In this document: in pieces, positions 1-64,000 of the stretch
Numbering within the stretch: the stretch's first letter is position 1
Layout: the number at the start of each line of letters is the position of its first letter
Assembly (NCBI GenBank): GCA_002869615.1
Contig: PKUH01000001.1
Span: 71,937 to 135,936, forward strand
Source: Desulfuromonas sp.
Lineage (GTDB): Bacteria > Desulfobacterota > Desulfuromonadia > Desulfuromonadales > UBA2294
Length of the DNA stretch: 64,000 nucleotides
Reading direction: 5' to 3'
Notes under the pieces: generated by a model
Database searches by the model: none
Told to the model about the DNA's origin: nothing
The model's input: the letters and a program-made list of their open reading frames with translations, nothing else
Position numbers and translations under genes: made by a program

Positions 1-358
1 CAATTTCGGCAACGAACTTCGATGTCAGAGTCGCGATTCCGCTCATTCGCTGCAGCAGATTGAGTGCCACCCGCTCGCCCTGAAGCAGGGCCGTCGATGC
101 TCCCTTGATCCAGGCAAGCACATCTCCCCGCTTGACCATCTGTCCGTCTTCAACCAGAGCCTCAAATGAAACGTCCGGATCAATGGTCCTGAAAACTTCA
201 GCGGCGACATCGATGCCGGCCAGAACGAAGTCTTCTTTGGCAACAAGTTCAGCACGGCTTGACGAAGAGGGGGCTATTGTCGCCCGCGTCGTGACATCGC
301 CAATTCCGATATCTTCCTGCAGAGCTGTCCGGATAATCCGTTGTATTTCAAAATCCAT
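1..358 (-). CDS. nadC: quinolinate (nicotinate-nucleotide) phosphoribosyltransferase, N-terminal part; gene runs off the window start
   Basis: My own translation of the minus strand from the ATG at 358-356 gives MDFEIQRIIRTALQEDIGIGDVTT...LLQGERVALNLLQRMSGIATLTSKFVAEI, which matches typical NadC N-terminal motifs. The frame is open to position 1. It is absent from the ORF track because there is no in-window stop. Confidence 0.85.
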   Translation of the reverse strand, partial: MDFEIQRIIRTALQEDIGIGDVTTRATIAPSSSSRAELVAKEDFVLAGIDVAAEVFRTIDPDVSFEALVEDGQMVKRGDVLAWIKGASTALLQGERVALNLLQRMSGIATLTSKFVAEI

Positions 359-443
359 TTTATCTCCCTGAAGTCATGAAATAAAAACAAAAACAGAGCA
401 AATTTATACCATGTATACTGATCCTTCAGCAACCTGAAACCCC

Positions 444-471
444 TTGACAAATCACCGTACAATAATAGAGT
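444..471 (+). promoter_or_regulatory. candidate sigma70 promoter for the OmpA-like lipoprotein gene
   Basis: TTGACA at 444-449, a 16-nt spacer, then TAGAGT at 466-471, about 65 nt upstream of the GTG start at 536. Confidence 0.25.
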
Positions 472-535
472 AGAAAATGATGTGCGAACCTGCCGGACGG
501 CTATCAATCAACTTCACTTACAACAGGAGGAAAGC

Positions 536-1411
536 GTGAGATATCTGGTGATTCTTGTACTGACTGCGGCACTGACCGTTTCAGGGTGCGTCGGCAAGGC
601 CAAATACGAAGAGAAAGTCAGCGAAGCATCCCAACTTTCGGAAGCGCTGAGGTCGTTGCAGGATGACCATGCTGCCCTGCAGGCGAGACATGCCGTCCTG
701 CAGGAAGATTATAACAATCTGCAAATCAGCAACAAGGCCCTGCAGGAAGACCTGGAGCGCGCCCAGAAAGATATTGCGAGACTTGAGCAGGTCCTTTCCG
801 AAAGAAGTATCGAAGCGGGGGCCGCCATGGCCGAAATGCGCCAGGAGATCGACCGGCTAAAAACCGAAAATCGCAAACTGGAAGCGGCTGTCGAAAGTGA
901 GCGGATTGCGCGTCAGGCCCGTATCGCCAAGATGCAAAGCACTTACAACGAGCTGCTTGACAAGATGGAGGCTGAAATCGAGCGGGGTGAAATAACCATC
1001 TCCGAACTCCAGGGAAAGCTGACGGTCAACATGGTCGAAAAGATTCTCTTCCCATCCGGCAGTGCCACAATCAAAAAAGCCGGGCTGAAGGTCCTGGAAA
1101 AAGTCGGTGATATCGTCAAAAACGTTGAGGACAAGGATATCCAGGTCGAAGGACACACCGACAATGTGCCGATCAGCAGCCGCCTCCGCGAGATATTCCC
1201 GACCAACTGGGAGCTGTCAACTGCCCGGGCGGCAACGGTTGTCCGATTTCTGCGTGACCTCGGAATACCGGGCGAACGCCTTGCGGCGGTCGGATACGGA
1301 CCCTTCCAGCCGGTTGCGAGCAACGATAACGCCGAAGGAAGAGCCCAGAACCGGCGGATCCAGATTGTCCTGGTCCCCCCGCGTAACCGGGTTGAAAAAT
1401 CACTTGAATAG
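536..1411 (+). CDS. OmpA/MotB-family peptidoglycan-binding lipoprotein with a long coiled-coil
   Basis: GTG at 536 is preceded by AGGAGG (525-530). The N-terminus VRYLVILVLTAALTVSGC looks like a lipoprotein signal with lipobox. A heptad-rich Q/E/L segment follows. The C-terminal OmpA-like domain reads VEGHTDNVPI...NWELSTARAATVVRFL...NRRIQIVL. Confidence 0.85.
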   Translation: MRYLVILVLTAALTVSGCVGKAKYEEKVSEASQLSEALRSLQDDHAALQARHAVLQEDYNNLQISNKALQEDLERAQKDIARLEQVLSERSIEAGAAMAEMRQEIDRLKTENRKLEAAVESERIARQARIAKMQSTYNELLDKMEAEIERGEITISELQGKLTVNMVEKILFPSGSATIKKAGLKVLEKVGDIVKNVEDKDIQVEGHTDNVPISSRLREIFPTNWELSTARAATVVRFLRDLGIPGERLAAVGYGPFQPVASNDNAEGRAQNRRIQIVLVPPRNRVEKSLE

Positions 1412-1434
1412 AGATTCCGATCAACACTCACCAG

Positions 1435-1458
1435 GGCGGCCGAAACGGTCGCCTTTTT
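1435..1458 (+). terminator. rho-independent terminator after the OmpA-like gene
   Basis: GGCGGCC (1435-1441) pairs with GGTCGCC (1447-1453) including one G-T wobble. The loop is GAAAC, followed by TTTTT (1454-1458). Confidence 0.6.
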
Positions 1459-1620
1459 CATTTAAATAATGACAGAATTTGAATCTTATAATACCCTCAA
1501 TCACTTGCGAATCGTCGATTCTGTGCGATAGTTGCAAACAGGTTCAGAAAAAACCTTTTATCTAATTAAATCAAGCCCTTTATCCACAAAGAATCATCAT
1601 TGCGAACCGGAGAGTTAATT

Positions 1621-4600
1621 GTGCCAACCGGAATACTCATAAGTTTTTTTCAGAATCGCTCCGATGCACGCAAGTGCCTTTGGGCTCTCAATAAAAAGGG
1701 CTTTCGTCGAGCCGCTGTTCTGCATCGCTCGAGCGGCGGCAACATCGACATCCTTGACTGCTTCAAGTGGACCCGGATCATCGGGCTTCTGGCCCTCACC
1801 TTAGGTTCCGGACTGGTAGCGCTTTTTACCGATATCGGCAAACTTGATCTGCGCTTATTCGGTGAAGACTTGCCACTTCATACACTGATTGTCAGCGGTT
1901 CAATAATCGGAATCACCCTTGGACTTGCCTGGCTTAAACGGTCACGTTTCGGTATTGCGACCCGTATTATCGATCAATACGTTCATTCCCTGATGCCGGA
2001 TGAGGCTGCATTGATCTTACAGGCACCGGTCGATGCGATGAAATCACCGATGGCAATAATTCGCGATAAGAGCGAGACCCTTCCGACAATTTTCATCCTT
2101 CATCCAGGTCGCGAACACCGGGGGGCCTCGCGCGATCTCGCCGGCCCTCTCAGCGATGACGAGGTCAGCCGCCGAGCCCGCTTCCAGGGGATTGAACACC
2201 AACTACAAAACAAGGATTCCGGTAAATCAGAACTGCTGCATCGGCTGAAAAAAGAAGGTCAATGGTTTCAGGAAATCTGTACCGATCTTACGGAGGCCTG
2301 CCGCCTCGAACAGGGTGCTTCACCGGTTGCTGAATGGATCATCGATAACGAATTCCTGGTTGCCAAGGCTGTTCGAGATATTCTCGTCAACCTGCCTAAA
2401 AGCTACTACCGTGAACTGCCGGTCCTGACCAGTCACAAACACTGGACCGGCTTTCCCTGCGTTTATGAGCTGGCCAAGGAAATGGTTTTCGACAATGAAT
2501 CGCGGCTCAATCGTGAAAACATTATTTCCTTCATCAGTTCCTACCAGACACTCAAAAAACTTTCGATTGCCGAACTCTGGGCGGTTCCACAAATGCTCAG
2601 AATCGCCCTGATCGAGAGCATTCTCGATCTGGCAATCCGGGTTCACAATGACATGCGCGAGCGCCAGCTCGCAGCCTTCTGGGCAAACCGTTTCATTGCC
2701 GCCAACCGGCGCGATTCATCGCAAATATTTTCGATCCTGGCAGAGCTTGATGATCGCCATCCGGAACCAAGCCTTTATTTCGGTTCACAGCTGATCAGCC
2801 TGCTCTATGATCAGGCAGCCACCCTGGCACCAGTAGAAAGCTGGCTCGAGCGTAAACTTGGAAAATCTGCCAATGATATCAACTTCAGCGAACAGAACCG
2901 CCAGGCCCATGACCAACTGCTGATCGAGGCCGCATTCACCAGTATCCGCCAACTCGTCCAGATCGACTGGCGCGACATCTTCGAAGAATTGAGCTGGGTC
3001 GAAAAAATCATGACCACCGATCCGGCTGGTATTTATCCAGCGATGGACTTTCAGACCCGCGACAAATACCGGCAGGTCATCAAACACTATGCACAACGCA
3101 GCGGCCGAACCGAAGATGATGTCGCGCGTACGGCCATAGAGCTCGCCCGCTCAACAGAAAGTCACGTCGGAACCCTGCTATTCGGTCCGGGCAAAGCTCG
3201 CCTCGATGCGAAACTGGACTGTCGGGAGAACCGGAGCAAACGATTCCGGGCTTTCCTGAGGGCCAACCACTGCGCAGTTTATCTGGGCGGCCTTGGAGCT
3301 ATCTTCCTGGGCATCTATCTTTTCATGTTCAATATTGCATTGACCAATGAATCGATAGCAGCCCGGTTCGGGTTCGCTATCTTATTGACGATTCCGGTCA
3401 GTCAATTGGCTCTCGAAATCCTCAATTACTTCCTGACGCGATTGGTCAGGCCCCGACCGCTCTCGAAAATGGATTTTGAAAAAACAGGGATTCCGGATGA
3501 ATTCCGGACACTTGTCGTTGTGCCGACCCTTTTGACAAGTGACGGAGCCATCAGAGAAGAAATTGAAAAACTCGAAATCCGCTTCATGGCCAACCGCGAC
3601 ACGAATCTTCGCTTCGGGCTTTTTACCGACTACACAGATTCGACCCTTGAACATAATGAAGAAGATGAAGCACTACTGCAACTCGCACAAAAGAGTATCA
3701 ATGGATTGAACAGGCGCTACGACACTGACACTTTTTTCCTGTTTCACCGCGAACGCACCTGGAGTAATACGGAGCAAAAATTTATCGGCTGGGAGAGAAA
3801 GCGGGGCAAGCTGGAAGAGTTGAATCAGCTGCTCGACGGCAGCAGCCCGGACAGTGCAAACAAGCTCGTCTATGCCGGGAACCCGGAACAACTTGACGGC
3901 ATCCGTTTTATTATCACCCTGGACAGTGACACCCAGTTGCCGCACGGCACCGCCCGGCGGATGATCGAAACCCTGGCCCATCCACTCAATCAGCCGCAGA
4001 TTGATGAGTCTGGACAGATCAAACGTGGGACCTACACGATTCTTCAGCCCCGTGTCACCCCGTCGCTGCAAAGCACGAGCAAATCTCCATTCAGCCAGAT
4101 TTACGCCGATGCCGTCGGCGTCGACCCTTATACACGGGTGGTCTCGGATGTCTACCAGGACCTGAGTGGTGAAGGTTCATACCACGGCAAGGGGATCTAT
4201 GATGTCAGAGCCTTCAGCCGGATTCTCTCGAATAATTTCCCCGATGAACTGGTCCTGAGTCACGATCTGATTGAAGGCGCACACGTCCGGACGGCACTGG
4301 TCAGTGATATCGAACTGTTCGACGACTTCCCCCAGGATTACCTTGGTTTTATTACCAGGCTTCGACGCTGGATTCGCGGAGACTGGCAAATATTCCCCTG
4401 GATCTTTCCCTGGGTCCCGAAAAAAGGTGGCGGTTTCAGAAAGAACCCGATTTCGATCTTCAACCGCTGGAAAGTTCTGGACAACCTCAGGCGCAGCCTC
4501 CTGCCAACCTTCAACCTTGCCCTGCTGATTGCCGCATGGTTGACATCACAGCAGGCAGCCATGGCCGTTATGATGATGATCGGCCTGCAAATCTTCTTCA

Positions 4601-7600
4601 ACCCCGTATCCCAGATCCTGTCTGCCGTGACAACCCGGAAAGGCATCAGAGGCTTCTCGGTTTCCCTGCACCTCAACCATCTGCAGCGGGCTCTCGCAGA
4701 AATAGCTATGCTGCCCCATCAGGCGTGGGTAACATTTGCCGCGATTTTACAAGCCTGGTACCGCCTTTTCATCTCTCATCGCAAACTCCTCGAATGGACA
4801 ACCGCGTACGCTGCCCAGACAACGGTTCAACGCCGCCGCCGCCTTTTCGCTGCTTCCCTGCTCCTCGCCTCAGCTTCTGCCGTGGCAATCAGTCTGCTCC
4901 TGTCTGAGCAGCAACCGGACAACCTTGTACAGGCCAGCCCATGGCTGCTCCTCTGGTTTTTCTCGCCTTTTTTCGGGTGGCTCCTGACAGCCCGGCCAAT
5001 CGAAAAAAACCAACGCGAGCTTTTACCGGCGAAAGAAATTCTGTTTCTGCGCCGAATCAATCGCCTGACCTGGCGTTTTTTCGCCGACTTTGTTAACGCC
5101 GAGACCTCATGGCTGCCGCCTGACAATTACCAGGTGTCGCATCAGGATCAGCTGGCTCTGCGGACCAGCCCGACCAATATCGGTTTTGCCATGCTCAGCA
5201 CCGTCGCGGCTTGCGACAGCGGATATATCACTCAGGTCGGGACCCTCGATAAACTCGAATCGACCATGCAGTCAATCGAAAAGCTGGAACGCTTCGAAGG
5301 CCATCTGTTGAACTGGTATGACATCGGCAACCTCACGCCGCTGGAACCCCGTTATGTATCGACTGTCGACAGCGGCAACTTCCTCGGTGCGCTCTGGACC
5401 CTGCAACAGGGGCTCAAAGATCAATTCACCGGTGAAATTATCAGTCGTTCAACTTTTGACGGTCTGCATGATACCGGCCGCATTTTGCTGAGGCGGATTC
5501 GTGACGATAATACTCTCAAGCCGATTCGCAGAGACTTGACCGCACTGCTTGAACAACTCGATCGGCCACCACGCAAGACTGTCGACCAGCTGAAACTACT
5601 ACGTCAGTCGGCCGATGCCGGCAAGAATATCACCAATTCAATACTCGAAATCTATCCTGAGCCGTGTGAGGTCAGTTACTGGTGCAAAGCGCTGGTCACT
5701 GAATTCGCAAACTGGTCAGAGATGGCCGATCAGTATCTTTCGTGGATTGAGCTGCTTGGCCAGCAGCAGAGCAAGCTCGCCGAAACCGCGATCAGGAATC
5801 TTTCCGAGATCAACGAAGACCTGAGCCAGGCGCCATCGATAAGAAATCTCGCCCGGGGGGAATCGGCTTCGGGCGCTCTGCTGAACATTATCCGTGAAAA
5901 TGCCCACACCGAATCTCCGTCCCTTGCCAAATGGGCGGGAGAAGTCCTTGATCGTTTTGCTGTCGCCCAACGTCACGCCAGCGCATTCAGACAACGGCAT
6001 GAAGATCTTCTGTCCAGCATCCGTAACCTGGCGGGCGGCATGAACCTCAAGTTTCTCTATCATCCGGAGAGGAAGCTGTTTTCAATCGGCTACAATGTTT
6101 CATCAGGCGAGATGGACAAATCCTATTACGATTTGCTGGCGAGTGAAGCCCGCTTCGGTGGTTTTGTTGCGATCGCCCGCGGCGACATCCCGATGGAACA
6201 CTGGTTCACCATGGGGCGTCCGCACACTCTGGTCGGTCGACACCGCGTTCTGCTCAGTTGGACCGGAACCATGTTTGAGTACCTGATGCCACAAATATTT
6301 CTCCGCTCCTATCGCTACTCCCTGCTCGACAAGGCGATACACAATGCGGTTGACACCCAGATCGAATATGGCAGAAAGAACGGTATCCCCTGGGGCATAT
6401 CCGAATCCGCATTCGGCGACCTAGATTTCAATAAAACTTACCAGTACAAGGCTTTCGGCGTTCCAAAGCTCGGTTTGAAGCGGGTTCTCGAGGACCAACT
6501 CGTTGTTTCACCCTATTCAACCCTGATGGCCGTCGGAATCATGCCGAAGGAAACGGTTCAGAATCTAAGAGACCTTGACCAACTCGGTATGCTCGATAAA
6601 TACGGCTACTTTGAAGCGATAGATTTCCGCCGCAAACCGGAACGGGATGGCCAGAGGGGTGTCAAAATCCAGGCTTATATGGCTCATCACCAGGGGATGG
6701 GATTTCTTGCCCTGACAAACTTCCTGCACAACAATCTCTTCCAGCGCCGCTTTCATGCCGATCCGAGGGCCCGGGCTTTCGAACCGTTGCTGCAGGAGAG
6801 GATTCCGACCTTGCCTCCACTTCAGCTGACGGCAACTCGTGAGCGGACCACTTCTCTGGTCGAAAGCAGTTCGGACATCCCGGCATCCGGAACCTTTGAA
6901 ACTCCGCACACATCAATGCCGAAAACCCAGATCCTCTGCAACGGCCACTACGACCTGATGATTACCCATACCGGTGGCGGATACAGCAAATGGAAAGGAC
7001 AGGAGATCAGCCGCTGGCGCGCTGATCGAACAAACGACTGCTGGGGAGTCTACTGCTATCTTAATGATCTGGCAGAACGAAAAACCTGGTCTGCAACCTA
7101 TCACCCGATTGGCGGAGAGCCAGACTATTACAATGCAGAACTCGCCCTCGACCGGGCAATCTTCCGCCGACTCGAAAATGACGTCCAGCTTGAAACAGAG
7201 GTTCTGGTTGCCCCGGAAGATGACGTCGAGATCCGGCGAATGACGCTGATCAATCGGTCATCCCACGCCAAGCGGCTCAACCTGACCAGTTACATTGAAC
7301 TTTCGATGACACCTCACGCCGCTGACCGGGCGCATCCGGCTTTCAATAAACTTTTCATCCAGACGGAGGCCGTCGAGGAGAAAAGAACCCTTCTTGCCTA
7401 TCGGCGCTACCGGAGCGAAGAGGCTGAGCCGTTCTTTGTCGCGCACCGTTTCGTCAATGACCAGGAACAGAAGCACTGGCGTTTCGAGACCGATCGCAGC
7501 CAATTCATCGGCCGGGGGCAGAATCTGGCAACGGCCCGTGGAGCCAGCAGCAGCCTCGGCAATAATGACGGCTTCGTCCTTGATCCGGTTCTTTGTCTGC

Positions 7601-10600
7601 GCGAAACCGTATCGCTCGAACCGAGCGAACGGGTTTCTGTTGCAATGATCATTGCCGCCGGTGATTCACGACAAAAGGTCCTTGATCTCGCTGAAAAATA
7701 CAACACCATGCAGGCCGTAAACCGGGCGATGGATTTTGCCTGGCGTTCAGCCCAGATTGAGCTTCGCCAGCTCCACATCCTGCCGGACGAGGCCAGACGC
7801 TTTCAACAACTGGCCGATCATCTCATCTTCCCGAACAATCTGTTGCGCGCACCGGCTGAAACACTTGAAGAGAACCGAAAAGGCCAATCCGGACTCTGGC
7901 CCTACGCAATCTCTGGAGATCTGCCAATTCTGCTTGTCTCAATCGACGAAACCCGTGACATCGGCCTGGTTCGCCAACTTCTTCAGGCTCATACCTATTG
8001 GCGTCGCCACGGCTTTCTCGCTGACCTCGTCATCCTTAACGAGGAATCGGAAAGTTATGAGCAACCCTTGCGCGAGCGGCTGGTCCATCTGATTCAGGCC
8101 CACTCAATGTTTGCCGGCCGCGATCAACCAAGCGGCATATACCTGCGCAGCGCTGAACAAATGCCGGATGAGGACCTCAGACTGCTCAAAGCTGCGGCGT
8201 CGGTCTTTCTGGTTGCAGCCCGCGGGTCGCTCTCACAACAGCTGGGGGTGCCACGGCCAACTCCCGTACTGCCACCATTGTTTAAAAAGTCAGGCAACTT
8301 TGACAGCCCGTCACCACCTTTGCCGGACATTGAGCTTCTGCACCACAATGGTTATGGCGGCTTCACTCCCGACGGAAAAGAATATGTGATCGAGCTGAAG
8401 CCGGGTGTCAGTACACCGGCGCCATGGGTTAACGTCATGGCCAATCCCGACTTTGGCGCCCTGGTCAGCGAAACAGGAGCCGGCTTCTCCTGGTATGGCA
8501 ACAGCCAGCGCAACCGGATCAACAGCTGGTCAAACGACCCGGTCATCGACCCTCCGTCGGAAGCAATCTATCTCCGTGATGAAGTAACGGGGGACTTCTG
8601 GACTGCAACCTCGGCACCGATTCGCAATGACTCGCCATATCGCTGTCGACACGGCGCCGGCTATACGATATTTGAACACAATCATGCCGGCACTGAATCC
8701 GAACTGACGATGTTCGTTCCGGTTGACAGCAACAACAGCCCGGTCAGAATTCAGCGATTGAGGCTTAAAAACAAAGCCCGTCGTAAACGAACCATCAGTG
8801 TTACCTGGTATACGGAACTGACGCTCGGCGAGCATCGTGAAGTTTCCCAGATGCATGCGATGACTCATTGGGACAGCGAATCACGGATTCTGCTCGCCCG
8901 CAACTGCTATCACCCCGAATACGGCAATCGCGTAACCTTCTTCGCGATGACGCCAAAACCGGACTCATGGGCGGGTGACCGGACTGCCTTTATCGGCCGC
9001 AATCGTACAATGACAGCTCCACAGGCAATGTTGCTCGAAAATCTCAACAACCACGGCGGTGCCGGCTGCGACCCCTGTGCCGCCCTGCAAACAACGATTG
9101 AGCTTGCCCCGGACGAAACTGAAGAGGTCCTCTGTATCACCGGGCAGGCAGAGTCGGTCGAGCAGGCACGGCTTTTCTCGCGAACCTTCCGTGATCATAG
9201 TATTGTTGAATCGTCGTTGACTGCAACATGCGAATGGTGGGACCGGTTACTCGGCACAATCAGGGTCACAACCCCCGAACCTGCAGCCGACATCCTGATC
9301 AACCGTTGGCTCCTTTATCAATCACTCAGTTGTCGGATCTGGGGCAGGTCGGCTTTTTACCAGTCCGGGGGTGCGTTCGGTTATCGTGATCAGTTGCAGG
9401 ATGTAATGGCTTTTCTGTTCACCCGCCCCGAACTGGCAAGAGAGCAGATATTGCTTGCGGCCAGTCGCCAGTTCCGTGAAGGTGATGTTCAGCACTGGTG
9501 GCACCCGCCGACCGGTGCCGGTATCCGCTCGAGGATTTCCGATGATCTGCTCTGGCTTCCATTCGTCACCAGCCAATATGTCCGTTCAACGGGTGATGCT
9601 GACATTCTCAACATCGACGTTCCATATCTCAGCGCACCATTGCTGGAACCGGGTCAACACGAAGTTTTCAGTGCCCCTGAGATCACATTCGAACAGGGTA
9701 CTATCTTTGAACACTGCCAGCGGGCAGTCCGAAAAGGCCTGACATCCGGCCCGAACGGTCTCCCTCTGATCGGCACCGGCGACTGGAACGACGGGATGAA
9801 CCTGGTCGGAGCCGATGGCCGGGGCGAATCGGTCTGGCTGGGCTGGTTTCTCTTCGAAATACTGGCCGGCATGGCATATCTGGCAGACCGCCTTGGCAAA
9901 CCGGAACTCGAACAGGAATATCGTCAGAAACGGAATGATCTGGTTCAGCAGATCGAGAAAGTTGCCTGGGATGGGGCCTGGTATCAACGCGGCACGTTCG
10001 ATGACGGATCGCCACTCGGTTCGTCGCGGTGCGATGAAGCGAAGATAGATTCGCTCCCGCAATCATGGGCCTGGCTGACCGGAGCCGGCAACCGCGAACG
10101 GGCCGAACAGGCCATAGAATCGGCGTGGGAGCACCTGATCCTGGAGGATGAACGGCTGGTTCTGCTGTTCGAGCCGCCTTTTAATCATTCAGAACAAAAT
10201 CCCGGCTATATCAAAGGCTACCCGCCGGGAGTCAGGGAGAACGGTGGTCAGTACACCCATGCGGCACTCTGGTTTGCCATGGCTCTGGCGCGCAAAGGAG
10301 ATGGCAACCGCGCGGTCAAGCTTCTCAACATGATGAGCCCGATGGAACATACCCGGGACCGCGAGGCAGCTGCCCACTACGGGCTTGAGCCCTACGCGAT
10401 CGCCGCAGACATATACCGACTTCCCGGCCGCGTCGGTCGTGGCGGCTGGTCATGGTATACTGGTTCAGCCGCCTGGACGTACCGCGCCTGGGTTGAAGAG
10501 ATCTTCGGACTCAAACAGATTGAGAATACGCTCCACATCCACCCGGTGATTCCGCAGGAATGGGAGAGCTTCTGTGTTGAGTATCGACATGGTGACGCCC

Positions 10601-10755
10601 ACTATCGAATTGACGTTGAAAACCCCGAGCATGTCATGAGCGGCATCGCAAGTGTCGAACTTGATGGGAGGTATCTGGAGAACAAGGTTATCCCGTTAAC
10701 AAAGGAACCCGGCAACTACCATGTCCGCGTCCGGCTGGGAGGAGACAAACCCTGA
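1621..10755 (+). CDS. ndvB: giant cyclic beta-1,2-glucan synthase-like protein (NdvB/ChvB/Cgs family: membrane GT domain plus C-terminal GH94 glycosyl-phosphorylase-like domain)
   Basis: A single ORF runs 1600-10755. I prefer the GTG at 1621 because GGAGAG (1609-1614) lies 6 nt upstream. The glycosyltransferase region has DSDTQLP and RWIRGDWQ motifs and multiple TM segments. The C-terminal third (RIWGRSAFYQSGGAFGYRDQLQD...GDWNDGMN...ENGGQYTHAA) resembles cellobiose/chitobiose-phosphorylase (GH94) catalytic domains. Confidence 0.8.
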   Translation: MPTGILISFFQNRSDARKCLWALNKKGFRRAAVLHRSSGGNIDILDCFKWTRIIGLLALTLGSGLVALFTDIGKLDLRLFGEDLPLHTLIVSGSIIGITLGLAWLKRSRFGIATRIIDQYVHSLMPDEAALILQAPVDAMKSPMAIIRDKSETLPTIFILHPGREHRGASRDLAGPLSDDEVSRRARFQGIEHQLQNKDSGKSELLHRLKKEGQWFQEICTDLTEACRLEQGASPVAEWIIDNEFLVAKAVRDILVNLPKSYYRELPVLTSHKHWTGFPCVYELAKEMVFDNESRLNRENIISFISSYQTLKKLSIAELWAVPQMLRIALIESILDLAIRVHNDMRERQLAAFWANRFIAANRRDSSQIFSILAELDDRHPEPSLYFGSQLISLLYDQAATLAPVESWLERKLGKSANDINFSEQNRQAHDQLLIEAAFTSIRQLVQIDWRDIFEELSWVEKIMTTDPAGIYPAMDFQTRDKYRQVIKHYAQRSGRTEDDVARTAIELARSTESHVGTLLFGPGKARLDAKLDCRENRSKRFRAFLRANHCAVYLGGLGAIFLGIYLFMFNIALTNESIAARFGFAILLTIPVSQLALEILNYFLTRLVRPRPLSKMDFEKTGIPDEFRTLVVVPTLLTSDGAIREEIEKLEIRFMANRDTNLRFGLFTDYTDSTLEHNEEDEALLQLAQKSINGLNRRYDTDTFFLFHRERTWSNTEQKFIGWERKRGKLEELNQLLDGSSPDSANKLVYAGNPEQLDGIRFIITLDSDTQLPHGTARRMIETLAHPLNQPQIDESGQIKRGTYTILQPRVTPSLQSTSKSPFSQIYADAVGVDPYTRVVSDVYQDLSGEGSYHGKGIYDVRAFSRILSNNFPDELVLSHDLIEGAHVRTALVSDIELFDDFPQDYLGFITRLRRWIRGDWQIFPWIFPWVPKKGGGFRKNPISIFNRWKVLDNLRRSLLPTFNLALLIAAWLTSQQAAMAVMMMIGLQIFFNPVSQILSAVTTRKGIRGFSVSLHLNHLQRALAEIAMLPHQAWVTFAAILQAWYRLFISHRKLLEWTTAYAAQTTVQRRRRLFAASLLLASASAVAISLLLSEQQPDNLVQASPWLLLWFFSPFFGWLLTARPIEKNQRELLPAKEILFLRRINRLTWRFFADFVNAETSWLPPDNYQVSHQDQLALRTSPTNIGFAMLSTVAACDSGYITQVGTLDKLESTMQSIEKLERFEGHLLNWYDIGNLTPLEPRYVSTVDSGNFLGALWTLQQGLKDQFTGEIISRSTFDGLHDTGRILLRRIRDDNTLKPIRRDLTALLEQLDRPPRKTVDQLKLLRQSADAGKNITNSILEIYPEPCEVSYWCKALVTEFANWSEMADQYLSWIELLGQQQSKLAETAIRNLSEINEDLSQAPSIRNLARGESASGALLNIIRENAHTESPSLAKWAGEVLDRFAVAQRHASAFRQRHEDLLSSIRNLAGGMNLKFLYHPERKLFSIGYNVSSGEMDKSYYDLLASEARFGGFVAIARGDIPMEHWFTMGRPHTLVGRHRVLLSWTGTMFEYLMPQIFLRSYRYSLLDKAIHNAVDTQIEYGRKNGIPWGISESAFGDLDFNKTYQYKAFGVPKLGLKRVLEDQLVVSPYSTLMAVGIMPKETVQNLRDLDQLGMLDKYGYFEAIDFRRKPERDGQRGVKIQAYMAHHQGMGFLALTNFLHNNLFQRRFHADPRARAFEPLLQERIPTLPPLQLTATRERTTSLVESSSDIPASGTFETPHTSMPKTQILCNGHYDLMITHTGGGYSKWKGQEISRWRADRTNDCWGVYCYLNDLAERKTWSATYHPIGGEPDYYNAELALDRAIFRRLENDVQLETEVLVAPEDDVEIRRMTLINRSSHAKRLNLTSYIELSMTPHAADRAHPAFNKLFIQTEAVEEKRTLLAYRRYRSEEAEPFFVAHRFVNDQEQKHWRFETDRSQFIGRGQNLATARGASSSLGNNDGFVLDPVLCLRETVSLEPSERVSVAMIIAAGDSRQKVLDLAEKYNTMQAVNRAMDFAWRSAQIELRQLHILPDEARRFQQLADHLIFPNNLLRAPAETLEENRKGQSGLWPYAISGDLPILLVSIDETRDIGLVRQLLQAHTYWRRHGFLADLVILNEESESYEQPLRERLVHLIQAHSMFAGRDQPSGIYLRSAEQMPDEDLRLLKAAASVFLVAARGSLSQQLGVPRPTPVLPPLFKKSGNFDSPSPPLPDIELLHHNGYGGFTPDGKEYVIELKPGVSTPAPWVNVMANPDFGALVSETGAGFSWYGNSQRNRINSWSNDPVIDPPSEAIYLRDEVTGDFWTATSAPIRNDSPYRCRHGAGYTIFEHNHAGTESELTMFVPVDSNNSPVRIQRLRLKNKARRKRTISVTWYTELTLGEHREVSQMHAMTHWDSESRILLARNCYHPEYGNRVTFFAMTPKPDSWAGDRTAFIGRNRTMTAPQAMLLENLNNHGGAGCDPCAALQTTIELAPDETEEVLCITGQAESVEQARLFSRTFRDHSIVESSLTATCEWWDRLLGTIRVTTPEPAADILINRWLLYQSLSCRIWGRSAFYQSGGAFGYRDQLQDVMAFLFTRPELAREQILLAASRQFREGDVQHWWHPPTGAGIRSRISDDLLWLPFVTSQYVRSTGDADILNIDVPYLSAPLLEPGQHEVFSAPEITFEQGTIFEHCQRAVRKGLTSGPNGLPLIGTGDWNDGMNLVGADGRGESVWLGWFLFEILAGMAYLADRLGKPELEQEYRQKRNDLVQQIEKVAWDGAWYQRGTFDDGSPLGSSRCDEAKIDSLPQSWAWLTGAGNRERAEQAIESAWEHLILEDERLVLLFEPPFNHSEQNPGYIKGYPPGVRENGGQYTHAALWFAMALARKGDGNRAVKLLNMMSPMEHTRDREAAAHYGLEPYAIAADIYRLPGRVGRGGWSWYTGSAAWTYRAWVEEIFGLKQIENTLHIHPVIPQEWESFCVEYRHGDAHYRIDVENPEHVMSGIASVELDGRYLENKVIPLTKEPGNYHVRVRLGGDKP

Positions 10756-10790
10756 AGAAGAAAACCGGAAAAAAAAGCCAAGTGCCGAAC

Positions 10791-11978
10791 ATGAGCAGAA
10801 CCAGGGCTATCTATGATCGCCAGTTGCCCAACCTGGAAGGGGCGTTGCATTCGCTTTACCAGGAGATCAGGCGCCTTCTTGAACGACACGATTTCACCCC
10901 GACGATCAAGTACCGGGTCAAGCGCTTTGATGCCTATTTCGACAAGTTGAGAAAAAATCGTCTGCGCGGCACCGGTCGCGGCAATCGATCACTCGGGGAT
11001 TTTTTCGCCCTGCGCATCATTTGCCCGTTTCTCGAAGACATCGAAACAGTCGAGCGGATTCTCATCGCCAATTATGACGTGATTGAAACTGAGCGGAAAT
11101 CGACTCAACACTCATTTCGTGAATTCGGTTATGACTCGGTTCATTTGATGATCAAACCGAAACAGCAGATGATCAAGGCTAAACTGCCCGGAGTACGCAA
11201 CGTCTGCGAAGTCCAGCTCCGGACCATCCTGCAGGATGCCTGGGCTGAAGTCGAGCATGAGCTGGTTTACAAATCGGACATCTCCCTGCCAAAGGAATCG
11301 ATCCGGCGCAAGCTGGCCTCACTGAATGCTACGCTGAATCTGTCCGATCTGATCTTTCAGGAGATCCGGGATTACCAGAATGAAATCCGTCAGCATGGAC
11401 GTATGCGCCGGAGTTCGGTCCTTGAAGAGACGTTGAATCTCGATCTGATCAATATTGATCCGCCATTACAGAACGGACCCAAGCCGATCGCGTCGACCCT
11501 TAAAAGCCGCCTTGAAAAGACCATGTTGCGCGCCCTTGAAGCCCACAGCAGTAACGACTTCGATACGGCGATCGAGCTTTATGGAGCTATTCTCGGTATG
11601 CGGATCGAGACACCGATCAGGGCTCTGGTCTACAACCATCGCGGCATGGCCTTTTTTGCCCAGGGCAATCATTCGCGGGCGTTACGCGATTTCAACCAGG
11701 CGATCCGGTATGACCCGACGAGTTCACGAAGTTTATGCAATCGCGGGTTGTGCAACCGGATACTTAAACGTTATGACAAGGCACTGGAGGATTTTGAAAC
11801 GGCCCTCGAAATCGATCCGGTCAACGCCGATTGTTATTTCGGCCGCGCCCAGACCTACCTTGATACAGGGCAACCGGAACTGGCCAAAAACGACTGCCGT
11901 AAAGTGCTGGAGATCAACCCGGAGCATCAGGCGGCCCACGACCTGCTCAACCGAGCCGAACCCCCTGATTTATCATAA
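10791..11978 (+). CDS. RelA/SpoT-domain (small alarmone synthetase-like) protein fused to C-terminal TPR repeats
   Basis: The N-terminal half has RVKRFDAYFDKLRKN, FALRIICPF, FGYDSVHLMI and EVQLRTILQDAWAEVEHELVYK, which are nucleotidyl/pyrophosphokinase motifs of the RelA_SpoT fold. The C-terminal roughly 150 aa holds about four TPR units (AIELYGAIL...ALRDFNQAIRYDP...ALEDFETALEIDP...AKNDCRKVLEINP). The start is ATG 10791, or alternatively GTG 10782. Confidence 0.8.
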   Translation: MSRTRAIYDRQLPNLEGALHSLYQEIRRLLERHDFTPTIKYRVKRFDAYFDKLRKNRLRGTGRGNRSLGDFFALRIICPFLEDIETVERILIANYDVIETERKSTQHSFREFGYDSVHLMIKPKQQMIKAKLPGVRNVCEVQLRTILQDAWAEVEHELVYKSDISLPKESIRRKLASLNATLNLSDLIFQEIRDYQNEIRQHGRMRRSSVLEETLNLDLINIDPPLQNGPKPIASTLKSRLEKTMLRALEAHSSNDFDTAIELYGAILGMRIETPIRALVYNHRGMAFFAQGNHSRALRDFNQAIRYDPTSSRSLCNRGLCNRILKRYDKALEDFETALEIDPVNADCYFGRAQTYLDTGQPELAKNDCRKVLEINPEHQAAHDLLNRAEPPDLS

Positions 11979-11980
11979 CA

Positions 11981-12007
11981 AAAAAGGGGCAGAGTTTCCT
12001 CTGCCCC
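11981..12007 (-). terminator. terminator hairpin between convergent genes (good T-run on the minus strand)
   Basis: GGGGCAGAG (11986-11994), loop TTTC, then CTCTGCCCC (11999-12007). The AAAAA at 11981-11985 gives a U-run for the minus-strand transcript of the 7-TM gene. Confidence 0.65.
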
Positions 12008-12030
12008 CAATTAACGCCTTTCCAAACCGA

Positions 12031-12729
12031 TCAGCGCAGAAGCTTTGCCAGGTACAGGAAGGTGCCGCCAACCGAGAGTCCGGCCAGAACGTTGCCAATC
12101 TCCTTGCAGTAGATCGACAGGGTGTAACGGCCGAGATACTCGCCCTGGGCTGCGAGGGCATCCAGACTGTAGACATTGATATAAAGTTCCGAGCCCTTCC
12201 ACAGGAAGATGAAAGCGAAGACAAAGATAAAAGCAGCAAATCCCTTACTGATCGGGCTGTCCTGGATATTGACATATATCTTGCGAATAAGGTCGATATT
12301 GATCAGCGAGAGAAAGACCCAGTTTGTATTCTCAACGATGTTAATAACTTCAAGAGTCCGCTCATTCGGAGTAATATTGATCCAGATAAAAACCGCCGAA
12401 GCGACGATAACTCCGATCGTGGCCAGATAAACAAAGGCTTTGTTTCCTTCCAGTTCGAGCGTGCGCGAAAAAACATAATACTCCTGAAAGCCGTGACTCA
12501 TGATCAGGATTGCCATGGTCCCGACAATCGATGTCATTGCCTGAATTTCGGGGATTTCCAGGCCGGGGAGGAAGTCAATCGCGGTCGGCAGAATCTCGGC
12601 GACCAGTATCAGGAAAAAGCCGACAGCAATACTGGTCCAGACCCGGGCATTCCCGAGACTGAAATAGAACGAGACGATACCTGCCAGAACCCAGAGAGGG
12701 AGAGTGATAATTGTCCAATCCATACCCAT
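12031..12729 (-). CDS. hypothetical polytopic membrane protein (about 7 predicted TM helices)
   Basis: A 232-aa ORF with about seven hydrophobic stretches. A strong SD (GGAGGT) lies 6 nt before the ATG at 12729. I recognised no family motif. Confidence 0.7.
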   Translation of the reverse strand: MGMDWTIITLPLWVLAGIVSFYFSLGNARVWTSIAVGFFLILVAEILPTAIDFLPGLEIPEIQAMTSIVGTMAILIMSHGFQEYYVFSRTLELEGNKAFVYLATIGVIVASAVFIWINITPNERTLEVINIVENTNWVFLSLINIDLIRKIYVNIQDSPISKGFAAFIFVFAFIFLWKGSELYINVYSLDALAAQGEYLGRYTLSIYCKEIGNVLAGLSVGGTFLYLAKLLR

Positions 12730-12775
12730 AACATTACCTCCAACCTGTTAAGATCAATAAAAACAAAGCCCCCTC

Positions 12776-13726
12776 CTACGAAATGGAGCGGGCAATTTTC
12801 TGCATATCTTCAATCATCGATTTAATAGCCGAAGGACCGGCAACCATTTTGGCAGCCCGGGAAAGATCGTCAAGCAGTTGACTGAACATGGCATCAGTCC
12901 ATTCGCCATTTTCAGGAATGTGCTTTTCCATCTCCTTGTCGACCAGTTGGATACCGATCTTGCCAATATGCTTCTCGGCGGCACTGCGCAGCATCGATTG
13001 TAAACGGATGCGACGATTTTTCTGTTCCATTTCCTTGTCGCGATTCTGTTCCTGTTGCTGGTTTTTCTTGTTCTTGGCAATCATTTCGTGAGCTTTTTTC
13101 CAGAGCGCCGACAGGTCAGCCGATGCCATCAGGTCAGCCAGGTCAATCTCATCAGCGCCGCCGGAGCTCAGAACATCGACTTTGGCTCCCGGCAATTTGG
13201 CCACCGACATCGAATCGTCGGCCTTGGTCTCGATATCGGTCGAGCCGTCATGGAAAAAGCCGAGCGGATTACCATCCTTGTAGAAAATCAGAGCGATCTT
13301 TTCGTCGTTGTAGATCCGCAGGCAGCCGCTCATCTTGTCTTGCTTGAGCTTGCCGAGCAGCGCCTTGATATCAATCAACTTAAGCTCCTGACCTTTATAC
13401 AGGATGTTTCCGTGCAACAGGGCATGGATACTCATGGCGAGTTCTGTCGACAGCTTGTAGATATCGAGAATCAACAATCCGGAGAGGGAGAGTTCAAAAA
13501 TGCGGGCGATCGCGTCGTAAGCAATCAGACGATCGTTGGTCTCCTCGTACAGTGCACTGATCAATTTACCGGAGCTGAAGATAATAACCCCGGTGCCGGC
13601 GGCAGCCTCAAACCGGAGATAACCGGTAAAGCCACTCTTCTGCAGTTTGCCGAGAGCGTCAGGCATATTGATTTTTCCGGGGTTGACTTTTTCCCGGACA
13701 GGATTTCCGCGGGGCAAGAGAATCAT
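12776..13726 (-). CDS. hypothetical cytoplasmic protein with two tandem DUF4388/PATAN-like repeats, a charged K/Q/E linker and a small C-terminal helical domain
   Basis: There are two internally similar segments: LQKSGFTGYLRFEAAAGTGVIIFSSGKLISALYEE and LKQDKMSGCLRIYNDEKIALIFYKDGNPLGFFHDG. Both fit the tG-L-v...g-i-f-G-v-A pattern I associate with DUF4388. The family assignment is from memory only. Confidence 0.6.
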   Translation of the reverse strand: MILLPRGNPVREKVNPGKINMPDALGKLQKSGFTGYLRFEAAAGTGVIIFSSGKLISALYEETNDRLIAYDAIARIFELSLSGLLILDIYKLSTELAMSIHALLHGNILYKGQELKLIDIKALLGKLKQDKMSGCLRIYNDEKIALIFYKDGNPLGFFHDGSTDIETKADDSMSVAKLPGAKVDVLSSGGADEIDLADLMASADLSALWKKAHEMIAKNKKNQQQEQNRDKEMEQKNRRIRLQSMLRSAAEKHIGKIGIQLVDKEMEKHIPENGEWTDAMFSQLLDDLSRAAKMVAGPSAIKSMIEDMQKIARSIS

Positions 13727-13785
13727 AGCGTCACTTCTTTAGTATTCCAGTCTTAGAGGTCATAAATACCAGTAAACATTAGATT

Positions 13786-13812
13786 ATTATATGAAACACA
13801 GAATCGTGTCAA
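13786..13812 (-). promoter_or_regulatory. near-consensus sigma70 promoter for the DUF4388-like / 7-TM gene pair
   Basis: On the minus strand, TTGACA (13812-13807) and TATAAT (13791-13786) are both perfect hexamers. The spacer is only 15 nt. The promoter lies about 55 nt upstream of the ATG at 13726. Confidence 0.5.
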
Positions 13813-13819
13813 TCGCTTT

Positions 13820-13838
13820 ATTGCGGTGGCACCGCAAT
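13820..13838. promoter_or_regulatory. 19-bp perfect palindrome (operator or transcript-end hairpin)
   Basis: ATTGCGGTG-G-CACCGCAAT has 9-bp arms. It sits 5 nt after the methyltransferase stop and immediately upstream of the -35 box at 13807-13812. No U-tract follows on the minus strand. Confidence 0.4.
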
Positions 13839-13842
13839 TCCT

Positions 13843-14835
13843 TCACGGTTTTCTGCCGCTAACAACAGCGGTATCATCACTGACATTCAGGACAGCGATA
13901 TCGACAAATCCTGCGGCCTTCATCCATGCCCCGATTTCTGCGCCGCTATAGGTTCGCCCCCCTTCAGTCATGACCAGCATATGAACGGCAAAGATCGAGG
14001 CCATCACCGGCGAAGCCTTGTCGTCGTCAAGCAGGAATTCATGCACCATCAATTTACCACCGCGGTCAAGTGCGGCATACAACTTCCTGATCAGCTCCTG
14101 GCAGCCGCTTTCATTTTGTGAATGCAGGACCTGGGACAACCAGATCGCATCGGCACCGCCGGGAATCGGGTCGATCTCGAAATTTCCGGGATAAAATCTG
14201 ACCTTGCTGGCCGACTCCAGATCTTCCAGTCGTTTGCGGCCGAGGGCCAGGGCGTCGGGCAGATCAAAAATACGGATTTCCGAAAGCTCGGGCCAGAACT
14301 GTTGGAATGCGGCCGCGTAAGTACCGGGCCCACCGCCGACATCAATCAGCACTTCCGCCCGCTCGAGATCGAGCTGCGGCACGACCTGGGGTGCGAGGTC
14401 ACGGGTGACATCATTCATCCCCTCGATAAAATCACGGGTCCATTCATCATTCTCGCCAAGGGCGTTTGCTTCGGCAGCAAAATCGGGTTTGCCGGTTTGG
14501 ACAACACCGGGTAGCCGGCTCCAGGAATCCCAGCAGTGATGGATATGCCGAAAAATTGCTCCGCGATAGGTAGCAGGATTGCCAAGATGTTCGTAAACGA
14601 CCGGATGGTTGCGGTACCCGTGATCACCTTTTTCAAGCATATTGAGAGCGGTCAGGGCATTTAGCAGCAACCTGAGAGCGCGGCGGTCAACCGAAAGAGC
14701 TGCGGCCAGTTCGCCAGGACTCTTTTCAGCAGCGCCAATCTCGAGAAACAGTCCGAGATCATTTGCTGTCAGAAAAATCTTGGCGGCCTGAAAGCCGCCG
14801 GCCAGGCGTTGCATGTCACGAAAGGATTTAAACAA
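13843..14835 (-). CDS. class I SAM-dependent O-methyltransferase (Methyltransf_2/COMT-like, with N-terminal dimerisation/wHTH domain)
   Basis: The SAM-binding glycine motif is VLIDVGGGPGTYAAAF. The overall 330-aa layout is typical of the family. The substrate is unknown. Confidence 0.75.
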   Translation of the reverse strand: MFKSFRDMQRLAGGFQAAKIFLTANDLGLFLEIGAAEKSPGELAAALSVDRRALRLLLNALTALNMLEKGDHGYRNHPVVYEHLGNPATYRGAIFRHIHHCWDSWSRLPGVVQTGKPDFAAEANALGENDEWTRDFIEGMNDVTRDLAPQVVPQLDLERAEVLIDVGGGPGTYAAAFQQFWPELSEIRIFDLPDALALGRKRLEDLESASKVRFYPGNFEIDPIPGGADAIWLSQVLHSQNESGCQELIRKLYAALDRGGKLMVHEFLLDDDKASPVMASIFAVHMLVMTEGGRTYSGAEIGAWMKAAGFVDIAVLNVSDDTAVVSGRKP

Positions 14836-14859
14836 TTTGACCTCCCGGAGAAAAATTAT

Positions 14860-16170
14860 TCAAAACTGATCCTTGGCCCGCAAATCGGTCATAACATGCC
14901 GGCGGAGTTGAGCGAAACGCCCCGCGCCCTCATCCTCGAGGAAGTGAATGGGCGGATCAGGGTCAATTGCGACAAGGATCATCTCGCGAAACATTTCCGA
15001 ATCGTCCCGATCGGTTGCGGCATTCATCATTTTTATGATTTTTTCGGCGGCGGCCTGCGGTACCAGTTCAGTAACAACCTCTTCACCATCTTCATCATAG
15101 AGCGCAAGGGTGACATCCCCCCCTTCACCGGTCAACCCGGTATCGGGGAGATGAAACAGTAGCCCGCCGCGCTCCGGGAAGAGTGCCTGCAACTCCGAGT
15201 TGGCCAACAGCAGATCAACACAGCTGCTATGGAAAAAGCCGGTCTGATGATGACGCAGATCCTGGAAAAAATACCCATCCTGCCCGGTTACACGGCGACC
15301 ACAGTTCGGGCATTCTCCGGTCAGGTGACTGGCCCGTCCCGGCGGCATTTCATCAACGGCGGCGAGAACCCGGGCCGGCGGTTTGCCTGACAGCCTGTTC
15401 TCGACATTGTACTGCTTGCCGACAAAGGCCGCCAGATCCTTGAACTGCTTATGAACCGAGGTACCCCTGGCATGTGTCAGCACCGGATAGATCCGGCTGC
15501 TGAAGCTGGTCGTCAGACTTTCAACTTTTGGACTCTTCGACATGTAAGTATCGACAACCTGAAAATCACGTTCCTCGGCTGAGTAGACGAGAAAATCACG
15601 CATGCCTACGGTTCTCTCCTTGAGGCGGGTGCGGCCATCGATCAGGCTCGGCACCAGCCAGAGGCTTTCCGGGTCACTGCCGGCATCAAGCATCGCCTGA
15701 CGCAGAGCCGAAGCGTTGACCAACGATGGCCGATCTTTCACCGGCACCAGTACGAGGTCGGCTGCCAGCAATGCACTATGGGTGAAATAATCGAGAATCG
15801 GCCTCGTATCGATCACCAGGATGCCGGAGAGATCGCCCCGGGCGAGAACCTTGCTCAGATGAGAGATATCATCATCGGGCGGATTCAGTTGGCGCTCGGA
15901 CACCATAAATTGAACACCGTATTCGCCAAGTTGCACCATTTCGTCGAGCGGCTTTCCGGAAAAGATCCCGGCGACCGAGTACCCCCGGTGTTCACCAATG
16001 GCAAACATATTGTCGACACTGAAGTGATTATCAAAAGAGATGACCGTTACCGGCAGGTCTTCACAGAGCGCTTTCAGATAGACAGCGAGATTGGTGGCGA
16101 TGGTCGTTTTTCCGACCCCCCCTTTTTCGCTCGCCACAGTAACAACAAACAGTCCGGTATCGTCCATCAC
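14860..16170 (-). CDS. ParA/MinD-family P-loop ATPase with a roughly 180-aa C-terminal extension (CxxC...HxxC zinc-ribbon-like motif plus an acidic region)
   Basis: A deviant Walker A motif, SEKGGVGKTTIATNLA, lies at the N-terminus. The C-terminal part has ECPNCGRRV...FFHSSC followed by DEDGEEV and DRDDSE acidic stretches. Confidence 0.75.
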   Translation of the reverse strand: MMDDTGLFVVTVASEKGGVGKTTIATNLAVYLKALCEDLPVTVISFDNHFSVDNMFAIGEHRGYSVAGIFSGKPLDEMVQLGEYGVQFMVSERQLNPPDDDISHLSKVLARGDLSGILVIDTRPILDYFTHSALLAADLVLVPVKDRPSLVNASALRQAMLDAGSDPESLWLVPSLIDGRTRLKERTVGMRDFLVYSAEERDFQVVDTYMSKSPKVESLTTSFSSRIYPVLTHARGTSVHKQFKDLAAFVGKQYNVENRLSGKPPARVLAAVDEMPPGRASHLTGECPNCGRRVTGQDGYFFQDLRHHQTGFFHSSCVDLLLANSELQALFPERGGLLFHLPDTGLTGEGGDVTLALYDEDGEEVVTELVPQAAAEKIIKMMNAATDRDDSEMFREMILVAIDPDPPIHFLEDEGAGRFAQLRRHVMTDLRAKDQF

Positions 16171-16180
16171 AACCCCCGTT

Positions 16181-18103
16181 TCAGGCAGATTCCGCCAGGC
16201 TCAGTTTTTCCCAGCGGATATAAAGAGCATCAAGCTTATCTTTCAGCTGTTGGTGCTCTAACGACACGTCTTTCCAGCGTTCGGCGTTCTGATAAAGCTC
16301 CGGATCAGCCATTTCGGTTTCAAGTTCGGCTAATTTTTCTTCCAGTATCGCAACCTCTGACTCGACCGCTGCCAGTTCCTTTAGCCGTTTTTTTTCAACC
16401 CGCTGTTTCTCCTTGCGCTCAGCGTGAGACTGTACCCGTTCCGCCTTGTCGACTACAGCGTTCGCCTTGTCCTGTTGCTGCTCAACCCGGTCATGGCTGT
16501 GACTGCTGTCGCCCTGCCGCTCCTTGGCGCGCAGAAAATCTCCGTAGTTGCCGAACCAGGAGACAACCTGGCGGTTGCCGACCTCGAGCACACGGGTTGC
16601 CAGTTCATCAACAAAATACCGGTCATGCGAAACAAACACAACAGTCCCGTTATATTTTTTCAGCGAATCGAGAAGAACCTGTTTCGAATGAATATCGAGA
16701 TGGTTGGTCGGTTCGTCAAGCAGCAACAGGTTGGCCGGACGCAACAGCAGCTTGGCGAGCGCCAACCGGTTGCGCTCGCCACCCGAAAGGACCGACACCT
16801 TTTTTTCGACATCGTCACCGGAAAAAAGAAAAGCGCCGAGGATATTGCGTAGTTTCGGCACCATGGCGAACGGTGCATCGGCACTGATTTCGGCAAGCAC
16901 ATCGTTATCCCGGTTGAGCTCTTCCGCCTGGTCCTGGGCAAAATAGGCCTGATGCAGATTGTGCCCTTCCTTCCGCTCACCCCGATCCGGTGCCTCAATT
17001 CCCGCGAGTAGCCGCATCAGGGTTGACTTGCCGGCGCCGTTCGGTCCGACCAGAGCGACCCGCTCGTTCTGCTCAATCAGAACATCGACATCTTCAAGAA
17101 CCTGCAGATCGCCGTAGCGCTGCCCGGCCTTACTCAGCTCGACCGCCATACGGCCGCCCTTGGGCGGCGGCGGGAAATCGAATGCGATCCTTTTGCGCTC
17201 TGGCGGCAGCTCGATCCGCTCGATCTTCTCCAGCTTCTTGACCCGACTCTGAACCAAAGATGCCTTGTTGGCCTGGTAGCGGAAGCGGTTGATGAACGCC
17301 TCGGTTTTGGCGATCTCGTCGTCCTGTTGCTTCTTGGCGTCGCGCAACGCCCTGATCCGTTCATCGCGGGCAGTCAGGTAGCGGCTGTAGTTACCGGGAT
17401 ATTCGGTCAGAGTACCGTTCCAGACCTCAACGATCCGGCCGACCACTTTGTCGAGAAAGAAGCGATCATGTGACACCAGAACCACCGCGTGCGGATAGGC
17501 GAGAAGGTAATCCTCGAGCCAGTCACGGGCCGGAAGATCGAGATGATTGGTCGGTTCATCGAGCAACAACAGGTTTGGCCGCTGTAAAAGCAGCTTCGCC
17601 AGGGCGATCCGCATCTGCCAGCCGCCGGAAAATTGTTCACACGGCTTTTCGAAATCGGCGGAAGAGAACCCGAGACCGGTGAGCACCTTGCCGACCTCCG
17701 ATTCCATGGTGTAGCCGCCCCTCTTTTCGAAGATCTCCTGCAACTCGGCATAGCGTTCAAGATCGTCCTTGTCATTGCGTTCGGAGATGGCCGTTTCTAG
17801 ATGACGCAGCTCCTGCTGAATCGACAACAGCTCGCTCAAGGCGGAGTGCGCCTCAGAAAAAAGGCTTTGACCTTTGTGGAGCAGCCCCTCCTGCGGCAGG
17901 TAGCCGAAGGTTGTTCCCTTCGCCACCTGCACCATTCCGCCATCAGTATCGACCCGCCCGCACAGTAGCTTGAGCAGGGTTGACTTGCCGGCGCCGTTAT
18001 CACCGCACAGACCGATCCGGTCATGTGGCCGGATGTGCCAGTCGATGCCGGCAAAGATTCGACGATCGGCGAAGTCCTTTATGATTCCTCTGAGTTGAAG
18101 CAT
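16181..18103 (-). CDS. ABC-F family ATPase (Uup/YheS-like, two ABC cassettes plus C-terminal coiled coil)
   Basis: There are two Walker A motifs (GDNGAGKST and GPNGAGKST) and two LSGG signatures. No TM domain is present. The C-terminal tail is K/E-rich and helical. Confidence 0.85.
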   Translation of the reverse strand: MLQLRGIIKDFADRRIFAGIDWHIRPHDRIGLCGDNGAGKSTLLKLLCGRVDTDGGMVQVAKGTTFGYLPQEGLLHKGQSLFSEAHSALSELLSIQQELRHLETAISERNDKDDLERYAELQEIFEKRGGYTMESEVGKVLTGLGFSSADFEKPCEQFSGGWQMRIALAKLLLQRPNLLLLDEPTNHLDLPARDWLEDYLLAYPHAVVLVSHDRFFLDKVVGRIVEVWNGTLTEYPGNYSRYLTARDERIRALRDAKKQQDDEIAKTEAFINRFRYQANKASLVQSRVKKLEKIERIELPPERKRIAFDFPPPPKGGRMAVELSKAGQRYGDLQVLEDVDVLIEQNERVALVGPNGAGKSTLMRLLAGIEAPDRGERKEGHNLHQAYFAQDQAEELNRDNDVLAEISADAPFAMVPKLRNILGAFLFSGDDVEKKVSVLSGGERNRLALAKLLLRPANLLLLDEPTNHLDIHSKQVLLDSLKKYNGTVVFVSHDRYFVDELATRVLEVGNRQVVSWFGNYGDFLRAKERQGDSSHSHDRVEQQQDKANAVVDKAERVQSHAERKEKQRVEKKRLKELAAVESEVAILEEKLAELETEMADPELYQNAERWKDVSLEHQQLKDKLDALYIRWEKLSLAESA

Positions 18104-18374
18104 GGCTCCTTTTATATCACAGCTCTGCTTCCCGGAAAACGCTAAACGAGAAAAAAGCTTGAAATTTCGACCAGATAGCTATAATATTGATAATATTAAA
18201 CATCTTGACAGGTCGCCTCCGACCATTTCCCGATCGTTGAGGCATAACATCCGGTCATCTACAATTCGACTCGCGCGGCCATAACAAACCGTTATGGATC
18301 GTTTGGCAGTTAAAGAAGCTGCCAGCATAAATTTATGGGGTGTGCCGAGGTTCACCCGGAAAGTACAACTGAAT

Positions 18375-20342
18375 ATGAGCAAGAAAATGTTGATTAACGC
18401 CACCCACTCAGAGGAGAACCGGGTTGCTATCGTCGAGGACGGCGTTCTGACCGAACTCGACATCGAAACTGCAGGCAGTACAGAAAACAAGGGTGATATT
18501 TACAAGGCGACCGTGGTCCGGGTTGAATCGGGGCTGCAGGCCGCTTTCGTTGATTATGGGGCCAACCGTCTCGGCTTTCTGCAGATCGGCGAACTCCATC
18601 CGTCCCTTTTCCCGAAAAAAACCCAGGAATCCGGCCAGCGCCCCCGCATCACTGAAATTCTCAAACGGGGTCAGGAGTTGCTTGTCCAGATTATCCGGGA
18701 AGAGCGTGGCACCAAGGGTGCCGCCCTGACCACTAACCTCTCCCTTCCGGGCCGCTACATGGTCCTGATGCCGGACAGCACAACCAAGGGGATATCACGC
18801 AAGGTCGAAGACGACACCACCCGCAAGAAACTGAAAGAGGCGATGGCGACTTTAAAAATTCCGGACAATATGGGCTACATCGTTCGCACCGCCGGGATCG
18901 GCCAGAAAGTCACCGAACTCAAACGCGACTACAAGTACCTCTCCGGCATCTATAAAAAAATCCAACAGGCCAACAAAAAGGAGAAGGCACCGGCCCTCCT
19001 TTTCCAGGAATCGAATGTCGTCATCCGTTCGATCCGCGAGCATTTCAGCACCGACATGGATGAAATCCTGATTGATGATCCTGACGTATTCAATGAAGCA
19101 AAAGATTTCTTCAAGGCGATCATGCCGGCCCAGGTCAAGATCCTCAAGCAACACCTTGAACGGCGGCCGATCTTTTCACGCTACCAGGTCGAGGAGCAGA
19201 TTGAAACGATCACCAGCAACAAGGTGCCACTGCCCTCCGGCGGCTCAATCGTACTCGACCAGACCGAAGCACTGGTCGCCATCGATGTCAACTCGGGACG
19301 GATGGCCGGTGAGCACGGGATCGAAGCGACCGCATACAAATCGAACATGGAAGCCGCTGCCGAAATCGGCCGGCAGCTTCGCCTGCGCGACCTCGGTGGC
19401 CTGATTGTTATCGATTTTATCGACATGCGCGATCGCAAAAACAATCGCGAGGTTGAAAAAACGCTGAAAAATTCCCTCAAGAACGACAAGGCGAAACTTT
19501 CGGTCGGCAAGATCAGCCAGTTCGGCCTTTTGGAGATGAGCCGCCAGCGGCTCCGTCCGACTCTGGCTGAAGGCTCTTACCAACCCTGCCCCAACTGCGG
19601 CGGCAGCGGCCGGGTCAAAAACGCCGAAGCCCAGGCGGTTGCCGTCCTCCGCCAGCTGCACACAACCTGCGCCAAGGGCAAGATCGGAAAAGCGATCGTA
19701 ACCGTTCCGGAAGAAGTCGGTCATTACCTTCTTAATGTTCGCCGTGAAGAAATCCTGGAGATGGAAAAGAAACTTAATATTTCGATCCATATTATCGGCA
19801 ATCATGACTTCCATGATGAACGGGTTGAACTCGACATCGTCAAACTGGACAAAGATGCCGACAACACTGAGAGCGAGACGCCGTCCCATCCGAAACCGGA
19901 TACTGAGCCGAAAAAGTCGGGAGACCAGAACAAAAACAAGCCTGAATCGAACGGTGGCAAGAAGGACGACGAGAAAAAGGATCAACAACCAAGACGGCGC
20001 CGGCCGCCGCGGCGCAAACCGTCCGCTGCAAAAAATGAGGCAGCACAGGACGATGCGCCGACAGAACAGCAAGAAAAGACACCCGTGACCATACCCGAAG
20101 CAGCTGCCGAGAAAAAGGATCATCCGCCGCGGCGCCGACGGCCGCCCCGGCGTCGGCCAAATAAAGACAAGCCGGCGGAGGAGAATAAAACAGATGCCAA
20201 GAAAGACGGCAATGAGCCGGAAAAAGAAAAAATAGTAGAGAAAGAGACCCCGGCGGAGGAAGTTAAATCGAAACCAAAACGATCATTCCTTGAGTCCTTT
20301 ATGGAGCCACTTTTGCCCAAGGGCAATGAGAACAATAAATAG
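18375..20342 (+). CDS. rne: ribonuclease E/G family endoribonuclease with a basic, Lys/Arg/Pro-rich C-terminal tail
   Basis: MSKKMLINATHSEENRVAIVEDGVLTELDIE mirrors the E. coli RNase E N-terminus (MKRMLINAT...). An S1 domain and catalytic core follow, with the Zn-link CPNCGGSG. The tail has two PRRRRPPRR(K/R)P segments. The start was chosen by homology; the ORF track begins at 18294. Confidence 0.85.
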   Translation: MSKKMLINATHSEENRVAIVEDGVLTELDIETAGSTENKGDIYKATVVRVESGLQAAFVDYGANRLGFLQIGELHPSLFPKKTQESGQRPRITEILKRGQELLVQIIREERGTKGAALTTNLSLPGRYMVLMPDSTTKGISRKVEDDTTRKKLKEAMATLKIPDNMGYIVRTAGIGQKVTELKRDYKYLSGIYKKIQQANKKEKAPALLFQESNVVIRSIREHFSTDMDEILIDDPDVFNEAKDFFKAIMPAQVKILKQHLERRPIFSRYQVEEQIETITSNKVPLPSGGSIVLDQTEALVAIDVNSGRMAGEHGIEATAYKSNMEAAAEIGRQLRLRDLGGLIVIDFIDMRDRKNNREVEKTLKNSLKNDKAKLSVGKISQFGLLEMSRQRLRPTLAEGSYQPCPNCGGSGRVKNAEAQAVAVLRQLHTTCAKGKIGKAIVTVPEEVGHYLLNVRREEILEMEKKLNISIHIIGNHDFHDERVELDIVKLDKDADNTESETPSHPKPDTEPKKSGDQNKNKPESNGGKKDDEKKDQQPRRRRPPRRKPSAAKNEAAQDDAPTEQQEKTPVTIPEAAAEKKDHPPRRRRPPRRRPNKDKPAEENKTDAKKDGNEPEKEKIVEKETPAEEVKSKPKRSFLESFMEPLLPKGNENNK

Positions 20343-20348
20343 AACAAA

Positions 20349-20370
20349 GGCCGGAGCATCTGCTCCGGCC
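20349..20370. terminator. bidirectional terminator hairpin between rne (+) and the Smr gene (-)
   Basis: GGCCGGAGC, loop ATCT, then GCTCCGGCC form a perfect 9-bp stem. The minus strand continues with TTTGTTCTATTT. Confidence 0.65.
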
Positions 20371-20373
20371 TCT

Positions 20374-20991
20374 TCAGTCAACTTTCAGAAAAACGATAAT
20401 CGCCCCCGCACCGCCCTGCTTCGGCGGAGCCTGCACCCATTCGATAACATAAGTTCGGCCCGGGCCATTCAGGTAAGCTTCAACCAGTGGTCGCAGCACC
20501 GGCCCAGTATCGGAGTGGTTTCCCTTGCCGGTAATGATCCGGACGGCTTCAAAGCCATAGAACTTTGAGTTTTCGAGAAACCAGCCAACTTTCTGCTGCA
20601 CCGCATCAGTCTTGACGCCGTGCAAATCCAGTTCGGCCTGCGGTTCGAGATCGCCGCGCCGTAGCAGTTTGTCGCGTCTTGGGCGGGCCACTCTACCACC
20701 AGTCTGAACCCGTTCTTTTTTACCGTAGAAACTTGCTTCAGCTTCAGTTTCGGCCGAAAGACGCACCGGATCGGGCTTTTCGAGGCTATCCCGGTCGATC
20801 TTGCGCACCCCGAGACCTGACATCTCAGAGAAGAAATCTGCGTCAGCTTCTATTTGCGGCAATTTCGGTTCAGGTTGGCTGACCGGTTTCGGCTCGGGTT
20901 TCTTTTCCGGTTTCTTGTCGGCGGAAACAGATAACCCCTTCAGCGCACTGAAAGGGTTATTGAATTGTGCATTATCTTTTTTCTTGCCCAT
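20374..20991 (-). CDS. Smr (MutS2 C-terminal-like) domain protein
   Basis: The C-terminal Smr domain reads ELDLHGVKTDAVQQKVGWFL...VRIITGKGNHS. The ATG at 20991 (MGKKKDN...) is preferred over the TTG at 21012. Confidence 0.75.
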   Translation of the reverse strand: MGKKKDNAQFNNPFSALKGLSVSADKKPEKKPEPKPVSQPEPKLPQIEADADFFSEMSGLGVRKIDRDSLEKPDPVRLSAETEAEASFYGKKERVQTGGRVARPRRDKLLRRGDLEPQAELDLHGVKTDAVQQKVGWFLENSKFYGFEAVRIITGKGNHSDTGPVLRPLVEAYLNGPGRTYVIEWVQAPPKQGGAGAIIVFLKVD

Positions 20992-20998
20992 AATCGAA

Positions 20999-21727
20999 TC
21001 AACGCCGCACAATCGTCTTCTTCCGGCCGGTCATCGCCTTGGTCTGCTGCTTGATAATGGCTCCGGTCTTCTCGAGATGGAACTGGTACCAGAGATCACC
21101 ATACGGCTTCATCTTCTGCTTCTTCCCTTCCTTGATCAGCTGCAGATTGCTTTCCATCTGCTCGTGACCACCGACCTTCTTGATCCCCTTTTCAAGGATC
21201 TCGATCGCCTTGTCATGTTCACCGATCTTCTCGAGACAGAACGCATAGAGTTCCCAGATAACCGGTTCTTTTTTATTGACCATGACCGCCTTGTCAAAGG
21301 TCTTCATCATCTCGCCCGGTTTGTTCTTCTTCATATAACAGACCGCCAGCATACCCATGCCGGCCCAATGCTTGCTGAAGGCGTTGGCAAGGTAATCGAA
21401 AGCTGTCTTGAAATCACGGCGCAGGTAATAAATGGCGCCGATCTGGGCGGCAATCTGGCCCTTGAGATAAAGCTGCCACGGAGCAAATTTCTGCAGAGCC
21501 TCTAGCGTCTTGATCGCTTTTTCCGGACGATTCGCCTGCATATCACGCTGAACGATCTCCATGCCGGCGGTTACCTTCTTGGTGACGACCCGGAAGATAA
21601 TCATGAACACAATCGCGGTGACGATCAGTCCGGTAAAAACCGACCAGCCGACAGCCAGCTTTGCACCAAGGGTTAAAGCAACAGCGACTGCAGTGCCGCT
21701 GAGAAGTGAAACGAGTATTCCTAACAT
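20999..21727 (-). CDS. membrane-anchored TPR-like repeat protein
   Basis: Two N-terminal TM helices are followed by helical repeat segments (AIKTLEALQ..., FKTAFDYLANAF..., MMKTFDKAV..., HDKAIEILEKGI...). Confidence 0.6.
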   Translation of the reverse strand: MLGILVSLLSGTAVAVALTLGAKLAVGWSVFTGLIVTAIVFMIIFRVVTKKVTAGMEIVQRDMQANRPEKAIKTLEALQKFAPWQLYLKGQIAAQIGAIYYLRRDFKTAFDYLANAFSKHWAGMGMLAVCYMKKNKPGEMMKTFDKAVMVNKKEPVIWELYAFCLEKIGEHDKAIEILEKGIKKVGGHEQMESNLQLIKEGKKQKMKPYGDLWYQFHLEKTGAIIKQQTKAMTGRKKTIVRR

Positions 21728-21798
21728 CTTGTTATTAATTCCTTTCGATCAAATTGAGCGCAGAGTTTAGCAACCCACCCTCTAAAAGTCAAAGGCAT

Positions 21799-22554
21799 TC
21801 AGCGGGGCAGGACAACATGCTCAACCGTCCGATCGACACCGCTTTCCGCGAGATTTCCGGGCAGGATATCGTTGCGCAGAAACTGGCTGTTACCCGCCTG
21901 AAACAAAGGAATCGGCGTTTCCGGCGTTGTCAGCTTCATCACTTCGCCGCACCCCCCCGAACAGGGGCCGGTCCGGCCTGGTTCGCGTAATGGGCAGTTC
22001 CGGCTAGAGGCGACCATTGCCCAGGGAAAATGCAGGGTCCCTTTGAGCTGCTTTGGTAGCGGCGCGATACCCTGCAACAGGTTGTCGAGTTCGACCCGAC
22101 TGACGGCGTGCTCCGCGAGAAAAGCGGCTGCTTCATCTTGATACCAGCTACCACGCTGAAAGTATGCGGCTTCGCTTGGCTTCAGATCGAGACCAAGAAT
22201 CCGTGGACCCCGTTTCTGCCCGGAGAGAACCCGTCCAATAACCCGGGTCGTTTCAGCACCGAGTTGGTCGAGCAATCTGAGTGTTCCGAGGTCGGAAAGG
22301 ATCACTTCATCCTCAGCCTGCAACTGCGGCAGTACCTGTTCGAGAGTGGTACGCAAAATCGGGATAAACGGCTCGCTGAGCACCGGTGTCACCAGTGAGA
22401 AATGACGATTCGTTTTACGGGCAACGGCAAGCGCTTTTTCAATGTGGGAAGAATCGGGGAAAGTCCAGCAACAGAACTCGGAACCGAAATAGATGCGCGA
22501 CCAGTCGCCAACCGGTATCGCATCGGGATCAACGATAAAAAGCGCCTGTTCCAC
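21799..22554 (-). CDS. U32-peptidase-family-like protein, short UbiV-like form (putative Fe-S protein)
   Basis: RIYFGSEFCCW resembles the N-terminal yLGe-vC segment of the family. The C-terminal cysteines are arranged C187-x10-C198-x3-C202. The 251-aa size is similar to the short U32 members. The assignment is from pattern memory only. Confidence 0.4.
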   Translation of the reverse strand: MEQALFIVDPDAIPVGDWSRIYFGSEFCCWTFPDSSHIEKALAVARKTNRHFSLVTPVLSEPFIPILRTTLEQVLPQLQAEDEVILSDLGTLRLLDQLGAETTRVIGRVLSGQKRGPRILGLDLKPSEAAYFQRGSWYQDEAAAFLAEHAVSRVELDNLLQGIAPLPKQLKGTLHFPWAMVASSRNCPLREPGRTGPCSGGCGEVMKLTTPETPIPLFQAGNSQFLRNDILPGNLAESGVDRTVEHVVLPR

Positions 22555-22555
22555 G

Positions 22556-24268
22556 TCAGCTGCTCTTGCGGGTTCGAACGATCAGGGTCAGCTTGTCACC
22601 CGGTTGCAGGACATGGTTCTGATTGAGATTGTTCCAGTTGCGGATCTGGCTGGTCTCGACGGCAAACTTGCGGCCGATACCCCAGAGGGTGTCGCCGGAG
22701 CGGACCTTGTAGATGATTTGGCGTGGTGGGCCGTCGGCCTTGACCGCTTTGCGTACTTTTCGTTGGGCTGCCTTCGCCGATACGACGAGGCGTTGACCGG
22801 GGCGAATCACGTTGCTCCAGCCGAGCCGGTTCCAGACCCGGAGCTGATGCTCACTGACTCCGAACTTGCGTGAAATCGACCAGAGCGAATCACCGGAGCG
22901 GACGGTATAGACCTGGCGGCGGGTCTTGATGTAGTCGTCACGCAGCTCTTTGACCGGCCGACTGCTATAACCTTTCTTGAGCGGCAATACCAGGTTGGTG
23001 CCGATACTGATCGCCCGCGGGTTGCGGATATTATTCAACGCGATGATATCGTTGAGGCGCACATTATACCGGCGCGACAGGGCACCGAGGGTGTCACCCT
23101 TCTTGATCTTGTAGCGCATGTAGTTGGCGCGATCAGAAGGTGAAAGCTTGGCGTATTGCTCGCTGAAGGTGGCGGTTGAACCGAGCGGAATCCGGAGCTG
23201 GTAATCAGTCTCGCCCGGTGGCGTGCACCAGCGTTTCAGTTCGGGGTTGAGCTGCTTGATCTCCTCGTAGGTGGTGCCGCTCATTCTGGCAACGATCTCG
23301 AGATCGGTAACGCTCGGAATCGATACCGTTTCATACTGTAGCGGTTCCTGAAAATCGAGGTCCGTGAATCCGTATTTCTCGGGATCCTTGGCCAGAGTCA
23401 ACGCCGCCATCAGCTTGGGAACGTAGTTTTTGGTTTCAGCCCGCAGATATCTGCCACGGCTCATCTCCCAAAAATCGCGGGTCTTGTACTTGCGGATCGC
23501 CGTCCGGATCTTGCCCGGCCCGGCATTGTAAGAGGCAACTGCGAGATACCATTCGCCATCGAACTGGTCACGCAGATCGGACAGAAAACGGGCCGCTGCC
23601 CGGGTTGACTTTTCAAAATCACGCCGTTCGTCACGGTACCAGTCCTGCTTGAGATCATACATCCGACCGGTGCCCCTGATGAACTGCCATGGACCGACCG
23701 CGTGTGCCCAGCTGTAGGCCCGGGTATTAAAGCCCGATTCGACCATGGCGAGATATGCAAGATCCTTCGGCAGGCCATGCTCGGCAAAGATTTCCCGCAT
23801 CATCGGCAGGTAGCGCGACGAACGCTCAAGCCAGCGGGTAAAAACCTTGTGCCCGCGGCCGGTGTAGTAGTCGATGAAATACTGAACCTTGGCGTTATGC
23901 ACGACCGGAAAATCGTCGGAGACCCCGACCAGAAGAGTCGTCTTGCCCTCGTCCTCGGGTGCATCCTCACCGCTGACGGCAAGCAGCGAGTTGTCGGCAA
24001 GGGTTTCCGGGTCGGTGGCATTCAGAAGCAGCCTGGTTTCGACCCGCCAGGGGTTATCCTCGCCGCTGAGCATCGAATAAGCTGGTATCGGCTCGCCGAG
24101 TGAGAGGTCGAGCAGCGAAAGCCGTTCGACGTTTTCTCCAGTCGCGAGCAGCGGTTTGAACGTGAGCATTTCCGGAGGTTCCTCCGGAGCGTTCCTTGTC
24201 TCGACAGCAGAAAGACCGGACAGGCATCCGGCCAGTATCGGCAAAAGCAGAAATGCAATAAAGCGCAT
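22556..24268 (-). CDS. mltD: membrane-bound lytic murein transglycosylase (MltD-like; SLT domain plus three LysM domains), lipoprotein
   Basis: The signal and lipobox are LLLPILAGC. The SLT catalytic region is LAMVESGFNTRAYSWAHAVGPWQF. There are three C-terminal LysM repeats (YKIKKGDTLGALS..., YTVRSGDSLWSIS..., YKVRSGDTLWGIG...). Confidence 0.85.
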   Translation of the reverse strand: MRFIAFLLLPILAGCLSGLSAVETRNAPEEPPEMLTFKPLLATGENVERLSLLDLSLGEPIPAYSMLSGEDNPWRVETRLLLNATDPETLADNSLLAVSGEDAPEDEGKTTLLVGVSDDFPVVHNAKVQYFIDYYTGRGHKVFTRWLERSSRYLPMMREIFAEHGLPKDLAYLAMVESGFNTRAYSWAHAVGPWQFIRGTGRMYDLKQDWYRDERRDFEKSTRAAARFLSDLRDQFDGEWYLAVASYNAGPGKIRTAIRKYKTRDFWEMSRGRYLRAETKNYVPKLMAALTLAKDPEKYGFTDLDFQEPLQYETVSIPSVTDLEIVARMSGTTYEEIKQLNPELKRWCTPPGETDYQLRIPLGSTATFSEQYAKLSPSDRANYMRYKIKKGDTLGALSRRYNVRLNDIIALNNIRNPRAISIGTNLVLPLKKGYSSRPVKELRDDYIKTRRQVYTVRSGDSLWSISRKFGVSEHQLRVWNRLGWSNVIRPGQRLVVSAKAAQRKVRKAVKADGPPRQIIYKVRSGDTLWGIGRKFAVETSQIRNWNNLNQNHVLQPGDKLTLIVRTRKSS

Positions 24269-24313
24269 TAAAATATTCCCTTCTTCAGGCTTCAGAGGCT
24301 AAACGAAAAAACC

Positions 24314-25963
24314 TTATTCGTCAAGGGGTTCCATCTCTTCCGGCCAGAATCGATCCGCCATTTCATGCATCAGCGGTTCAAAGGTTTTGCGGTCGAGAGC
24401 CGACACCGGAACCGCCTCGAAACGCCGACAATACGGGGCAATCTCTTCCGACGGAATCCGGTCTGTTTTATTAAACACGAGCAATCGCGGAATCATGCCG
24501 AGATCGAGATCTGACAGAATCTGCTCAACCGATGCAATCTGCTGCTCGAAGCGCGGATTCGAGATATCGACGACGTGCAGCAGCAGGTCGGCATCCTCGA
24601 GCTCTTCGAGAGTCGCGGTAAAGGCTCCGAACAGGCTCTTCGGCAACTGCCGGATAAAGCCGACGGTATCGGTAATGATGACCTCGCGCTCCATCGGGAA
24701 CCGGAGCCGCCGGGTCGCCGTATCGAGGGTTGCGAAAAGCAGGTCCTCAGTCAGCACCTTGCTCTGGGTCAGGGCGTTAAGCAAGGTCGACTTTCCGGCA
24801 TTGGTGTAACCGACGATCGAAACAATCGGCAGGTCGCTCCGGCCTCTTTTCCGGCGTCGTTGCTTACGCCCCTTCGAAAGGTTCTTCAGCTGTTTTTCGA
24901 GGCGGGCAATCCGATCCCGGATACGGCGTCGATCAACCTCGAGCTTGGTCTCTCCCGGACCGCGCCCGCCGATACCGCCGGCGAGACGCGACATTGCGGT
25001 GCCTCGTCCGGTCAGTCGCGGCAGGATATATTTGAGTTGGGCGAGTTCAACCTGGACCTTGCCATCAAGGGTATGAGCCCGCCGGGCAAAGATATCGAGA
25101 ATCAGCTGGCTGCGGTCGATAACCTTGATCTCGGTGATCGCGCTGATATTGCTCGCCTGCATCGGCGAAAGGTTCTGATCAAAAACCAGAAGGGTCGCTC
25201 CCTGCTGCATCGCCGAAATCACGACCTCCTTGATTTTCCCTTCGCCCATCAGATACTTCGGATTGAGTTTGCGCGGCCGTTGAATCACCCGGTCGAGCAC
25301 AACAACATCAGCCGTACGCGCCAGCTCGGTCAACTCATCGAGCGAATCTTCGGTTTCAGCCCGTGAACTTTGACTCACCGAAATCAGTATCGCCTTCTCC
25401 CGGGTGTCGGAGAGGTCAACCGTTTCTGAGACCTTGCGCTCGATCTCAACGTCGAGAGAACGGAGAAACTGTTCAAAGTTGAGATCGAGGGTGTGGATCG
25501 ACGCTGCCCGCAGAACCTCGACGGACTTATTCTCCGGATTCGGCGGCAACAGATGCGCATAATGAACTGTTCCGGGAAGACCGTTTTCTTCAACCGCCAG
25601 AGCGACCATCATATCGAGACGCAACAGCGCGAGGTCGGTCAGGTCATCCTGCGACAACTGTTCACCCCTGAGATGGGTATGAATACAACGCAGGCCGCGC
25701 AGGCCGGCGCCGGTAATCCTGAACCGGGAAAGTTCCGGAATATAGATTTCACGGTCGTCGCCGATAATGACATGTGAAATCGCTCCCTGGCGATCGACCA
25801 GGATGCCGATCTGGCGCCGAATATCATACGAGAGTTCGGTCAGAAAGCGGGCCAGATCCGGGGTCACCAGGCTGTCGGGCGGGATGCGGCGGGAGTAAAT
25901 CCGCTCCAGCGCCTTGACCTGGCTCGATTTCAGTCCGGCTATATTTCCGTGAAGTGTCGGCAA
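24314..25963 (-). CDS. hflX: GTPase HflX
   Basis: An HflX N-terminal domain is followed by the G-domain motifs GYTNAGKSTLLNALT, DTVGF and NKTD. Confidence 0.9.
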   Translation of the reverse strand: MPTLHGNIAGLKSSQVKALERIYSRRIPPDSLVTPDLARFLTELSYDIRRQIGILVDRQGAISHVIIGDDREIYIPELSRFRITGAGLRGLRCIHTHLRGEQLSQDDLTDLALLRLDMMVALAVEENGLPGTVHYAHLLPPNPENKSVEVLRAASIHTLDLNFEQFLRSLDVEIERKVSETVDLSDTREKAILISVSQSSRAETEDSLDELTELARTADVVVLDRVIQRPRKLNPKYLMGEGKIKEVVISAMQQGATLLVFDQNLSPMQASNISAITEIKVIDRSQLILDIFARRAHTLDGKVQVELAQLKYILPRLTGRGTAMSRLAGGIGGRGPGETKLEVDRRRIRDRIARLEKQLKNLSKGRKQRRRKRGRSDLPIVSIVGYTNAGKSTLLNALTQSKVLTEDLLFATLDTATRRLRFPMEREVIITDTVGFIRQLPKSLFGAFTATLEELEDADLLLHVVDISNPRFEQQIASVEQILSDLDLGMIPRLLVFNKTDRIPSEEIAPYCRRFEAVPVSALDRKTFEPLMHEMADRFWPEEMEPLDE

Positions 25964-25987
25964 ATCAAAACCTCGAAATTATTCTGA

Positions 25988-26150
25988 CACGAAGAAAACC
26001 AGAATCTTTTGTTGTTTTAACGCAAAGGCGTCAAGAAAATCTAAAACAGAACCAAATGAACTTTTTGGTTAGCTTGAATGCAAACTGTAAAGCATTTTAA
26101 CCACTTAGAAAATTCACATGTCTTTCTTCGTGTCTTGGTGTCTTCGTGGC
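25988..26150. repeat. intergenic element bounded by inverted arrays of an 8-bp unit (copy A)
   Basis: The left end is CACGAAGA-AAACCAGA (25988-26003). The right end is TCTTCGTG-TCTTGGTG-TCTTCGTG-GC (26125-26150), the reverse complement of the left unit. The core is AT-rich. A related element lies at 28691-28836. Confidence 0.5.
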
Positions 26151-26172
26151 AAAAGCTCTGCATGTCAAACAC

Positions 26173-26192
26173 AAAAGGCCCCATGCGGGGCC
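26173..26192 (-). terminator. rho-independent terminator of fabI
   Basis: GGCCCC, loop ATGC, then GGGGCC. The AAAA on the plus side gives a U-run on the minus strand, 27 nt after the fabI stop. Confidence 0.65.
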
Positions 26193-26218
26193 TTGAGTTC
26201 AGTTATGACAACAGTCGA

Positions 26219-26986
26219 TCATTCGGCCGAGATATTGAATCCGGCATCGACGTAATGGATTTCACCCGTGACCCCGGAAGCGAGGTCGGAGAGCAGGTAG
26301 AGGGAAGCCTTGCCGACCTCTTCCTGGGTGATGACCCGGCGCATCGGGCTCCGCTGCTCCATGACCCGGAGTTTTTCCTTGAAATTACCGACCCCGGACG
26401 CCGCCAGGGTTTTGATCGGACCGGCGGAAACGGCGTTGACCCGGATATTCTGCTCACCCAACTCGGCGGCGAGATAGCGGACGGTTGATTCAAGTGCTGC
26501 CTTGGCGACGCCCATGACATTGTATCCCGGCACAGCCATCACAGACCCGAGATAAGTCATGGTGATAATCGAACCGCCATCATTCATCAGCGGCAAAGCT
26601 GAGCGGGTCATGGCGACCAGTGAATAGGCGCTGATATCCATCGCCAGGGAGAAGCCGTCGCGGCTGGTCTGGGTAAAGGGCCGTTTCAGATCGTCACGGT
26701 TGGCAAAAGCGACCGCGTGCACGACAAAATCAATGGTCCCCCACTGCTTCTCCAGTTCGTCAAAAACGGATTGAATCTCTTCATCGGAAGCAACGTCGCA
26801 GGGAAGGATGATGTTCGAGTCGAGACTCTCGGCGAGCGGTCGAACTCTTTTTTCAAGTGACTCATTGAGATAAGTGAAGGCGAGCTCGGCGCCGGCAGCC
26901 CTCAGCTGCTGGGCAACACCCCAGGCAATACTTTTATCGTTGGCGACCCCGAAAATAATGCCGCGCTTCCCATCCATCAAACCCAT
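26219..26986 (-). CDS. fabI: enoyl-[acyl-carrier-protein] reductase (NADH)
   Basis: MGLMDGKRGIIFGVANDKSIAWG parallels the E. coli FabI N-terminus (MGFLSGKRILVTGVAS...). It has the SDR fold and the Y...K catalytic region. The start is taken at the second Met of the ORF. Confidence 0.9.
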   Translation of the reverse strand: MGLMDGKRGIIFGVANDKSIAWGVAQQLRAAGAELAFTYLNESLEKRVRPLAESLDSNIILPCDVASDEEIQSVFDELEKQWGTIDFVVHAVAFANRDDLKRPFTQTSRDGFSLAMDISAYSLVAMTRSALPLMNDGGSIITMTYLGSVMAVPGYNVMGVAKAALESTVRYLAAELGEQNIRVNAVSAGPIKTLAASGVGNFKEKLRVMEQRSPMRRVITQEEVGKASLYLLSDLASGVTGEIHYVDAGFNISAE

Positions 26987-27065
26987 CAAATTATTCCTCC
27001 CTCTCAACTTGTAAAATGATCTGATTTTTTATCAGATAAAAGACTTTGAGGCAAGCGATTTGCCC

Positions 27066-27887
27066 TTATTTTTCTCCACTGGCAGCGGCATGGGCGATTT
27101 CTGTCAACATTTCAGCTTGCTTGTAGCCGGGATCAACGAAACCATTCGGGTAGACCAGGGTCGGCGTCGAACGGAGACCGAGTTCGGCGGCGATTGCCAT
27201 CGTCTTTTCAATCACGCCGGTCTCACAACTTGCCGGCTGCGCGGCGAGTAGCTTAAGCTGTTTGTCATTGCCGATCGCCGCAAAACTGGCAGCGAGCAGG
27301 TTCATATCCTTGTTGCAGATGACATTCTTCGCAATCGGATAGGCGTTCTTGTGCATCGGCAACGGCAGCATCTTGATCAGGTAGGCAATATCAGCGTTCT
27401 CCTCGACTACTTTCTCCAGTTCGGCATGCAGGCGTCCGCAATACGGGCACTCGGGGTCGGTCAGGACAATGACTTTGGTTTTCGCGTCCTTTTTGCCGAG
27501 CAACAAGGCATCGTCGACCGGAATTTTGCTGACATCGACAAAGAGATCTTTTTTCGGCTGCTGTGCGATCCGCTCCTGGGTGATGTTCTTGCCATCCGCC
27601 AGACGGATGATGTTGCCACTGACAACGTACTGCTTTGAAAAATCAATAAAGATCGGAAACGTCTGACCACTCTTTTCGACATCGACGACAAACAGGCCCG
27701 GCATTTCGGCGAACTCGACTTTATGCACCTTGTCGATACCCCGCCCCAGGATCTCGTTTGCTTCCTTGATATCCATGCTGTGACAGTCACGGCAATCACC
27801 GGCGCCGCAGCCATCTCCACTACCACCGAAAGCGAAAATCGGGGTTGAACTCAGAAGAACGAAAAGCATTAAGAAAACGAACCGCAT
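27066..27887 (-). CDS. periplasmic thiol:disulfide interchange protein (DsbC/DsbG-like) with an N-terminal Cys-rich CxxCH segment
   Basis: A signal peptide is followed by GDGCGAGDCRDCHS. The protein has the N-terminal dimerisation-like domain of DsbC. The thioredoxin-fold active site is DPECPYCGRLH. Confidence 0.75.
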   Translation of the reverse strand: MRFVFLMLFVLLSSTPIFAFGGSGDGCGAGDCRDCHSMDIKEANEILGRGIDKVHKVEFAEMPGLFVVDVEKSGQTFPIFIDFSKQYVVSGNIIRLADGKNITQERIAQQPKKDLFVDVSKIPVDDALLLGKKDAKTKVIVLTDPECPYCGRLHAELEKVVEENADIAYLIKMLPLPMHKNAYPIAKNVICNKDMNLLAASFAAIGNDKQLKLLAAQPASCETGVIEKTMAIAAELGLRSTPTLVYPNGFVDPGYKQAEMLTEIAHAAASGEK

Positions 27888-28046
27888 TGAACAACCTCTC
27901 AGCCAGATTAGTGAGCGTTATTTACCATACAAGTAATCATGATACTCCCTGACAATCCTTTATGGCAAGACCTTATCCACCAGACAATATAACCATTGAA
28001 TAAAATATGCGCAAGTTGCCCCTGCCCCTAATCGCAGTTGATGCTG

Positions 28047-28075
28047 TTGACATAAGAGTGTCCGAGCGGCAATAT
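28047..28075 (+). promoter_or_regulatory. candidate sigma70 promoter of mntP
   Basis: TTGACA (28047-28052), a 17-nt spacer, then CAATAT (28070-28075), about 30 nt before the mntP ATG. Confidence 0.25.
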
Positions 28076-28107
28076 CAAATCGAAGCCTACTGAACCGGAC
28101 AAAAAAC

Positions 28108-28674
28108 ATGAACTTTCTAACCCTTTTTGGAATTGCCGTCGCACTGGCGATGGATGCTTTTGCCGTCGCTCTTAGCGTAGGGGTCGCGGTCTCCCCTCTG
28201 ACCGGCCGTCATTTTTTCCGCCTCGGCTTTCACTTCGGATTATTCCAGGCGCTGATGCCGGTGATCGGCTGGCTGGTCGGCCGGACCGTCCAATCCTACA
28301 TTATCGACTTCGACCACTGGATCGCCTTCGCCTTGCTCGTCTTTGTCGGCGGACATATGATCCATGAAGCACTCCACCCGGAAAAAGAGGAGCGCCAACC
28401 GGGTGACCCGACACGTGGCATGTCGCTTGTTTTTCTTTCGATCGCGACCAGCATTGACGCCCTCGCCGTCGGTTTGTCGCTCGGCATGCTCAAGATCACG
28501 GTCTGGCTGCCGGCACTGATTATCGGCCTGGTTGCCGGAATTTTCACGATCATCGGAATGCAGATTGGTCGCAAGGTTGGGAACAAATGGGGCGGCAATG
28601 TCGAAATTTTCGGCGGAATTGTATTAATTCTGATCGGGATCAAGATCGTGCTGGAGCACACGCTGGGCATTTAA
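28108..28674 (+). CDS. mntP: manganese efflux pump MntP (YebN family)
   Basis: MNFLTLFGIAVALAMDAFAVALSVG and the second-half repeat SIATSIDALAVGLSLG are the duplicated DUF204 motifs. The protein has 6 TM helices and 188 aa. Confidence 0.85.
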   Translation: MNFLTLFGIAVALAMDAFAVALSVGVAVSPLTGRHFFRLGFHFGLFQALMPVIGWLVGRTVQSYIIDFDHWIAFALLVFVGGHMIHEALHPEKEERQPGDPTRGMSLVFLSIATSIDALAVGLSLGMLKITVWLPALIIGLVAGIFTIIGMQIGRKVGNKWGGNVEIFGGIVLILIGIKIVLEHTLGI

Positions 28675-28690
28675 CAAAATCAAACCCTTC

Positions 28691-28836
28691 GCCACGGAGC
28701 CACCAAGTAAACCTTAAAACCTCCGGGGCAAACAAAAAAGGTTTAAAATCGTTGTTTTTTTTGCGACTTCGTCTAAGGGCGTCTGCTACTGATGTCATAT
28801 AATAACAGGATTTGATTTTCTTGGTGTCTTGGTGGC
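28691..28836. repeat. intergenic element bounded by inverted arrays of an 8-bp unit (copy B)
   Basis: The left end is GC-CACGGAGC-CACCAAGT (28691-28708). The right end is TCTTGGTG-TCTTGGTG-GC (28819-28836). The ends are reverse complements at 14 of 18 positions and about 110 bp apart, between the convergent mntP and dctM genes. Confidence 0.5.
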
Positions 28837-28853
28837 TAACTGATTTGAGTTTT

Positions 28854-30131
28854 TTAACCGGCCAACCACAATGACAGGCTCGGCCAATAGGTGATGATCA
28901 GCACCGAGAGCAGCAGGACAATAAAAAACGGAATGGTTGACCGGTAGATCGTTGTGATCGGCTTTTCAAAACGATATCCGGCGATAAAAAGGTTGAGACC
29001 GACCGGAGGGGTCAGATAACCGAGCTGCATATTGGCAAGGAAGATAATCCCGAGATGCAACGGATCGATCTGGTAGCCGATGGCAACCGGGAGAATCAGC
29101 GGCACCACCAGGACCAGTGCCGAGAAGATATCGAGGATGGCCCCGAGAACCAGAAGAAACAGGTTGAGCAACAATAGAAAACCGAGCCGGCTCGATACGT
29201 GGTCGTGAACAAACGCAAACAGCTTTTCCGGCACCCCGGCATCAATCATGTAGGTCGTTGACGCCAGCGACAATCCGAGAATCACCATAATGCCGCCCAC
29301 CAGCGCCATTGATTTGCGAATGATCCCGGGCAAAGCTCTGAATTCGATTTCACGAAGAATCAGCACTTCGACGACAAGAACGTAGACTGCCGTGACCGAT
29401 GCCGCTTCGGAGACTGCAAAAAAACCGCTGTAAATTCCACCGAGAACAATAAACGGCAGCGGAAGATCCCAGATCGACTCGCGCAGAGCGCCGGCCAGTC
29501 CGGAAAGCGAAAAAGATGCGAGCGGTCGGCGCAGGCTGCGGTTGCTCCAGATCGTCCAAGCACTAAGCAGGGCGACCATCAGGATACCCGGAAACAGACC
29601 GGCCAGGAAAAGCCGATCGATCGAAACGGTGACGCCGGTTGCCGTCTGTTGGGCGACGATACCGTAAAGAATCAGTGGCAGCGACGGGGCAAAAAGCAAT
29701 CCGAGGCTCCCCGAGGTCGTGACCAGGCCGAGACTGAACTGTTCATCGTAGCCATCTTCAATCAGGGCCGGAAAAAGAAGGGCACCAAGAGCAATAATTG
29801 TGACCCCTGAAGCACCGGTGAATGCCGTAAACAGGGCACAGGCGGTAAGTGCAACAACGGCCAATCCGCCCGGCATCCATCCGATCAGAGAGCGGGTCAC
29901 CCGGACCAGGCGGCTCGGAGCGTCGCTTTCACTGAGCAGGTACCCGGCGAAAGTAAAAAGCGGGATTGCCAGCAGGATCGGCATCTCGGCAATCCGATAG
30001 ACCTCTATCGTCATCACCGAGAGATCAATATCCTGACGATAAAAACCCCACATGGCGCTGGCGGCAATGATCGTAAAGAGCGGCGCTCCGCAGACAGCGA
30101 GGATAAAAAGTCCGAGACCGACGAGAATCAT
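28854..30131 (-). CDS. dctM: TRAP transporter large permease subunit
   Basis: A 425-aa polytopic protein with a typical DctM N-terminus and length. Its start overlaps the dctQ stop by 4 nt. Confidence 0.85.
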   Translation of the reverse strand: MILVGLGLFILAVCGAPLFTIIAASAMWGFYRQDIDLSVMTIEVYRIAEMPILLAIPLFTFAGYLLSESDAPSRLVRVTRSLIGWMPGGLAVVALTACALFTAFTGASGVTIIALGALLFPALIEDGYDEQFSLGLVTTSGSLGLLFAPSLPLILYGIVAQQTATGVTVSIDRLFLAGLFPGILMVALLSAWTIWSNRSLRRPLASFSLSGLAGALRESIWDLPLPFIVLGGIYSGFFAVSEAASVTAVYVLVVEVLILREIEFRALPGIIRKSMALVGGIMVILGLSLASTTYMIDAGVPEKLFAFVHDHVSSRLGFLLLLNLFLLVLGAILDIFSALVLVVPLILPVAIGYQIDPLHLGIIFLANMQLGYLTPPVGLNLFIAGYRFEKPITTIYRSTIPFFIVLLLSVLIITYWPSLSLWLAG

Positions 30132-30643
30132 GCCTCACCCTGCCAGTTTTTTAGCTGCTGAAGTCGGTGCAAAAAGAACACGGCATAACGATAGGCGATC
30201 AGGCCGAAAGCGAGCGGTATAATCAGCTCGAATATCCAGGCCGGCTGTCCGGACAGAACGGTTGAACCGAACTCCTGCTCCATGCGGACAAAACCAACAC
30301 CATGCCAGGCGAGAACCGCACAGACAAAAACGGTAAACAAATCGAGCAGCAACCGTAGAAACAGGTTCTTTTTTTCCGGAAGAAAGCGGGAGAGGATATC
30401 AATGCTGATGTGCCGGTCATCGCGACTTGCCGCGACTGCCCCGAGCAGACCGAGCCAGAGAACCAGCAACCGCAGCAACTCATCCGACCAGAAGAAGGAG
30501 CTATCGAAAAAGTTACGCTGAACAATTTGCATGGCGCCAAGCACGATCATCAGGCCAAGAAAAAGGCACAGCAGGCTGTTTTCAAGCGTCCGGCCGTATT
30601 GGTCTAAGCGCTCCAGCAGCCGGTTCTTGCCGGAGTTCATCAA
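30128..30643 (-). CDS. dctQ: TRAP transporter small permease subunit
   Basis: A 171-aa, 4-TM protein between the DctP-like and DctM genes, with overlapping start and stop codons. Confidence 0.8.
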   Translation of the reverse strand: MMNSGKNRLLERLDQYGRTLENSLLCLFLGLMIVLGAMQIVQRNFFDSSFFWSDELLRLLVLWLGLLGAVAASRDDRHISIDILSRFLPEKKNLFLRLLLDLFTVFVCAVLAWHGVGFVRMEQEFGSTVLSGQPAWIFELIIPLAFGLIAYRYAVFFLHRLQQLKNWQGEA

Positions 30644-31653
30644 TTATCGCCCCGGGAGACTTTGCCGTTGCGATATTCTTCAAGCCGGGAAGCAAGTTTC
30701 CGGTAGAGGGGGAGTGAAAACTCACCCTCATCTCCAAGCTCTTCAATCAATGTGTCGGCTGCGTTTTGCCAACGTTCTTTTTCGGCCGGCGGGGTATTAA
30801 CAAATTCAATCCCCTGATCGGTCATCGCCTTGATCGCCTCTTGATTATTCTTGCGGTTGATCAGGTTGAGCTTGGTATAAACACGCCCCATGACTTCGCG
30901 CACCAGCAACTGATCCGGCTCGGAAAGTTTACTGAAAAACCGGTTATCGATCACCAGGGTGCCATATATGTAAGAAAGCGGTGTATCGGTCACATACTTG
31001 ATCCGGGTATGCCATTGAAACGCCAGGGCTCCGATCGGAGAGGCCGCAACAACCTCGATCAGCCTGGCCTGCAAACCGGTCATAACATCGGTGATCGGCA
31101 GGCTGACCGGAGCCAGTCCGAAGGACTTCATAATCCGGTAGCTGATCTGATCCCCTTCCGGCACCCAGACCTTGAGCCCGCTGACATCGGAAATTGACCG
31201 GATTGGTGCCGGCGACATGATGTAGGCGAAGCCCCCTTCGGCAAAACCGAAGCAGGCAAAACCTCCCGCTTCGAGTTCGCTCTTGAGATCGTCGTCAATC
31301 ACTTTGCGGACGTAGTCAACCTCTTCGTAGGAACGGAAGATCATCGGCAAACTCATGATATTGACATTATTGGAAACCGCCTCTAGGCTGCCGGCAATAA
31401 AGGCACCGCCATGCAGCTGACCGATACGGATCTTGCGCATCACACTCTTGTCGTTGCCCATGACCCCGCCGGCAAAAAACTTGATCCGGACCCGTCCCTT
31501 GCTGCGCAGACCGATTTCCTCGGCCCCGGCCCGCATATCCTGCATCCAGACCGAACCTTCCGGTGCCGCGGTTGCGATCTTGAGCGTGACGGCACCGACC
31601 GGTTGACAAAAGGTTAACAACAGAACAAATAGAATACTAATTCGAACAGACAT
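30640..31653 (-). CDS. dctP: TRAP transporter periplasmic substrate-binding subunit (DctP family)
   Basis: A signal peptide is followed by LKIATAAPEGSVWMQ... The 337-aa size and operon context fit the family. Confidence 0.8.
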   Translation of the reverse strand: MSVRISILFVLLLTFCQPVGAVTLKIATAAPEGSVWMQDMRAGAEEIGLRSKGRVRIKFFAGGVMGNDKSVMRKIRIGQLHGGAFIAGSLEAVSNNVNIMSLPMIFRSYEEVDYVRKVIDDDLKSELEAGGFACFGFAEGGFAYIMSPAPIRSISDVSGLKVWVPEGDQISYRIMKSFGLAPVSLPITDVMTGLQARLIEVVAASPIGALAFQWHTRIKYVTDTPLSYIYGTLVIDNRFFSKLSEPDQLLVREVMGRVYTKLNLINRKNNQEAIKAMTDQGIEFVNTPPAEKERWQNAADTLIEELGDEGEFSLPLYRKLASRLEEYRNGKVSRGDN

Positions 31654-31674
31654 TATCTTGCCCCCGGGTGTGAA

Positions 31675-32529
31675 TTAAAAGTAATCATCAGCGGAATCCA
31701 GAAGTTCCCGGGCCCGCTCCTTGGCCAGCGCGTTCTGCAGAGTCAATCCTTCGGCTTCAACCGGTGCATCGAGAATCTCCTGCAGAACCCGGTCATGCAG
31801 TTCACGATCGTAAACCATCCGGGCATATGAGTTAGCCAGTTCAAACTTGGCCGAAAGGTTGCGCCCCTCGCTCAACTCAATCGCCCGTTCAAAATAAAAT
31901 CGTCCTTCATCCGGCTTGCCGCCGAGGGACGGCGGGCGCAGACTCTTCAGCATGCCGAGATAAACCAGAGCGGCCCCCTGCCGATAATATTCATCAGTCG
32001 CAACAATATGCTCCAGCGCGGCCTCGTATTTCGGCAGGCCGGCAATCACCGACCAGTCAGTGCTGTTGAACTGGGCCCAGGCGAGCCAGCTAACAATATT
32101 GGCAAAAAGTGCCGGGAACTTATTCTCTTCAATCCTGTTCAGAATCGAACGAAACTGATCAAAATCGGCATGTTCGAGATCGCAGGCAAAATCGGCATCA
32201 AGGCAAAGGGCCCTTGCTCCATAAGACCTGGCCCGGTCAACCAGGCGCCGTCCCCGGTCCGGCTCGTTGACAAACAGAACGGCATAGGCGCTATAGAGTT
32301 CGGCCCCGGCTTGCAGCCGTTCCGGATTGTCCGGAGCACCGGCAATCAGGGCATCGGTCGCGACCAGGAAGGTCGGCATCGCTTGCCGGATCGTATCCGG
32401 ATCCGGGTTATCCATCATCGCATCGGACAGCGTCTGCTGGAATCGGGAGAGTCCGCAACCGGATAACAGCAGCAATATTCCGCAGCTTATCAACAGGCAA
32501 TAAAAATTTTGCTTCATGATCTTCAGCAT
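31675..32529 (-). CDS. tatT: TRAP-associated TatT-family TPR lipoprotein (T component of a TPAT transporter)
   Basis: The lipoprotein signal is LLLLSGCGL. The body is helical and TPR-like and ends ...GRFYFERAIELSEGRNLSAKFELANSYARMVYDRELHDRVLQEILD, as in TatT-family proteins. It lies directly upstream of dctPQM. Confidence 0.7.
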   Translation of the reverse strand: MLKIMKQNFYCLLISCGILLLLSGCGLSRFQQTLSDAMMDNPDPDTIRQAMPTFLVATDALIAGAPDNPERLQAGAELYSAYAVLFVNEPDRGRRLVDRARSYGARALCLDADFACDLEHADFDQFRSILNRIEENKFPALFANIVSWLAWAQFNSTDWSVIAGLPKYEAALEHIVATDEYYRQGAALVYLGMLKSLRPPSLGGKPDEGRFYFERAIELSEGRNLSAKFELANSYARMVYDRELHDRVLQEILDAPVEAEGLTLQNALAKERARELLDSADDYF

Positions 32530-32585
32530 CCCGGTCCTTCCTGCAGCTCCGGCAAGAGACCTGAGTTATTCATGCGGTATTAACT

Positions 32586-33524
32586 TTACTCGTCTTTATA
32601 TGATTCCTCAAGCTCGACATTAACCATCGCTTCTGCTTCGATAAAAACCTTTTTGACCTCCGGCTGAGCCGTCCTGATCTGGCGATCAATTTCGGCAACC
32701 AGCTTTTCAAGCTGATTCGAGGTCAAACTGTCATCAAAATTGATGCTGATATTTGCCAGGATATAATCCGGCCCCATGTGCAGGGTCAGTATTTCGTTGA
32801 CGTTGCCAACTCCGTCATTCCGATAGATCAACTCCCTGATCTCCCGGACTACCCTGATTTGCGCCCGCTCACCAATCAGCAACCCCTTGGTTTCATACGC
32901 CAGCCAGGCGGCCGTTCCGAACAGCAGCAGCCCGATCAGGACCGACGCCAGAGCGTCATAAACCGGGTCCCCGGTCAAATCCGCCAGCAGCACGCCGAAA
33001 AAAGCAACAGCCAGACCGAGCAACGCCGCCGAATCTTCAAACAGGACCACAAAAAGGGTCGGATCCTTGCCACGCTGCACGGCTTCGATGTAGCCCCACT
33101 TCCCCTTGGCTCTCGAGAATTCGGTCAACGCGAAAAAGAGCGCCGCCCCTTCGAACAGCATGGCCAGGCCGAGGACAAAATAGCTGACCAGGCTTTTTTC
33201 AACCGGCTGCGGATGCAGCAGTCGCCCGACCCCCTCGTACATCGAAATACCGCCGCCGAGACCGAAGATCAGGATGGCAACAACGAAACTCCAGAAATAG
33301 ACCTCCTTGCCGTGGCCGAAGGGATAGAGTTCATCAGCCGGCTTTTTTGCCTGCTTCAAACCATAGAGGAGGAGCACCTGGTTGCCGGTATCAACAACCG
33401 AATGGATACCTTCGGCCAACATCGCCGCACTGCCGGTGATGACAGCTGCGATGAATTTGGTAATCGCAACCAGCGTATTGCCGATCAGGGCAGCGTAAAT
33501 AACCTTTTTTGATCCGCTGGCCAT
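32586..33524 (-). CDS. cation diffusion facilitator (CDF) family divalent-metal efflux transporter
   Basis: KKVIYAALIGNTLVAITKFIAAVITGSAAMLAEGIHSVVDTGNQ is a typical CDF TM1-TM2 with the HxxxD site. The protein has six TM helices plus a C-terminal cytoplasmic domain. Confidence 0.85.
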   Translation of the reverse strand: MASGSKKVIYAALIGNTLVAITKFIAAVITGSAAMLAEGIHSVVDTGNQVLLLYGLKQAKKPADELYPFGHGKEVYFWSFVVAILIFGLGGGISMYEGVGRLLHPQPVEKSLVSYFVLGLAMLFEGAALFFALTEFSRAKGKWGYIEAVQRGKDPTLFVVLFEDSAALLGLAVAFFGVLLADLTGDPVYDALASVLIGLLLFGTAAWLAYETKGLLIGERAQIRVVREIRELIYRNDGVGNVNEILTLHMGPDYILANISINFDDSLTSNQLEKLVAEIDRQIRTAQPEVKKVFIEAEAMVNVELEESYKDE

Positions 33525-34291
33525 TACCTCTCCTCGCCGTCAATCAGGACCCGGTCGACAAAGTTGCGAACCAGGCCGTTCGAGTCCGGTGTCTCGACCG
33601 CCGATGCAAGAACCTCGTCGAGATGACCGTCACCATCGGTATATTTTTCTTTATAGAAAGTCAGCCGTTCGACCAGCCGCGCCTTGTCAACCTCGGGATG
33701 AAACTGGAAAGCCCAGAACGGCTTTCCGATGACTTTGAACGAATGACAACATTCAGCGGTATAGGCGAGTTCAACACAGCCCTCCGGCGGCAGCATTGTC
33801 TTTTCCTGATGTACCGAGACAGCCGGAAAACCCTCCGGAACGCCACGGAAGACCGGGTCATTATGCGCAATCTCGCGCAGAGAGATCGGCACTGTTCCCA
33901 TTTCAAAGTTTTCCGTATCGCGCGTGATGATGCCGCCGAGAGCCGTCACGACCAGTTGGAATCCGAAACAGGAAGCGAATACCGGCAGGCCAGTATCGAT
34001 ACAGGAACGCAACAGCTTCTCGCCGTACGGGACAAAGGTGTAGACCTCCGGTTCAAGCACCGAGGCATCACTGGCACCGCCAACGAAGAGGGCATCGTAG
34101 CCATCAACAATGTCGGGTTCGAATCGCGGGTTATCGAATACGTTATGGATATCGATCTGATCCGGAGCCAGGCCACTGTAATCGGAGAAGCTCTCGTGCT
34201 CTTCACGCCGGACCTGAGGGTCGCGACGGATCTGCAACAGTAAAACCTTTAACGTTTCCTTCTTTTTCACCAAACAGTCTCCGGCAATCAA
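33524..34291 (-). CDS. class I glutamine amidotransferase-like protein (GuaA-type GATase1 domain only)
   Basis: The nucleophile-elbow region is VFASCFGFQLV and the His region is FQFHPE. The stop (TAA) shares one base with the CDF ATG (TAATG). Confidence 0.75.
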   Translation of the reverse strand: MIAGDCLVKKKETLKVLLLQIRRDPQVRREEHESFSDYSGLAPDQIDIHNVFDNPRFEPDIVDGYDALFVGGASDASVLEPEVYTFVPYGEKLLRSCIDTGLPVFASCFGFQLVVTALGGIITRDTENFEMGTVPISLREIAHNDPVFRGVPEGFPAVSVHQEKTMLPPEGCVELAYTAECCHSFKVIGKPFWAFQFHPEVDKARLVERLTFYKEKYTDGDGHLDEVLASAVETPDSNGLVRNFVDRVLIDGEER

Positions 34292-34339
34292 AATAAGAAC
34301 CTGATTTTTATAGCATAAAGCTCAGGAACCTGCATCGGT

Positions 34340-34858
34340 TTAACTCTTAGTTCTTGTCATTTTCTTTATCAACCCTGCATTCAGTCGGGCCCGCTCCGGG
34401 TCCGGGTCCGGTTGCGTCGGTACCTGTGAAAGCATGCCGAGATATGAATCCGGGAAAAAATTGTACCGGGCGCCGATCAGCACCAGGTCGCGGTACCAGT
34501 CGAACGGCACCATCGCCGGGTCCTGCCGCTCCGGTTTTGCCAGATATGTCATGGCCGTAAGGCTTTCACCGGCAAAAACGACGTCAAACGGTTCACAACT
34601 GTACCCCGGGCCTTCCGCTTCATCGAGAGCCGGTTTATCGACCTGGTACATCGTAAAAAGAACGCCCCAGGCCTTATCGTTCAGGCAACCGGTTCCAAGG
34701 AGGTCGCATTTGCCGGAATCATCCATACCGATCTTGTGAAAAACGAGACGATAACCGGGCAGCGCAACCGGCCCAACCCATTTGGCACTCGGTACCCGCT
34801 GTTGCAGGCGGAGCGGGTGCAGGTTGGAACCATAAGCGAGATAGACGATCTCGACCAT
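34340..34858 (-). CDS. gamma-glutamylcyclotransferase-like (AIG2/GGCT fold) protein
   Basis: The N-terminal LAYGSNLHPLRL matches the YGSL/YGSN motif of the GGCT-like fold. The protein is 172 aa. Confidence 0.6.
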   Translation of the reverse strand: MVEIVYLAYGSNLHPLRLQQRVPSAKWVGPVALPGYRLVFHKIGMDDSGKCDLLGTGCLNDKAWGVLFTMYQVDKPALDEAEGPGYSCEPFDVVFAGESLTAMTYLAKPERQDPAMVPFDWYRDLVLIGARYNFFPDSYLGMLSQVPTQPDPDPERARLNAGLIKKMTRTKS

Positions 34859-34859
34859 A

Positions 34860-37028
34860 TCAGGTCGCTCCCGGCCGTTTCAGTAAAAAACAGTAGTGAA
34901 TTTTCGGGTTCCGCTGAAAATCCTCCGGAATGGTTTGCGCCGAGATGTCCCTGACTTCGAGCTGCGGAAAAGCATCGACATCGAACTTGAACCGCCGGAA
35001 GTTGGTCGAGAAAATGATCGTGCCGTTGTTCGCCAGCAGCTTGAGTGCCGCTTGCAGCAGTGCGCCATGATCGCGCTGGATCTCGAACGTATCATCCATC
35101 CGCTTGGAATTGGAAAAGGTCGGAGGATCGATGAAGACCAGGTCGTACTCCCCTTCGGCCTGGCCGAGCCACTCGGTACAGTCGGCCTGAATCGTCCGGT
35201 GGGCGTCGGCGCTGAAGCCGTTCAACTCAAGGTTGCGGCGGGCCCAGTCGAGATAGGTATTCGACATGTCGACGCTGGTCGTTTCGCTGGCACCGCCGAG
35301 GGCAGCATGAACCGAGGCGGCACCGGTATAGGCAAACAGGTTAAGGAACCGTTGCCCTTCGACCATTTCTCCGATCATCCTCCGGACCGGCCGATGATCG
35401 AGAAAAAGCCCGGTATCGAGGTAGTCGGTCAGGTTGACGAGCAGTCGGGCCCGCCCCTCGCCAACTTCGAGGAATTCACCCTCCTGTCCCTGACGACGGT
35501 ATTGCGAACTCCCCTTCTGACGTTGCCTGACCTTGACGATCACCCGTTCCCGCCTGACCGAGAGAACATCAGGCAGAACCTCGATGATATCATCAAGCCG
35601 TCGACGTGCCGCTTCTTCGTCGATTGAAGCGGGCGGCGCATATTCCTGCAGGTGGACCCAGTCGCCGTACAGATCAACGGCAACGGCATATTCCGGCATA
35701 TCGGCATCATAAAGGCGATAACAGCTGATGCCATTTTTACGGGCCCATTTGCCGAGCCGCTTCAGGTTCTTGCGCAAGCGGTTGGCAAACATCTCGGCAC
35801 CGGCGGTTGACGCCGACTCGGCGGAAGCAGAAGTCTCCTTGTCAGATGCAGGCAGAACCTTCGCACCATCAGCCGGAACCAGGTAATGGAGCAACTGGCA
35901 TTCAATGGCGCCGTTGTAAACCGTCTCACTCTTTTCCGGACGCAGACCGATGGCATAGGCGAGCTGCTGGTCGCTGGTCAATACGGCTGCCTGCCAGCCG
36001 CCAAAGTCGGACTGCAACCGCTCACCGAGACGGGTATAGAGTCCACGCAGCCTCTTGCGCTCTCCGAGACGCTCGCCATAGGGTGGATTCACCAGCAAAA
36101 GCCCCTGTTTCCCTTCAGGAAAATATTCCTCGCGTGTTTCGAGCGCCCGTTTTTCGATATGAACTATTTTTTCCAGACCTGCGGCGGCGACATTGGCCAG
36201 GGCATGCCGCACCACTTTGCCATCGGCATCGTAACCAACGATCCGGGGTAGCCGCTGACACCCGGCGTCACGACGTTGCTCCGCCTCGGCAACCAGCGTC
36301 GCCCAGAGATCCGGTTGGTGCTGTTTCCACCCGATAAAACCAAAGTAATTACGCAAAAGTCCGGGGGCGATATCGGCGGCGATCAGCGCCGCCTCGATCG
36401 GCAGGGTTCCGGAACCACACATCGGGTCGCAGAAGGCGCCACCCGCCGCCGCGATCTCCGGCCAGTCGGCCTGCAACAATAACGCCGCCGCCAGGTTCTC
36501 TTTGAGCGGCGCTTCGCCGGCGTCCTGGCGGTAACCCCGCCGGTGCAGGCTGTCGCCGGAAAGGTCGAGCGCCAGACTCCCTTCTTGCTTGCGCAGATGA
36601 AAATTGAAGCGGACATCCGGGTTGCGAACATCGACCGATGGCCGCTCGCCGGTCCGGTCACGGAAACGATCGACAATGGCGTCCTTGATTCGCAGGGCGG
36701 CGTAATGTGAGTGGTTGAGCGGTGCAGCGACCAGAGTGACATCGATCGCGAAGGTCTGGTCGACTGAGAAATGCTCTTCCCAGGGAAAATCGTTGCATAA
36801 ACGATAAAGATCTTCTTCGCCGGCGATCGTCATCGACTGCAGCTTCAGCAGCACCCGGCTTGCCAGCCGTGACCAGAGGCAGCTGCGATAGGCGGTCGCC
36901 AGATCACCCGTGTAAGAGACGCCAGCCCGGATTTTGCGAATTTTACCGGCGCCCGACGCTTTCAGTTCCTTGAGCAGCAGTGATTCGAGACCCTTCGGAA
37001 CCGTGGCAAAAAGATCGAATTTTGTCAT
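34860..37028 (-). CDS. rlmL: bifunctional 23S rRNA (m2G2445/m7G2069) methyltransferase RlmKL
   Basis: A 722-aa protein with an N-terminal THUMP region (MTKFDLFATVPKGLESLL...). It has two SAM-MTase modules (DPMCGSGT...NPPYGERL, then a second C-terminal MTase ending IDPPTFSNSK). Confidence 0.85.
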   Translation of the reverse strand: MTKFDLFATVPKGLESLLLKELKASGAGKIRKIRAGVSYTGDLATAYRSCLWSRLASRVLLKLQSMTIAGEEDLYRLCNDFPWEEHFSVDQTFAIDVTLVAAPLNHSHYAALRIKDAIVDRFRDRTGERPSVDVRNPDVRFNFHLRKQEGSLALDLSGDSLHRRGYRQDAGEAPLKENLAAALLLQADWPEIAAAGGAFCDPMCGSGTLPIEAALIAADIAPGLLRNYFGFIGWKQHQPDLWATLVAEAEQRRDAGCQRLPRIVGYDADGKVVRHALANVAAAGLEKIVHIEKRALETREEYFPEGKQGLLLVNPPYGERLGERKRLRGLYTRLGERLQSDFGGWQAAVLTSDQQLAYAIGLRPEKSETVYNGAIECQLLHYLVPADGAKVLPASDKETSASAESASTAGAEMFANRLRKNLKRLGKWARKNGISCYRLYDADMPEYAVAVDLYGDWVHLQEYAPPASIDEEAARRRLDDIIEVLPDVLSVRRERVIVKVRQRQKGSSQYRRQGQEGEFLEVGEGRARLLVNLTDYLDTGLFLDHRPVRRMIGEMVEGQRFLNLFAYTGAASVHAALGGASETTSVDMSNTYLDWARRNLELNGFSADAHRTIQADCTEWLGQAEGEYDLVFIDPPTFSNSKRMDDTFEIQRDHGALLQAALKLLANNGTIIFSTNFRRFKFDVDAFPQLEVRDISAQTIPEDFQRNPKIHYCFLLKRPGAT

Positions 37029-37897
37029 CCGGCCTGCCCTGCCCTTTTTGCTACCGCCCGGCCAATCTCTTCGACACAGCTGTACGGGATCTTCAGGTTG
37101 CCACGACCACTACCGATCCGGATATCCCCTTTTGATTCACCATGAAAATCGGAACCACCGGTAATAATCAGATCGCGCCGCCGCGCTTCGGTAATCGCCC
37201 ATTCAATATCGTCGTTCGATCCGCCCGAATTATACGCTTCGACACCGTCGAGCCCGAGTTCGACAAAGGCATCGAGGAGATCCGATATCACCCGGCGCTC
37301 CGGCGAAATAAACGGTGGATGAGCAAGAACGGCAATACCACCGGCCCGATGCAGAAGGTTGATCGCTTCGTTGACCGGAAAATACCGTTTTTCAACATTG
37401 CAGTGAACAAGGTAACGCCGGAAGGCATCATCGGAATCGGCAACATGCCCTTGTTCGACCAGCTCCATGGCAATGTGCGGCCGGCCGATTGCGCCGGCGG
37501 CTCGGGCCTGGACCGCATCGAGCAATAGCTGAGTTTTACCCTCCGCTGCGAGCTTTTCATTGACCCGTTCAACAATCATGATGTTCCGGTTTTTACGAAA
37601 ATCGCGAAATCCCTGCAGAGCCGAGTTCAGACCGGAATGATGATGATCAAAGCCATAACCGAGCAGATGGATATCCTGGTAGCTTTCCCAGGCGACCGAC
37701 AGTTCAACACCGACCAGGACCTCAACGTCGTATTCAAGGCCGGCCTGTAACGCTTCGTCGGTGCCATCAACCATATCGTGGTCGCAGATCGAGGCCGCTC
37801 TCAGGCCGGCTTCGGCAACCCGGCGAATCACTTCGGACGGAGGATAGGACCCGTCTGAACAGTGGCTGTGCAGATGCAAATCAACAAATGATTTCAT
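37025..37897 (-). CDS. PHP-domain phosphoesterase (TrpH/YciV-like)
   Basis: MKSFVDLHLHSHCSDGS is the canonical PHP start. The internal Met at 37897 is preferred over the ORF-track start at 37966. The stop overlaps the rlmL start by 4 nt. Confidence 0.8.
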   Translation of the reverse strand: MKSFVDLHLHSHCSDGSYPPSEVIRRVAEAGLRAASICDHDMVDGTDEALQAGLEYDVEVLVGVELSVAWESYQDIHLLGYGFDHHHSGLNSALQGFRDFRKNRNIMIVERVNEKLAAEGKTQLLLDAVQARAAGAIGRPHIAMELVEQGHVADSDDAFRRYLVHCNVEKRYFPVNEAINLLHRAGGIAVLAHPPFISPERRVISDLLDAFVELGLDGVEAYNSGGSNDDIEWAITEARRRDLIITGGSDFHGESKGDIRIGSGRGNLKIPYSCVEEIGRAVAKRAGQAG

Positions 37898-38032
37898 AGA
37901 ACAAAAACTCCGAAATTTTAGTGACATATCACCGTATCTTAACATGCGAAGCGACGGCTTGACCATGATACACTTTTACGTGTAGATTGAATCGCATTAA
38001 AAGTGTCAGGGATCCCGTGGAGACGATATTGA

Positions 38033-38995
38033 ATGCCCCCGTTACTTGAAGTTCGTGATCTTAAAACCAGCTTCTTCACCGAAAAAGGGATTATCCGTGC
38101 GGTTGACGGCATCTCGTTCACCCTGCACCGTGGCAAGACCCTGGCCATGGTTGGAGAGTCGGGCTGCGGCAAGTCAATGACGGCGCTCTCTCTGCTCCGC
38201 CTGATTCCCGAGCCGGGGAGAATCACCGGTGGCGAAATACTTCTGGACGGCGAAAACCTGCTTGCCCTGTCGGAAGACGAGATGCGGTCGATGCGCGGCC
38301 AACATCTCGCCATGGTTTTCCAGGAACCGATGACGGCGCTGAATCCGGTGCTCAAAATCGGTGACCAGATCGCCGAAGTTTTGCAGCTGCATGAACGGCT
38401 GTCGTATCAAAAGGCACTCCGCAAGGCAGTTTCCCTGCTCGAGCAGGTCGGCGTACCCGACCCGCAGCAGCGACTGGACAACTATCCGCACCAGCTCTCC
38501 GGCGGTTTGCGCCAACGCGTCATCATCGCAATGGCGCTGGCTTGCGATCCGCAAATCCTGATTGCCGACGAGCCGACTACGGCGCTCGATGTTACTATCC
38601 AGGCCCAGATTATGGAGTTGCTGCGTCAACTTCAGGATCGCCACCAAATGGCGATCCTGCTAATCACCCACGATCTCGGAATCGTCGCCGAATCAGCGGA
38701 TGACGTTGTTATCATGTACGCCGGTCTGATTGTCGAGCAGACCGACGTTAAATCACTATTCAAAAATCCGTCCCACCCCTATACCCGTGGATTGCTCGCC
38801 TCTCTCCCCCGAACTGACGATAAGCGGGGGAGACTGACCCCGATCAAGGGTCAGGTGCCGCCGGCCCTCGACCGACCGACCGGCTGTCCCTTTCGCAATC
38901 GTTGTCCGGAAGCTATTGCAAAGTGCGCAGCGGCCTGCCCCGAGCTCAAGCCGATCGAGACCGGTCATGCCGTACGCTGCTGGAGGCGAGAATGA
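38033..38995 (+). CDS. oligopeptide/dipeptide-type ABC transporter ATP-binding protein (DppD/OppD-like)
   Basis: Motifs present are Walker [17 protein letters not shown], Walker [13 protein letters not shown] and the C-terminal oligo_HPY extension (HPYTRGLL...CPFRNRC). Confidence 0.85.
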
Positions 38996-39981
38996 AGCCG
39001 CTGCTTGAAATCCACAATCTTTCAAAATCGTTCCAGCTGACAACAAATACCCCCGGTGCCCGCAAACAGTTACTGCGGGCAGTCGACAATATCTCGTTTG
39101 CTCTCTTTCCCGGGGAAACTTTCGGACTGGTCGGTGAATCGGGTTGCGGCAAATCGACGACCGGTAAACTGATTCTCAGGCTGCTTGATGCCGATTCGGG
39201 CGAAATTATTTTCAACGGACAGAACCTGCGCAAGATCCCACCTGACCGACTGCGCAATCTGCGCCGCAATATGCAGATGATATTCCAGGATCCTTTTTCC
39301 TCGCTGAATCCACGCATGCGGATCGGCCAGATCATTGCCGAGCCGCTCAAAATTCATGGTCTCACCGGAAACGGAGATCTTAAGGAGTCGGTCTCCAGGC
39401 TGCTCGAGACGGTTGGACTCGACCAATCACTAATCGATCGCTTTCCGCATGAGTTTTCCGGAGGGCAGCGTCAGCGTATCGGTATCGCCCGGGCCCTGGC
39501 GGTCAAACCGCAACTGATCGTCGCCGATGAACCGGTCTCCGCCCTCGACGTTTCAATCCAGGCCCAGGTTATCAATCTGATGCGGGACGTGCAAAAGGAA
39601 TTCGGACTGACCTATCTTTTCATTGCCCACGATCTCGCCGTTATCAGACATATTTGCGACCGGGTTGCGGTCATGTATCTTGGCCGTATTGTTGAACTCG
39701 GGCCGGCCGCGGCACTTTACACTTCGCCACGGCATCCCTATACCGAAGCGTTACTCGCTTCAGTACCGGTTCCCGACCCCGAAGCAAAGAAAACATTCAG
39801 CGCCTTGCCGGGAGAGGTTCCCTCACCGGTCAACCCGCCGAACGGCTGTCACTTTCATCCCCGCTGCCGTTATGCACGCGATATCTGCAAAATAAAAGCA
39901 CCCGAATTGCTGAACATTGAAGAGGATCGGGAGGTCGCCTGCCACTTCAGCGACCAGGTCGGCCGAATCAAATCCGAATGA
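38992..39981 (+). CDS. oligopeptide/dipeptide-type ABC transporter ATP-binding protein (DppF/OppF-like)
   Basis: The ATG at 38992 ([14 protein letters not shown]) overlaps the upstream stop (ATGA). Motifs present are [29 protein letters not shown] and HPYTEALL...CHFHPRC. Confidence 0.85.
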   Translation: MKPLLEIHNLSKSFQLTTNTPGARKQLLRAVDNISFALFPGETFGLVGESGCGKSTTGKLILRLLDADSGEIIFNGQNLRKIPPDRLRNLRRNMQMIFQDPFSSLNPRMRIGQIIAEPLKIHGLTGNGDLKESVSRLLETVGLDQSLIDRFPHEFSGGQRQRIGIARALAVKPQLIVADEPVSALDVSIQAQVINLMRDVQKEFGLTYLFIAHDLAVIRHICDRVAVMYLGRIVELGPAAALYTSPRHPYTEALLASVPVPDPEAKKTFSALPGEVPSPVNPPNGCHFHPRCRYARDICKIKAPELLNIEEDREVACHFSDQVGRIKSE

Positions 39982-40220
39982 CTGATGATTCAACCAAAGT
40001 GGCGATTTTCCACCACTCAATGCAAATTGCCCTACTCATTTTCGCCAGAGATTGTGTCACCTGACCAGCAATTTCCGACATTTTTGCTAAAAAACGCCTT
40101 TTCACCAAAAACCAGCCAGTCTGAAAACAATTCACATGGTCAGACCAATTAGAGGTAAACCATTGTTCTCCCAACCTTTTCTATAATATTTACAACAAAT
40201 CGATTCATAATTACCAGATT

Positions 40221-40235
40221 TGGCACAGGCATTGC
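40221..40235 (+). promoter_or_regulatory. sigma54 (RpoN) -24/-12 promoter
   Basis: TGGCAC (40221-40226), 5 nt (aggca), then TTGC (40232-35) is an exact match to TGGCAC-N5-TTGC. The predicted start is near 40247. Confidence 0.7.
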
Positions 40236-40246
40236 TTCTAATGAAA

Positions 40247-40339
40247 GGTATGTTCGGGGATTTTACGCATCCTGATCAATCGGAAAGCATCCCCTTTTAC
40301 GCCGCCACGGGTACTCTCTCCCCCGGGCGGCGTTTTTTT
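40247..40339 (+). ncRNA. candidate sigma54-dependent small RNA or terminator-controlled leader upstream of ptsP
   Basis: It runs from the predicted TSS to an intrinsic terminator. Hairpin 1 pairs GGGGAT (40256-61) with ATCCCC (40289-94), with inner GC and UCC/GGA pairs. A U-rich linker follows, then the terminator hairpin. There is no SD or credible ORF downstream of the TSS. Confidence 0.45.
40300..40339 (+). terminator. rho-independent terminator
   Basis: CGCCGCC(A)CGGG pairs with CCCGGGCGGCG to give an 11-bp GC-rich stem with one bulge. The loop is 10 nt, followed by TTTTTTT (40333-40339). Confidence 0.75.
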
Positions 40340-40438
40340 ATTCGACTCACAATGCCTATTTCGACTATTATGCTAACTTAATGTCATGATATATTTTTAA
40401 AGTTCAATTCTATCTGTTTTTTTCCTCGGGGGAATCCA

Positions 40439-42793
40439 ATGGTTGCCAAACAATCAAATAAAGGATTCGGTGTCGCGACACTGGAGGATATCTCCGCTCT
40501 GATTCTGCAATCGCACGACCTCGACGAAACCCTGCGCAATATTGCCAACCTCGTCGCCAAACGGATGCGGACCGATGTCTGCTCGATCTATCTGCTCGAC
40601 ACGGATGACGAAACGCTGCGACTCCGGGCGACCAAAGGCCTCTCCAAGCGCGCTATCGGCAAAGTCACGATGAAAATCGGCGAAGGCCTTACCGGGATGG
40701 CCGCCCAGGAGCGCCGATCGATTGCTATCCAGGACCCTGAGAATCATCCCAAGTACCGCTACTTTAAAGAAACCGGAGAAGAAAAGTTCCATTCTTTTCT
40801 CGGCATACCGCTGTTCGACCGCAAAGCTCCACTTGGCGTTATCGTACTCCAGACCAAGGTGACACGCCAGTTCAGTGATGAAGAAATCAGCACCCTGACC
40901 ACGATCGCTTTTCAGGTGACATCGATTGTTATCAATGCGCGGCTTCTCGACCGCATCCAGCAAAAGGAACACGAAGCGACCCGGGTCACCCGCGAGCTTG
41001 CACAGGCCAAAAGAAGTCTCACTGAAGATAAAGATGATCAAGATGAAGATGTTCCGTTCAGTACCGTAATTCGCGGCAATGTCGCATACCCCGGTGTCGC
41101 GATGGGCCAGGCCAACATCCTGGAAGAACGTCTCGGTTTTTCCGATATTCTTGATGAAGAAGCTGTTGATGAGACAGAAGAGCTTGAACGTCTCGATGAC
41201 GCCCTCGAAAAAACACGTATCCAGACCATTTTCCTCGAAAAACGGGTAGCGGAAAGGCTCTCCGAAAGTGACGCCTCGATTTTCCACACCCACCAGATGA
41301 TTCTCGAGGACCGCTCCTTCATCAAAAAATTACAGGATCAAATCAAGAATGGTCATGGCGCACCTTATGCTCTCGAAAAGGTTGTCAGTGATTATATTGC
41401 AGCCTTTGAAAAAATGGAGGATTCATATCTTCGTGAACGGGCCGCTGACATGGAAGACATCGGTCGCCGCCTGCTGGCTAACCTGATCGGTGAAGAGAAC
41501 CACATGCTTCACCTCAAACATTCCGGCATCCTGGTCGCTCGGCAAATCCTTCCATCTGATATGGCCGCTCTTGATCATGAACAGATTACCGGGATTGTCA
41601 CCGAAGCGGGAGAGAAAAACTCGCATGCGGTGATCATGGCCAAATCGCTCGGCATACCGGCACTGGTCGGAGTTAAAAAAATTCTGAGCCGCATCGCTCC
41701 CGATGATGATTTGATTCTTGATGCCAATTCCGGAACCCTCTATGTAAATCCGAATGAGGCAATTGTTGAAGAATATACCCGTCTTGAAGAAGATCAGAAC
41801 CGTGAGCGGAGCCGACTCGATGCATTCCGCGACAAGCCGGCGGTCACGGCCGACGGAGAAAAAATTACCTTGCGCGCAAACATCGGACTGGTCAGCGATG
41901 TTCCGGTTGCTCTTCGCAACGGCGCCGAGGGCGTCGGTCTTTACCGGACTGAATTCCCCTATATGACCCGGGCCGATTTCCCGGATCGGCAGGATCAGTA
42001 CATGCTTTATCGAAAAGTCATCGAAGGTTTTAACGACAAACCGGTCACCATCCGGACTCTCGATATCGGTGGCGACAAAGCGCTCCCCTACTTCTCGCCA
42101 CCGGATGAAGACAACCCGTTCATGGGATGGCGCTCGGTCCGCGTTTCTCTTGACAACAGGGATATTTTCCAGACCCAGATCGAAGCAATCCTGATGGCCG
42201 GCATGCACGGTCCGGTCAAATTGCTCTTTCCGATGATTTCAAGCATGGATGAATTGATGGCCTGCAAGGAGGTTGTAGCCGAAGCGAGGGAAAACCTGCT
42301 GGCGGAAGGAGTCCTTTTTACCGATGAAGTCCCGCTTGGAATCATGATCTAGGTGCCGGCGGCTGTCCGTCTGGTCAAGCGCTTTGCCAATGAAGTCGAC
42401 TTCTTTGCCCTCGGCACCAATGACCTGATTCAGTACCTGCTTGCCGCCGATCGCAACAATCCCCTGGTCAGCAAATATTACGATCCGCTCCATCCTGCAG
42501 TCCTGCAGGTTTTGAATGAAGTCAAAACGACCGCTGCCAATCTCGGCAAGGGCGTTTGCGTTTGCGGTGAGCTGTCATCAGATCCGATCAACCTGATTCC
42601 ACTTATCGGCATGGGTATCCGTGAGTTCTCGATGCCGGCACCATTCATCCCCCGCACCAAGGCCTTTCTTGAAAAATTACCGGCGGATGTGGCCCGCAGG
42701 GCGGCCTGGGAGATCCTTGACATGGGAACCAGCAAAGAGATCCGGGAACATCTGGAGTCCGTACTCGAAGAGCTGAACAGCGAACCGGCCTGA
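40439..42793 (+). pseudogene. ptsP: phosphoenolpyruvate-protein phosphotransferase PtsP (EI-Ntr: GAF plus PEP-utilising domains) interrupted by an in-frame TAG at 42350-42352
   Basis: ORFs 40439-42352 and 42353-42793 are in the same frame, separated only by TAG. Together they read ...[37 protein letters not shown]... The N-terminus has a GAF domain. The phospho-His region is GEKNSHAVIMAKSLGIPA. The catalytic-Cys region VCGELSSD lies downstream of the stop. Confidence 0.8.
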
Positions 42794-42891
42794 AGATCTT
42801 TTCGGCACCCGGCGACACAGATCAGCAAGCTCCCGACCAGGGGATGCCCGGCAGACGAATCGTTTGCCGTCAAACAGCCGCGACACCCTGT

Positions 42892-43506
42892 TCAATCGGG
42901 GTTGCTTTCCTTTAGGTTGCGCAATTGATGATCGTGAATTTTCCCGAGGAAAACCAGGGCCGCAATCGCTCCGACCAACGCCAGAAACATATCGGACTGG
43001 GTATCCCAGACATATCCCTGGGTTCCGAGAAATGATTCGGCGGCCTGCTCCGAAAGAAGGGCAACCCACCACTCAATCAGTTCATAAAATGCGCTGAAAC
43101 CGAGGCAGAAGCAGACTATGAAAAAGTTGCGCCAGGCGCGACTGTTGAAAACAGTGCGGCGGATGACAATTTCCCGGGCAATCAGTGCCGGGATGAACCC
43201 CTGGGCAAAGTGGCCGAGCTTGTCGTAGTTGTTACGGTTTTGCCCAAAGGTGTCTCGAATCCAATCGAACAGCGGGACTTCGGCATAGGTATAATGACCG
43301 CCAACCATCAGGATGACACAGTGGATCAGAATCAAAAAATAAGCCAAAGACGTGAGTGGAAAGGTCTTGCGGGTTGAGGCAAGAAGCACAAAGGCTATGA
43401 TTGCCGGAGCGACTTCAAGAAGCCAGGTATAATAGTCTTTCGGATCGACCGCCGACCAGGCCAGAACGATCAGAAAAACAACCACCCAGAGTACCTGTTT
43501 GTTCAT
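42892..43506 (-). CDS. YjdF-family (DUF2238) inner-membrane protein
   Basis: The 204-aa protein has multiple TM helices. The central NNYDKLGHFAQGF motif is as I recall for DUF2238. Confidence 0.65.
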   Translation of the reverse strand: MNKQVLWVVVFLIVLAWSAVDPKDYYTWLLEVAPAIIAFVLLASTRKTFPLTSLAYFLILIHCVILMVGGHYTYAEVPLFDWIRDTFGQNRNNYDKLGHFAQGFIPALIAREIVIRRTVFNSRAWRNFFIVCFCLGFSAFYELIEWWVALLSEQAAESFLGTQGYVWDTQSDMFLALVGAIAALVFLGKIHDHQLRNLKESNPD

Positions 43507-43523
43507 AATCGGGAGTTTTCAGT

Positions 43524-44258
43524 CTATTCCGATTCATTCCTTACGACCAGAACATATCCATAGTCCTGACCGTCTTCCGTCTTCAGGGGCGATGCTGTCA
43601 GACTGAGGTATTGTCTTTCACCGGCTGGCGATACACCTTCCAGTCGATAAATCTCTCCCTCGAAGCGGGCCTTGATCATATCACTGAACTTGACCAGAGT
43701 GGAGTAGGCACCATCCGAGTCAAGACTATCGAGACGCTTGCCGACGATCGACTCATCACAACCAAAAATCTCCTTGGCCGCTTCATTCAACTCAGCGACC
43801 TGGAGCTCCTTGTCTGTAATAAAAATACCTTCACGGGCACACCGGAACAAGGCTTCCAGACGCATACGGAAGGTTTCGTTCTCTTCTATCAGTTGTTTAT
43901 GATCAAGCGCCATCCGGGTAACCCGCAGCAGGTTCTCCTGCATAACAGGTTTCGGAATGTAATCGAAAGCACCGTAACGAACAGCTTCGGCAGCCGTTTC
44001 GACCTCCGGCGCACCGGTAATCATGACAACCGGCGAAGTAATGCCGCGTTCCTTGATTTCGCGCAAGATTTCAAGACCGCTGTCACGACCGAGAAGAATA
44101 TCAAGAAAAACGAGATCAAACTCCTCATCGGCCAAAAGTTTTTTGCCGTCCTGAAGATTACTTGCTGTCTTAACGGCATAACCCTCGTCCTTGAGAAAAC
44201 TTTCAAAAGTAAAACGGATATTTTCTTCATCATCTACAATCAGAATCCTCGATGCCAT
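43524..44258 (-). CDS. response regulator: receiver domain plus C-terminal PAS domain
   Basis: The REC motifs are ILIVDDEE, DLVFLDILL and YIPKPV. The C-terminal half is PAS-like (REGIFITDKELQVAELNEAAKEIFG...). Confidence 0.8.
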   Translation of the reverse strand: MASRILIVDDEENIRFTFESFLKDEGYAVKTASNLQDGKKLLADEEFDLVFLDILLGRDSGLEILREIKERGITSPVVMITGAPEVETAAEAVRYGAFDYIPKPVMQENLLRVTRMALDHKQLIEENETFRMRLEALFRCAREGIFITDKELQVAELNEAAKEIFGCDESIVGKRLDSLDSDGAYSTLVKFSDMIKARFEGEIYRLEGVSPAGERQYLSLTASPLKTEDGQDYGYVLVVRNESE

Positions 44259-44291
44259 CGTTTCCTCCTGTCGAAATTATATATGCTTTAG

Positions 44292-44996
44292 CTATTTATC
44301 GATTGCATAGACGGCAGTAACCGTAGCCCGAACCGTAACATCGCTTGCTGAAAGGGGCGGAGCAATCGAGGCAACCGCTTTTTCGGCATACATCGCCCGC
44401 GGCGCGGCAACTGAAATCGAACGCGCGTCATCGAGACTCAGCGACACCAGTCTGCCGAGTTTGCCACCGCCGGCATCAACCAGAACCGTAGCATCCTCAT
44501 GCGCTTTCCTGGTCGCCACACGAATTGCTTCCTGTTGATACGAGCGTGGAGCCGAAAGCCCGAAGCGTAATCCGTTGACCCTGATTGCGCCGGCATCCAC
44601 CGCCGCCGCAATCAGCTTGCCAACCAGATCAAGCTTCAATGTTTGCACCAGAATCTGATTACTTACCCGGAACCCGATAATCTGCGGCCGGGTAAAATCT
44701 GACGACTTCCCTGAACGTTGACTCCAGAGAGGGTCAATCGTGAACTGCCCGGTCGTCATCTCTTTCCCGTCAAGACCGGTTCGCCGAAGTGCCGTCAGCA
44801 CTTTTTCCATCTGCTGACTGTTTTCACTCAGAATCTGTTCCGACGACTTTCCTTCAGTGATCAGGGCCAGGGTGAAGACCGCCTGATCTGCCGGGACACT
44901 CAATTCAGCAAGCCCACGGACCGTTACCGTCGCCTCAGCTAAACAGACCGCCGGAAGAAAAAGGAGAATCAGGATCAGGCACAAAAAACGCGGCAT
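44292..44996 (-). CDS. SIMPL-domain (DUF541) periplasmic protein
   Basis: A signal peptide is followed by TVTVRGLAELSVPADQAVFTLAL... and a C-terminal ...VTVRATVTAVYAI, the typical SIMPL layout. Confidence 0.7.
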   Translation of the reverse strand: MPRFLCLILILLFLPAVCLAEATVTVRGLAELSVPADQAVFTLALITEGKSSEQILSENSQQMEKVLTALRRTGLDGKEMTTGQFTIDPLWSQRSGKSSDFTRPQIIGFRVSNQILVQTLKLDLVGKLIAAAVDAGAIRVNGLRFGLSAPRSYQQEAIRVATRKAHEDATVLVDAGGGKLGRLVSLSLDDARSISVAAPRAMYAEKAVASIAPPLSASDVTVRATVTAVYAIDK

Positions 44997-45169
44997 AAAG
45001 GCACTCCTTCAAATTTGCTTTAACTTAAAAGATATCAGAGCGCTATGGGGTTTACAACCAGTTTAAAACATTTCAGAACTGCAAGGATTGGTTTTAAATC
45101 GTCGACTGGCGCCAGAATTCGCAAAATCGTTTTCTGACAATTAATTGATCGCGAACGATAGACAGGTTA

Positions 45170-45211
45170 GACAAAACAGGAAAGGGGACAACCTGCGGCC
45201 AGGTCATCCCC
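45170..45211 (-). terminator. candidate terminator of valS
   Basis: On the minus strand, GGGGATGACC pairs with GGTTGTCCCC (10 bp, two G-U pairs). The loop is 8 nt, followed by TTTCCTGTTTTG. Confidence 0.5.
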
Positions 45212-45255
45212 CTCATTTGCCATAAACTCAGGTCCCCGCTGTACAAGGAAAAGGA

Positions 45256-47910
45256 TTATTTCAGTTTAAGGATTTTGCCAAGGGAATCCTCGAGAATCGA
45301 CAGTTTCTCTCCGGCTTCCTGCAACTTGCCACGATCTTTCTCCAGAACCTGCGGCGGTGCATTAGCGACGAACTTCTCGTTTGCCAGTTTTTTAGTAAAG
45401 AAATCGACATCCTTCTGGACTTTGGCGATCTCTTTCTTGAGCCGTTTTTCTTCTTCCTCGATATCGACCAGGCCGGCCAGCGGCAAAAGGATTTCAACGT
45501 CGCCGGCAACCTGGGTTGCCGACTGTTCCGGTTTATCGAGCCCGATGCCCATCTTGAGTTCCCCGGTACGGGCCAGTGAGCGGATATAACCCTGGCCACC
45601 CTCGAGGATGGCCAGGGAGATATCGCTTTTGCAATCGAGAAGGGCTTTAATCTGCCGGCTCGGGGCAACATCCATCTCACCCCTGATGTTCCGGATACCG
45701 CGAATAACATTCATGATAAGTTCCATCCGGTCGGCCCCCTCGGTATCGGCCGGCAGGTCACTGTCCGGATACTCTGCCTGCATGATAAAGTCTACCGACT
45801 TTTGTCCCGGCAGTGCCTGCCAGATCTCCTCGGTGATAAATGGCATCAATGGATGGAGAAGCCGCAACAGCCGCTCGAGGACGACGTATAAAACAGACTG
45901 GGCCCGCTTTTTCACTCCGGAGTCGTCACCGTACAGATCATCCTTGATCAACTCGATGTACCAGTCACAGAACTCGTGCCAGGTAAAACTGTAGAGAACC
46001 GAGGCGGCATCATTGAACTTGTAATCCTTCAGGGCACCATCAAGCTTTGCCGTCATCTCGTTGAGACGGGTCAGAATCCAGCGATCGGCTAACGAGAGTT
46101 CATGTTCAGACAGATCGATATCGGCCGGATCGAAGCCATCGAGATTCATCAGGGCGAAGCGGCTGGCATTCCAGAGCTTGTTGGCAAAATTGCGGTAGCC
46201 GGCGATGCGGTCGGTCGAAAGTTTAATGTCGCGACCCATCGCCGCAAAAGCGGTCAGGGTAAACCGGAAGGCGTCAGCACCATAATCATCGATGACATGC
46301 AGCGGATCGATGACGTTGCCTTTACTCTTGCTCATCTTCTGCCCTTCGGCATCACGAACCAGGGCGTGGATATAGACGTCCTTGAATGGAACAACGTCCA
46401 TAAACTTGAGCCCCATCATCATCATCCGGGCAACCCAGAAGAAGAGAATATCGAAGCCGGTCACCAGGCAGCTGGTCGGATAAAACTTTGCCAGGGTTTC
46501 GGTCTGCTCCGGCCAGCCCATGGTCGAAAAGGGCCAAAGTGCCGATGAGAACCAGGTGTCGAGGACATCGGTCTCCTGATGCAGGTTCCTGCTACCGCAG
46601 CTGCTGCATTCAGTAACTTCCTCACGCGAAACTGAAATCTGCTCACAGTCGTCACAGAACCAGGCCGGGATGCGATGGCCCCACCAGATCTGCCGACTGA
46701 TGCACCAGTCCTGAATATTGAGCATCCAGTCGTAATAGGTCTTTTCCCACTGCTCCGGAACAATCCGGGTATCCCCCTGCCGAACCGCCTTGATCGCTTC
46801 CTCGGCCAGCGGCTTGACACTGACATACCACTGTTTGCTCATAAACGGCTCGATAACCGTCCGGCAGCGATAGCACTCGCCTACCGAATTACCGTAGTCC
46901 TCGATCCTGTCAAGCAGATCACGCGCTTCGAGGTCGGCGACAACATTGGCCCGGGCCTCGTAGCGTTCCTGGCCGTGATAAGAACCACCATTTTCATTGA
47001 CCACCCCCGACTCGTCGAGGATGTTGATAAATTCGAGATCATGTCGCTTGCCGATCTCGAAGTCATTGAAGTCATGGGCCGGGGTAATCTTCACCACCCC
47101 TGAACCGAACTCGCTGTCAACGTACTCGTCTGCAATGATCGGGATTTCACGATCGACCAGCGGCAGCATCACCTTACCGCCGATCAGGTCGGCATATCGT
47201 TCATCTTCCGGGTGGACCGCAACGGCGGTATCGCCGAGCATGGTTTCGGGGCGGGTGGTCGCGACGACGATAAAGCGGTCGGCACCGATCACCGGATAAC
47301 GCAGGTGCCAGAGGTGCCCACGTTTTTCTTCGTGCTCGACTTCAAGATCGGAAAGCGCTGTGTGGCAACGCGGGCACCAGTTGATCAAACGGTTGTCGCG
47401 GTAGATCAGACCATCTTCATAGAGCCGGACAAAGACTTCGCGAACCGCCGTCGATAACCCTTCGTCCATGGTGAAGCGTTCGCGTTCCCAGTCGCAGGAG
47501 GCGCCAAGTCTTTTAAGTTGTTCGATAATCTTGCCGCCCGATTCCTCGCGCCACTGCCAGACCCGCTCGATAAACTTTTCACGACCGAGAGCATGCCGGT
47601 CGTTGCCCGCTGCGGCGAGCTGTTTTTCAACCACATTCTGGGTCGCAATCCCGGCGTGATCGGTTCCCGGCATCCAGAGGACCTCGCAGCCGCACATTCT
47701 TTTCCAACGGGCGAGAACATCCTGCAGGGTATTATTGAGGGCATGGCCCATATGCAGAACGCCGGTAACATTAGGCGGCGGAATGACAATTGAATATCCT
47801 TCATCGCCGCTCTTTTCGTTGGCGTGGAACAAGCCTGACTCTTCCCAGGCCATGTACCATTTCTTTTCAACGTCATGCGGTTCATAGCCTTTCGGCAGAT
47901 TTTCTTCCAT
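45256..47910 (-). CDS. valS: valine--tRNA ligase
   Basis: An 884-aa class I aaRS with HIGH-type PNVTGVLHMGHAL and KMSKS (QKMSKSKGN). It has the C-terminal coiled-coil typical of ValRS. Confidence 0.95.
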   Translation of the reverse strand: MEENLPKGYEPHDVEKKWYMAWEESGLFHANEKSGDEGYSIVIPPPNVTGVLHMGHALNNTLQDVLARWKRMCGCEVLWMPGTDHAGIATQNVVEKQLAAAGNDRHALGREKFIERVWQWREESGGKIIEQLKRLGASCDWERERFTMDEGLSTAVREVFVRLYEDGLIYRDNRLINWCPRCHTALSDLEVEHEEKRGHLWHLRYPVIGADRFIVVATTRPETMLGDTAVAVHPEDERYADLIGGKVMLPLVDREIPIIADEYVDSEFGSGVVKITPAHDFNDFEIGKRHDLEFINILDESGVVNENGGSYHGQERYEARANVVADLEARDLLDRIEDYGNSVGECYRCRTVIEPFMSKQWYVSVKPLAEEAIKAVRQGDTRIVPEQWEKTYYDWMLNIQDWCISRQIWWGHRIPAWFCDDCEQISVSREEVTECSSCGSRNLHQETDVLDTWFSSALWPFSTMGWPEQTETLAKFYPTSCLVTGFDILFFWVARMMMMGLKFMDVVPFKDVYIHALVRDAEGQKMSKSKGNVIDPLHVIDDYGADAFRFTLTAFAAMGRDIKLSTDRIAGYRNFANKLWNASRFALMNLDGFDPADIDLSEHELSLADRWILTRLNEMTAKLDGALKDYKFNDAASVLYSFTWHEFCDWYIELIKDDLYGDDSGVKKRAQSVLYVVLERLLRLLHPLMPFITEEIWQALPGQKSVDFIMQAEYPDSDLPADTEGADRMELIMNVIRGIRNIRGEMDVAPSRQIKALLDCKSDISLAILEGGQGYIRSLARTGELKMGIGLDKPEQSATQVAGDVEILLPLAGLVDIEEEEKRLKKEIAKVQKDVDFFTKKLANEKFVANAPPQVLEKDRGKLQEAGEKLSILEDSLGKILKLK

Positions 47911-47950
47911 CTCGATTCCTGTTCCCTGTGCGGCCGTTGCCGCCGTTAAT

Positions 47951-47993
47951 CAATAAAACAAAAGAAATGGGGACCGAAGGCTTCCCCATTTCT
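47951..47993 (-). terminator. rho-independent terminator of the CheW-like/REC operon
   Basis: AGAAATGGGGA (47963-73) pairs with TCCCCATTTCT (47983-93) in a perfect 11-bp stem with a 9-nt loop. The minus strand continues TTTTGTTTTATT. Confidence 0.75.
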
Positions 47994-48028
47994 CGAAAAC
48001 ATGTTGCGAAAATGTGTATGCCCTTGCG

Positions 48029-48991
48029 TCAGGCGCCACTCTTGAGCTTGCGGATTTCATCCTTGATCAGATTTTCTGCAAGATCAGGGACGACTTCCCA
48101 TGCAATTTTTTCAAGAACAGCACCGGCGACCCTTTCGACGACAACCTGCAGATCGGCCTCCGACATGCCGGCGACCTGGGCTTCAATATTCCCGGCCGGC
48201 GCTGCCGGCTGAGATGACGGTGCCGGCGCGGCTGGCTGGACCGGAGGGGGGGTCGGTTGCACCGGTGGTGCAGGTTGTGCCGGCGCTGCAGGCGTTTCCG
48301 GCGGCGCCGGTGGAGTCGGCTCAACTGCCACTACTTCCGGTTCGGCCATCTCGATAGCATCACCGGTATCAGCCCATACATCGGAGGTATCGGCAGCCTC
48401 AGCGCCGGTCCCATCATCAATGATAAAATCCGATTCATCTTCAAAAACCTGGGGTTCAACAGCCTCGGTCGGGGCCGCAGCCGGAGTTTCGTCAAAAGAA
48501 ACATCGCCCCAGTCGTCCGGTTCACTTGCAGTCGGGGCGGCGGGTTGCGGCGGGGCCGGGGCGGCGGGTTGCGCAGGCGGTGCCTGGGCCGGTGCGGCCG
48601 GTTGGGCCGGAGCCGCAGCAGGAGCGCCACCAAGCAATTCCTCCACTTTCCCGATGAGTGCCTGCGATTCAAACGGCTTTGATATCCAGCCGTTGGCTCC
48701 GGAACTGACTGCTTTTTCCTCGTCAAACGGTTCGAATGTTCCGGTCAGAAGAAGCACCGGGACATTCTGCAGATTCGGATCCTGCTTGACGGCGGCACAG
48801 AGTTCATAGCCATTTTTCCCCGGCATGAAAACATCAGCCATTATCAAATCGGGCTTATTTCCCTGTGCTTTTTGCAGAGCGGCATCACCATTATCAACAA
48901 TCGTCAGGTCGTAATCTTCATGGGCAAATGTGATCCCGATGACCTTCTGGATTGTAATACTGTCGTCTGCCAACAACAGTTTCTTGCTCAT
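48029..48991 (-). CDS. CheY-like response regulator with a long Pro/Ala-rich and acidic disordered linker and a small conserved-looking C-terminal helical domain
   Basis: The REC motifs are LLADDS, DLIMADVFMPGKNG and WISKPF. Two PA-rich tracts (PAQPAAPAQAPPAQPAAPAPPQPAAP and PAAPAQPAPPVQPTPPPVQPAAPAP) flank an acidic segment. The C-terminus is ...VVERVAGAVLEKIAWEVVPDLAENLIKDEIRKLK. Confidence 0.8.
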   Translation of the reverse strand: MSKKLLLADDSITIQKVIGITFAHEDYDLTIVDNGDAALQKAQGNKPDLIMADVFMPGKNGYELCAAVKQDPNLQNVPVLLLTGTFEPFDEEKAVSSGANGWISKPFESQALIGKVEELLGGAPAAAPAQPAAPAQAPPAQPAAPAPPQPAAPTASEPDDWGDVSFDETPAAAPTEAVEPQVFEDESDFIIDDGTGAEAADTSDVWADTGDAIEMAEPEVVAVEPTPPAPPETPAAPAQPAPPVQPTPPPVQPAAPAPSSQPAAPAGNIEAQVAGMSEADLQVVVERVAGAVLEKIAWEVVPDLAENLIKDEIRKLKSGA

Positions 48992-49029
48992 TCATGCCTC
49001 CTTGGCGCTACCTCAGCACCGACGTCCTA

Positions 49030-49449
49030 TTAGATGGATAGAAGAGTCAGCAGGTTGTCAATATCGAGAACCGGGTACCTGAAGTTCAGATATTCGAAAA
49101 ACTGACTGGCAACGACCGACTCTTCTTCGTACGTTGCGGCAATAAATTTACCGTCAACGGCATCGACTATCTTTACGGCCGATTCGACCGGAAGTCCAAC
49201 GACACCGTAATCACTCTGGTAGATGATCGTAAAACTGTTCGTACCGGCCTTGTAGGGACCAAGATCGGACAGGATATCTGCTGAAATCAGCGGGACAATT
49301 TCTTCAGCAAAAAGAAAAACCCCCGCGAGACCCCGACAAAGCCGAACCAGCGGATAAGCAACCGGTTCCTGCAGAATATGCCTGATCCGCTCTACCGGCA
49401 ATGAAAAATTACGGCCGGCGAACATCAATAGAGCAACTTTATCGCTCAT
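49030..49449 (-). CDS. CheW-like single-domain protein
   Basis: The 139-aa protein reads LLMFAGRNFSLPVERIRHIL...LAGVFLFAEEIVPLI...FTIIYQSDYGVVGLPVESAVKIV, which fits the CheW-domain pattern. Its start overlaps the upstream stop (ATGA). Confidence 0.6.
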   Translation of the reverse strand: MSDKVALLMFAGRNFSLPVERIRHILQEPVAYPLVRLCRGLAGVFLFAEEIVPLISADILSDLGPYKAGTNSFTIIYQSDYGVVGLPVESAVKIVDAVDGKFIAATYEEESVVASQFFEYLNFRYPVLDIDNLLTLLSI

Positions 49450-49913
49450 CCGGCGCCTCCGGCCTGCTCAATTGCCAGTGGTTCAAATCCTATCAGCGGC
49501 TCGGAACGCCAGAGATGCAACGACTGATATGGGAGGTCCCCGTTCATCCGCAAAAGCAGGGGGACTTCATGCAGCACAAACTCTTCGGCCGAAAAGATCC
49601 CTTCAATTTTGTCGACCGGCATAGCCCAGGCTCCGTCAGAGCCATTGACGACAATGTAAGCAGTCTCATACGCTTCCGGAACCGGCAGTCCGACCCGATG
49701 CCGAATATTGATCGCATGGATCGCTTCATCCCGGTAGGCCAACAATCCGAGCAGGCCGATTTCCGGATCAGCAGCAGAGCGGTCAAGCACGCCTGCTCCG
49801 GCTTCACGAATTTCAACCAGATCCTCAAGTGACAATACGAACCCGACACCGGCAATACGAAACACGAGCCTCTTGTCTGCCACTTCGGTCATCCGTTCAT
49901 TGAACCCGTGCAT
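49446..49913 (-). CDS. CheW-like single-domain protein
   Basis: The 155-aa protein reads LVFRIAGVGFVLSLEDLVEIRE...LLGLLAYRDEAIHAINIRHRVGLP...YIVVNGSDGAWAMPVDKIEGI, which fits the CheW-domain pattern. Confidence 0.6.
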   Translation of the reverse strand: MHGFNERMTEVADKRLVFRIAGVGFVLSLEDLVEIREAGAGVLDRSAADPEIGLLGLLAYRDEAIHAINIRHRVGLPVPEAYETAYIVVNGSDGAWAMPVDKIEGIFSAEEFVLHEVPLLLRMNGDLPYQSLHLWRSEPLIGFEPLAIEQAGGAG

Positions 49914-49950
49914 ATGCCCCTTGAGACAAAAGTCATTAAACTCTTAGGTA

Positions 49951-49978
49951 ATTATCATATCTGAAGCAAAAGTGTCAA
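49951..49978 (-). promoter_or_regulatory. strong candidate sigma70 promoter of the CheW-like/REC operon
   Basis: On the minus strand, TTGACA (49978-49973), a 16-nt spacer, then GATAAT (49956-49951), about 38 nt upstream of the ATG at 49913. Confidence 0.5.
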
Positions 49979-50015
49979 GGTTCGCAAGACAAATAACATT
50001 TGCTATTCTGCGCAG

Positions 50016-51056
50016 TTAGACGACGCTCCAGGGTCTGGGGAGAAAGATGTCACTATAAAGATTCAAGGCAAAGCGATCTGTCATCCCGGCGATAAAATCG
50101 GCAATCACGATTTCAATCTTTTCATCCCCTCTCTGGCGGCAACCATAACGGTAAAGGGCATCCTCGTTTTTCAGAAAATACCGAAAAAGTTCACGCAAAA
50201 TATGCGATGCTTTTTCGAAACCATCATTGACCGTTTTAACCAGATAGACGTGCCTGAACAACCAATCCCGCAAAACGATCACGGCATTATCTATTTCCGG
50301 AGAAAAACGGATAACCGCATCACCATTCTCCATGGAAAGTCTGATAATATCCCCGATCATTGTATCAAGCCAGTCACAATTCGCCGCACCGAGAACCTCC
50401 CTGACCGTTTCCGGCAGTTCTGATTCACGAATAAGCTCGGCCCGCAGTGCATCATCGAGATCGTGATGAACATAAGCGATAATATCGGCAAACCGGACAA
50501 TCTGTCCTTCCAGCGTCGACGGCAGGCTATCCGGATCAACATCACTGAGCGCTCCGCGCCCCTTTGAGTGTTTACGGATGCCATCCAGGACCTCTGCACT
50601 CAGGTTCAGTCCGGAGCCGTCGTTTTCAAGATACTCGACAACTCGCTGGCTCTGGCGAACATGATGAAACCCCCCGGGGGTCAGTTCATTGAGAACCCGC
50701 TCCCCGGCGTGTCCAAACGGAGTGTGCCCGAGGTCATGACCAAGCGCGATCGCTTCTGTCAGGTCTTCATTGAGGGAAAGCGCCCGGGCGATAGTACGGG
50801 CAATCTGCGAAACTTCCAGAGTGTGGGTCAAGCGGGTTCGATAATGATCGCCTTCAGGTGAGAGAAATACCTGGGTTTTGTATTTCAACCGACGAAAAGA
50901 CTTGCAATGAAGAATACGGTCACGATCAACCTGAAAGGCGGTCCGCATCGTACAGGGCTCCTCAGCTACGATCCGCCCATTACTGGTAGAACTGAAAGCG
51001 GCATTCCCTGCAAGTACCTTCCGTTCACGCTCTTCGAGAAGCTGACGAATTTCCAT
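50016..51056 (-). CDS. dgt: dGTP triphosphohydrolase-like HD-domain protein (short Dgt family)
   Basis: RTRLTHTLEVSQIARTIARAL...ALGHDLGHTPFGHAGE is the HD motif. The protein is 346 aa. Confidence 0.85.
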   Translation of the reverse strand: MEIRQLLEERERKVLAGNAAFSSTSNGRIVAEEPCTMRTAFQVDRDRILHCKSFRRLKYKTQVFLSPEGDHYRTRLTHTLEVSQIARTIARALSLNEDLTEAIALGHDLGHTPFGHAGERVLNELTPGGFHHVRQSQRVVEYLENDGSGLNLSAEVLDGIRKHSKGRGALSDVDPDSLPSTLEGQIVRFADIIAYVHHDLDDALRAELIRESELPETVREVLGAANCDWLDTMIGDIIRLSMENGDAVIRFSPEIDNAVIVLRDWLFRHVYLVKTVNDGFEKASHILRELFRYFLKNEDALYRYGCRQRGDEKIEIVIADFIAGMTDRFALNLYSDIFLPRPWSVV

Positions 51057-51183
51057 CCCTAACCCTCACCTATTTCTTCTGTTTTTCCAAACAGATAGAG
51101 TTTAACAGACTCGCTGAATACTTGAAAGAAAAAGAGTCGCACCGCGCCTGATACGACCACACTGTTGATCGACACAATTCCAC

Positions 51184-51212
51184 TTGACCATTGATGTTAG
51201 CGAGAATAGAAT
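51184..51212 (+). promoter_or_regulatory. candidate sigma70 promoter of the PilZ gene
   Basis: TTGACC (51184-89), a 17-nt spacer, then TAGAAT (51207-12). The ORF-track start at 51184 is actually this -35 box. Confidence 0.5.
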
Positions 51213-51237
51213 CACACTTCGCAAAAGAGGTGTGGTT

Positions 51238-51993
51238 TTGAAAAGAATACTGATCTGTGACCAGAGAAATGAATTACTGTCGACCCTGGAAATCATACTG
51301 AAAAACTGGGGTTACAGGGCATTGCCGATTTCAGACAGCAATGAATTCAAATCGATGATGAAGGAACTCGAGCCCGAGTTGATCATATCCGGGCCGGGAT
51401 TCATCACCGAAAAAGGTGTCGCAAAAATCCTTAAAGAATCAAAGGCTCCGTTTATTCTGGTCAACGATTCCTCCATTGAAGCCGAAACACTCAAGGCGAC
51501 CGAGGAACTCGACTACCCTGTTGATATTTTCAGACTCTTTGAGTTGACCCAGAAATATCTTGAAAAAATTCCGCGGCGCAACATCCGTCTCAAAGTTCAA
51601 TTGCCAGGCATGTATTATTGCGGTGAATCACCCTGTATTGCCGAGATTATCAGCCTGAGTGCCGAAGGGCTTTTTTTTCGCACCGGCTCTCGTATCGATG
51701 GCCCTGATAATGTCCAGATCGTCCTCCCTCTTCTCGGCATGCAAAAAGAGCTTGAAATCAAGGGCCGTATTGTCTATCGGGTTGAACCTCAGGCCGGGAA
51801 CAATTACCTGCAGGGGATGGGGATCGAATTCATTGACATTGCCGCCGACACGGAGAAGCTGCTCAGACAATACGTCGAGAACCTGCTGATGACCGAGTTA
51901 AGCGACAAAAGCTATGCCCAGGACACGCTCGATATAGAGCAATTGCAGAGCCGGTCTACGGAATTGACCTTGAAAATCAACCCTATCGACTGA
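51238..51993 (+). CDS. pseudo-receiver plus PilZ domain protein (probable c-di-GMP binding)
   Basis: The TTG start at 51238 is preceded by AAGAGG (51225-30) at 7 nt. The N-terminal CheY-like fold (KRILICDQ...) has Ser where the phospho-Asp is expected (PELIISGPG). The C-terminal PilZ has RRNIR and ISLSAEG motifs. Confidence 0.7.
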   Translation: MKRILICDQRNELLSTLEIILKNWGYRALPISDSNEFKSMMKELEPELIISGPGFITEKGVAKILKESKAPFILVNDSSIEAETLKATEELDYPVDIFRLFELTQKYLEKIPRRNIRLKVQLPGMYYCGESPCIAEIISLSAEGLFFRTGSRIDGPDNVQIVLPLLGMQKELEIKGRIVYRVEPQAGNNYLQGMGIEFIDIAADTEKLLRQYVENLLMTELSDKSYAQDTLDIEQLQSRSTELTLKINPID

Positions 51994-52010
51994 TCCTTCA
52001 AATGCTTTCC

Positions 52011-53198
52011 CTATAACTGTCTGATAACACTCTTGCCGACCGGCCAACCGGTGCCAAACGCCTCGGCGATGGTTGCCGCAACATCACAGAAACTGTTCCG
52101 AACGCCAAGCGATATCCCTTCCTGCAGATTCCGGTGCCAGGCCAGAAGAGGAACATACTCCCTCGAATGATCGGTGCCGGACGTCGTCGGATCACAACCG
52201 TGATCAGCGGTCAACAGAAGTAAATCATCATCATTCATCGCCGCTTTCAGCTCCGGCAACCAGCGGTTGAATTCAGCCAACGCATCGGCAAAACCGGCCG
52301 CGTCGAGCCGATGGCCATAAAGCATGTCGAAATCGACCAGGTTGGCAAAAACAAGGGCTCTTCCGGATTCGGAGAGCAGATCAATGATCTGTGCCATGCC
52401 ATCACGATTATCACGGGTCGGCAACGTAGCGGCGATTCCGCAGCCGGCAAAAATATCAGAAATCTTGCCGATGCCTTTGACCGGAATCCCTGTTTCGACC
52501 AGATGATCAAGAAGGGTCGGAGCCGGTGGCGGCATTGAAAAATCGTGGCGGCGATGGGTCCGTTTGAAATTAACAGCCGAAGTACCGGTAAAAGGTCGGG
52601 CAATCACCCGGCCGACCCGGAAGGGATCGAGAAGATCCCGGGCAGACCGGCAGATCGCATAGAGTTCCCCGGGCGGGACAACATCCTCGTGAGCAGCGAT
52701 CTGAAATACCGAATCGACGCTGGTATAGACTATCAGTCGGCCGGTCCGGAGATGCTCTTCGCCTAGTTCGCGCAGAATATCGGTGCCACTGGCTGCAATA
52801 TTGCCCAGTACCGGTTTCCCGACCATCTTTTCGAACGGTTCCATTATTTCGGGCGGGAATCCAAGCGGAAACGTTGCAAAAGGTTCAACCGTAGGCAGAC
52901 CGGCCAGTTCCCAATGGCCGGTTGTCGTATCCTTGCCGCAGGAGATTTCGGCCATCTTCCCCCAGGCCGCTTCTGGTCGCGGCACCGGCTCAAGGCCCGG
53001 AGTCGGGCAGATATTGCCGAGGCCCAATTGCTTGAGATGCGGAACATCCAATCCATTAACAGCTTCAGCAACATGCCGCAAGGTATTGGCATCGGCATCG
53101 CCGAAGCAGGCGGCATCGGGAAGCGCGCCAACGCCGACGCCATCGAGAACGATCAGGATTACCCGGGAAAAACGTTCAGGAGCCATGGCTTCTGGCAT
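52011..53198 (-). CDS. deoB: phosphopentomutase
   Basis: RVILIVLDGVGVGALPDA... is the metal-binding N-terminus, and ...LLLTADHGCDPT is the C-terminal motif. The start is ATG 53198, alternatively 53186. The ORF-track start at 53225 is less likely. Confidence 0.9.
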   Translation of the reverse strand: MPEAMAPERFSRVILIVLDGVGVGALPDAACFGDADANTLRHVAEAVNGLDVPHLKQLGLGNICPTPGLEPVPRPEAAWGKMAEISCGKDTTTGHWELAGLPTVEPFATFPLGFPPEIMEPFEKMVGKPVLGNIAASGTDILRELGEEHLRTGRLIVYTSVDSVFQIAAHEDVVPPGELYAICRSARDLLDPFRVGRVIARPFTGTSAVNFKRTHRRHDFSMPPPAPTLLDHLVETGIPVKGIGKISDIFAGCGIAATLPTRDNRDGMAQIIDLLSESGRALVFANLVDFDMLYGHRLDAAGFADALAEFNRWLPELKAAMNDDDLLLLTADHGCDPTTSGTDHSREYVPLLAWHRNLQEGISLGVRNSFCDVAATIAEAFGTGWPVGKSVIRQL

Positions 53199-53886
53199 CC
53201 TGCCAACCCTTGATGATCGCAACACCGGCGCTGGTGCCGATACGTGTCGCGCCGGCTTCGATCATTGACCGGCAGGTCGACCAGTCGCGAATACCTCCGG
53301 CGGCCTTGACGCCGGCCCTGCCGGCAACGGTATCGGCCAGTTGCCTGACATCTGCAATCGTCGCCCCACCGCTAGAAAAACCGGTCGAGGTTTTGACATA
53401 GGCGGCACCATTTTCAACGGCAATCCGGGCAAGGGTTGCCTTCATGTCCTCGGCAAAAAGGCAACATTCGAGAATCACCTTGACGACGGCATCTTCGGCA
53501 GCAGCAACAACAGCAGCAATATCCCGTCCAACCTGATCAAGATCGCCGGCGACAGCGGCTCCGAGATTGATCACCATATCGATTTCGCTTGCTCCCGACG
53601 CCACTGCCCTTTGTGTCTGAAACGCCTTGACCGCCGACATTTCGTAACCGAGCGGGAAGCCGACGACCGTGGCAATCCCGACTTCAGATCCATAGAGTTT
53701 TTCGGCAGCAGCCCGAACAAACGTCGGCGGGATGCAGATCGCGGCAAAACCGTATTCAACTGCCTCTTCACAGAGCTGCGAAATCTGGTCGGGAGTCGCC
53801 ACCGGAGTGAGCAGGGTGTGATCGATGAAGGATGCCGGATGGATATCTTCAGGTCCGGTAGTCGGCATTGATTTTGACATAATCAT
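53176..53886 (-). CDS. deoC: deoxyribose-phosphate aldolase
   Basis: IDHTLLTPVATPDQI..., the VKVILE region and the YVKTSTGF Schiff-base lysine region are present. The exact start is uncertain (Met codons at 53886, 53880 and 53868). Confidence 0.9.
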   Translation of the reverse strand: MIMSKSMPTTGPEDIHPASFIDHTLLTPVATPDQISQLCEEAVEYGFAAICIPPTFVRAAAEKLYGSEVGIATVVGFPLGYEMSAVKAFQTQRAVASGASEIDMVINLGAAVAGDLDQVGRDIAAVVAAAEDAVVKVILECCLFAEDMKATLARIAVENGAAYVKTSTGFSSGGATIADVRQLADTVAGRAGVKAAGGIRDWSTCRSMIEAGATRIGTSAGVAIIKGWQDARSHGS

Positions 53887-55048
53887 AGGTCAAGTCAGAG
53901 GTGTAGTAAAATGCTGAACCGTTCCCGAGGCCAAGATCAACCGTAACCGTAAATTCCGGAAGCTTCATCACCGCGGTCGCCGCAGCCTCCTGTTCGGCCG
54001 AGCCGGCAAGCCCATTTTCCGCCACCATGACTCCATCAAAGCTGATGCTGACCTTGTCCGGATCGACTTCTGCTCCGGAATATCCGACGGCCGCGATAAT
54101 CCGCCCCCAGTTTGCATCTTCACCGAAAAAGGCTGTTTTCACCAGGTTCGAGGTGGCAATTGCCGTTGCTGCCTGCAGGCCGTCGTTATCATCGGCGGCG
54201 CCGGTGACTTCGATCTTAACCAGCTTGGTTGCTCCTTCACCGTCACTGACTATCATCTTGGCCAGATCGAGAAGTACCTCCTGCAACAGGCGGACAAAAA
54301 TCTCAAAGTCATCGCCTTCACTGTCAATAACTGCGCCGGTTGCACCGTTAGCGAGCAACAGAACCATATCGTTGGTCGAGGTGTCGCGATCGACGGTAAT
54401 CCGATTGAATGTTTGATCAACCGCCTGCCGCAGCGCCTTGTCAAGAAGTGCCGAGGAGATCCCGACATCGGTCATGACAAAGCCGAGCATGGTCGCCATA
54501 TTCGGGTGAATCATCCCGGCCCCTTTGGCCAGACCGAGGATCGCATAGCCGGTGTCAGCGACCGCTCCGAAAGCGGCCGAGACCTTGCTAAAAGAATCTG
54601 TCGTCATCATCGCTTCGGCGACATCGCCGGCGGCATCGGGCGAAAGGTTATCCCTCAGCTCCGGCAATGCCGTCACGATTTTACCAACATCAAGCCGCTG
54701 ACCGATTACCCCGGTTGAGGCGATGGCGATCAGATCATTATCAAGATCGAGGACTTCGGCAAGCGCTGAGCTGCAGGCGTTGGCGTCAGCAAGTCCCGCC
54801 TGTCCGGTGCAGGCATTGGCATTTTTGCTGTTGACCAGAATCGCCTGGCACTGTCCGGCGCGGACCCGGGGGGCCGAGACCTGGAGCGGTGCCGCCACAA
54901 CCCGGTTGGCGGTAAATACGCCGGCACATTGGGCCGGCCTTTCCGAAACAATCAGACCGAGATCAAGCGCCTGGTTCTTTTTCAATCCGGACGCCATAGC
55001 GGCGAACCGGAACCCCTTTACAGTTGGATCGTCAGTGCGACTCATCAT
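53849..55048 (-). CDS. argJ: bifunctional glutamate N-acetyltransferase / amino-acid acetyltransferase
   Basis: KGFRFAAMASGLKK is present. The autoproteolytic site region is HPNMATMLGFVMTD. The protein is 399 aa. Confidence 0.9.
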   Translation of the reverse strand: MMSRTDDPTVKGFRFAAMASGLKKNQALDLGLIVSERPAQCAGVFTANRVVAAPLQVSAPRVRAGQCQAILVNSKNANACTGQAGLADANACSSALAEVLDLDNDLIAIASTGVIGQRLDVGKIVTALPELRDNLSPDAAGDVAEAMMTTDSFSKVSAAFGAVADTGYAILGLAKGAGMIHPNMATMLGFVMTDVGISSALLDKALRQAVDQTFNRITVDRDTSTNDMVLLLANGATGAVIDSEGDDFEIFVRLLQEVLLDLAKMIVSDGEGATKLVKIEVTGAADDNDGLQAATAIATSNLVKTAFFGEDANWGRIIAAVGYSGAEVDPDKVSISFDGVMVAENGLAGSAEQEAAATAVMKLPEFTVTVDLGLGNGSAFYYTSDLTYDYVKINADYRT

Positions 55049-56705
55049 CCTTGTCCTTTATCGGCAACAGCATCGCGAACGTGGTGCCGGCGCCAGCAGT
55101 ATCTTCAAGAAAAATAGTGCCACCCATCTTCTCAACAATCGTCCGGCAGAGGGCCAGTCCGATGCCGACCCCCTCCGGCTTGTCCGTGTTGATCTCGCCG
55201 AGCTGGCTGTATTGGGCGAAAACCTCTTCGGCAGCTTCGATCGGAACGTGAGTTCCGTCGTTGTGAATCCTGATATATATCTGGTCGGGATGCTCACTGC
55301 CTCCTGCTGCGGCTAAAAGAGACAGTGACCCGCCCCGTTCATTGAATTTGACAGCATTATCAATCAAGGCACCAATCAGCAGACCGAATTTTTCCCGATC
55401 GCCAAAGACGGCCGGAAGATCATCTGCCAGGTCGAGCTGAAGATCGAGCTCCAGCGCCTCAATCCGCTCGCGATAGGGCGCAATCTCCTGAAGACAGATC
55501 TCGCCCACCGCCAACGGATGCGAATCCCATTGCGCGGTTCCCGAGTCGATCGAGAAAAGCAGCAACATGCCGCTGATCAATCGTTCCATCTGAATACTTG
55601 AGTCGGTAATCTTGCCGAGATAATCATCAAGCTCCGCCTCACTGATCTCGGCACGGTGCAACTGCAGCAAGTCGGAAAAACCAAGCACCGAGGTTAACGG
55701 CGTTTTCAACTCGTGCGACAGGTTGCAGACCAGTTTTGACCGGGCCTTATTCAGGGCCTCGAGCTCACGCGCCTTGTTACGCAACTGGTTAATCAGGTTG
55801 AAGTTTTCGATCGCCATTGTCGCCTGGTGAGCAATTGAAGCGAACAGGTTCTGATCGTGCGCCGAAAACGAGGTGCCATCGGTTTTGTTGTTAACGTTGA
55901 GGACACCGATAGTCTGATCGCGCCCCCTGAGCGGCAGTGACAACGCCGAAGCGGTTGAATACTGTCCTTCGTCACCGGAAGGTGAAAACCGTCCATCCTC
56001 GACAATATCGTTGATCAATACCGGCTCACCAGTCGCGAAAACGTGCCCCGAGACTCCCTCGCCAGGAGTGATGACGGCGCTGTCCTGAACCCCCTTCGGC
56101 AGTCCGTGCGCCGCCCGGATCCGGAGGTTTCCGTCCCGGTCCGGAAGCATCAGCGAAGCGACTTTGACATCAACGGAATCGACAATCAGGTTGATAATCC
56201 GATCAAGCAGGGACTGCAGATCGACTTCACCGCTGGCTGTCTTGCCGACTTCACGCAACAGGACCAGATCGGTCAGAAGTCGATCAGCTTCTTCACGATT
56301 TTTTTTCGCCTCGAGATTTGACCGGTACTGAGAAAAAGCCCGTTCGACAACGGTCAGAAGTTCGGCATTGGAAAAAGGTTTGACCAGATACTCAAGAGCA
56401 CCGCCACTGAGGACAGCACGAACGGCACTAAAATCCTGATGCCCGGAAATCACCACAACCGGAACTTCCGGGCACAGTTCCTTGACCATTTTCAGCACCT
56501 CAAGGCCGGAGACATCGGACATCTCGAGGTCGGTCAGTACCAGGCCGATCCGATGCTGGTTGATCAGTCGTGAAACCTCGGAGCCATTATCTGTTTCGAC
56601 CACTGAATAACCATCAGCAGACAGGCTATCAATAATAACCTGGCGGAAGAAGGCCTCGTCATCAACGATCAGGACTCTTGGGGATTTTTCGGTTTCAGCT
56701 GTCAT
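55032..56705 (-). CDS. hybrid sensor histidine kinase: N-terminal receiver, GAF, HisKA and HATPase_c
   Basis: The REC motifs are VLIVDDE, LVLTDLEM and LVKPF. The GAF region reads ...VSGHVFATGEPVLINDI... The H-box is LSHELKTPLTSV. The G-box is GVGIGLALCRTIVEKMGG. Confidence 0.85.
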   Translation of the reverse strand: MTAETEKSPRVLIVDDEAFFRQVIIDSLSADGYSVVETDNGSEVSRLINQHRIGLVLTDLEMSDVSGLEVLKMVKELCPEVPVVVISGHQDFSAVRAVLSGGALEYLVKPFSNAELLTVVERAFSQYRSNLEAKKNREEADRLLTDLVLLREVGKTASGEVDLQSLLDRIINLIVDSVDVKVASLMLPDRDGNLRIRAAHGLPKGVQDSAVITPGEGVSGHVFATGEPVLINDIVEDGRFSPSGDEGQYSTASALSLPLRGRDQTIGVLNVNNKTDGTSFSAHDQNLFASIAHQATMAIENFNLINQLRNKARELEALNKARSKLVCNLSHELKTPLTSVLGFSDLLQLHRAEISEAELDDYLGKITDSSIQMERLISGMLLLFSIDSGTAQWDSHPLAVGEICLQEIAPYRERIEALELDLQLDLADDLPAVFGDREKFGLLIGALIDNAVKFNERGGSLSLLAAAGGSEHPDQIYIRIHNDGTHVPIEAAEEVFAQYSQLGEINTDKPEGVGIGLALCRTIVEKMGGTIFLEDTAGAGTTFAMLLPIKDKDDESH

Positions 56706-56807
56706 GCTGGTCCGATTTCCATCTGCTGTAAATCATGCCTGGCAACATGACTGTTTCGATCAAGGCATGTTATGCAATGCGTTCGCAACCCCGCTCAACA
56801 AACCGGG

Positions 56808-59495
56808 TCAGGCGCCGCAGCATTTCTTGTATTTTTTACCGCTGCCGCACGGGCACGGATCGTTCCGACCGACTTTTTCCTCATCACGAGCCACCGGCTT
56901 GCCGGGACTTCCTGATCCACTATGCCGATTCAAAAAATTTTTCTTCTTGCGCTGTTCATCTTCCATCCGGGCGATATCTTCGTCCTGGGCTAACTGCACC
57001 CGGAACAACTTCATGATGATTTCCTGACGGATCCGCCCCATCATTTCCATGAAGAGGTTGTAGGCCTCACGTTTGTATTCCTCTTTCGGGTTGCGCTGGC
57101 CGTAGCTGCGCAGACCGATCCCCTCTTTCAGGTAATCGATATTAAGCAGGTGCCCTTTCCATTGGGTATCGATAGTCTGTAAGAGCAGAACCTTGAGCAG
57201 GTGGTCCATGACCTCGGGCGTAAACTCTTCTTCTTTTTCACGGAACTTGGTCATGACCTGCTGAAACAGGCTCTCTTCAAGTTCCTCGGCTTTGAGATTC
57301 GGGTCATCGGCACTCGGAAGATCCGGCGGAAAGTTGAACTGGTTAAGAAAATCTTCGTAAAGTCCCCCCCAGTTCCATTGCGCCGGCTTGTCAACACAGA
57401 AGGTTGCAACCATATCACCGACCGTCTCGTCGTTGATCCCTTCGACCATCTCTTTCAGATTTTCACCACCGAGCACCTCACGACGCTGAGAGTAAATAAC
57501 CTCGCGCTGGCGGTTCATGACATCGTCATATTCGATGAGGTGCTTACGAATCTCGAAGTTGTGACCTTCGACCTTGCGCTGTGCCCCTTCGATCGCCCGG
57601 CTGATAATCGGATGTTCAATCGGCTCACCTTCCGGAATTTTGAGTTTTTCCATAACGAAGGCAACTCTCTCGGAACCGAAGATCCGGAGCAGGTCGTCCT
57701 CGAGGGAGAGGTAAAAGCGGCTCTCGCCCGGGTCGCCCTGACGCCCGGAGCGCCCGCGCAGCTGGTTGTCAATACGACGCGACTCATGCCGTTCAGTACC
57801 GAGAATATAAAGACCGCCTGCAGCCAGGACTTCCTCCTTTTCGGCGGCACATTCAGCCGAAAATCTATCAAGGCTTTCAGTGAAGGCCTGTTCCGGATCA
57901 GCGGCAGTCGCCGCCGCTTTCCTTGCCAGCATCTCGGCATTGCCGCCAAGAACAATATCAGTTCCGCGGCCGGCCATGTTGGTCGCAATGGTGACTGCAC
58001 CCTTACGGCCGGCCTGGGCAACGATTTCGGCTTCCTTGTCGTGCTGCTTGGCGTTGAGAACGTTGTGCTTGACACCCTTCTTTTTCAAAAATTCGGAAAG
58101 CTTTTCAGAGTTCTCGATCGAGATCGTACCGACCAGCACCGGCTGTCCCATTTCATTACAGTGGATAATATCCTCGACGACAGCTTCAAACTTCTCATTC
58201 TCGGTTTTGTAGATCATATCCGACTGATCCTTGCGGACCATCTGCTTGTTGGTCGGAATAACAACGACGTCAAGACCATAAATTTCCTTGAACTCAGTCG
58301 CTTCGGTTTCAGCGGTACCGGTCATCCCGGCCAGCTTTTCATACATCCGGAAATAATTCTGGAAAGTAATCGTCGCCAGGGTCTGGTTCTCGCTTTCAAT
58401 CCGCACCCCTTCCTTCGCCTCAACCGCCTGGTGAAGACCATCGCTCCAGCGCCGGCCCGGCATCAGGCGACCGGTAAACTCATCAACGATCTGAACCTCG
58501 TTGTCCTTGACAACATAATCGACATCCCGCTTGAACAGGGTATGAGCCTTCAGCGCCTGATTGACATGATGCAGAACCTCGATATGCATCGGATCGTAAA
58601 GGTTGTCAATACCGAGTATCTTTTCAACCTTGGCGACCCCCTCTTCGGTCATTGATGCATTCTTCGCCTTCTCATCGACCGTATAGTCGCCGGTATACTC
58701 CCGCAAGGTCTGCCCGATGCGGCCACCATCACGATGTTCGATTACTTCCCCCAGCTTGAGCTGGGGAATGATCCGATTGACCGCACCATAGAGATCGACC
58801 CGGGACTCGCTCGGACCGGAGATGATCAGCGGTGTCCGCGCCTCGTCGACAAGAATCGAGTCGACTTCGTCAACGATAGCGAAGAATGGATTCCGCTGAA
58901 CATATTCTTCGAGATCGAACTTCATGTTGTCGCGCAGATAATCGAACCCGAATTCATTATTGGTCCCGTAGGTGATGTCGCAGGCGTACGCCTCCTTGCG
59001 TTCAGCATCGGTCTGCCCGTGGATAATACAGCCAACAGTGAGATCGAGAAAATTATAGACCTCGGCCATCCATTCGGCATCTCGGCTGGCCAGATAATCA
59101 TTGACCGTTACAACATGAACACCTTCACCGGCCAGAGCGTTGAGATAGACCGGCAGAGTCGCCATCAGGGTTTTACCCTCGCCGGTCTTCATTTCCGATA
59201 TCTTGCCTTCGTGCAGAACGATGCCGCCGATCAACTGAACATCGAAATGGCGCATTCCAAGCGTCCGCTTCGACGCCTCTCGAACCACGGAAAACGCTTC
59301 CGGAAGCAGGTCATCGAGAGTTGTACCGGCGCGGTAACGCTCCTTGAATTCGGCCGTTTTGGCCTTGAGCTGATCATCGGACAAAACCTCGAATTCGGCC
59401 TCGAGATTATTGATCCGTTCAACCAGCGGCTGCATCCGCTTCAGATCACGTTCATTTTTACTGCCGATAATCTTTTGAACAATCGATCCAATCAT
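56808..59495 (-). CDS. secA: preprotein translocase ATPase SecA
   Basis: The 895-aa protein has the N-terminus [20 protein letters not shown]. It has DEAD-like motor motifs (MKTGEGKTL and [19 protein letters not shown]). The C-terminal zinc motif is [14 protein letters not shown]. Confidence 0.95.
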
Positions 59496-59615
59496 ATTGA
59501 CTCCAGAAATTCAATCCGGATAGTCTCCGGTTATTATTGTTGATAAACATAGAATTTTAGCACAGTGGATTCCATGCCTACAAGTCAAGAAAGGGTAGAT
59601 TCCGTAGTAATAAAC

Positions 59616-59642
59616 AAAAAGGGCAGACCGTATGGCCTGCCC
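59616..59642 (-). terminator. rho-independent terminator of typA
   Basis: GGGCAGACC (59621-29) pairs with GGCCTGCCC (59634-42) with one G-U pair and a 4-nt loop. The AAAAA at 59616-20 gives the U-run on the minus strand. Confidence 0.7.
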
Positions 59643-59651
59643 TGATTCATA

Positions 59652-61475
59652 TCATGCTTTCCCTGCCTTGGAGGCCTTCTTTCGTTCATGTTCGATCAAT
59701 ACCTTTTTGCGCAAGCGGATCGCATTTGGTGTCACCTCAACCAGTTCATCATCATCGATAAACTCCAGCGCCTGTTCGAGACTGAGAATCGTCGGCGGGG
59801 TCAGGCGAACCGCTTCGTCGGATCCGGAGGCCCGTACGTTGGTCAACTTTTTACCTTTGCCGGCATTGACCACGAGGTCCTTTTCCTTGGCGTTCTGACC
59901 AATGATCATCCCTTCGTAAACCCGGACGCCGGGGCCAACAAAAAGGGTGCCTCGATCCTGCAGGTTCCACAAAGCGTATGCAACCGTTTCGCAGGCATCC
60001 ATGGCAATCAGTACGCCGTTCTTACGTCCCGGGATATCACCCTTGTAAGGTGCGTACTCATGGAATACATGGTTCATTGTCCCGGTACCACGAGTATCGG
60101 TCAGAAACTCGGTCCGGAAACCGATCAGGCCACGTGCCGGGATGACGAATTCTATCCGGACGACGCCGTCCATCGGTTCAAGCTTGACCATTTCAGCCTT
60201 GCGGGTGCCGAGCTTTTCGATGACCGTCCCCTGGTATTCCTCCGGGACGTCGATTGAGAGATACTCCATCGGCTCACAGCGCACCTCATCGATCTCGCGA
60301 TAGATTACCTCCGGCTTCGAGACCGCCATCTCGTACCCCTCGCGCCGCATGTTTTCGATGAGAATTGACAGATGAAGTTCCCCCCGGCCCGAAACCTTGA
60401 AGCTGTCGGTATTGTCGGTATCTTCTACCCGCAGGGATACATTGGTCCGGAGTTCCCGCATCAGGCGATCACGCAATTGCCGACTGGTCACGAATTTGCC
60501 GTCGTTTCCGGCAAATGGCGAAGAGTTGACGATGAAGTTCATCGAAAGGGTCGGCTCATCGATCGAGACATAAGGGATTGGTACCGGGTTGGCGGCATCG
60601 GCCAACGTTTCTCCGATGCCGACATTTTCGAAACCGGCAATGGTTACAATATCACCGGCCGCTGCATCGGGGATCTCGACCTGGGTCAACCCCTGATAAC
60701 CGAGAAGTTTGGTAATTTTGCCGGTAGTCGACTTGCCATCATGATCGATCAGGGCAACCGACTCCCCGGCAAAAACCTTCCCGGCAAAAATCTTCCCGGT
60801 AGCCGTCCGACCGATATAGTCATCATAATCGATACTTGAAACCAGCATCTGGAACGGCGCCCCTTTGTCCCCTTCCGGAGGCGGCACATGCTCACGGATG
60901 GCTTCAAACAGCGGATCGAGGTTTTCACTCTCATCTTCCGGCTCATTCTTGGCAATGCCGAGCTTGGCACTGGTATAGATGATCGGGAACTCGAGTTGAT
61001 CGTCCCTGGCGTCGAGTTCACAAAACAGGTCGAACACCATATTAACGACCTCTTCCGGGCGCGCACCGGGACGGTCGATCTTGTTGATGACAACAACCGG
61101 CTTATGACCAAGACCAAGTGCCTTTTTCAACACAAACCGGGTCTGCGGCATCGGCCCGTCAAAAGCATCAACCAGCAACAGAACCGAATCGACCATCATC
61201 AGGACCCGCTCGACTTCGCCACCGAAATCGGCATGCCCCGGCGTGTCAACGATATTGATATGCATATCATCGCGCTGTACCGACAGGTTTTTCGACAGGA
61301 TCGTGATGCCTCGCTCCCGTTCCAGATCATTGCGATCCATGACCCGGTCAACCACCTTCTGGTTGGTCCTAAAGATTCCTGACTGCTTGAGCATGGCATC
61401 GACCAGGGTTGTTTTCCCGTGATCGACATGGGCAATAATGGCAATATTTCTGAGTTCATTCATGGTTTGATTCAA
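59652..61475 (-). CDS. typA: translational GTPase TypA/BipA
   Basis: [31 protein letters not shown] and NKIDR are present. The 607-aa protein has an EF-G-like domain order. Confidence 0.95.
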
Positions 61476-61582
61476 TCTCTCAATTCAGTTCTTTTGCGAC
61501 AAAACGAGACACCTTACTGGTTTGACCGAAGGAAGTCAAATAGAGAATCAGCCGCTTGCGGACGAGACGAAAATGCCGGCAG

Positions 61583-61611
61583 AAAAAAGGCCCCGGCAGA
61601 TTGCCGGGGCC
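61583..61611 (-). terminator. rho-independent terminator of the M23 peptidase gene
   Basis: GGCCCCGGCA (61589-98), loop GAT, then TGCCGGGGCC (61602-11) form a perfect 10-bp stem. The AAAAAA at 61583-88 gives the U-run on the minus strand. Confidence 0.8.
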
Positions 61612-61636
61612 TGATGAAACATATTGAGTTATCAAG

Positions 61637-62533
61637 CTAGAGGAATTTCTTCGGGTTAACCGGAACACCGTTGCGCCTGATTTCATAATGGACGTGCGAA
61701 CCGGTTGAACGGCCGGTATTACCGACCTTGGAAATCTGCTGACCGCGGACAACCCGCTGACCGGCCCGAACAAGGTTCTTGGAATTATGCCCGTAATAGG
61801 TCCGGTAGCCATAACCATGCTCAATAATAACCAGCTTGCCGTATCCGGGTACGGTCTCCGATTTACTGACCACACCATCGGCCGTCGCATAAACCGGCGT
61901 ACCGGTACGGGCCGCGATATCGTAGCCTTCATGCATCTTCCGCTTACCGGTAAACGGCGACTTGCGCATACCAAAACTCGAGGTCAACCAGCCTTTGACC
62001 GGCCAGCCGGAAGGTTCGGCACCGACCATTGAACGCTGGTCGTTGAGAAATCCCTGAATCTCTTCCTGGCTTTCACGGCGCAAGTCTATGTCACGACGCA
62101 TCTGGTCTATGCGGGTCTGCAGTTGCGAAAAAGAATCGTTTTCGTCAATTTCAGGTGGCCCGCCGATACCGACCATGGTGTTGGACTTCGGCTTCGAAAG
62201 ATCGGCCATGATCCGCACCTTGGCGTCGGTCTGGGCGAGTAAGCGCATTTCCGTCTGGAGATCCTCAAGACCAGCCACCAGGCGCTGCAACTCATTGCGC
62301 TGCTGGCGATTCTCAGCCTGTAGACGGGTCAGTTCAGCCTGATCAAGCTCCGAAAGAACATAGTCAACGGTCATCGTCGTCAGACCGATCAACACGACCG
62401 CCGCAAATGCAACCCAGCCTTTGAGAACTGATCGTTTGATATTGAAACGACGTACCTGATGCGAACCTTCAGGAATGATCAGGAATGTAAACTTCTTGGC
62501 AGACACTGCGTCCTCCGGTATACGACTCGACAT
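61637..62533 (-). CDS. M23-family peptidoglycan DD-metalloendopeptidase with N-terminal TM anchor and coiled coil
   Basis: HEGYDIAARTGTPVYATADG and GNTGRSTGSHVHYEI are the HxxxD and HxH zinc motifs. The N-terminal half is coiled-coil, as in EnvC/MepM-like proteins. Confidence 0.85.
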   Translation of the reverse strand: MSSRIPEDAVSAKKFTFLIIPEGSHQVRRFNIKRSVLKGWVAFAAVVLIGLTTMTVDYVLSELDQAELTRLQAENRQQRNELQRLVAGLEDLQTEMRLLAQTDAKVRIMADLSKPKSNTMVGIGGPPEIDENDSFSQLQTRIDQMRRDIDLRRESQEEIQGFLNDQRSMVGAEPSGWPVKGWLTSSFGMRKSPFTGKRKMHEGYDIAARTGTPVYATADGVVSKSETVPGYGKLVIIEHGYGYRTYYGHNSKNLVRAGQRVVRGQQISKVGNTGRSTGSHVHYEIRRNGVPVNPKKFL

Positions 62534-62635
62534 TCGGCCTTGGCCGACAATCCATCTAAAGTATAGGTAATACTGTAAAAGTTCTATTTATGTCAAGACC
62601 AAAATTTATTACGGTCCTGACCTGCAACCAGTCTG

Positions 62636-63097
62636 TCAGCTGCCTGATGCCAGTTCGAGCTGCATGGCAATTTCGTCACATTCGGGAAATTTTGCGCACT
62701 TGATGCAATCACCCCAGATCTTGTGCGGCAGCTCCGATTTTTCGATTTCATTAAATCCGATCTTGCCGAAAAAGCCGGGTTGATAGGTCAGGCAAAACAC
62801 CCTTTTCATCCCGATTTCACGGGCCTCATTGATCGCCGCATCAACCAGCAGGCGTCCGATGCCTTTACCGCCAGCTTCAGCAGCAACGGCGAGCGACCGG
62901 ATCTCGGCCAGGTCTTCCCAGCAGACATGCAGCCAGACCGTGCCGACAACTGCTCCGGCATCTTCAAACACATAAATATCCCGGATCGTCTCGTAGATTT
63001 CGGGCAACGAACGGGAAAGCATCAGTCCGTCCCCCGCATACCCGATCAGGAGTCGATGGATCGCTTTGGCATCGCCAATCCGCGCTTTACGAATCAT
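62636..63097 (-). CDS. GNAT-family N-acetyltransferase (short ArgA-like amino-acid N-acetyltransferase type)
   Basis: The acetyl-CoA motif is RSLAVAAEAGGKGIGRLLV. The protein is 153 aa with a C-terminal Cys-rich tail (CIKCAKFPEC). Confidence 0.7.
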   Translation of the reverse strand: MIRKARIGDAKAIHRLLIGYAGDGLMLSRSLPEIYETIRDIYVFEDAGAVVGTVWLHVCWEDLAEIRSLAVAAEAGGKGIGRLLVDAAINEAREIGMKRVFCLTYQPGFFGKIGFNEIEKSELPHKIWGDCIKCAKFPECDEIAMQLELASGS

Positions 63098-63113
63098 CTC
63101 GTCACCTCCATCG

Positions 63114-64000
63114 CTACCCGACCTGACCGACTGAGCGACCGATCAACTCCCGGGCGTGCTCGAGGGTTCGATCCGTAACCTGGGCACCGCCAAGCATGCG
63201 CGCCATCTCGTCGACCCGCGCTTCGCCATCCAGTGCCACCAGATCGGTTCTTGTCCGATCATCATCCTGATGTTTCTCGACCCGAAAGTGGTGATCGGCA
63301 TAAGCAGCGACCTGGGGCAAATGGGTTACACATAGAACTTGCAAGCCTTGCGCCACTTTTTTCAGTTTTTCCCCGACCTTGGTCGCGGCGATACCACCGA
63401 TACCGGCGTCAACCTCATCGAAAATAGCTGTCGTCATTGCTTCATCAGCCGGAACCGAGCGCCGGACTGCCAACATAATTCGCGACAATTCGCCGCCAGA
63501 AGCTATTCTATTCAAGGGTTTAGGATCCTCCCCCGGATTCGCCGCGAGAAAGAAGGAACAACGCTCCATGCCCCGCGCTGAAGGCTCCTCAAGGGGCTCA
63601 AGCCGGACCTCGAAACGGGCCTTCTCGAGAGCGAGATCCTGTAGCTCGGCCATGATCTTCTGCTGCATCATCAGGGCACCGGATTGCCGTTTTTTGCTCA
63701 AGGCTGCCGCTGTTTGACGCAATTGGGCTTCAGCATCTGCCATTTTTTTCAGCAAGGCGTCGCGGGAAGCCTCAACATCGGAGAGTTCTTCAAGCTCACT
63801 GACGATCGCCTTATGATATTCAATCAGCTCTTCAACCGTCGGCGCGTACTTGCGTTTGAGCGACGTCAGCAGGGCCGAGCGTTCTTCGACTTCAGCCTGA
63901 CGCTGCGGGTCGAAAACAATTTGTCCGGCATAATCGCGCAGCCGCGAGGCAACATCTTCCAGCCCGAACTGGGCCTGACGCAGTGCCTCAGCCAACTCGA
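63114..64000 (-). CDS. recN: DNA repair protein RecN, C-terminal part; gene continues past the window end
   Basis: A coiled-coil region is followed by the SMC-type signature ASGGELSRIMLA and Walker B TAIFDEVDAGIGG. The frame stays open to position 64000. Confidence 0.9.
   Translation of the reverse strand, partial: ELAEALRQAQFGLEDVASRLRDYAGQIVFDPQRQAEVEERSALLTSLKRKYAPTVEELIEYHKAIVSELEELSDVEASRDALLKKMADAEAQLRQTAAALSKKRQSGALMMQQKIMAELQDLALEKARFEVRLEPLEEPSARGMERCSFFLAANPGEDPKPLNRIASGGELSRIMLAVRRSVPADEAMTTAIFDEVDAGIGGIAATKVGEKLKKVAQGLQVLCVTHLPQVAAYADHHFRVEKHQDDDRTRTDLVALDGEARVDEMARMLGGAQVTDRTLEHARELIGRSVGQVG

What the first reader, a model, noticed from the sequence alone, without database searches (positions are those of the whole stretch)
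10791..11978. Small-alarmone-synthetase-like RelA/SpoT domain fused to TPR repeats, directly behind the giant glucan synthase gene
The 396-aa protein has a stand-alone RelA_SpoT nucleotidyltransferase domain (…FGYDSVHLMI…EVQLRTILQDAWAEVEHELVYK) but no HD hydrolase, TGS or ACT domains. Instead it carries about four C-terminal TPR units. It starts only 26-35 nt after the stop of the 9.1-kb ndvB-like gene and is followed by a terminator, so the two are probably co-transcribed. SAS enzymes make (p)ppGpp. Related toxSAS and CapRel-type proteins make (pp)pApp or pyrophosphorylate tRNA and are controlled by a fused or partner sensor domain. A TPR sensor fused to this catalytic fold, coupled to periplasmic glucan synthesis (osmoadaptation), is an unusual combination. 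It could be an envelope or osmotic-stress alarmone switch, or an auto-inhibited toxic effector.
Basis: partly seen in the sequence, partly recalled or inferred. Interest (0 to 1): 0.55.

Follow-up and report, generated by a model that had tools for sequence, protein, structure and literature searches.

The report
Known TPR-braked (p)ppGpp synthetase, DsRel family
The gene encodes an ordinary member of DsRel ("SAS-TPR"), an already named and biochemically studied family of small alarmone synthetases, and its position behind the giant cyclic-glucan synthase gene is a quirk of a few closely related genomes rather than a conserved pairing.

Summary
Window 10791-11978 (+) encodes a 395-aa protein with an N-terminal RelA_SpoT synthetase domain, four C-terminal TPRs, and no HD, TGS or ACT domains. 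It starts 35 nt after a genuine cyclic beta-1,2-glucan synthase gene.

The fusion is not unusual. It is the defining architecture of the RSH family DsRel ("SAS-TPR"). The Treponema denticola member Tde-SAS (TDE1711) was characterised in 2023. It is a tetramer that makes mainly ppGpp, its TPR domain acts as a brake, and it is not toxic in E. coli.

The window protein is 40% identical to TDE1711 across both domains (E=1e-85). Its catalytic domain alone scores 141-253 bits against six labelled DsRel references and at most 82 bits against eight other SAS families. It groups with DsRel in 200 of 200 bootstraps. All catalytic residues are invariant across 73 species.

The toxSAS reading is not supported. 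Similarity to CapRel and FaRel2 is weak, and no neighbouring gene is conserved across the family.

The ndvB adjacency occurs in only five of 85 loci examined (the window and four relatives), and these four relatives are all at least 73% identical. It is absent in relatives at 70%, 67% and 64% identity.

The parts
10791..11978 (+). DsRel / SAS-TPR small alarmone synthetase gene (395 aa plus stop; alternative GTG start at 10782)
   Evidence: ORF list and sequence. An identical protein, P0001, is annotated '(p)ppGpp synthetase [Desulfuromonas sp.]'. Classified as DsRel.
10914..11279 (+). RelA_SpoT synthetase core (aa 42-163) with motifs RxK (R42, K44), DxxAxR (D70, R75), GYxSxH (Y114, S116, H118) and ExQxRT (E140, Q142, R144), plus H156
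   Evidence: Pfam E=8e-19. These residues align to the RelQ/RelP motifs. R42, K44, D70, R75, Y114, H118, E140, Q142 and H156 are 100% conserved in 73 species-level members; S116 is in 71 and R144 in 72.
11295..11435 (+). Long conserved alpha-helix (aa 169-215; RRKLAxLNAxLxLSDxIFQEIRDYQ) following the catalytic core
   Evidence: AF2 helix H169-215, pLDDT about 60. Mean column conservation 0.69, higher than the catalytic core at 0.63. It aligns with the C-terminal helix of RelQ.
11436..11507 (+). Disordered, poorly conserved interdomain linker (aa 216-239)
   Evidence: AF2 pLDDT below 50 for aa 216-230. Conservation 0.23. It corresponds to the protease-sensitive linker, residues ~230-250, of Tde-SAS.
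11508..11957 (+). TPR domain (aa 240-389): four TPR motifs plus a capping helix. H283, R284 and F289 are invariant, and G285, M286, A287, R318 and R352 are at least 94% conserved
   Evidence: Pfam TPR_1 E=1e-30. AF2 pLDDT above 95, nine helices. Foldseek to consensus TPR proteins, OGT and MamA. Conservation.
1600..10755 (+). Upstream cyclic beta-1,2-glucan synthase (Cgs/NdvB) gene, 3051 aa. It is a neighbour, not part of the DsRel system
   Evidence: GH94 supersandwich, GH94 catalytic and glucoamylase domains. 1871 bits to A. tumefaciens Cgs 8rf0/8rf9.
10756..10790 (+). 35-nt intergenic spacer between the ndvB stop and the SAS ATG, with no terminator- or promoter-like site
   Evidence: Sequence. 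Scan found no + strand promoter or terminator in 10400-10791. The spacer is only loosely conserved in L001 and L002.
11985..12008 (.). GC-rich hairpin shared by the convergent genes (bidirectional intrinsic terminator; the T-run is on the minus strand in this window)
   Evidence: Terminator scan: 10 pairs, 7 of them G-C. Conserved with compensatory substitutions in L002.

Best explanation
The gene encodes an orthologue of the DsRel ('SAS-TPR') family of small alarmone synthetases, the same family as Treponema denticola Tde-SAS (TDE1711). By inference from that characterised member, the N-terminal RelP/RelQ-like domain transfers pyrophosphate from ATP to GDP/GTP/GMP. It would make mainly ppGpp, with some pppGpp and pGpp and trace ppApp, probably as a homotetramer. 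The C-terminal four-TPR domain keeps the enzyme in a low-activity state by raising Km(GDP) and lowering kcat. An unidentified ligand or partner binding the strongly conserved TPR surface would relieve this brake. It is a chromosomal, non-toxic regulatory enzyme of the stringent-response network, not a toxin. In this genome and four close relatives the gene lies directly downstream of cgs/ndvB and is probably co-transcribed with it, but that arrangement is a recent, lineage-specific acquisition. What is shown here: the architecture, family membership, intact catalytic residues, absence of a conserved partner gene, and the narrow distribution of the ndvB linkage. What is inferred from the literature: product spectrum, tetramer, TPR brake and non-toxicity. 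What is speculative: the identity of the TPR ligand and any role of co-expression with ndvB.
For: Architecture: RelA_SpoT plus four TPRs, no HD/TGS/ACT. More than 120 homologues of about 405-415 aa with the same architecture. At least 534 species-level genome hits across Desulfuromonadales, Smithellaceae, Calditrichota, KSB1 and Spirochaetes. [quoted passage not shown] Direct comparison with TDE1711: 40% identity over aa 3-367, E=1e-85, collinear through both domains. Catalytic domain alone against 29 labelled references: DsRel 141-253 bits, every other family at most 82 bits. NJ bootstrap gives window plus six DsRel monophyletic in 200/200 replicates, nested with Desulfuromonadales DsRel in 187/200. 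Catalytic residues R42, K44, D70, R75, Y114, H118, E140, Q142 and H156 are 100% conserved in 73 species and align with the RelQ/RelP active-site motifs. The RelQ allosteric motifs EFVT and LAMNFWAT are replaced by TIKY and ILQDAWAE, as reported for Tde-SAS. Structure search returns RelQ (5dec) and RelP (6fgk) for the catalytic half.
Against: No biochemistry exists for this protein or for any Desulfuromonadales member. Identity to the only characterised member is 40%, so product spectrum and kinetics may differ. The Syn2 motif has Ala73 where 90% of the family has Gly (a clade trait shared with L001-L003), and its effect is untested. AF2 gives pTM 0.46 with an uncertain interdomain arrangement, so the structural basis of the brake is not shown. 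I could not establish whether this genome also has a long Rel or an SAH; none lies in the 64-kb window.
Confidence: 0.88

Rival explanations
1. ndvB-coupled envelope or osmotic-stress alarmone switch: the enzyme is functionally dedicated to cyclic-glucan synthesis. For example, it could be co-expressed with Cgs and signal osmotic or envelope state through its TPR domain.
For: Same strand, 35-nt gap, and no predicted terminator or promoter between the two genes. The adjacency is kept in four relatives (L001, L002, L081 and the syntenic flanks). In L081 the called genes even overlap by 4 nt.
Against: The linkage is found only in the window and four relatives of at least 73% identity, out of 85 loci. 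The 70%-identity relative L082 keeps the downstream synteny but has a 248-nt intergenic region and no ndvB hit upstream. The 67% relative (L003) and the 64% relative (L083/L084, behind a cation-efflux gene) also lack ndvB. No neighbour is conserved across the family. Synteny at this divergence is explained by descent alone.
Confidence: 0.08
2. Auto-inhibited toxic effector (toxSAS, CapRel- or FaRel-like) that makes (pp)pApp or pyrophosphorylates tRNA, with the TPR domain as a fused antitoxin or sensor, possibly for phage defence.
For: CapRel uses a fused C-terminal domain as an autoinhibitory sensor (general knowledge). There is a weak PADLOC hit to the candidate family PDC-S33 (E=2.7e-10, aa 18-152, domain-level only). 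Tde-SAS makes ppApp slowly in vitro.
Against: Profile search of the PDB gives RelP 1e-24 and RelQ 6e-19, against CapRel 3e-9 and FaRel2 0.07. No toxSAS appears in the top 50 structural matches. No conserved adjacent small gene was found. The gene lies among core housekeeping genes, and relatives of 38-75% identity are found throughout Desulfuromonadales and in several other phyla. The characterised family member is non-toxic in E. coli and makes ppApp tens to hundreds of times more slowly than ppGpp.
Confidence: 0.03
3. Catalytically inactive pseudo-enzyme: a TPR scaffold protein that has kept a degenerate SAS fold.
For: Gly-to-Ala at position 73 in the DxxGxR motif.
Against: All other catalytic residues are intact and invariant across 73 species. 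Ala73 is shared by a whole clade and arose independently in three other members, L064, L074 and L077. From memory, unverified here, long RSH enzymes carry Ala at the equivalent position.
Confidence: 0.02

Closest known systems
Tde-SAS (TDE1711), Treponema denticola; DsRel / 'SAS-TPR' family (Wang et al. 2023, PMC10434055; family named in Jimmy et al. 2020)
   Same: Same two-domain layout: a SAS core of about 220 aa, a protease-sensitive or disordered linker, then four TPRs and a capping helix. 40% identity over both domains. Same Syn1-4 motifs. Same absence of the RelQ allosteric motifs. Same clade in 200/200 bootstraps.
   Different: The window protein is 395 aa against 410 aa, with a shorter N-terminus. 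It has Ala73 instead of Gly in Syn2. It comes from a Desulfuromonas-like MAG and lies behind cgs/ndvB. No biochemistry is available for it.
Desulfuromonadales DsRel members listed by Wang et al. (Geopsychrobacter electrodiphilus WP_020676169, Desulfuromonas soudanensis WP_053551286, Pelobacter seleniigenes WP_029914153)
   Same: Closest labelled relatives: the catalytic domain alone scores 230-253 bits, and they group with the window protein in 187/200 bootstraps.
   Different: None has been characterised. Their gene contexts were not examined here.
RelP (YwaC/SAS2) and RelQ (YjbM/SAS1) of Firmicutes
   Same: Same catalytic fold and active-site residues, and the best solved-structure matches.
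   Different: They are single-domain proteins without TPRs and form separate clades. The window protein scores 67.9 bits against the NCBIfam YjbM model, whose cut-off is 320. The RelQ pppGpp-allosteric motifs are absent.
CapRel / FaRel2 toxSAS
   Same: RelA_SpoT fold. CapRel likewise has a fused C-terminal regulatory domain that controls the catalytic domain.
   Different: Only marginal sequence similarity (CapRel E=0.047 with the single sequence and 3e-9 with the profile; FaRel2 0.07). The regulatory domain is different. There is no toxin-antitoxin or defence-island context.

Membership tests
DsRel (SAS-TPR) RSH family | N-terminal SAS catalytic domain with intact Syn1-Syn4 motifs | tested here: met
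   Pfam RelA_SpoT E=8e-19. R42/K44, D70/R75, Y114/S116/H118 and E140/Q142/R144 align to RelQ/RelP and are 97-100% conserved in the family.
DsRel (SAS-TPR) RSH family | C-terminal domain of about 180 aa with four TPR motifs | tested here: met
   TPR_1 E=1e-30. AF2 shows eight TPR helices plus a cap at pLDDT above 95.
DsRel (SAS-TPR) RSH family | Catalytic domain falls in the DsRel clade, separate from other SAS families | tested here: met
   Catalytic domain only: 141-253 bits against six labelled DsRel, at most 82 bits against 23 members of RelP, RelQ, BdRel, MixRel, MixRel5, AaRel, FabRel and ActRel. Monophyly in 200/200 NJ bootstraps. toxSAS families were not in the labelled set but were covered by the PDB profile search.
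DsRel (SAS-TPR) RSH family | Full-length collinear homology to the type member TDE1711 | tested here: met
   40% identity, aa 3-367, E=1e-85.
DsRel (SAS-TPR) RSH family | Lacks the RelQ allosteric (p)ppGpp-binding motifs (EFVT, LAMNFWAT) | tested here: met
   Alignment A2: TIKY and ILQDAWAE at the equivalent positions. This feature is reported for Tde-SAS.
DsRel (SAS-TPR) RSH family | Enzymology: ppGpp-preferring synthetase, homotetramer, TPR domain lowers activity | not testable with these tools
   Known only for Tde-SAS.
toxSAS (CapRel, FaRel, FaRel2, PhRel, PhRel2) | Conserved adjacent antitoxin gene, or a defence or mobile context | tested here: not met
   Clustering of the four genes on each side in 70 loci found no neighbour conserved across the family. 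The window is core chromosome.
toxSAS (CapRel, FaRel, FaRel2, PhRel, PhRel2) | Catalytic domain groups with toxSAS sequences | tested here: not met
   Profile against the PDB: RelP 1e-24 and RelQ 6e-19, versus CapRel 3e-9 and FaRel2 0.07.
toxSAS (CapRel, FaRel, FaRel2, PhRel, PhRel2) | Growth-inhibitory when expressed | not testable with these tools
   The family member Tde-SAS is reported non-toxic in E. coli.
RelQ / RelP equivalogs | Scores above the curated family cut-off; single-domain protein of about 210 aa | tested here: not met
   NCBIfam NF053588 (YjbM) 67.9 bits against a cut-off of 320. 395 aa with a TPR domain. Separate clade.
Long RSH (Rel/RelA/SpoT) | HD hydrolase, TGS and ACT/RRM domains | tested here: not met
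   No such Pfam hits. TIGR00691 scores 17 bits against a cut-off of 499.
Hypothetical cgs/ndvB-SAS operon | Linkage conserved across the SAS family or across divergent lineages | tested here: not met
   ndvB lies upstream only in the window, L001, L002 and L081 (73-76% identity). It is absent in L082 (70%), L003 (67%), L083/L084 (64%) and the other 77 genome loci.

The most novel reading that the evidence does not exclude
In one Desulfuromonadales sub-lineage the DsRel gene has been captured into the cgs/ndvB transcription unit. Alarmone synthesis capacity would then rise together with periplasmic cyclic-glucan synthesis, giving a lineage-specific link between osmoadaptation and the stringent response. 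Separately, the strongly conserved TPR residues (HRGMAxF, R318, R352) and the very conserved post-catalytic helix suggest a still unknown, universally conserved ligand or an intramolecular docking site that releases the brake. Identifying it would explain how DsRel enzymes are switched on.
Probability: 0.1. Interest if true: 0.4.

Novelty: already known. Interest (0 to 1): 0.1.

Why it matters
It matters little as a discovery. The architecture, the family name, its distribution in Deltaproteobacteria and spirochaetes, and the brake function of the TPR domain are all published, and the identical protein is already annotated as a (p)ppGpp synthetase. The residual value is modest. First, the activating signal of DsRel enzymes is unknown. 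The near-invariant TPR residues and the conserved helix documented here give concrete mutagenesis targets. Second, the ndvB adjacency in five loci (the window and four close relatives) is a cheap, testable hint of co-expression with cyclic-glucan synthesis.

Tried and rejected
1. The main texts of Jimmy et al. 2020 (PMC7229694) and its preprint were searched for 'DsRel' and 'TPR', with no occurrences. Their supplementary tables are not held.
2. Atkinson et al. 2011 does not mention TPR or DsRel.
3. A second database search seeded with a Treponema homologue did not list T. denticola among its top 120 hits. The TDE1711 sequence was instead recovered from the Wang et al. supplement; it is truncated there at about 394 of 410 aa.
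I therefore could not analyse TPR-to-catalytic-domain contacts, and a pTM of 0.46 means the domain orientation is unreliable in any case.
5. The look-up of the P0012 contig failed with a server error. L003, at 67% identity, serves as the substitute.
6. The PADLOC hit to PDC-S33 was considered as a defence lead. I rejected it as domain-level homology only.
7. The 722-aa ORF at 34860-37028 was considered as a possible long Rel. It is an RlmL/THUMP methyltransferase.
8. The toxSAS families were not in the parts of the labelled supplement that I read. The toxSAS comparison rests on PDB sequences only.

Full report
OBSERVATION. The ORF at 10791..11978 (+) is real. It encodes 395 aa from the ATG, or 398 aa from an in-frame GTG at 10782. 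Pfam gives RelA_SpoT (PF04607) at aa 42-163 with E=8e-19. It also gives very strong TPR matches at aa ~250-390, and no HD, TGS or ACT domain. NCBIfam's best catalytic hit is the YjbM/RelQ model, but at 67.9 bits against a cut-off of 320.

The upstream 3051-aa ORF (1600..10755) carries GH94 supersandwich, GH94 catalytic and glucoamylase domains. It scores 1871 bits against the solved Agrobacterium tumefaciens cyclic beta-1,2-glucan synthase (8rf0/8rf9), so 'ndvB-like' is correct. The gap between the two genes is 35 nt (26 nt to the GTG). No promoter- or terminator-like site lies between them.

The hairpin at 11985-12008 is real, but its T-run is on the minus strand. It is therefore primarily the terminator of the convergent gene 12031..12729 (-). 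In relative L002 the hairpin is kept through compensatory changes and has T-runs on both sides. It is best described as a shared bidirectional terminator whose + strand U-tract is weak in this window.

WHAT IT IS. An identical protein (P0001) is in public databases as 'MAG: (p)ppGpp synthetase [Desulfuromonas sp.]'. More than 120 homologues of 405-415 aa share the same RelA_SpoT plus TPR architecture at 54-75% identity. A scan of one genome per species found at least 534 relatives. The 80 fetched loci match at 38-74% identity, most over nearly the whole length, and span Desulfuromonadales, Smithellaceae, Calditrichota, KSB1, Hydrogenedentota and Spirochaetes including Treponema.

The literature names this family. 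Wang et al. 2023 (PMC10434055) characterised Treponema denticola Tde-SAS (TDE1711, 410 aa) as the first studied member of the RSH family DsRel. [quoted passage not shown]

MEMBERSHIP TEST. I did not rely on the shared architecture alone. The supplement of that paper holds family-labelled sequences.
- The window protein aligns with TDE1711 at 40% identity over aa 3-367 (E=1e-85), collinear through both domains. It aligns similarly with a termite-gut Treponema homologue.
- With the TPR region removed, the catalytic domain (aa 1-205) scores 141-253 bits against all six labelled DsRel references, including TDE1711 at 178 bits. It scores at most 82 bits against all 23 references from RelP, RelQ, BdRel, MixRel, MixRel5, AaRel, FabRel and ActRel.
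- In an NJ analysis of 159 catalytic-domain columns, the window protein plus DsRel is monophyletic in 200/200 bootstraps. It nests with the Desulfuromonadales DsRel members in 187/200.

CATALYTIC COMPETENCE. In an alignment of 73 species-level members, R42, K44, D70, R75, Y114, H118, E140, Q142 and H156 are 100% conserved. S116 and R144 are conserved in 97-99%. These residues align with the RxK, DxxGxR, GYxSxH and ExQxRT motifs of RelQ and RelP.

The only deviation is Ala73, where 90% of the family has Gly. It is a clade trait shared with L001-L003 and recurs independently in three other members, L064, L074 and L077, so it is not a lesion. The RelQ allosteric motifs EFVT and LAMNFWAT are replaced by TIKY and ILQDAWAE, as reported for Tde-SAS.

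STRUCTURE. AF2 with a 43-sequence alignment gives mean pLDDT 83.6 and pTM 0.46. The model has a confident SAS core (aa 1-160), a long helix at aa 169-215 (pLDDT about 60) and a disordered linker (pLDDT below 50 for aa 216-230). A very confident TPR domain follows (aa 240-389, pLDDT above 95), made of eight repeat helices plus a cap. This mirrors the layout described for Tde-SAS, including its protease-sensitive linker. Foldseek returns consensus TPR proteins, OGT and MamA for the C-terminal half, and RelQ (5dec) and RelP (6fgk) for the N-terminal half. No toxSAS appears in the top 50.

SAS VERSUS toxSAS. With the single sequence, the PDB matches are RelQ 9e-15 and RelP 2e-14, against CapRel 0.047. 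With a DsRel catalytic-domain profile they are RelP 1e-24, RelQ 6e-19, CapRel 3e-9, long Rel 4.5e-6 or weaker, and FaRel2 0.07. The PADLOC hit to the candidate family PDC-S33 (E=2.7e-10, aa 18-152) is domain-level only.

Clustering of the four genes on each side of the SAS gene in 70 loci shows no neighbour conserved across the family. The largest cluster is generic CheY-like receivers, present in 18 loci at variable offsets. The others are lineage-specific: ECF/Cbi transporter genes, an SprT-like gene, an aminotransferase, a histidine phosphatase and an M48-like peptidase. There is no antitoxin-like partner and no linked SAH.

The window itself is core chromosome: ValRS, SecA, RlmL, RNase G, HflX, BipA, PtsP and an ABC-F protein. 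Tde-SAS is non-toxic in E. coli, complements relA spoT, and makes ppApp tens to hundreds of times more slowly than ppGpp.

THE ndvB LINKAGE. Among the 80 species-level loci, an ndvB homologue lies upstream only in L001 and L002, which are 74% and 73% identical to the window protein. A metagenomic relative at 75% identity (L081) also has it, with ndvB 76% identical and the called genes overlapping by 4 nt.

More distant relatives do not have it:
- L082 (70% identity) keeps the window's downstream genes at 68-88% identity. Upstream it has a 248-nt intergenic region and no ndvB match, although only 345 nt of upstream sequence are available.
- L003 (67%) has no ndvB in its 1.5 kb of upstream sequence.
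- L083/L084 (64%) lie behind a cation-efflux gene and beside a CRISPR-Cas locus.

The adjacency is thus confined to one narrow sub-lineage, the window and four relatives out of 85 loci, and is explained by recent common descent. Co-transcription in these genomes is plausible but is an inference.

MECHANISM. The architecture, family membership, intact active site and absence of a toxin-antitoxin context are shown here. The rest is inferred from Tde-SAS. The enzyme is probably a homotetramer that makes mainly ppGpp from ATP and GDP. [quoted passage not shown] Activation presumably follows binding of an unknown partner to the TPR domain.

Two conservation patterns seen here bear on that step. H283, R284 and F289 are invariant in 73 species, and G285, M286, A287, R318 and R352 are at least 94% conserved. 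The post-catalytic helix (RRKLAxLNAxLxLSDxIFQEIRDYQ) is more conserved (0.69) than the catalytic core (0.63), whereas the linker is not conserved (0.23). This is compatible with a conserved ligand or an intramolecular docking site, but I could not test it.

VERDICT. The sequence observation is correct and the domain calls are right. However, the 'unusual combination' is the hallmark of a known, named and biochemically characterised family, and the toxSAS alternative and the glucan-synthesis coupling are not supported. Novelty: already known. Interest: low.

Noticed in passing
window 1600-10755 (+): A full-length cyclic beta-1,2-glucan synthase (Cgs/NdvB) homologue of 3051 aa sits in a Desulfuromonas-like MAG. 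Its alignment to A. tumefaciens Cgs is offset by about 216 residues (query 1454-2995 against chain 1238-2792), which suggests an N-terminal extension or a mis-called TTG start. From memory, Cgs is mostly studied in Rhizobiales and Brucella, so its presence in an anaerobic Desulfuromonadales lineage may deserve a separate look.
   Followed up: partly
window 12031-16170 (-); L082 1693-5826; L002 11268-12956: A conserved convergent gene cluster lies downstream of the SAS gene. It comprises a 232-aa protein with no Pfam family (88-94% identical in relatives), a 316-aa DUF4388/PatA_N protein, an O-methyltransferase and a ParA/MinD-like AAA_31 ATPase. Its function is unknown, and it stays syntenic even where ndvB is absent.
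   Followed up: partly
window aa 169-200 and aa 283-289, 318, 352 of the SAS-TPR protein (nt 11295-11390, 11637-11657): The helix after the catalytic core is more conserved than the core itself. The TPR2 motif HRGMAxF, together with Arg318 and Arg352 in the next two repeats, is at least 94% conserved across phyla. These are candidate sites for ligand binding or autoinhibition and are not discussed in the Tde-SAS paper sections I read.
   Followed up: partly
window nt 11007-11009 (Ala73): The Syn2 motif reads DFFALR instead of the family's DxxGxR. The Gly-to-Ala change is shared by the window, L001, L002 and L003, and arose independently in three other members (L064, L074, L077).
   Followed up: yes
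L081 5513-5516: In the 75%-identity relative the called ndvB stop and SAS start overlap by 4 nt, which would imply translational coupling. However, homology to the window protein begins only at nt 5549. The window's ATG at 10791 is not conserved in L001 or L002 (CTG and CCG there), so the true start codons in this clade are uncertain.
   Followed up: partly
L083/L084 9496-13227: In the 64%-identity relative the DsRel gene lies about 2 kb from a CRISPR-Cas adaptation module (Cas1, Cas2, Cas4, Cas7 and a Bro-N protein). This illustrates how variable the gene's context is and is probably coincidental.
   Followed up: no
window 40439-42352 (+), 24314-25963 (-), 59652-61475 (-), 16181-18103 (-): The window also encodes PtsP (GAF-EI of PTS-Ntr), HflX, BipA/TypA and an ABC-F protein. 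From memory, these are connected with alarmone signalling or are (p)ppGpp-binding in other bacteria. They lie 4-50 kb from the SAS gene and show no evidence of linkage.
   Followed up: no

Follow-up and report, generated by a model that had tools for sequence, protein, structure and literature searches.

Results

The 64-kb stretch of DNA analyzed here, called the window in the following, carries rlmL, PHP, dppD, dppF, a predicted small RNA, and ptsP in this order (Table 1). As the preliminary description of the locus had pointed out, the RNA unit lies about 100 nt upstream of ptsP, which begins at 40439 and encodes a GAF domain followed by three EI domains. The ptsP reading frame contains an in-frame TAG at 42350-42352, and its Pfam domains are split over two abutting in-frame ORFs. 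In place of the GxMIEVPAAV of relatives, the window has GIMI*VPAAV, a hint of either local decay or a sequencing error.

TABLE 1 Features of the dppF-ptsP region, in window coordinates
Feature	Position	Strand	Basis or remark
rlmL	34860-37028		
PHP gene	37025-37966		
dppD, dpp/opp-type ABC ATPase	38033-38995		
dppF, dpp/opp-type ABC ATPase	38902-39981		
dppF-to-RNA spacer, place of the 2.3-kb activator gene in relatives	39982..40220	.	gene-order comparison
Imperfect palindrome, AGTGGCGATTTTCCACCACT	39998..40017	+	just 3' of the dppF stop codon
Decayed palindrome remnant, TGTGTCACCTGACCAGCA	40053..40070	+	7/12 match to TGTGCC-N6-GGCACA
Clade-specific element, TGGTCAGACCAATTA...TAAACCATTG	40137..40165	+	shared by all five members of the clade lacking the activator
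Sigma-54 promoter, -24/-12 boxes TGGCAC-N5-TTGC	40221..40235	+	exact consensus
Predicted small RNA, ~93 nt	40247..40339	+	start from promoter geometry; family covariance model; fold
Hairpin 1, closed by GGGGAU/AUCCCC	40256..40294	+	MFE fold
Terminator hairpin, 12-pair GC-rich stem	40299..40333	+	MFE fold; stem covariation across the family
Terminator loop, 10 nt, UACUCUCUCC	40312-40321	+	MFE fold; probable functional site
U7 tail, intrinsic terminator	40333..40339	+	direct read; T7 to T10 in all family members
Predicted sigma-70-type promoter of ptsP, TCGACT, 18 nt, TATTAT	40342..40371	+	promoter scan
ptsP (GAF and enzyme I), neighbor, not part of the RNA	40439..42793	+	Pfam

The exact -24/-12 consensus from which the preliminary description had started is readily confirmed by direct reading, with TGGCAC at 40221-40226, TTGC at 40232-40235, and five nucleotides between them. 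It is the single occurrence of TGGCAC-N5-TTGC in the 64 kb. By itself this motif is suggestive, since 0.14 occurrences are expected by chance and 13 of 100 shuffled sequences contained at least one. A covariance model built for the RNA family described below matched positions 40244-40339 with 77.9 bits (E = 8.5e-18), and this was its sole match in the 64 kb. The predicted RNA (40247-40340) folded with a minimum free energy (MFE) of -35.5 kcal/mol (z = -3.2), a stability reached by 1 of 200 shuffled sequences. From its 5' end, the MFE fold consists of a 9-nt single-stranded tail, hairpin 1, a UUUU linker, the terminator hairpin, and U7, and thus reproduces the two-hairpin structure with a strong terminator and U7 that had been read from the sequence before. 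In the terminator loop, the window has UAC in place of the family consensus ACC. A generic terminator scanner made no call for the terminator at 40299-40339, since the 10-nt loop exceeds its accepted range of 3-8 nt.

No credible ORF was found in the RNA unit at 40221-40339, as had been claimed. The ATG at 40241 precedes the predicted transcription start and lacks conservation even among the four closest relatives. A 53-codon TTG/ATG frame does extend across 40220-40381 and might be taken for the gene of a small protein, but it begins before the predicted transcription start, lacks a ribosome-binding site, and crosses the terminator. Neither its start codon nor the frame is conserved even in the nearest relatives, many family members carry a UAG in the 5' region, and the substitutions are of the kind seen in RNAs, including compensatory changes in the stem. 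We give the small-protein explanation next to no chance against that of a noncoding RNA.

To place the unit in a wider context, 80 genome loci, all from Desulfuromonadales, were fetched around PtsP relatives. A pattern search followed by the covariance model identified the promoter and the two-hairpin RNA upstream of ptsP in 58 of these ptsP loci, in one copy each, and the covariance model detected no second copy in the window or in any locus. Metagenome contigs were scanned with the RNA-only pattern CTCTCTCC-N7-GGYGYTTTTTT, which retrieved 109 stretches, 65 of them true members according to the covariance model. The RNA is also present in two cultured strains, Desulfuromonas versatilis (AP024355.1) and Desulfuromonas sp. 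AOP6. Since promoter and RNA are conserved together in more than 120 independent loci, the feature stands far above chance. The proposed -24/-12 boxes proved to be conserved in relatives, with GG-N10-GC at the expected distance from the RNA in 58 of 59 genome loci and in all 62 metagenome loci.

The common fold was found in all 104 unique family sequences. In the alignment of the terminator stem, 95.3% of the cells were paired and 8 of the 11 pairs displayed compensatory changes. None of 500 shuffles reached the observed covariation, and the signal was abolished when pairing partners were slid by 1 to 3 columns. The element therefore combines a covariation-backed GC-rich stem with a following U-tract, which characterizes an intrinsic terminator. 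For hairpin 1, the MAFFT alignment was out of register, and the result given here comes from an analysis anchored at the GGG/CCC core. The closing helix, formed by a G-run and a C-run, was present in the MFE fold of all 104 unique members, with a single clearly covarying pair (A-U versus G-C; paired in 89 of 104 sequences compared to a shuffle mean of 70). The apical loops of this hairpin vary by clade and are C-rich in most (CCGCCC, CCCCCC, UUCC). Covariation, which had been proposed as a check on both stems, was thus seen in the terminator stem but, apart from one pair, not in hairpin 1.

The terminator loop, (A)CCUCUCUCC, also written CUCUCUCC, is near-invariant across the family. Constancy of the loop while the stem drifts implies that the loop is recognized by its sequence, as a pairing seed or by a protein, and the terminator loop is therefore likely to be a functional site.

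That the RNA does not belong to a recognized family, as noted initially, held up in a scan against Rfam 15. No family reached its gathering threshold in the window segment 39900-40600, where the best subthreshold scores were those of AS1726 (21.3 versus a threshold of 50), Hrs1 (19.9 versus 56.4), and ar14 (16.8 versus 58.8). Four canonical loci from relatives gave no match at the gathering threshold either; for locus L054, LhrC scored best (21.7 versus 110). With all scores far under the thresholds, a known RNA family was ruled out. In a nonexhaustive literature search, we found no account of this RNA or of the hydrogenase-like sigma-54 activator described below. By these comparisons, the predicted RNA is a member of a previously uncatalogued family spread across Desulfuromonadales.

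A six-frame motif search revealed that, in nearly every locus, a sigma-54 activator gene on the same strand ends about 220 nt upstream of the -24 box. This gene is located immediately upstream of the RNA in 55 of the 58 genome loci and in 48 of the 52 metagenome loci with enough upstream sequence (~93%). Its product of about 760 amino acids (756-765) bears only generic names in public records. The N terminus contains two CxxCxxCxxxCP ferredoxin motifs, that is, two [4Fe-4S] motifs, and is followed by an [FeFe]-hydrogenase H-domain (Pfam Fe_hyd_lg_C, 5.5e-45), a small FeS domain (Pfam; C378-x2-C-x4-C-x16-C403), an AAA+ domain (Sigma54_activat PF00158, 5.9e-69) with GAFTGA at residue 513, and a Fis-type helix-turn-helix (HTH) domain (HTH_8, 5.4e-09). 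An AAA+ domain with GAFTGA together with a Fis-type HTH identifies the protein by sequence as a bacterial enhancer-binding protein.

[FeFe]-hydrogenases are the best PDB relatives of this activator (7p5h, 8e-22). The H-cluster motifs THCP, SSCIAGKFE, and FCNGGCIGGPG were read in loci L004 and L054. All four cluster-binding cysteines are retained; the proton-relay Cys299 is replaced by His and Met353 by Ser. The M2e/M2f "putative sensory" hydrogenases are characterized by two N-terminal clusters, a C-terminal Cx2Cx4Cx16C motif, and loss of Cys299, Met353, and Met497 (PMC8163306). Judged by these features, the sensor part of the activator corresponds to a putative sensory [FeFe]-hydrogenase module of group C/D (PMC8163306). 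The N-terminal 420 residues of the activator share the layout of TmHydS and TamHydS from groups C/D, including the H-domain with the four cluster cysteines. In those groups, the output is a PAS domain or none, whereas the sensor here is directly fused to a sigma-54 AAA+ domain and an HTH domain.

In relatives, the palindrome TGTGCCA-N4-TGGCACA occurs in two or three copies at fixed positions upstream of the RNA promoter, at -170 and -105 relative to the -24 box in one group of loci and at -200, -169, and -92 in another. An extra single palindrome is situated about 2,550 nt upstream, before the activator gene, in 37 loci. In the two isolates examined, this copy falls within the activator's own promoter, between the -35 box (TTGACA or TTGACT) and the -10 region. 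This position inside a sigma-70 promoter suggests autoregulation. Other sites matching at 11 or 12 of 12 positions were absent from 417 kb of loci, save for an atypical one that overlaps the promoter of L006. We infer that the protein, the palindromes, and the RNA form one circuit, in which the palindromes are the predicted binding sites.

Since the RNA precedes ptsP on the same strand at a distance of about 100 nt, the preliminary description had considered a terminator/antiterminator leader that makes ptsP expression sigma-54 dependent and conditional, besides a free-standing RpoN-dependent small RNA. The neighborhood lends some weight to such a cis-acting leader, in which the sigma-54 promoter would drive ptsP and the terminator would serve as a conditional attenuator. 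Directly 3' of the RNA, ptsP is found in 41 of 52 metagenome loci (~79%) and, apart from L001 and L074, in each of the 58 ptsP loci that carry the RNA. In addition, a diverged activator is located directly upstream of ptsP in L048, L049, and L052, which indicates that the activator-ptsP neighborhood is old. However, a sigma-70-type promoter separates the terminator from ptsP, and in relatives it is conserved as TCGCCA or TCGCAA, 17 nt, and TATCAT, TAAAAT, or similar, right after the U-tract in most loci. Thus, ptsP has its own promoter. No antiterminator was found: the terminator stem comprises 11-12 GC-rich base pairs followed by U7 to U10, and its 5' arm, when deprived of the 3' arm, gains a mean of only about -2.8 kcal/mol by pairing elsewhere. 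With a separate downstream promoter and no alternative pairing, the unit differs from leaders of the attenuator or riboswitch type.

The RNA and its loop are also kept where another gene comes next. In one clade (L125, L153, L110, L115, L085, and L123), yebC-ruvCAB takes the place of ptsP 3' of the RNA and the upstream activator is retained; in L001, a 1.45-kb insert with a ferredoxin-nitroreductase gene lies between the RNA and ptsP. The link between RNA and ptsP is one of conserved gene order, weaker than that between the RNA and the upstream activator (~79% versus 92-95%). Complementarity of the loop to the ptsP 5' region was at the shuffle level, with a mean longest match of 4.7 nt versus 4.8 nt in shuffles. 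Taken together, these data speak for the free-standing RpoN-dependent small RNA, for which promoter, hairpins, and terminator are conserved, the stem covaries, each locus has one copy, and no Rfam family matches. The leader proposal did not survive this comparison, and we consider it very unlikely that the unit makes ptsP RpoN dependent. The loop DNA was also considered as a protein site serving the ptsP promoter and was discarded, the loop being equally conserved without ptsP downstream.

The window differs from most relatives in the spacer between dppF and the RNA. In Desulfuromonas sp. AOP6, opposite-strand rlmL and PHP, with a Tex-family gene after them, are followed by dppD, dppF, the activator, the RNA, and ptsP, and D. 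versatilis likewise has dppD, dppF, the activator, the RNA, and ptsP. Gene order indicates that the window genome has lost the activator gene from the dppF-RNA interval by deletion. A copy hidden in the window was ruled out, as GAFTGA, ESELFG, and Walker A motifs of a sigma-54 activator were absent in six frames of the 64 kb and tblastn gave a best E value of 5.7. The hydrogenase-like activator protein is not encoded in the window. The earlier statement that the window encodes no bacterial enhancer-binding protein was therefore correct. Its corollary, an activator of unknown identity, applies to the window but not to relatives, where the hydrogenase-like enhancer-binding protein adjoins the RNA and is identified as the putative ancestral activator. 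The activator-less layout is common to a clade of five (the window, L001, L121, L096, and L149). The interval from dppF to the RNA is likewise devoid of the activator in L076, possibly as the result of an independent loss.

No full activator site (at least 11 of 12 positions) was detected in the window. The remnant at 40053-40070, at -168 from the -24 box, occupies exactly the position of a full site in relatives (-168 to -172), and its left half is conserved within the window clade. One match to the palindrome at 10 of 12 positions, at 47361, was taken as a chance occurrence because it is far from the RNA locus. The members of the activator-less clade share the promoter, the RNA, and the ptsP promoter, and the remainder of the spacer has diverged, with two further exceptions. 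One is the element at 40137-40165, also written TGGTCAGACCAWTTA...TAAACCATTG, which is situated about 84 nt upstream of the -24 box amid diverged flanking DNA and may be bound by a replacement regulator or mediate DNA bending. The other is the core TGGC..N..GCCA of the palindrome at 39998-40017, conserved in the five clade members.

With neither the activator nor full sites in the window, the RNA may be silent or differently regulated. In the extreme case, the gene would be a relic, whose promoter is never opened and whose RNA is not made after deletion of the activator and decay of its sites; the in-frame stop in the neighboring ptsP would agree with such decay. Nevertheless, in five clade members that have diverged (PtsP identity of 79-82% where measured), a near-consensus promoter, the complete RNA, and the shared element have been preserved. 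L076 has kept the RNA without the activator as well, possibly after a loss of its own. Retention of the RNA amid a diverged spacer is the pattern of purifying selection. Moreover, 64 kb of this genome are visible, and the activator may sit elsewhere. We thus regard a relic as improbable. Conservation of promoter and RNA in an otherwise diverged spacer suggests continued selection on the RNA, which is probably still expressed in the window organism, with the help of an activator gene that has moved elsewhere or of another activator.

Discussion

The evidence presented here is best accommodated by a stand-alone noncoding RNA gene of about 93 nt with a sigma-54 promoter, a hydrogenase-like ancestral activator, and a trans-acting loop, whose activator has been deleted in this genome. 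We estimate the probability of this reading at about two in three. In this model, sigma-54 RNA polymerase would start at about 40247 and a constitutive intrinsic terminator would end the RNA at U7. The ancestral one-component activator would switch the RNA on by binding two or three copies of TGTGCCA-N4-TGGCACA about 90-200 nt upstream of the -24 box, and the palindrome in its own sigma-70 promoter would provide autoregulation. The likely signal is H2 or the cellular redox state, considering that the sensor has the architecture of a putative sensory (group C/D, HydS-type) hydrogenase. In the window genome, the activator would have been deleted and its sites would have decayed while promoter and RNA stayed intact, and expression must then rely on an activator copy elsewhere or on a different activator.

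Small RNAs that depend on sigma-54 and are encoded next to their activator gene include Qrr with LuxO in Vibrio, GlmY with GlrR in enterobacteria, and Pxr with PxrR in Myxococcus. As here, these systems comprise a short terminated RNA, a -24/-12 promoter, upstream sites, and an adjacent activator gene. The putative family is thus new but probably of a known kind, that of a sigma-54-dependent small RNA beside its activator. The activator differs from the two-component response regulators of the compared systems in being a one-component protein with a hydrogenase-like iron-sulfur sensor. In Desulfovibrio vulgaris, several sigma-54 activators have an adjacent noncoding RNA as their assigned target, among them the noncoding RNAs downstream of DVU0653 and DVU0679 (PMC4641369). 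These cases provide a precedent for an activator with an adjacent noncoding RNA and indicate that the layout is common in the former Deltaproteobacteria (PMC4641369). In sequence and structure, neither Qrr, GlmY, Pxr, nor the D. vulgaris noncoding RNAs match the RNA described here, as judged from Rfam.

The predicted RNA adds a widespread and easily recognized family with a clear promoter, a candidate regulator, and a candidate functional site. It belongs to Desulfuromonadales, environmentally important respirers of metals, sulfur, and electrodes, in which, to our knowledge, small RNAs are almost unexplored. Retention of the RNA after activator loss in two lineages, the second of which (L076) may be independent, offers a natural experiment. 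The more interesting part of the system lies outside the window, in the usual activator with its putative sensory [FeFe]-hydrogenase-type sensor. The physiological role and the signaling route of putative sensory [FeFe]-hydrogenases have been described as unknown (PMC8163306). It is tempting to speculate that the RNA is the main, perhaps the sole, output of an H2/redox sensor, in which a HydS-type hydrogenase fused to a sigma-54 activator would convert H2 or electron-carrier status into posttranscriptional control of a regulon via a C/U-rich loop mimicking an anti-Shine-Dalgarno sequence. We put this forward tentatively, as a possibility with the odds somewhat against it. If true, it would supply the first defined signaling output for "sensory" [FeFe]-hydrogenases and, with the RNA promoter, a simple reporter. 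The direct fusion to a sigma-54 activator, the mapped sites, and a single small-RNA target would make sensory-hydrogenase signaling testable by reporter fusions.

How the RNA might act is suggested by its loop. The stand-alone unit, the conserved unpaired seed, and the U-tailed terminator are sequence features of trans-acting base-pairing small RNAs, and the U-rich linker, hairpin, and U-tail would fit an Hfq-type RNA. The complement of the loop, GGAGAGAGG(U), is G/A-rich and would resemble a ribosome-binding site. In trans, the loop ACCUCUCUCC, possibly aided by the C-rich loop of hairpin 1, may therefore pair with G/A-rich sequences of this type and alter translation or mRNA stability. A scan of the window for the loop-complement pattern returned 4 matches compared to 4.9 expected, and the duplex energies computed for 47 crude gene starts were no better with the real loop than with shuffled ones. 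Across all loci (2.7 Mb, both strands counted), the matches mostly represented the RNA's own antisense strand, and nothing exceeded chance. These scans say little about targets, because they cover a tiny fraction of any genome.

Alternatively, the stand-alone sigma-54-dependent RNA could bind a protein via its C/U-rich loop, as a sponge or cofactor, and pair with no mRNA. A loop conserved as sequence on a covarying stem suits a protein site equally well, and the scans of the window, the loci, and the ptsP 5' region yielded no mRNA target, if within the small portion of a genome that they covered. CrcZ, a sigma-54-dependent sponge RNA, sets a precedent for this mode of action. However, known sponges carry repeats of their motif, in contrast to the one copy per RNA seen here, and LhrC, RsaE/RoxS, and RepG exemplify the classic design of pairing RNAs, in which a C/U-rich loop is complementary to, and pairs with, ribosome-binding sites. 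We therefore judge protein binding unlikely and favor base pairing in trans as the mode of action of the stand-alone RNA.

The resemblance to pairing RNAs extends over several groups. LhrC of Listeria, RsaE/RoxS of Firmicutes, RepG of Helicobacter, and the alphaproteobacterial ar14/AbcR RNAs have in common with the RNA described here unpaired C/U-rich motifs and complementarity to ribosome-binding sites. In RepG, the C/U-rich motif resides in the terminator loop, as it does here, and ar14/AbcR carry anti-Shine-Dalgarno motifs. These RNAs differ from the present one in phylum, promoter type, and regulator, and pairing is a prediction in the present case. The common C/U-rich design probably accounts for the subthreshold Rfam scores of ar14 (16.8 bits) and LhrC (21.7 bits).

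Palindromes associated with the activator and the RNA

One copy of the activator palindrome, in the form CGTGCCA-N4-TGGCACA, precedes the gene of the sigma-54 activator with a hydrogenase-like sensor (see the table). In the two isolates, Desulfuromonas versatilis and Desulfuromonas sp. AOP6, the activator's own promoter contains this copy between its -35 box (TTGACA/TTGACT) and its -10 region. This placement between the promoter elements suggests that the activator is autoregulated. In the clade lacking the activator gene (the window, L001, L121, L096, and L149), a perfect 11-bp palindrome, TGGTCAGACCA, is kept upstream of the RNA and could serve as a binding site of a replacement regulator.

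Separate occurrence of the activator and the RNA

Three relatives (L048, L049, and L052) carry a diverged hydrogenase-like sigma-54 activator, about 40% identical, directly 5' of ptsP. The gap between both genes is only about 90 nt and contains neither the RNA nor a sigma-54 promoter; the activator-ptsP neighborhood therefore exists without the RNA. In L076, which belongs to a lineage other than that of the window, dppD-dppF are directly followed by the RNA, and neither an activator gene nor the palindromes were found at this locus. The activator is retained in L073 and L078, near relatives of L076.

An RNA-like element on the metagenome contig L090 has a terminator and loop (GGACUCUCUCCCC) very similar to those of the RNA, a 5' hairpin unlike that of the RNA, and no recognizable sigma-54 promoter. 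The resemblance may reflect either distant kinship or convergence.

ptsP and other genes

In L001, the closest relative of the window, the RNA is separated from ptsP by an insertion, which comprises about 400 nt of noncoding DNA and a gene whose product combines a nitroreductase with a 4Fe-4S ferredoxin domain. The window ptsP contains an in-frame TAG within the PEP-binding domain, at a position occupied by Glu (GAA or GAG; context GxMIEVPAAV) in all relatives examined, and beyond it the frame continues unchanged as far as 42793. The TAG represents either a recent nonsense mutation, making ptsP a pseudogene, or a sequencing error. A REC (receiver)-PAS protein of 244 amino acids, encoded 0.7 kb downstream of ptsP, lacks an AAA+ domain and is therefore not a sigma-54 activator. 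The largest ORF of the window is a single one of 3,051 codons for amino acids.

Coordinates of the features described in the window and in related loci
Feature	Locus	Position	Strand
CGTGCCA-N4-TGGCACA	L003-L079	~2,550 nt upstream of RNA promoter	
CGTGCCA-N4-TGGCACA	L190	5924-5941	
CGTGCCA-N4-TGGCACA	L191	5918-5935	
TGGTCAGACCA palindrome	Window	40137-40147 (~84 nt upstream of -24 box)	
Diverged activator	L048, L049, L052	about 660-2920	
dppD-dppF	L076	635-2585	
RNA	L076	2784-2880	
RNA-like element	L090	about 4838-4930	
Nitroreductase-ferredoxin gene	L001	1966-2856	
ptsP TAG	Window	42350-42352	
REC-PAS gene	Window	43524-44258	-
3,051-aa ORF	Window	1600-10755	+

What the first reader, a model, noticed from the sequence alone, without database searches (positions are those of the whole stretch)
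42341..42361. ptsP is split by a single in-frame amber codon at a conserved glutamate position
The two ORFs 40439-42352 and 42353-42793 share one frame. Together they give a normal-length EI-Ntr (GAF plus PEP-utilising domains, about 784 codons). The only defect is TAG at 42350-42352 in ...PLGIMI[TAG]VPAAV... This aligns with the G-x-M-x-E-x-P motif of enzyme I proteins (E. coli PtsI ...GVMVETPAA..., as I recall), so a single GAG-to-TAG change explains it. The catalytic-Cys segment (VCGELSSD) lies downstream of the stop, so a truncated product should be inactive. Downstream codons show no decay. That suggests a very recent nonsense mutation, a strain-specific or laboratory-acquired lesion, a sequencing error, or amber read-through or suppression.
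Basis: seen in the sequence. Interest (0 to 1): 0.6.

Follow-up and report, generated by a model that had tools for sequence, protein, structure and literature searches.

The report
Strain-specific amber mutation inactivating ptsP
One base change (GAG to TAG) puts a stop codon at the magnesium-binding glutamate of the regulatory enzyme PtsP in this Desulfuromonas-like strain; near-identical strains have the intact gene, so this is an ordinary recent gene-killing mutation (or, less likely, a base-call error), not unusual decoding.

Summary
TAG at 42350-42352 lies in frame inside a 784-codon ptsP (EI-Ntr: GAF, EI N-terminal, mobile His and PEP-binding domains). It splits the PEP-binding domain between Pfam profile positions 181 and 184. 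It aligns with E. coli Enzyme I Glu431, a Mg2+ ligand. Asp455 and Cys502 equivalents lie downstream.

Three public metagenome assemblies are 99.8-99.95% identical to the window over about 35.7 kb, with no indels. All three carry G at 42350 (GAG) and encode the same intact 784-aa protein. All other ptsP differences are synonymous. All 79 more distant Desulfuromonadales relatives have Glu (GAA or GAG).

TAG is an ordinary stop for 7 other genes in the window. No tRNA, Rfam element or unusual RNA structure is nearby, so recoding is not supported.

Best reading: a very recent, strain-specific G-to-T nonsense mutation that makes ptsP a pseudogene. It is probably tolerable because this clade's PTS is a signalling chain with a second Enzyme I. 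A base-call or consensus error cannot be excluded without reads. Low interest; an already known kind of event.

Side finding: a conserved candidate sigma-54-dependent small RNA of about 93 nt just upstream of ptsP (40221-40340), found in at least 60 of 80 related loci and with no Rfam match.

The parts
40439..42349 (+). ptsP, 5' part (codons 1-637): GAF domain, EI N-terminal domain, mobile His domain and the first ~60% of the PEP-binding TIM-barrel domain
   Evidence: Pfam hits: GAF 27-160, PEP-utilisers_N 212-334, PEP-utilizers 361-432, PEP-utilizers_C 459-637 (profile 3-181). Amino-acid sequence identical to P0001.
42350..42352 (+). In-frame amber codon TAG replacing GAG (Glu638, equivalent to E. 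coli EI Glu431, a Mg2+ ligand). The derived base is T at 42350.
   Evidence: G at this site in L081/L091 (JGI), L092 (ENA) and L082/L093 (Logan). Glu in 79 of 79 relatives. Aligned to E431. Glu431 and Asp455 coordinate Mg2+ (PMC7836100).
42353..42793 (+). ptsP, 3' part (codons 639-784 plus TGA stop). Encodes the rest of the TIM barrel, including the Asp455 (GTND) and Cys502 (VCGEL) equivalents. Untranslated if termination occurs at the TAG.
   Evidence: PEP-utilizers_C profile 184-290. Alignment to 2hwg. Only 3 synonymous differences from the intact allele.

Best explanation
On the lineage of this particular strain, a single G-to-T transversion at 42350 converted the GAG codon for the Mg2+-binding glutamate of EI-Ntr (PtsP) into an amber stop. 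Translation terminates there. The product is a 637-residue protein with GAF, EIN and His domains but only about 55-60% of the PEP-binding TIM barrel. It lacks the Glu431, Asp455 and Cys502 equivalents, so it cannot autophosphorylate from PEP. ptsP is therefore a very young pseudogene, or loss-of-function allele. No other lesion has accumulated. Shown: the base change, that it is derived and unique to this strain, the invariance of the residue, and the normal use of TAG as a stop. Inferred: that the truncated protein is inactive, from E. coli EI structure and function. Also inferred: that the loss is tolerated because the PTS in this clade is a non-essential signalling chain with a second Enzyme I (PtsI). 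Whether the mutation arose in nature or in culture cannot be told from sequence.
For: TAG is in frame and splits one Pfam domain. Three assemblies at 99.79-99.95% identity with 0 indels over 17066-52793 all have G, giving GAG, and encode the identical intact 784-aa P0001. 79 of 79 more distant relatives have GAA or GAG. 73 of 75 complete relatives have uninterrupted ORFs of 767-797 codons. The site aligns to E. coli EI Glu431 with Asp455 and Cys502 downstream, and Glu431 and Asp455 are Mg2+ ligands (PMC7836100). The other six ptsP differences are all synonymous. Outgroup polarisation of neighbouring missense differences is mixed, so the window is a true sister strain rather than the same sequence plus errors. 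The TAG lies in a local cluster of 4 window-specific SNPs within 255 bp (P about 0.03), like other SNP clusters in the region, which fits real haplotype variation. The absence of indels argues for a well-polished assembly. TAG terminates 7 other genes in the window. ptsP is convergent with the next gene, so no polar effects are expected. ptsP loss-of-function alleles are recurrently selected in other bacteria (PMC9579162). Geobacteraceae-type PTS is a vestigial signalling system with both PtsI and PtsP (PMC3543383).
Against: No reads are available, so a consensus or base-call error at one position cannot be excluded. No second genome or contig carries the T allele. Window-specific differences are relatively rich in missense changes (15 nonsynonymous to 13 synonymous, against 4 to 19 among the assemblies; Fisher P = 0.01), which could partly reflect errors in the window. 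The inactivity of the truncated product is inferred, not measured.
Confidence: 0.8

Rival explanations
1. Sequencing, consensus or assembly error. The real genome has G at 42350 and an ordinary intact ptsP. If the source is a metagenome bin, the T could instead be a minority variant captured in the consensus.
For: The T allele is seen only in the window. All three near-identical assemblies and all relatives have G. The gene is otherwise perfect. Window-specific differences show an elevated nonsynonymous fraction.
Against: There are zero indels against three assemblies over 35.7 kb, which indicates a polished assembly where substitution errors are rare. Neighbouring window-specific differences are real variation with mixed polarity. 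The TAG sits within a SNP cluster typical of this strain comparison. There is no enrichment of differences near GATC or any other shared context that would suggest systematic miscalls (P = 0.41). Internal-stop pseudogenes are common in real bacterial genomes (general knowledge).
Confidence: 0.14
2. The amber codon is decoded, either by a suppressor tRNA encoded elsewhere in the genome or by appreciable near-cognate read-through, so that some full-length EI-Ntr is made.
For: The downstream 146 codons are undecayed, with only synonymous differences. The rest of the genome could not be searched for a CUA-anticodon tRNA.
Against: Lack of decay is equally expected for a very recent mutation, and the polarity of the three synonymous changes is ambiguous. 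TAG is a normal terminator for 7 of 46 other genes in the window, with gene ends matching the calls in near-identical contigs. There is no tRNA in the window, no Rfam element, and the downstream RNA is not unusually structured (z = -0.42). The stop is not conserved in any relative. Function would need Glu specifically at a Mg2+-ligand position, whereas typical near-cognate insertions at UAG are Gln, Tyr, Lys or Trp (general knowledge).
Confidence: 0.03
3. Split-gene arrangement. Translation terminates at TAG and re-initiates at the adjacent GTG (42353), and the two polypeptides reassemble into an active enzyme.
For: GTG immediately follows the TAG, so the second ORF formally has a start codon.
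Against: The GTG is simply the conserved Val codon of the ...E-V-P-A... motif. There is no Shine-Dalgarno-like sequence in the preceding 15 nt. The essential Glu would still be missing. No relative has this arrangement.
Confidence: 0.01
4. Genetic-code change or pyrrolysine: TAG is a sense codon in this organism.
For: None beyond the in-frame TAG itself.
Against: Across 47 ORFs, stop use is 27 TGA, 12 TAA and 8 TAG. ptsP is the only gene with a credible in-frame TAG. No pyl-like genes or tRNA were found in the window. The position is invariant Glu in 79 relatives.
Confidence: 0.005

Closest known systems
EI-Ntr / PtsP (phosphoenolpyruvate-protein phosphotransferase with N-terminal GAF domain; NCBIfam PRK11061; E. 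coli PtsP)
   Same: Same domain order (GAF, EIN, mobile His domain, PEP-binding TIM barrel) and same length class. It scores above the equivalog cut-off when the stop is masked. It aligns end to end with E. coli Enzyme I structures, including the SH motif, GTND and CGEL.
   Different: The reading frame is interrupted at the Mg2+-ligand Glu. As encoded, it cannot produce the catalytic C-terminal third of the PEP-binding domain.
Internal-stop pseudogenes in bacterial genomes (as flagged by annotation pipelines)
   Same: A single nonsense substitution relative to an intact allele in a >99.7% identical strain, with no other lesion.
   Different: Nothing material. This is a textbook young example.
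ptsP loss-of-function alleles selected during experimental evolution or infection (P. aeruginosa, A. baumannii under tobramycin)
   Same: The same gene is knocked out by small mutations. ptsP loss is viable and can be advantageous (PMC9579162).
   Different: Those cases are mostly frameshift indels, in Gammaproteobacteria, under a defined selection. Here the organism is a Desulfuromonadales strain and any selective context is unknown.
Amber suppression, pyrrolysine or TAG reassignment
   Same: An in-frame UAG in an otherwise intact gene.
   Different: There is no conservation of the UAG, no decoding machinery in the window, TAG is used as a normal stop, and the position requires Glu.

Membership tests
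EI-Ntr (PtsP) | N-terminal GAF sensor domain | tested here: met
   GAF, GAF_2 and GAF_3 at residues 25-163, E about 1e-19.
EI-Ntr (PtsP) | EI N-terminal (HPr/NPr-binding) domain plus mobile phospho-His domain | tested here: met
   PEP-utilisers_N 212-334 and PEP-utilizers 361-432. The ...KNSHAVIMAKSLGIPA... segment aligns with the E. coli ...RTSHTSIMARSLELPA... His189 segment.
EI-Ntr (PtsP) | Whole-protein score above the curated equivalog cut-off | tested here: met
   PRK11061 scores 593.4 bits against a cut-off of 583, with X at the stop.
EI-Ntr (PtsP) | Complete PEP-binding TIM barrel with Mg2+ ligands (Glu431, Asp455) and Cys502, translated as one polypeptide | tested here: not met
   The Glu431 codon is TAG. 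The Asp455 and Cys502 equivalents are encoded only after the stop. It is therefore a ptsP pseudogene, not a functional member.
Nonsense-mutation pseudogene | An intact orthologous allele in a very close relative, differing by a single base at the stop | tested here: met
   L091, L092 and L093 have GAG. P0001 (784 aa) is identical elsewhere.
Nonsense-mutation pseudogene | The mutation is real in the organism's DNA, not an assembly artefact | not testable with these tools
   No reads are available. Indirect support only: 0 indels, real neighbouring variation and no systematic error context.
Stop-codon reassignment (TAG as sense) | TAG is avoided as a terminator and occurs in frame in many genes | tested here: not met
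   8 of 47 ORFs end in TAG, and only ptsP has a credible internal TAG.
Pyrrolysine decoding | pylT/pylS genes present, and the UAG conserved at the site in orthologues | tested here: not met
   No tRNA in the window, and no pyl-like Pfam hits among the window proteins scanned. Orthologues have Glu, never TAG.
Programmed stop-codon read-through | Conserved stop with a downstream stimulatory RNA structure or context | tested here: not met
   The stop is absent from all relatives. The downstream 100 nt fold with z = -0.42. No Rfam hit.

The most novel reading that the evidence does not exclude
The amber codon is functionally decoded in this strain, for example by a Glu-inserting or other amber-suppressor tRNA elsewhere in the genome. 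Full-length EI-Ntr would then still be made at a reduced level, which amounts to natural suppressor-dependent expression of a nitrogen-PTS regulator.
Probability: 0.03. Interest if true: 0.5.

Novelty: already known. Interest (0 to 1): 0.12.

Why it matters
The finding matters mainly for annotation and strain biology. ptsP in this genome should be flagged as a pseudogene with an internal stop, not as two genes. If the mutation is real, this strain lacks EI-Ntr input into its PTS-type signalling chain. That could alter nitrogen/carbon, potassium or stress regulation relative to wild relatives, and anyone using the strain physiologically should know it. It gives no evidence for unusual decoding. 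The conserved sigma-54-dependent small-RNA candidate next to ptsP is the more interesting lead from this locus.

Tried and rejected
(1) Exact-product look-ups for the 637-aa and 146-aa pieces found nothing. Several intact window proteins are also absent, so the window's own genome is apparently not in the collection and this absence is uninformative.

(2) A metagenome scan with N at the variable base returned 6 contigs, all with G. They are distant homologues (68% nt identity or less, or not alignable), so they add nothing at strain level.

(3) I tried to use the three synonymous differences downstream of the TAG as a test for continued selection. Outgroup polarisation is ambiguous, so there is no power.

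(4) I tested the idea that the T is a methylation-motif (GATC-adjacent) basecalling artefact. Variable sites are not enriched near GATC (P = 0.41).

(5) Recoding checks gave nothing: tRNA scan, Rfam at gathering and permissive thresholds, and an RNA fold downstream of the stop.

(6) A literature search for the sample and run identifiers (3300007102, SRR5894289, ERZ794999) gave no hits, so the origin of the near-identical population is unknown.

(7) The genome-contig scan did not return the source genome. The best hit was 81% amino-acid identity, so the organism can be placed only as Desulfuromonadales (Desulfuromonas-like).

Full report
OBSERVATION. The window reads ...GGA ATC ATG ATC TAG GTG CCG..., with TAG at 42350-42352. 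ORFs 40439-42352 (637 aa) and 42353-42793 (146 aa) share a frame and abut. Translating 40439-42793 gives one 784-position protein with a single internal stop in ...[11 protein letters not shown].... Pfam finds GAF, PEP-utilisers_N, the mobile PEP-utilizers domain and PEP-utilizers_C. The last domain is cut between profile positions 181 and 184. With the stop masked, the protein passes the NCBIfam PtsP equivalog cut-off (593 bits against 583).

WHAT THE CODON REPLACES. A phmmer alignment to E. coli Enzyme I (2hwg) places the stop opposite Glu431 in ...IGVMVETPAA.... Asp455 (GTND) and Cys502 (CGEL) align to residues encoded after the stop. Glu431 and Asp455 coordinate the catalytic Mg2+ (PMC7836100). 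Among 80 Desulfuromonadales loci encoding relatives at 59-86% identity, all 79 that span the site have Glu (45 GAA, 34 GAG). Of 75 complete ORFs, 73 are uninterrupted at 767-797 codons. One MAG (L036) has an unrelated frameshift and one (L005) a stop-loss extension.

NEAR-IDENTICAL STRAINS. The source genome is not in the searchable collections: the best genome hit is 81% identical, and exact look-ups of the two pieces and of several intact window proteins fail. The identical DUF2238 neighbour led to three assemblies: JGI 3300007102 Ga0102541_1062418, ENA ERZ794999 NODE_63 and Logan SRR5894289. They align to window 17066-52793 at 99.79-99.95% identity with no indels. All three have G at 42350 (GAG) and encode the same intact 784-aa protein, P0001. 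P0001 is the sole member of its 90% cluster, and the next relative is 83% identical. Within ptsP the other six differences are synonymous, three of them downstream of the stop. The change is therefore GAG to TAG, derived, and so far unique to the window.

REAL VARIATION OR ERROR? There are 56 variable sites over 35.7 kb. Of these, 29 are window-specific: 14 missense, 13 synonymous, 1 nonsense and 1 intergenic. The other 27 are polymorphic among the assemblies: 4 missense, 19 synonymous and 4 intergenic. The nonsynonymous-to-synonymous contrast gives Fisher P = 0.01. Outgroup polarisation shows the window holds the ancestral residue at some sites (PHP I179 and Y172, ValRS D716) and the derived one at others (PHP H165). 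So it is a true sister strain, not the same sequence plus noise. SNPs are strongly clustered, with 14 neighbouring gaps of 30 bp or less against 2.5 expected. The TAG belongs to a cluster of four window-specific SNPs within 255 bp (P about 0.03). There is no enrichment near GATC (P = 0.41). With zero indels, this favours a real mutation in a well-polished assembly, but a single-base error cannot be excluded without reads.

RECODING? Among 47 non-overlapping ORFs of at least 100 codons, stops are 27 TGA, 12 TAA and 8 TAG. Several TAG-terminated genes (RNase E/G, RR-PAS, SIMPL) have the same lengths as the genes called in the near-identical contigs. There is no tRNA or tmRNA and no Rfam hit at gathering threshold. 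The 100 nt after the stop fold no better than shuffles (z = -0.42). The GTG after the TAG is simply the conserved Val codon, and no Shine-Dalgarno sequence precedes it. Polarisation of the downstream synonymous changes is ambiguous, so they give no evidence of continued selection. Reassignment, pyrrolysine, programmed read-through and a split gene are all unsupported.

MECHANISM AND CONSEQUENCE. Termination at codon 638 would give GAF, EIN and His domains plus a TIM barrel lacking its last ~146 residues and all three key catalytic residues. From E. coli EI structure-function knowledge this product cannot autophosphorylate from PEP. This step is inferred. ptsP is followed by a convergent gene (DUF2238, minus strand), so no polarity is expected. 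In Geobacteraceae and relatives the PTS is a vestigial signalling chain with two Enzyme I paralogues, PtsI and PtsP (PMC3543383). ptsP loss-of-function is viable and recurrently selected in other bacteria (PMC9579162). Loss is therefore plausible in nature or in culture.

VERDICT. This is a young, strain-specific nonsense allele of ptsP (confidence about 0.8). Sequencing or consensus error is about 0.14, functional suppression about 0.03, and other readings about 0.01 or less. It is an already known kind of event and of low interest.

SIDE FINDING. The 457-nt spacer upstream of ptsP holds the window's only strict sigma-54 element, TGGCACaggcaTTGCT at 40221-40236 (0.06 expected). About 93 nt of sequence follows, folding into a 5' hairpin and a GC-rich terminator with a U7 tail (z = -2.75). 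In 46 of 76 relatives a strict -24/-12 element lies 182-417 nt upstream of ptsP on the same strand. In all of them a strong hairpin plus T-run follows at a fixed 108-130 nt, while the distance to ptsP varies. The alignment shows an almost invariant CCUCUCUCCCCC terminator loop, and 6 of 10 stem pairs carry compensatory changes. A covariance model finds exactly one copy, on the ptsP strand, in the window and in 60 of 80 loci. There is no Rfam family and no description in the searched literature. This looks like an undescribed RpoN-dependent small RNA linked to the nitrogen-PTS gene.

Noticed in passing
window 40221-40340 (+); also L001-L080 upstream of ptsP: Candidate sigma-54-dependent small RNA. 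A perfect TGGCAC-N5-TTGCT promoter at 40221-40236 is the only one in 64 kb. It is followed by a ~93-nt transcript (about 40247-40339) with a 5' hairpin and a terminator whose C/U-rich loop CCUCUCUCCCCC is nearly invariant. A covariance model finds one copy on the ptsP strand in 60 of 80 Desulfuromonadales loci, and the terminator stem shows compensatory changes. There is no Rfam match and no literature hit. The loop could pair with purine-rich Shine-Dalgarno regions; ptsP's own RBS is GGGGGA. Targets were not analysed.
   Followed up: partly
window 17066-52793 against L089-L093: Differences from three near-identical metagenome assemblies are strongly clustered in tight pairs or triplets, for example 44584/44586, 45218/45220, 46025/46027, 36249/36252 and 37363/37383/37404. 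There are 14 gaps of 30 bp or less against 2.5 expected. Density peaks at 37-47 kb (3.4 per kb against 0.5 per kb at 17-30 kb). Window-specific differences are richer in missense changes than those polymorphic among the assemblies (Fisher P = 0.01). This suggests short recombination tracts or multi-nucleotide mutation events.
   Followed up: partly
window 1600-10755 (+): A 3051-aa ORF with glucoamylase-like and GH94 supersandwich and catalytic domains. This is a cyclic beta-1,2-glucan synthase (NdvB/Cgs)-like giant protein.
   Followed up: no
window 10782-11978 (+) and 11455-12825 (+): A RelA_SpoT (small alarmone synthetase) domain fused to TPR repeats. The next ORF (456 aa from a TTG start, no Pfam hit) overlaps it by 524 nt in another frame, so its true start is probably much further downstream.
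   Followed up: no
L036 7763-7903; L005 5939-6642: Two relatives have their own ptsP anomalies. L036, a MAG, has a frameshift near residue 591 that leads to a TGA. L005 has an ORF extended to 1012 codons, apparently through stop loss. Both could be assembly errors.
   Followed up: no
window 55032-56705 (-) and 43524-44258 (-): Several signalling genes surround ptsP: a response-regulator-GAF-histidine-kinase hybrid, an RR-PAS protein, two CheW genes, an RR, and PilZ and HD-domain proteins. This is an ordinary but signalling-rich neighbourhood.
   Followed up: no
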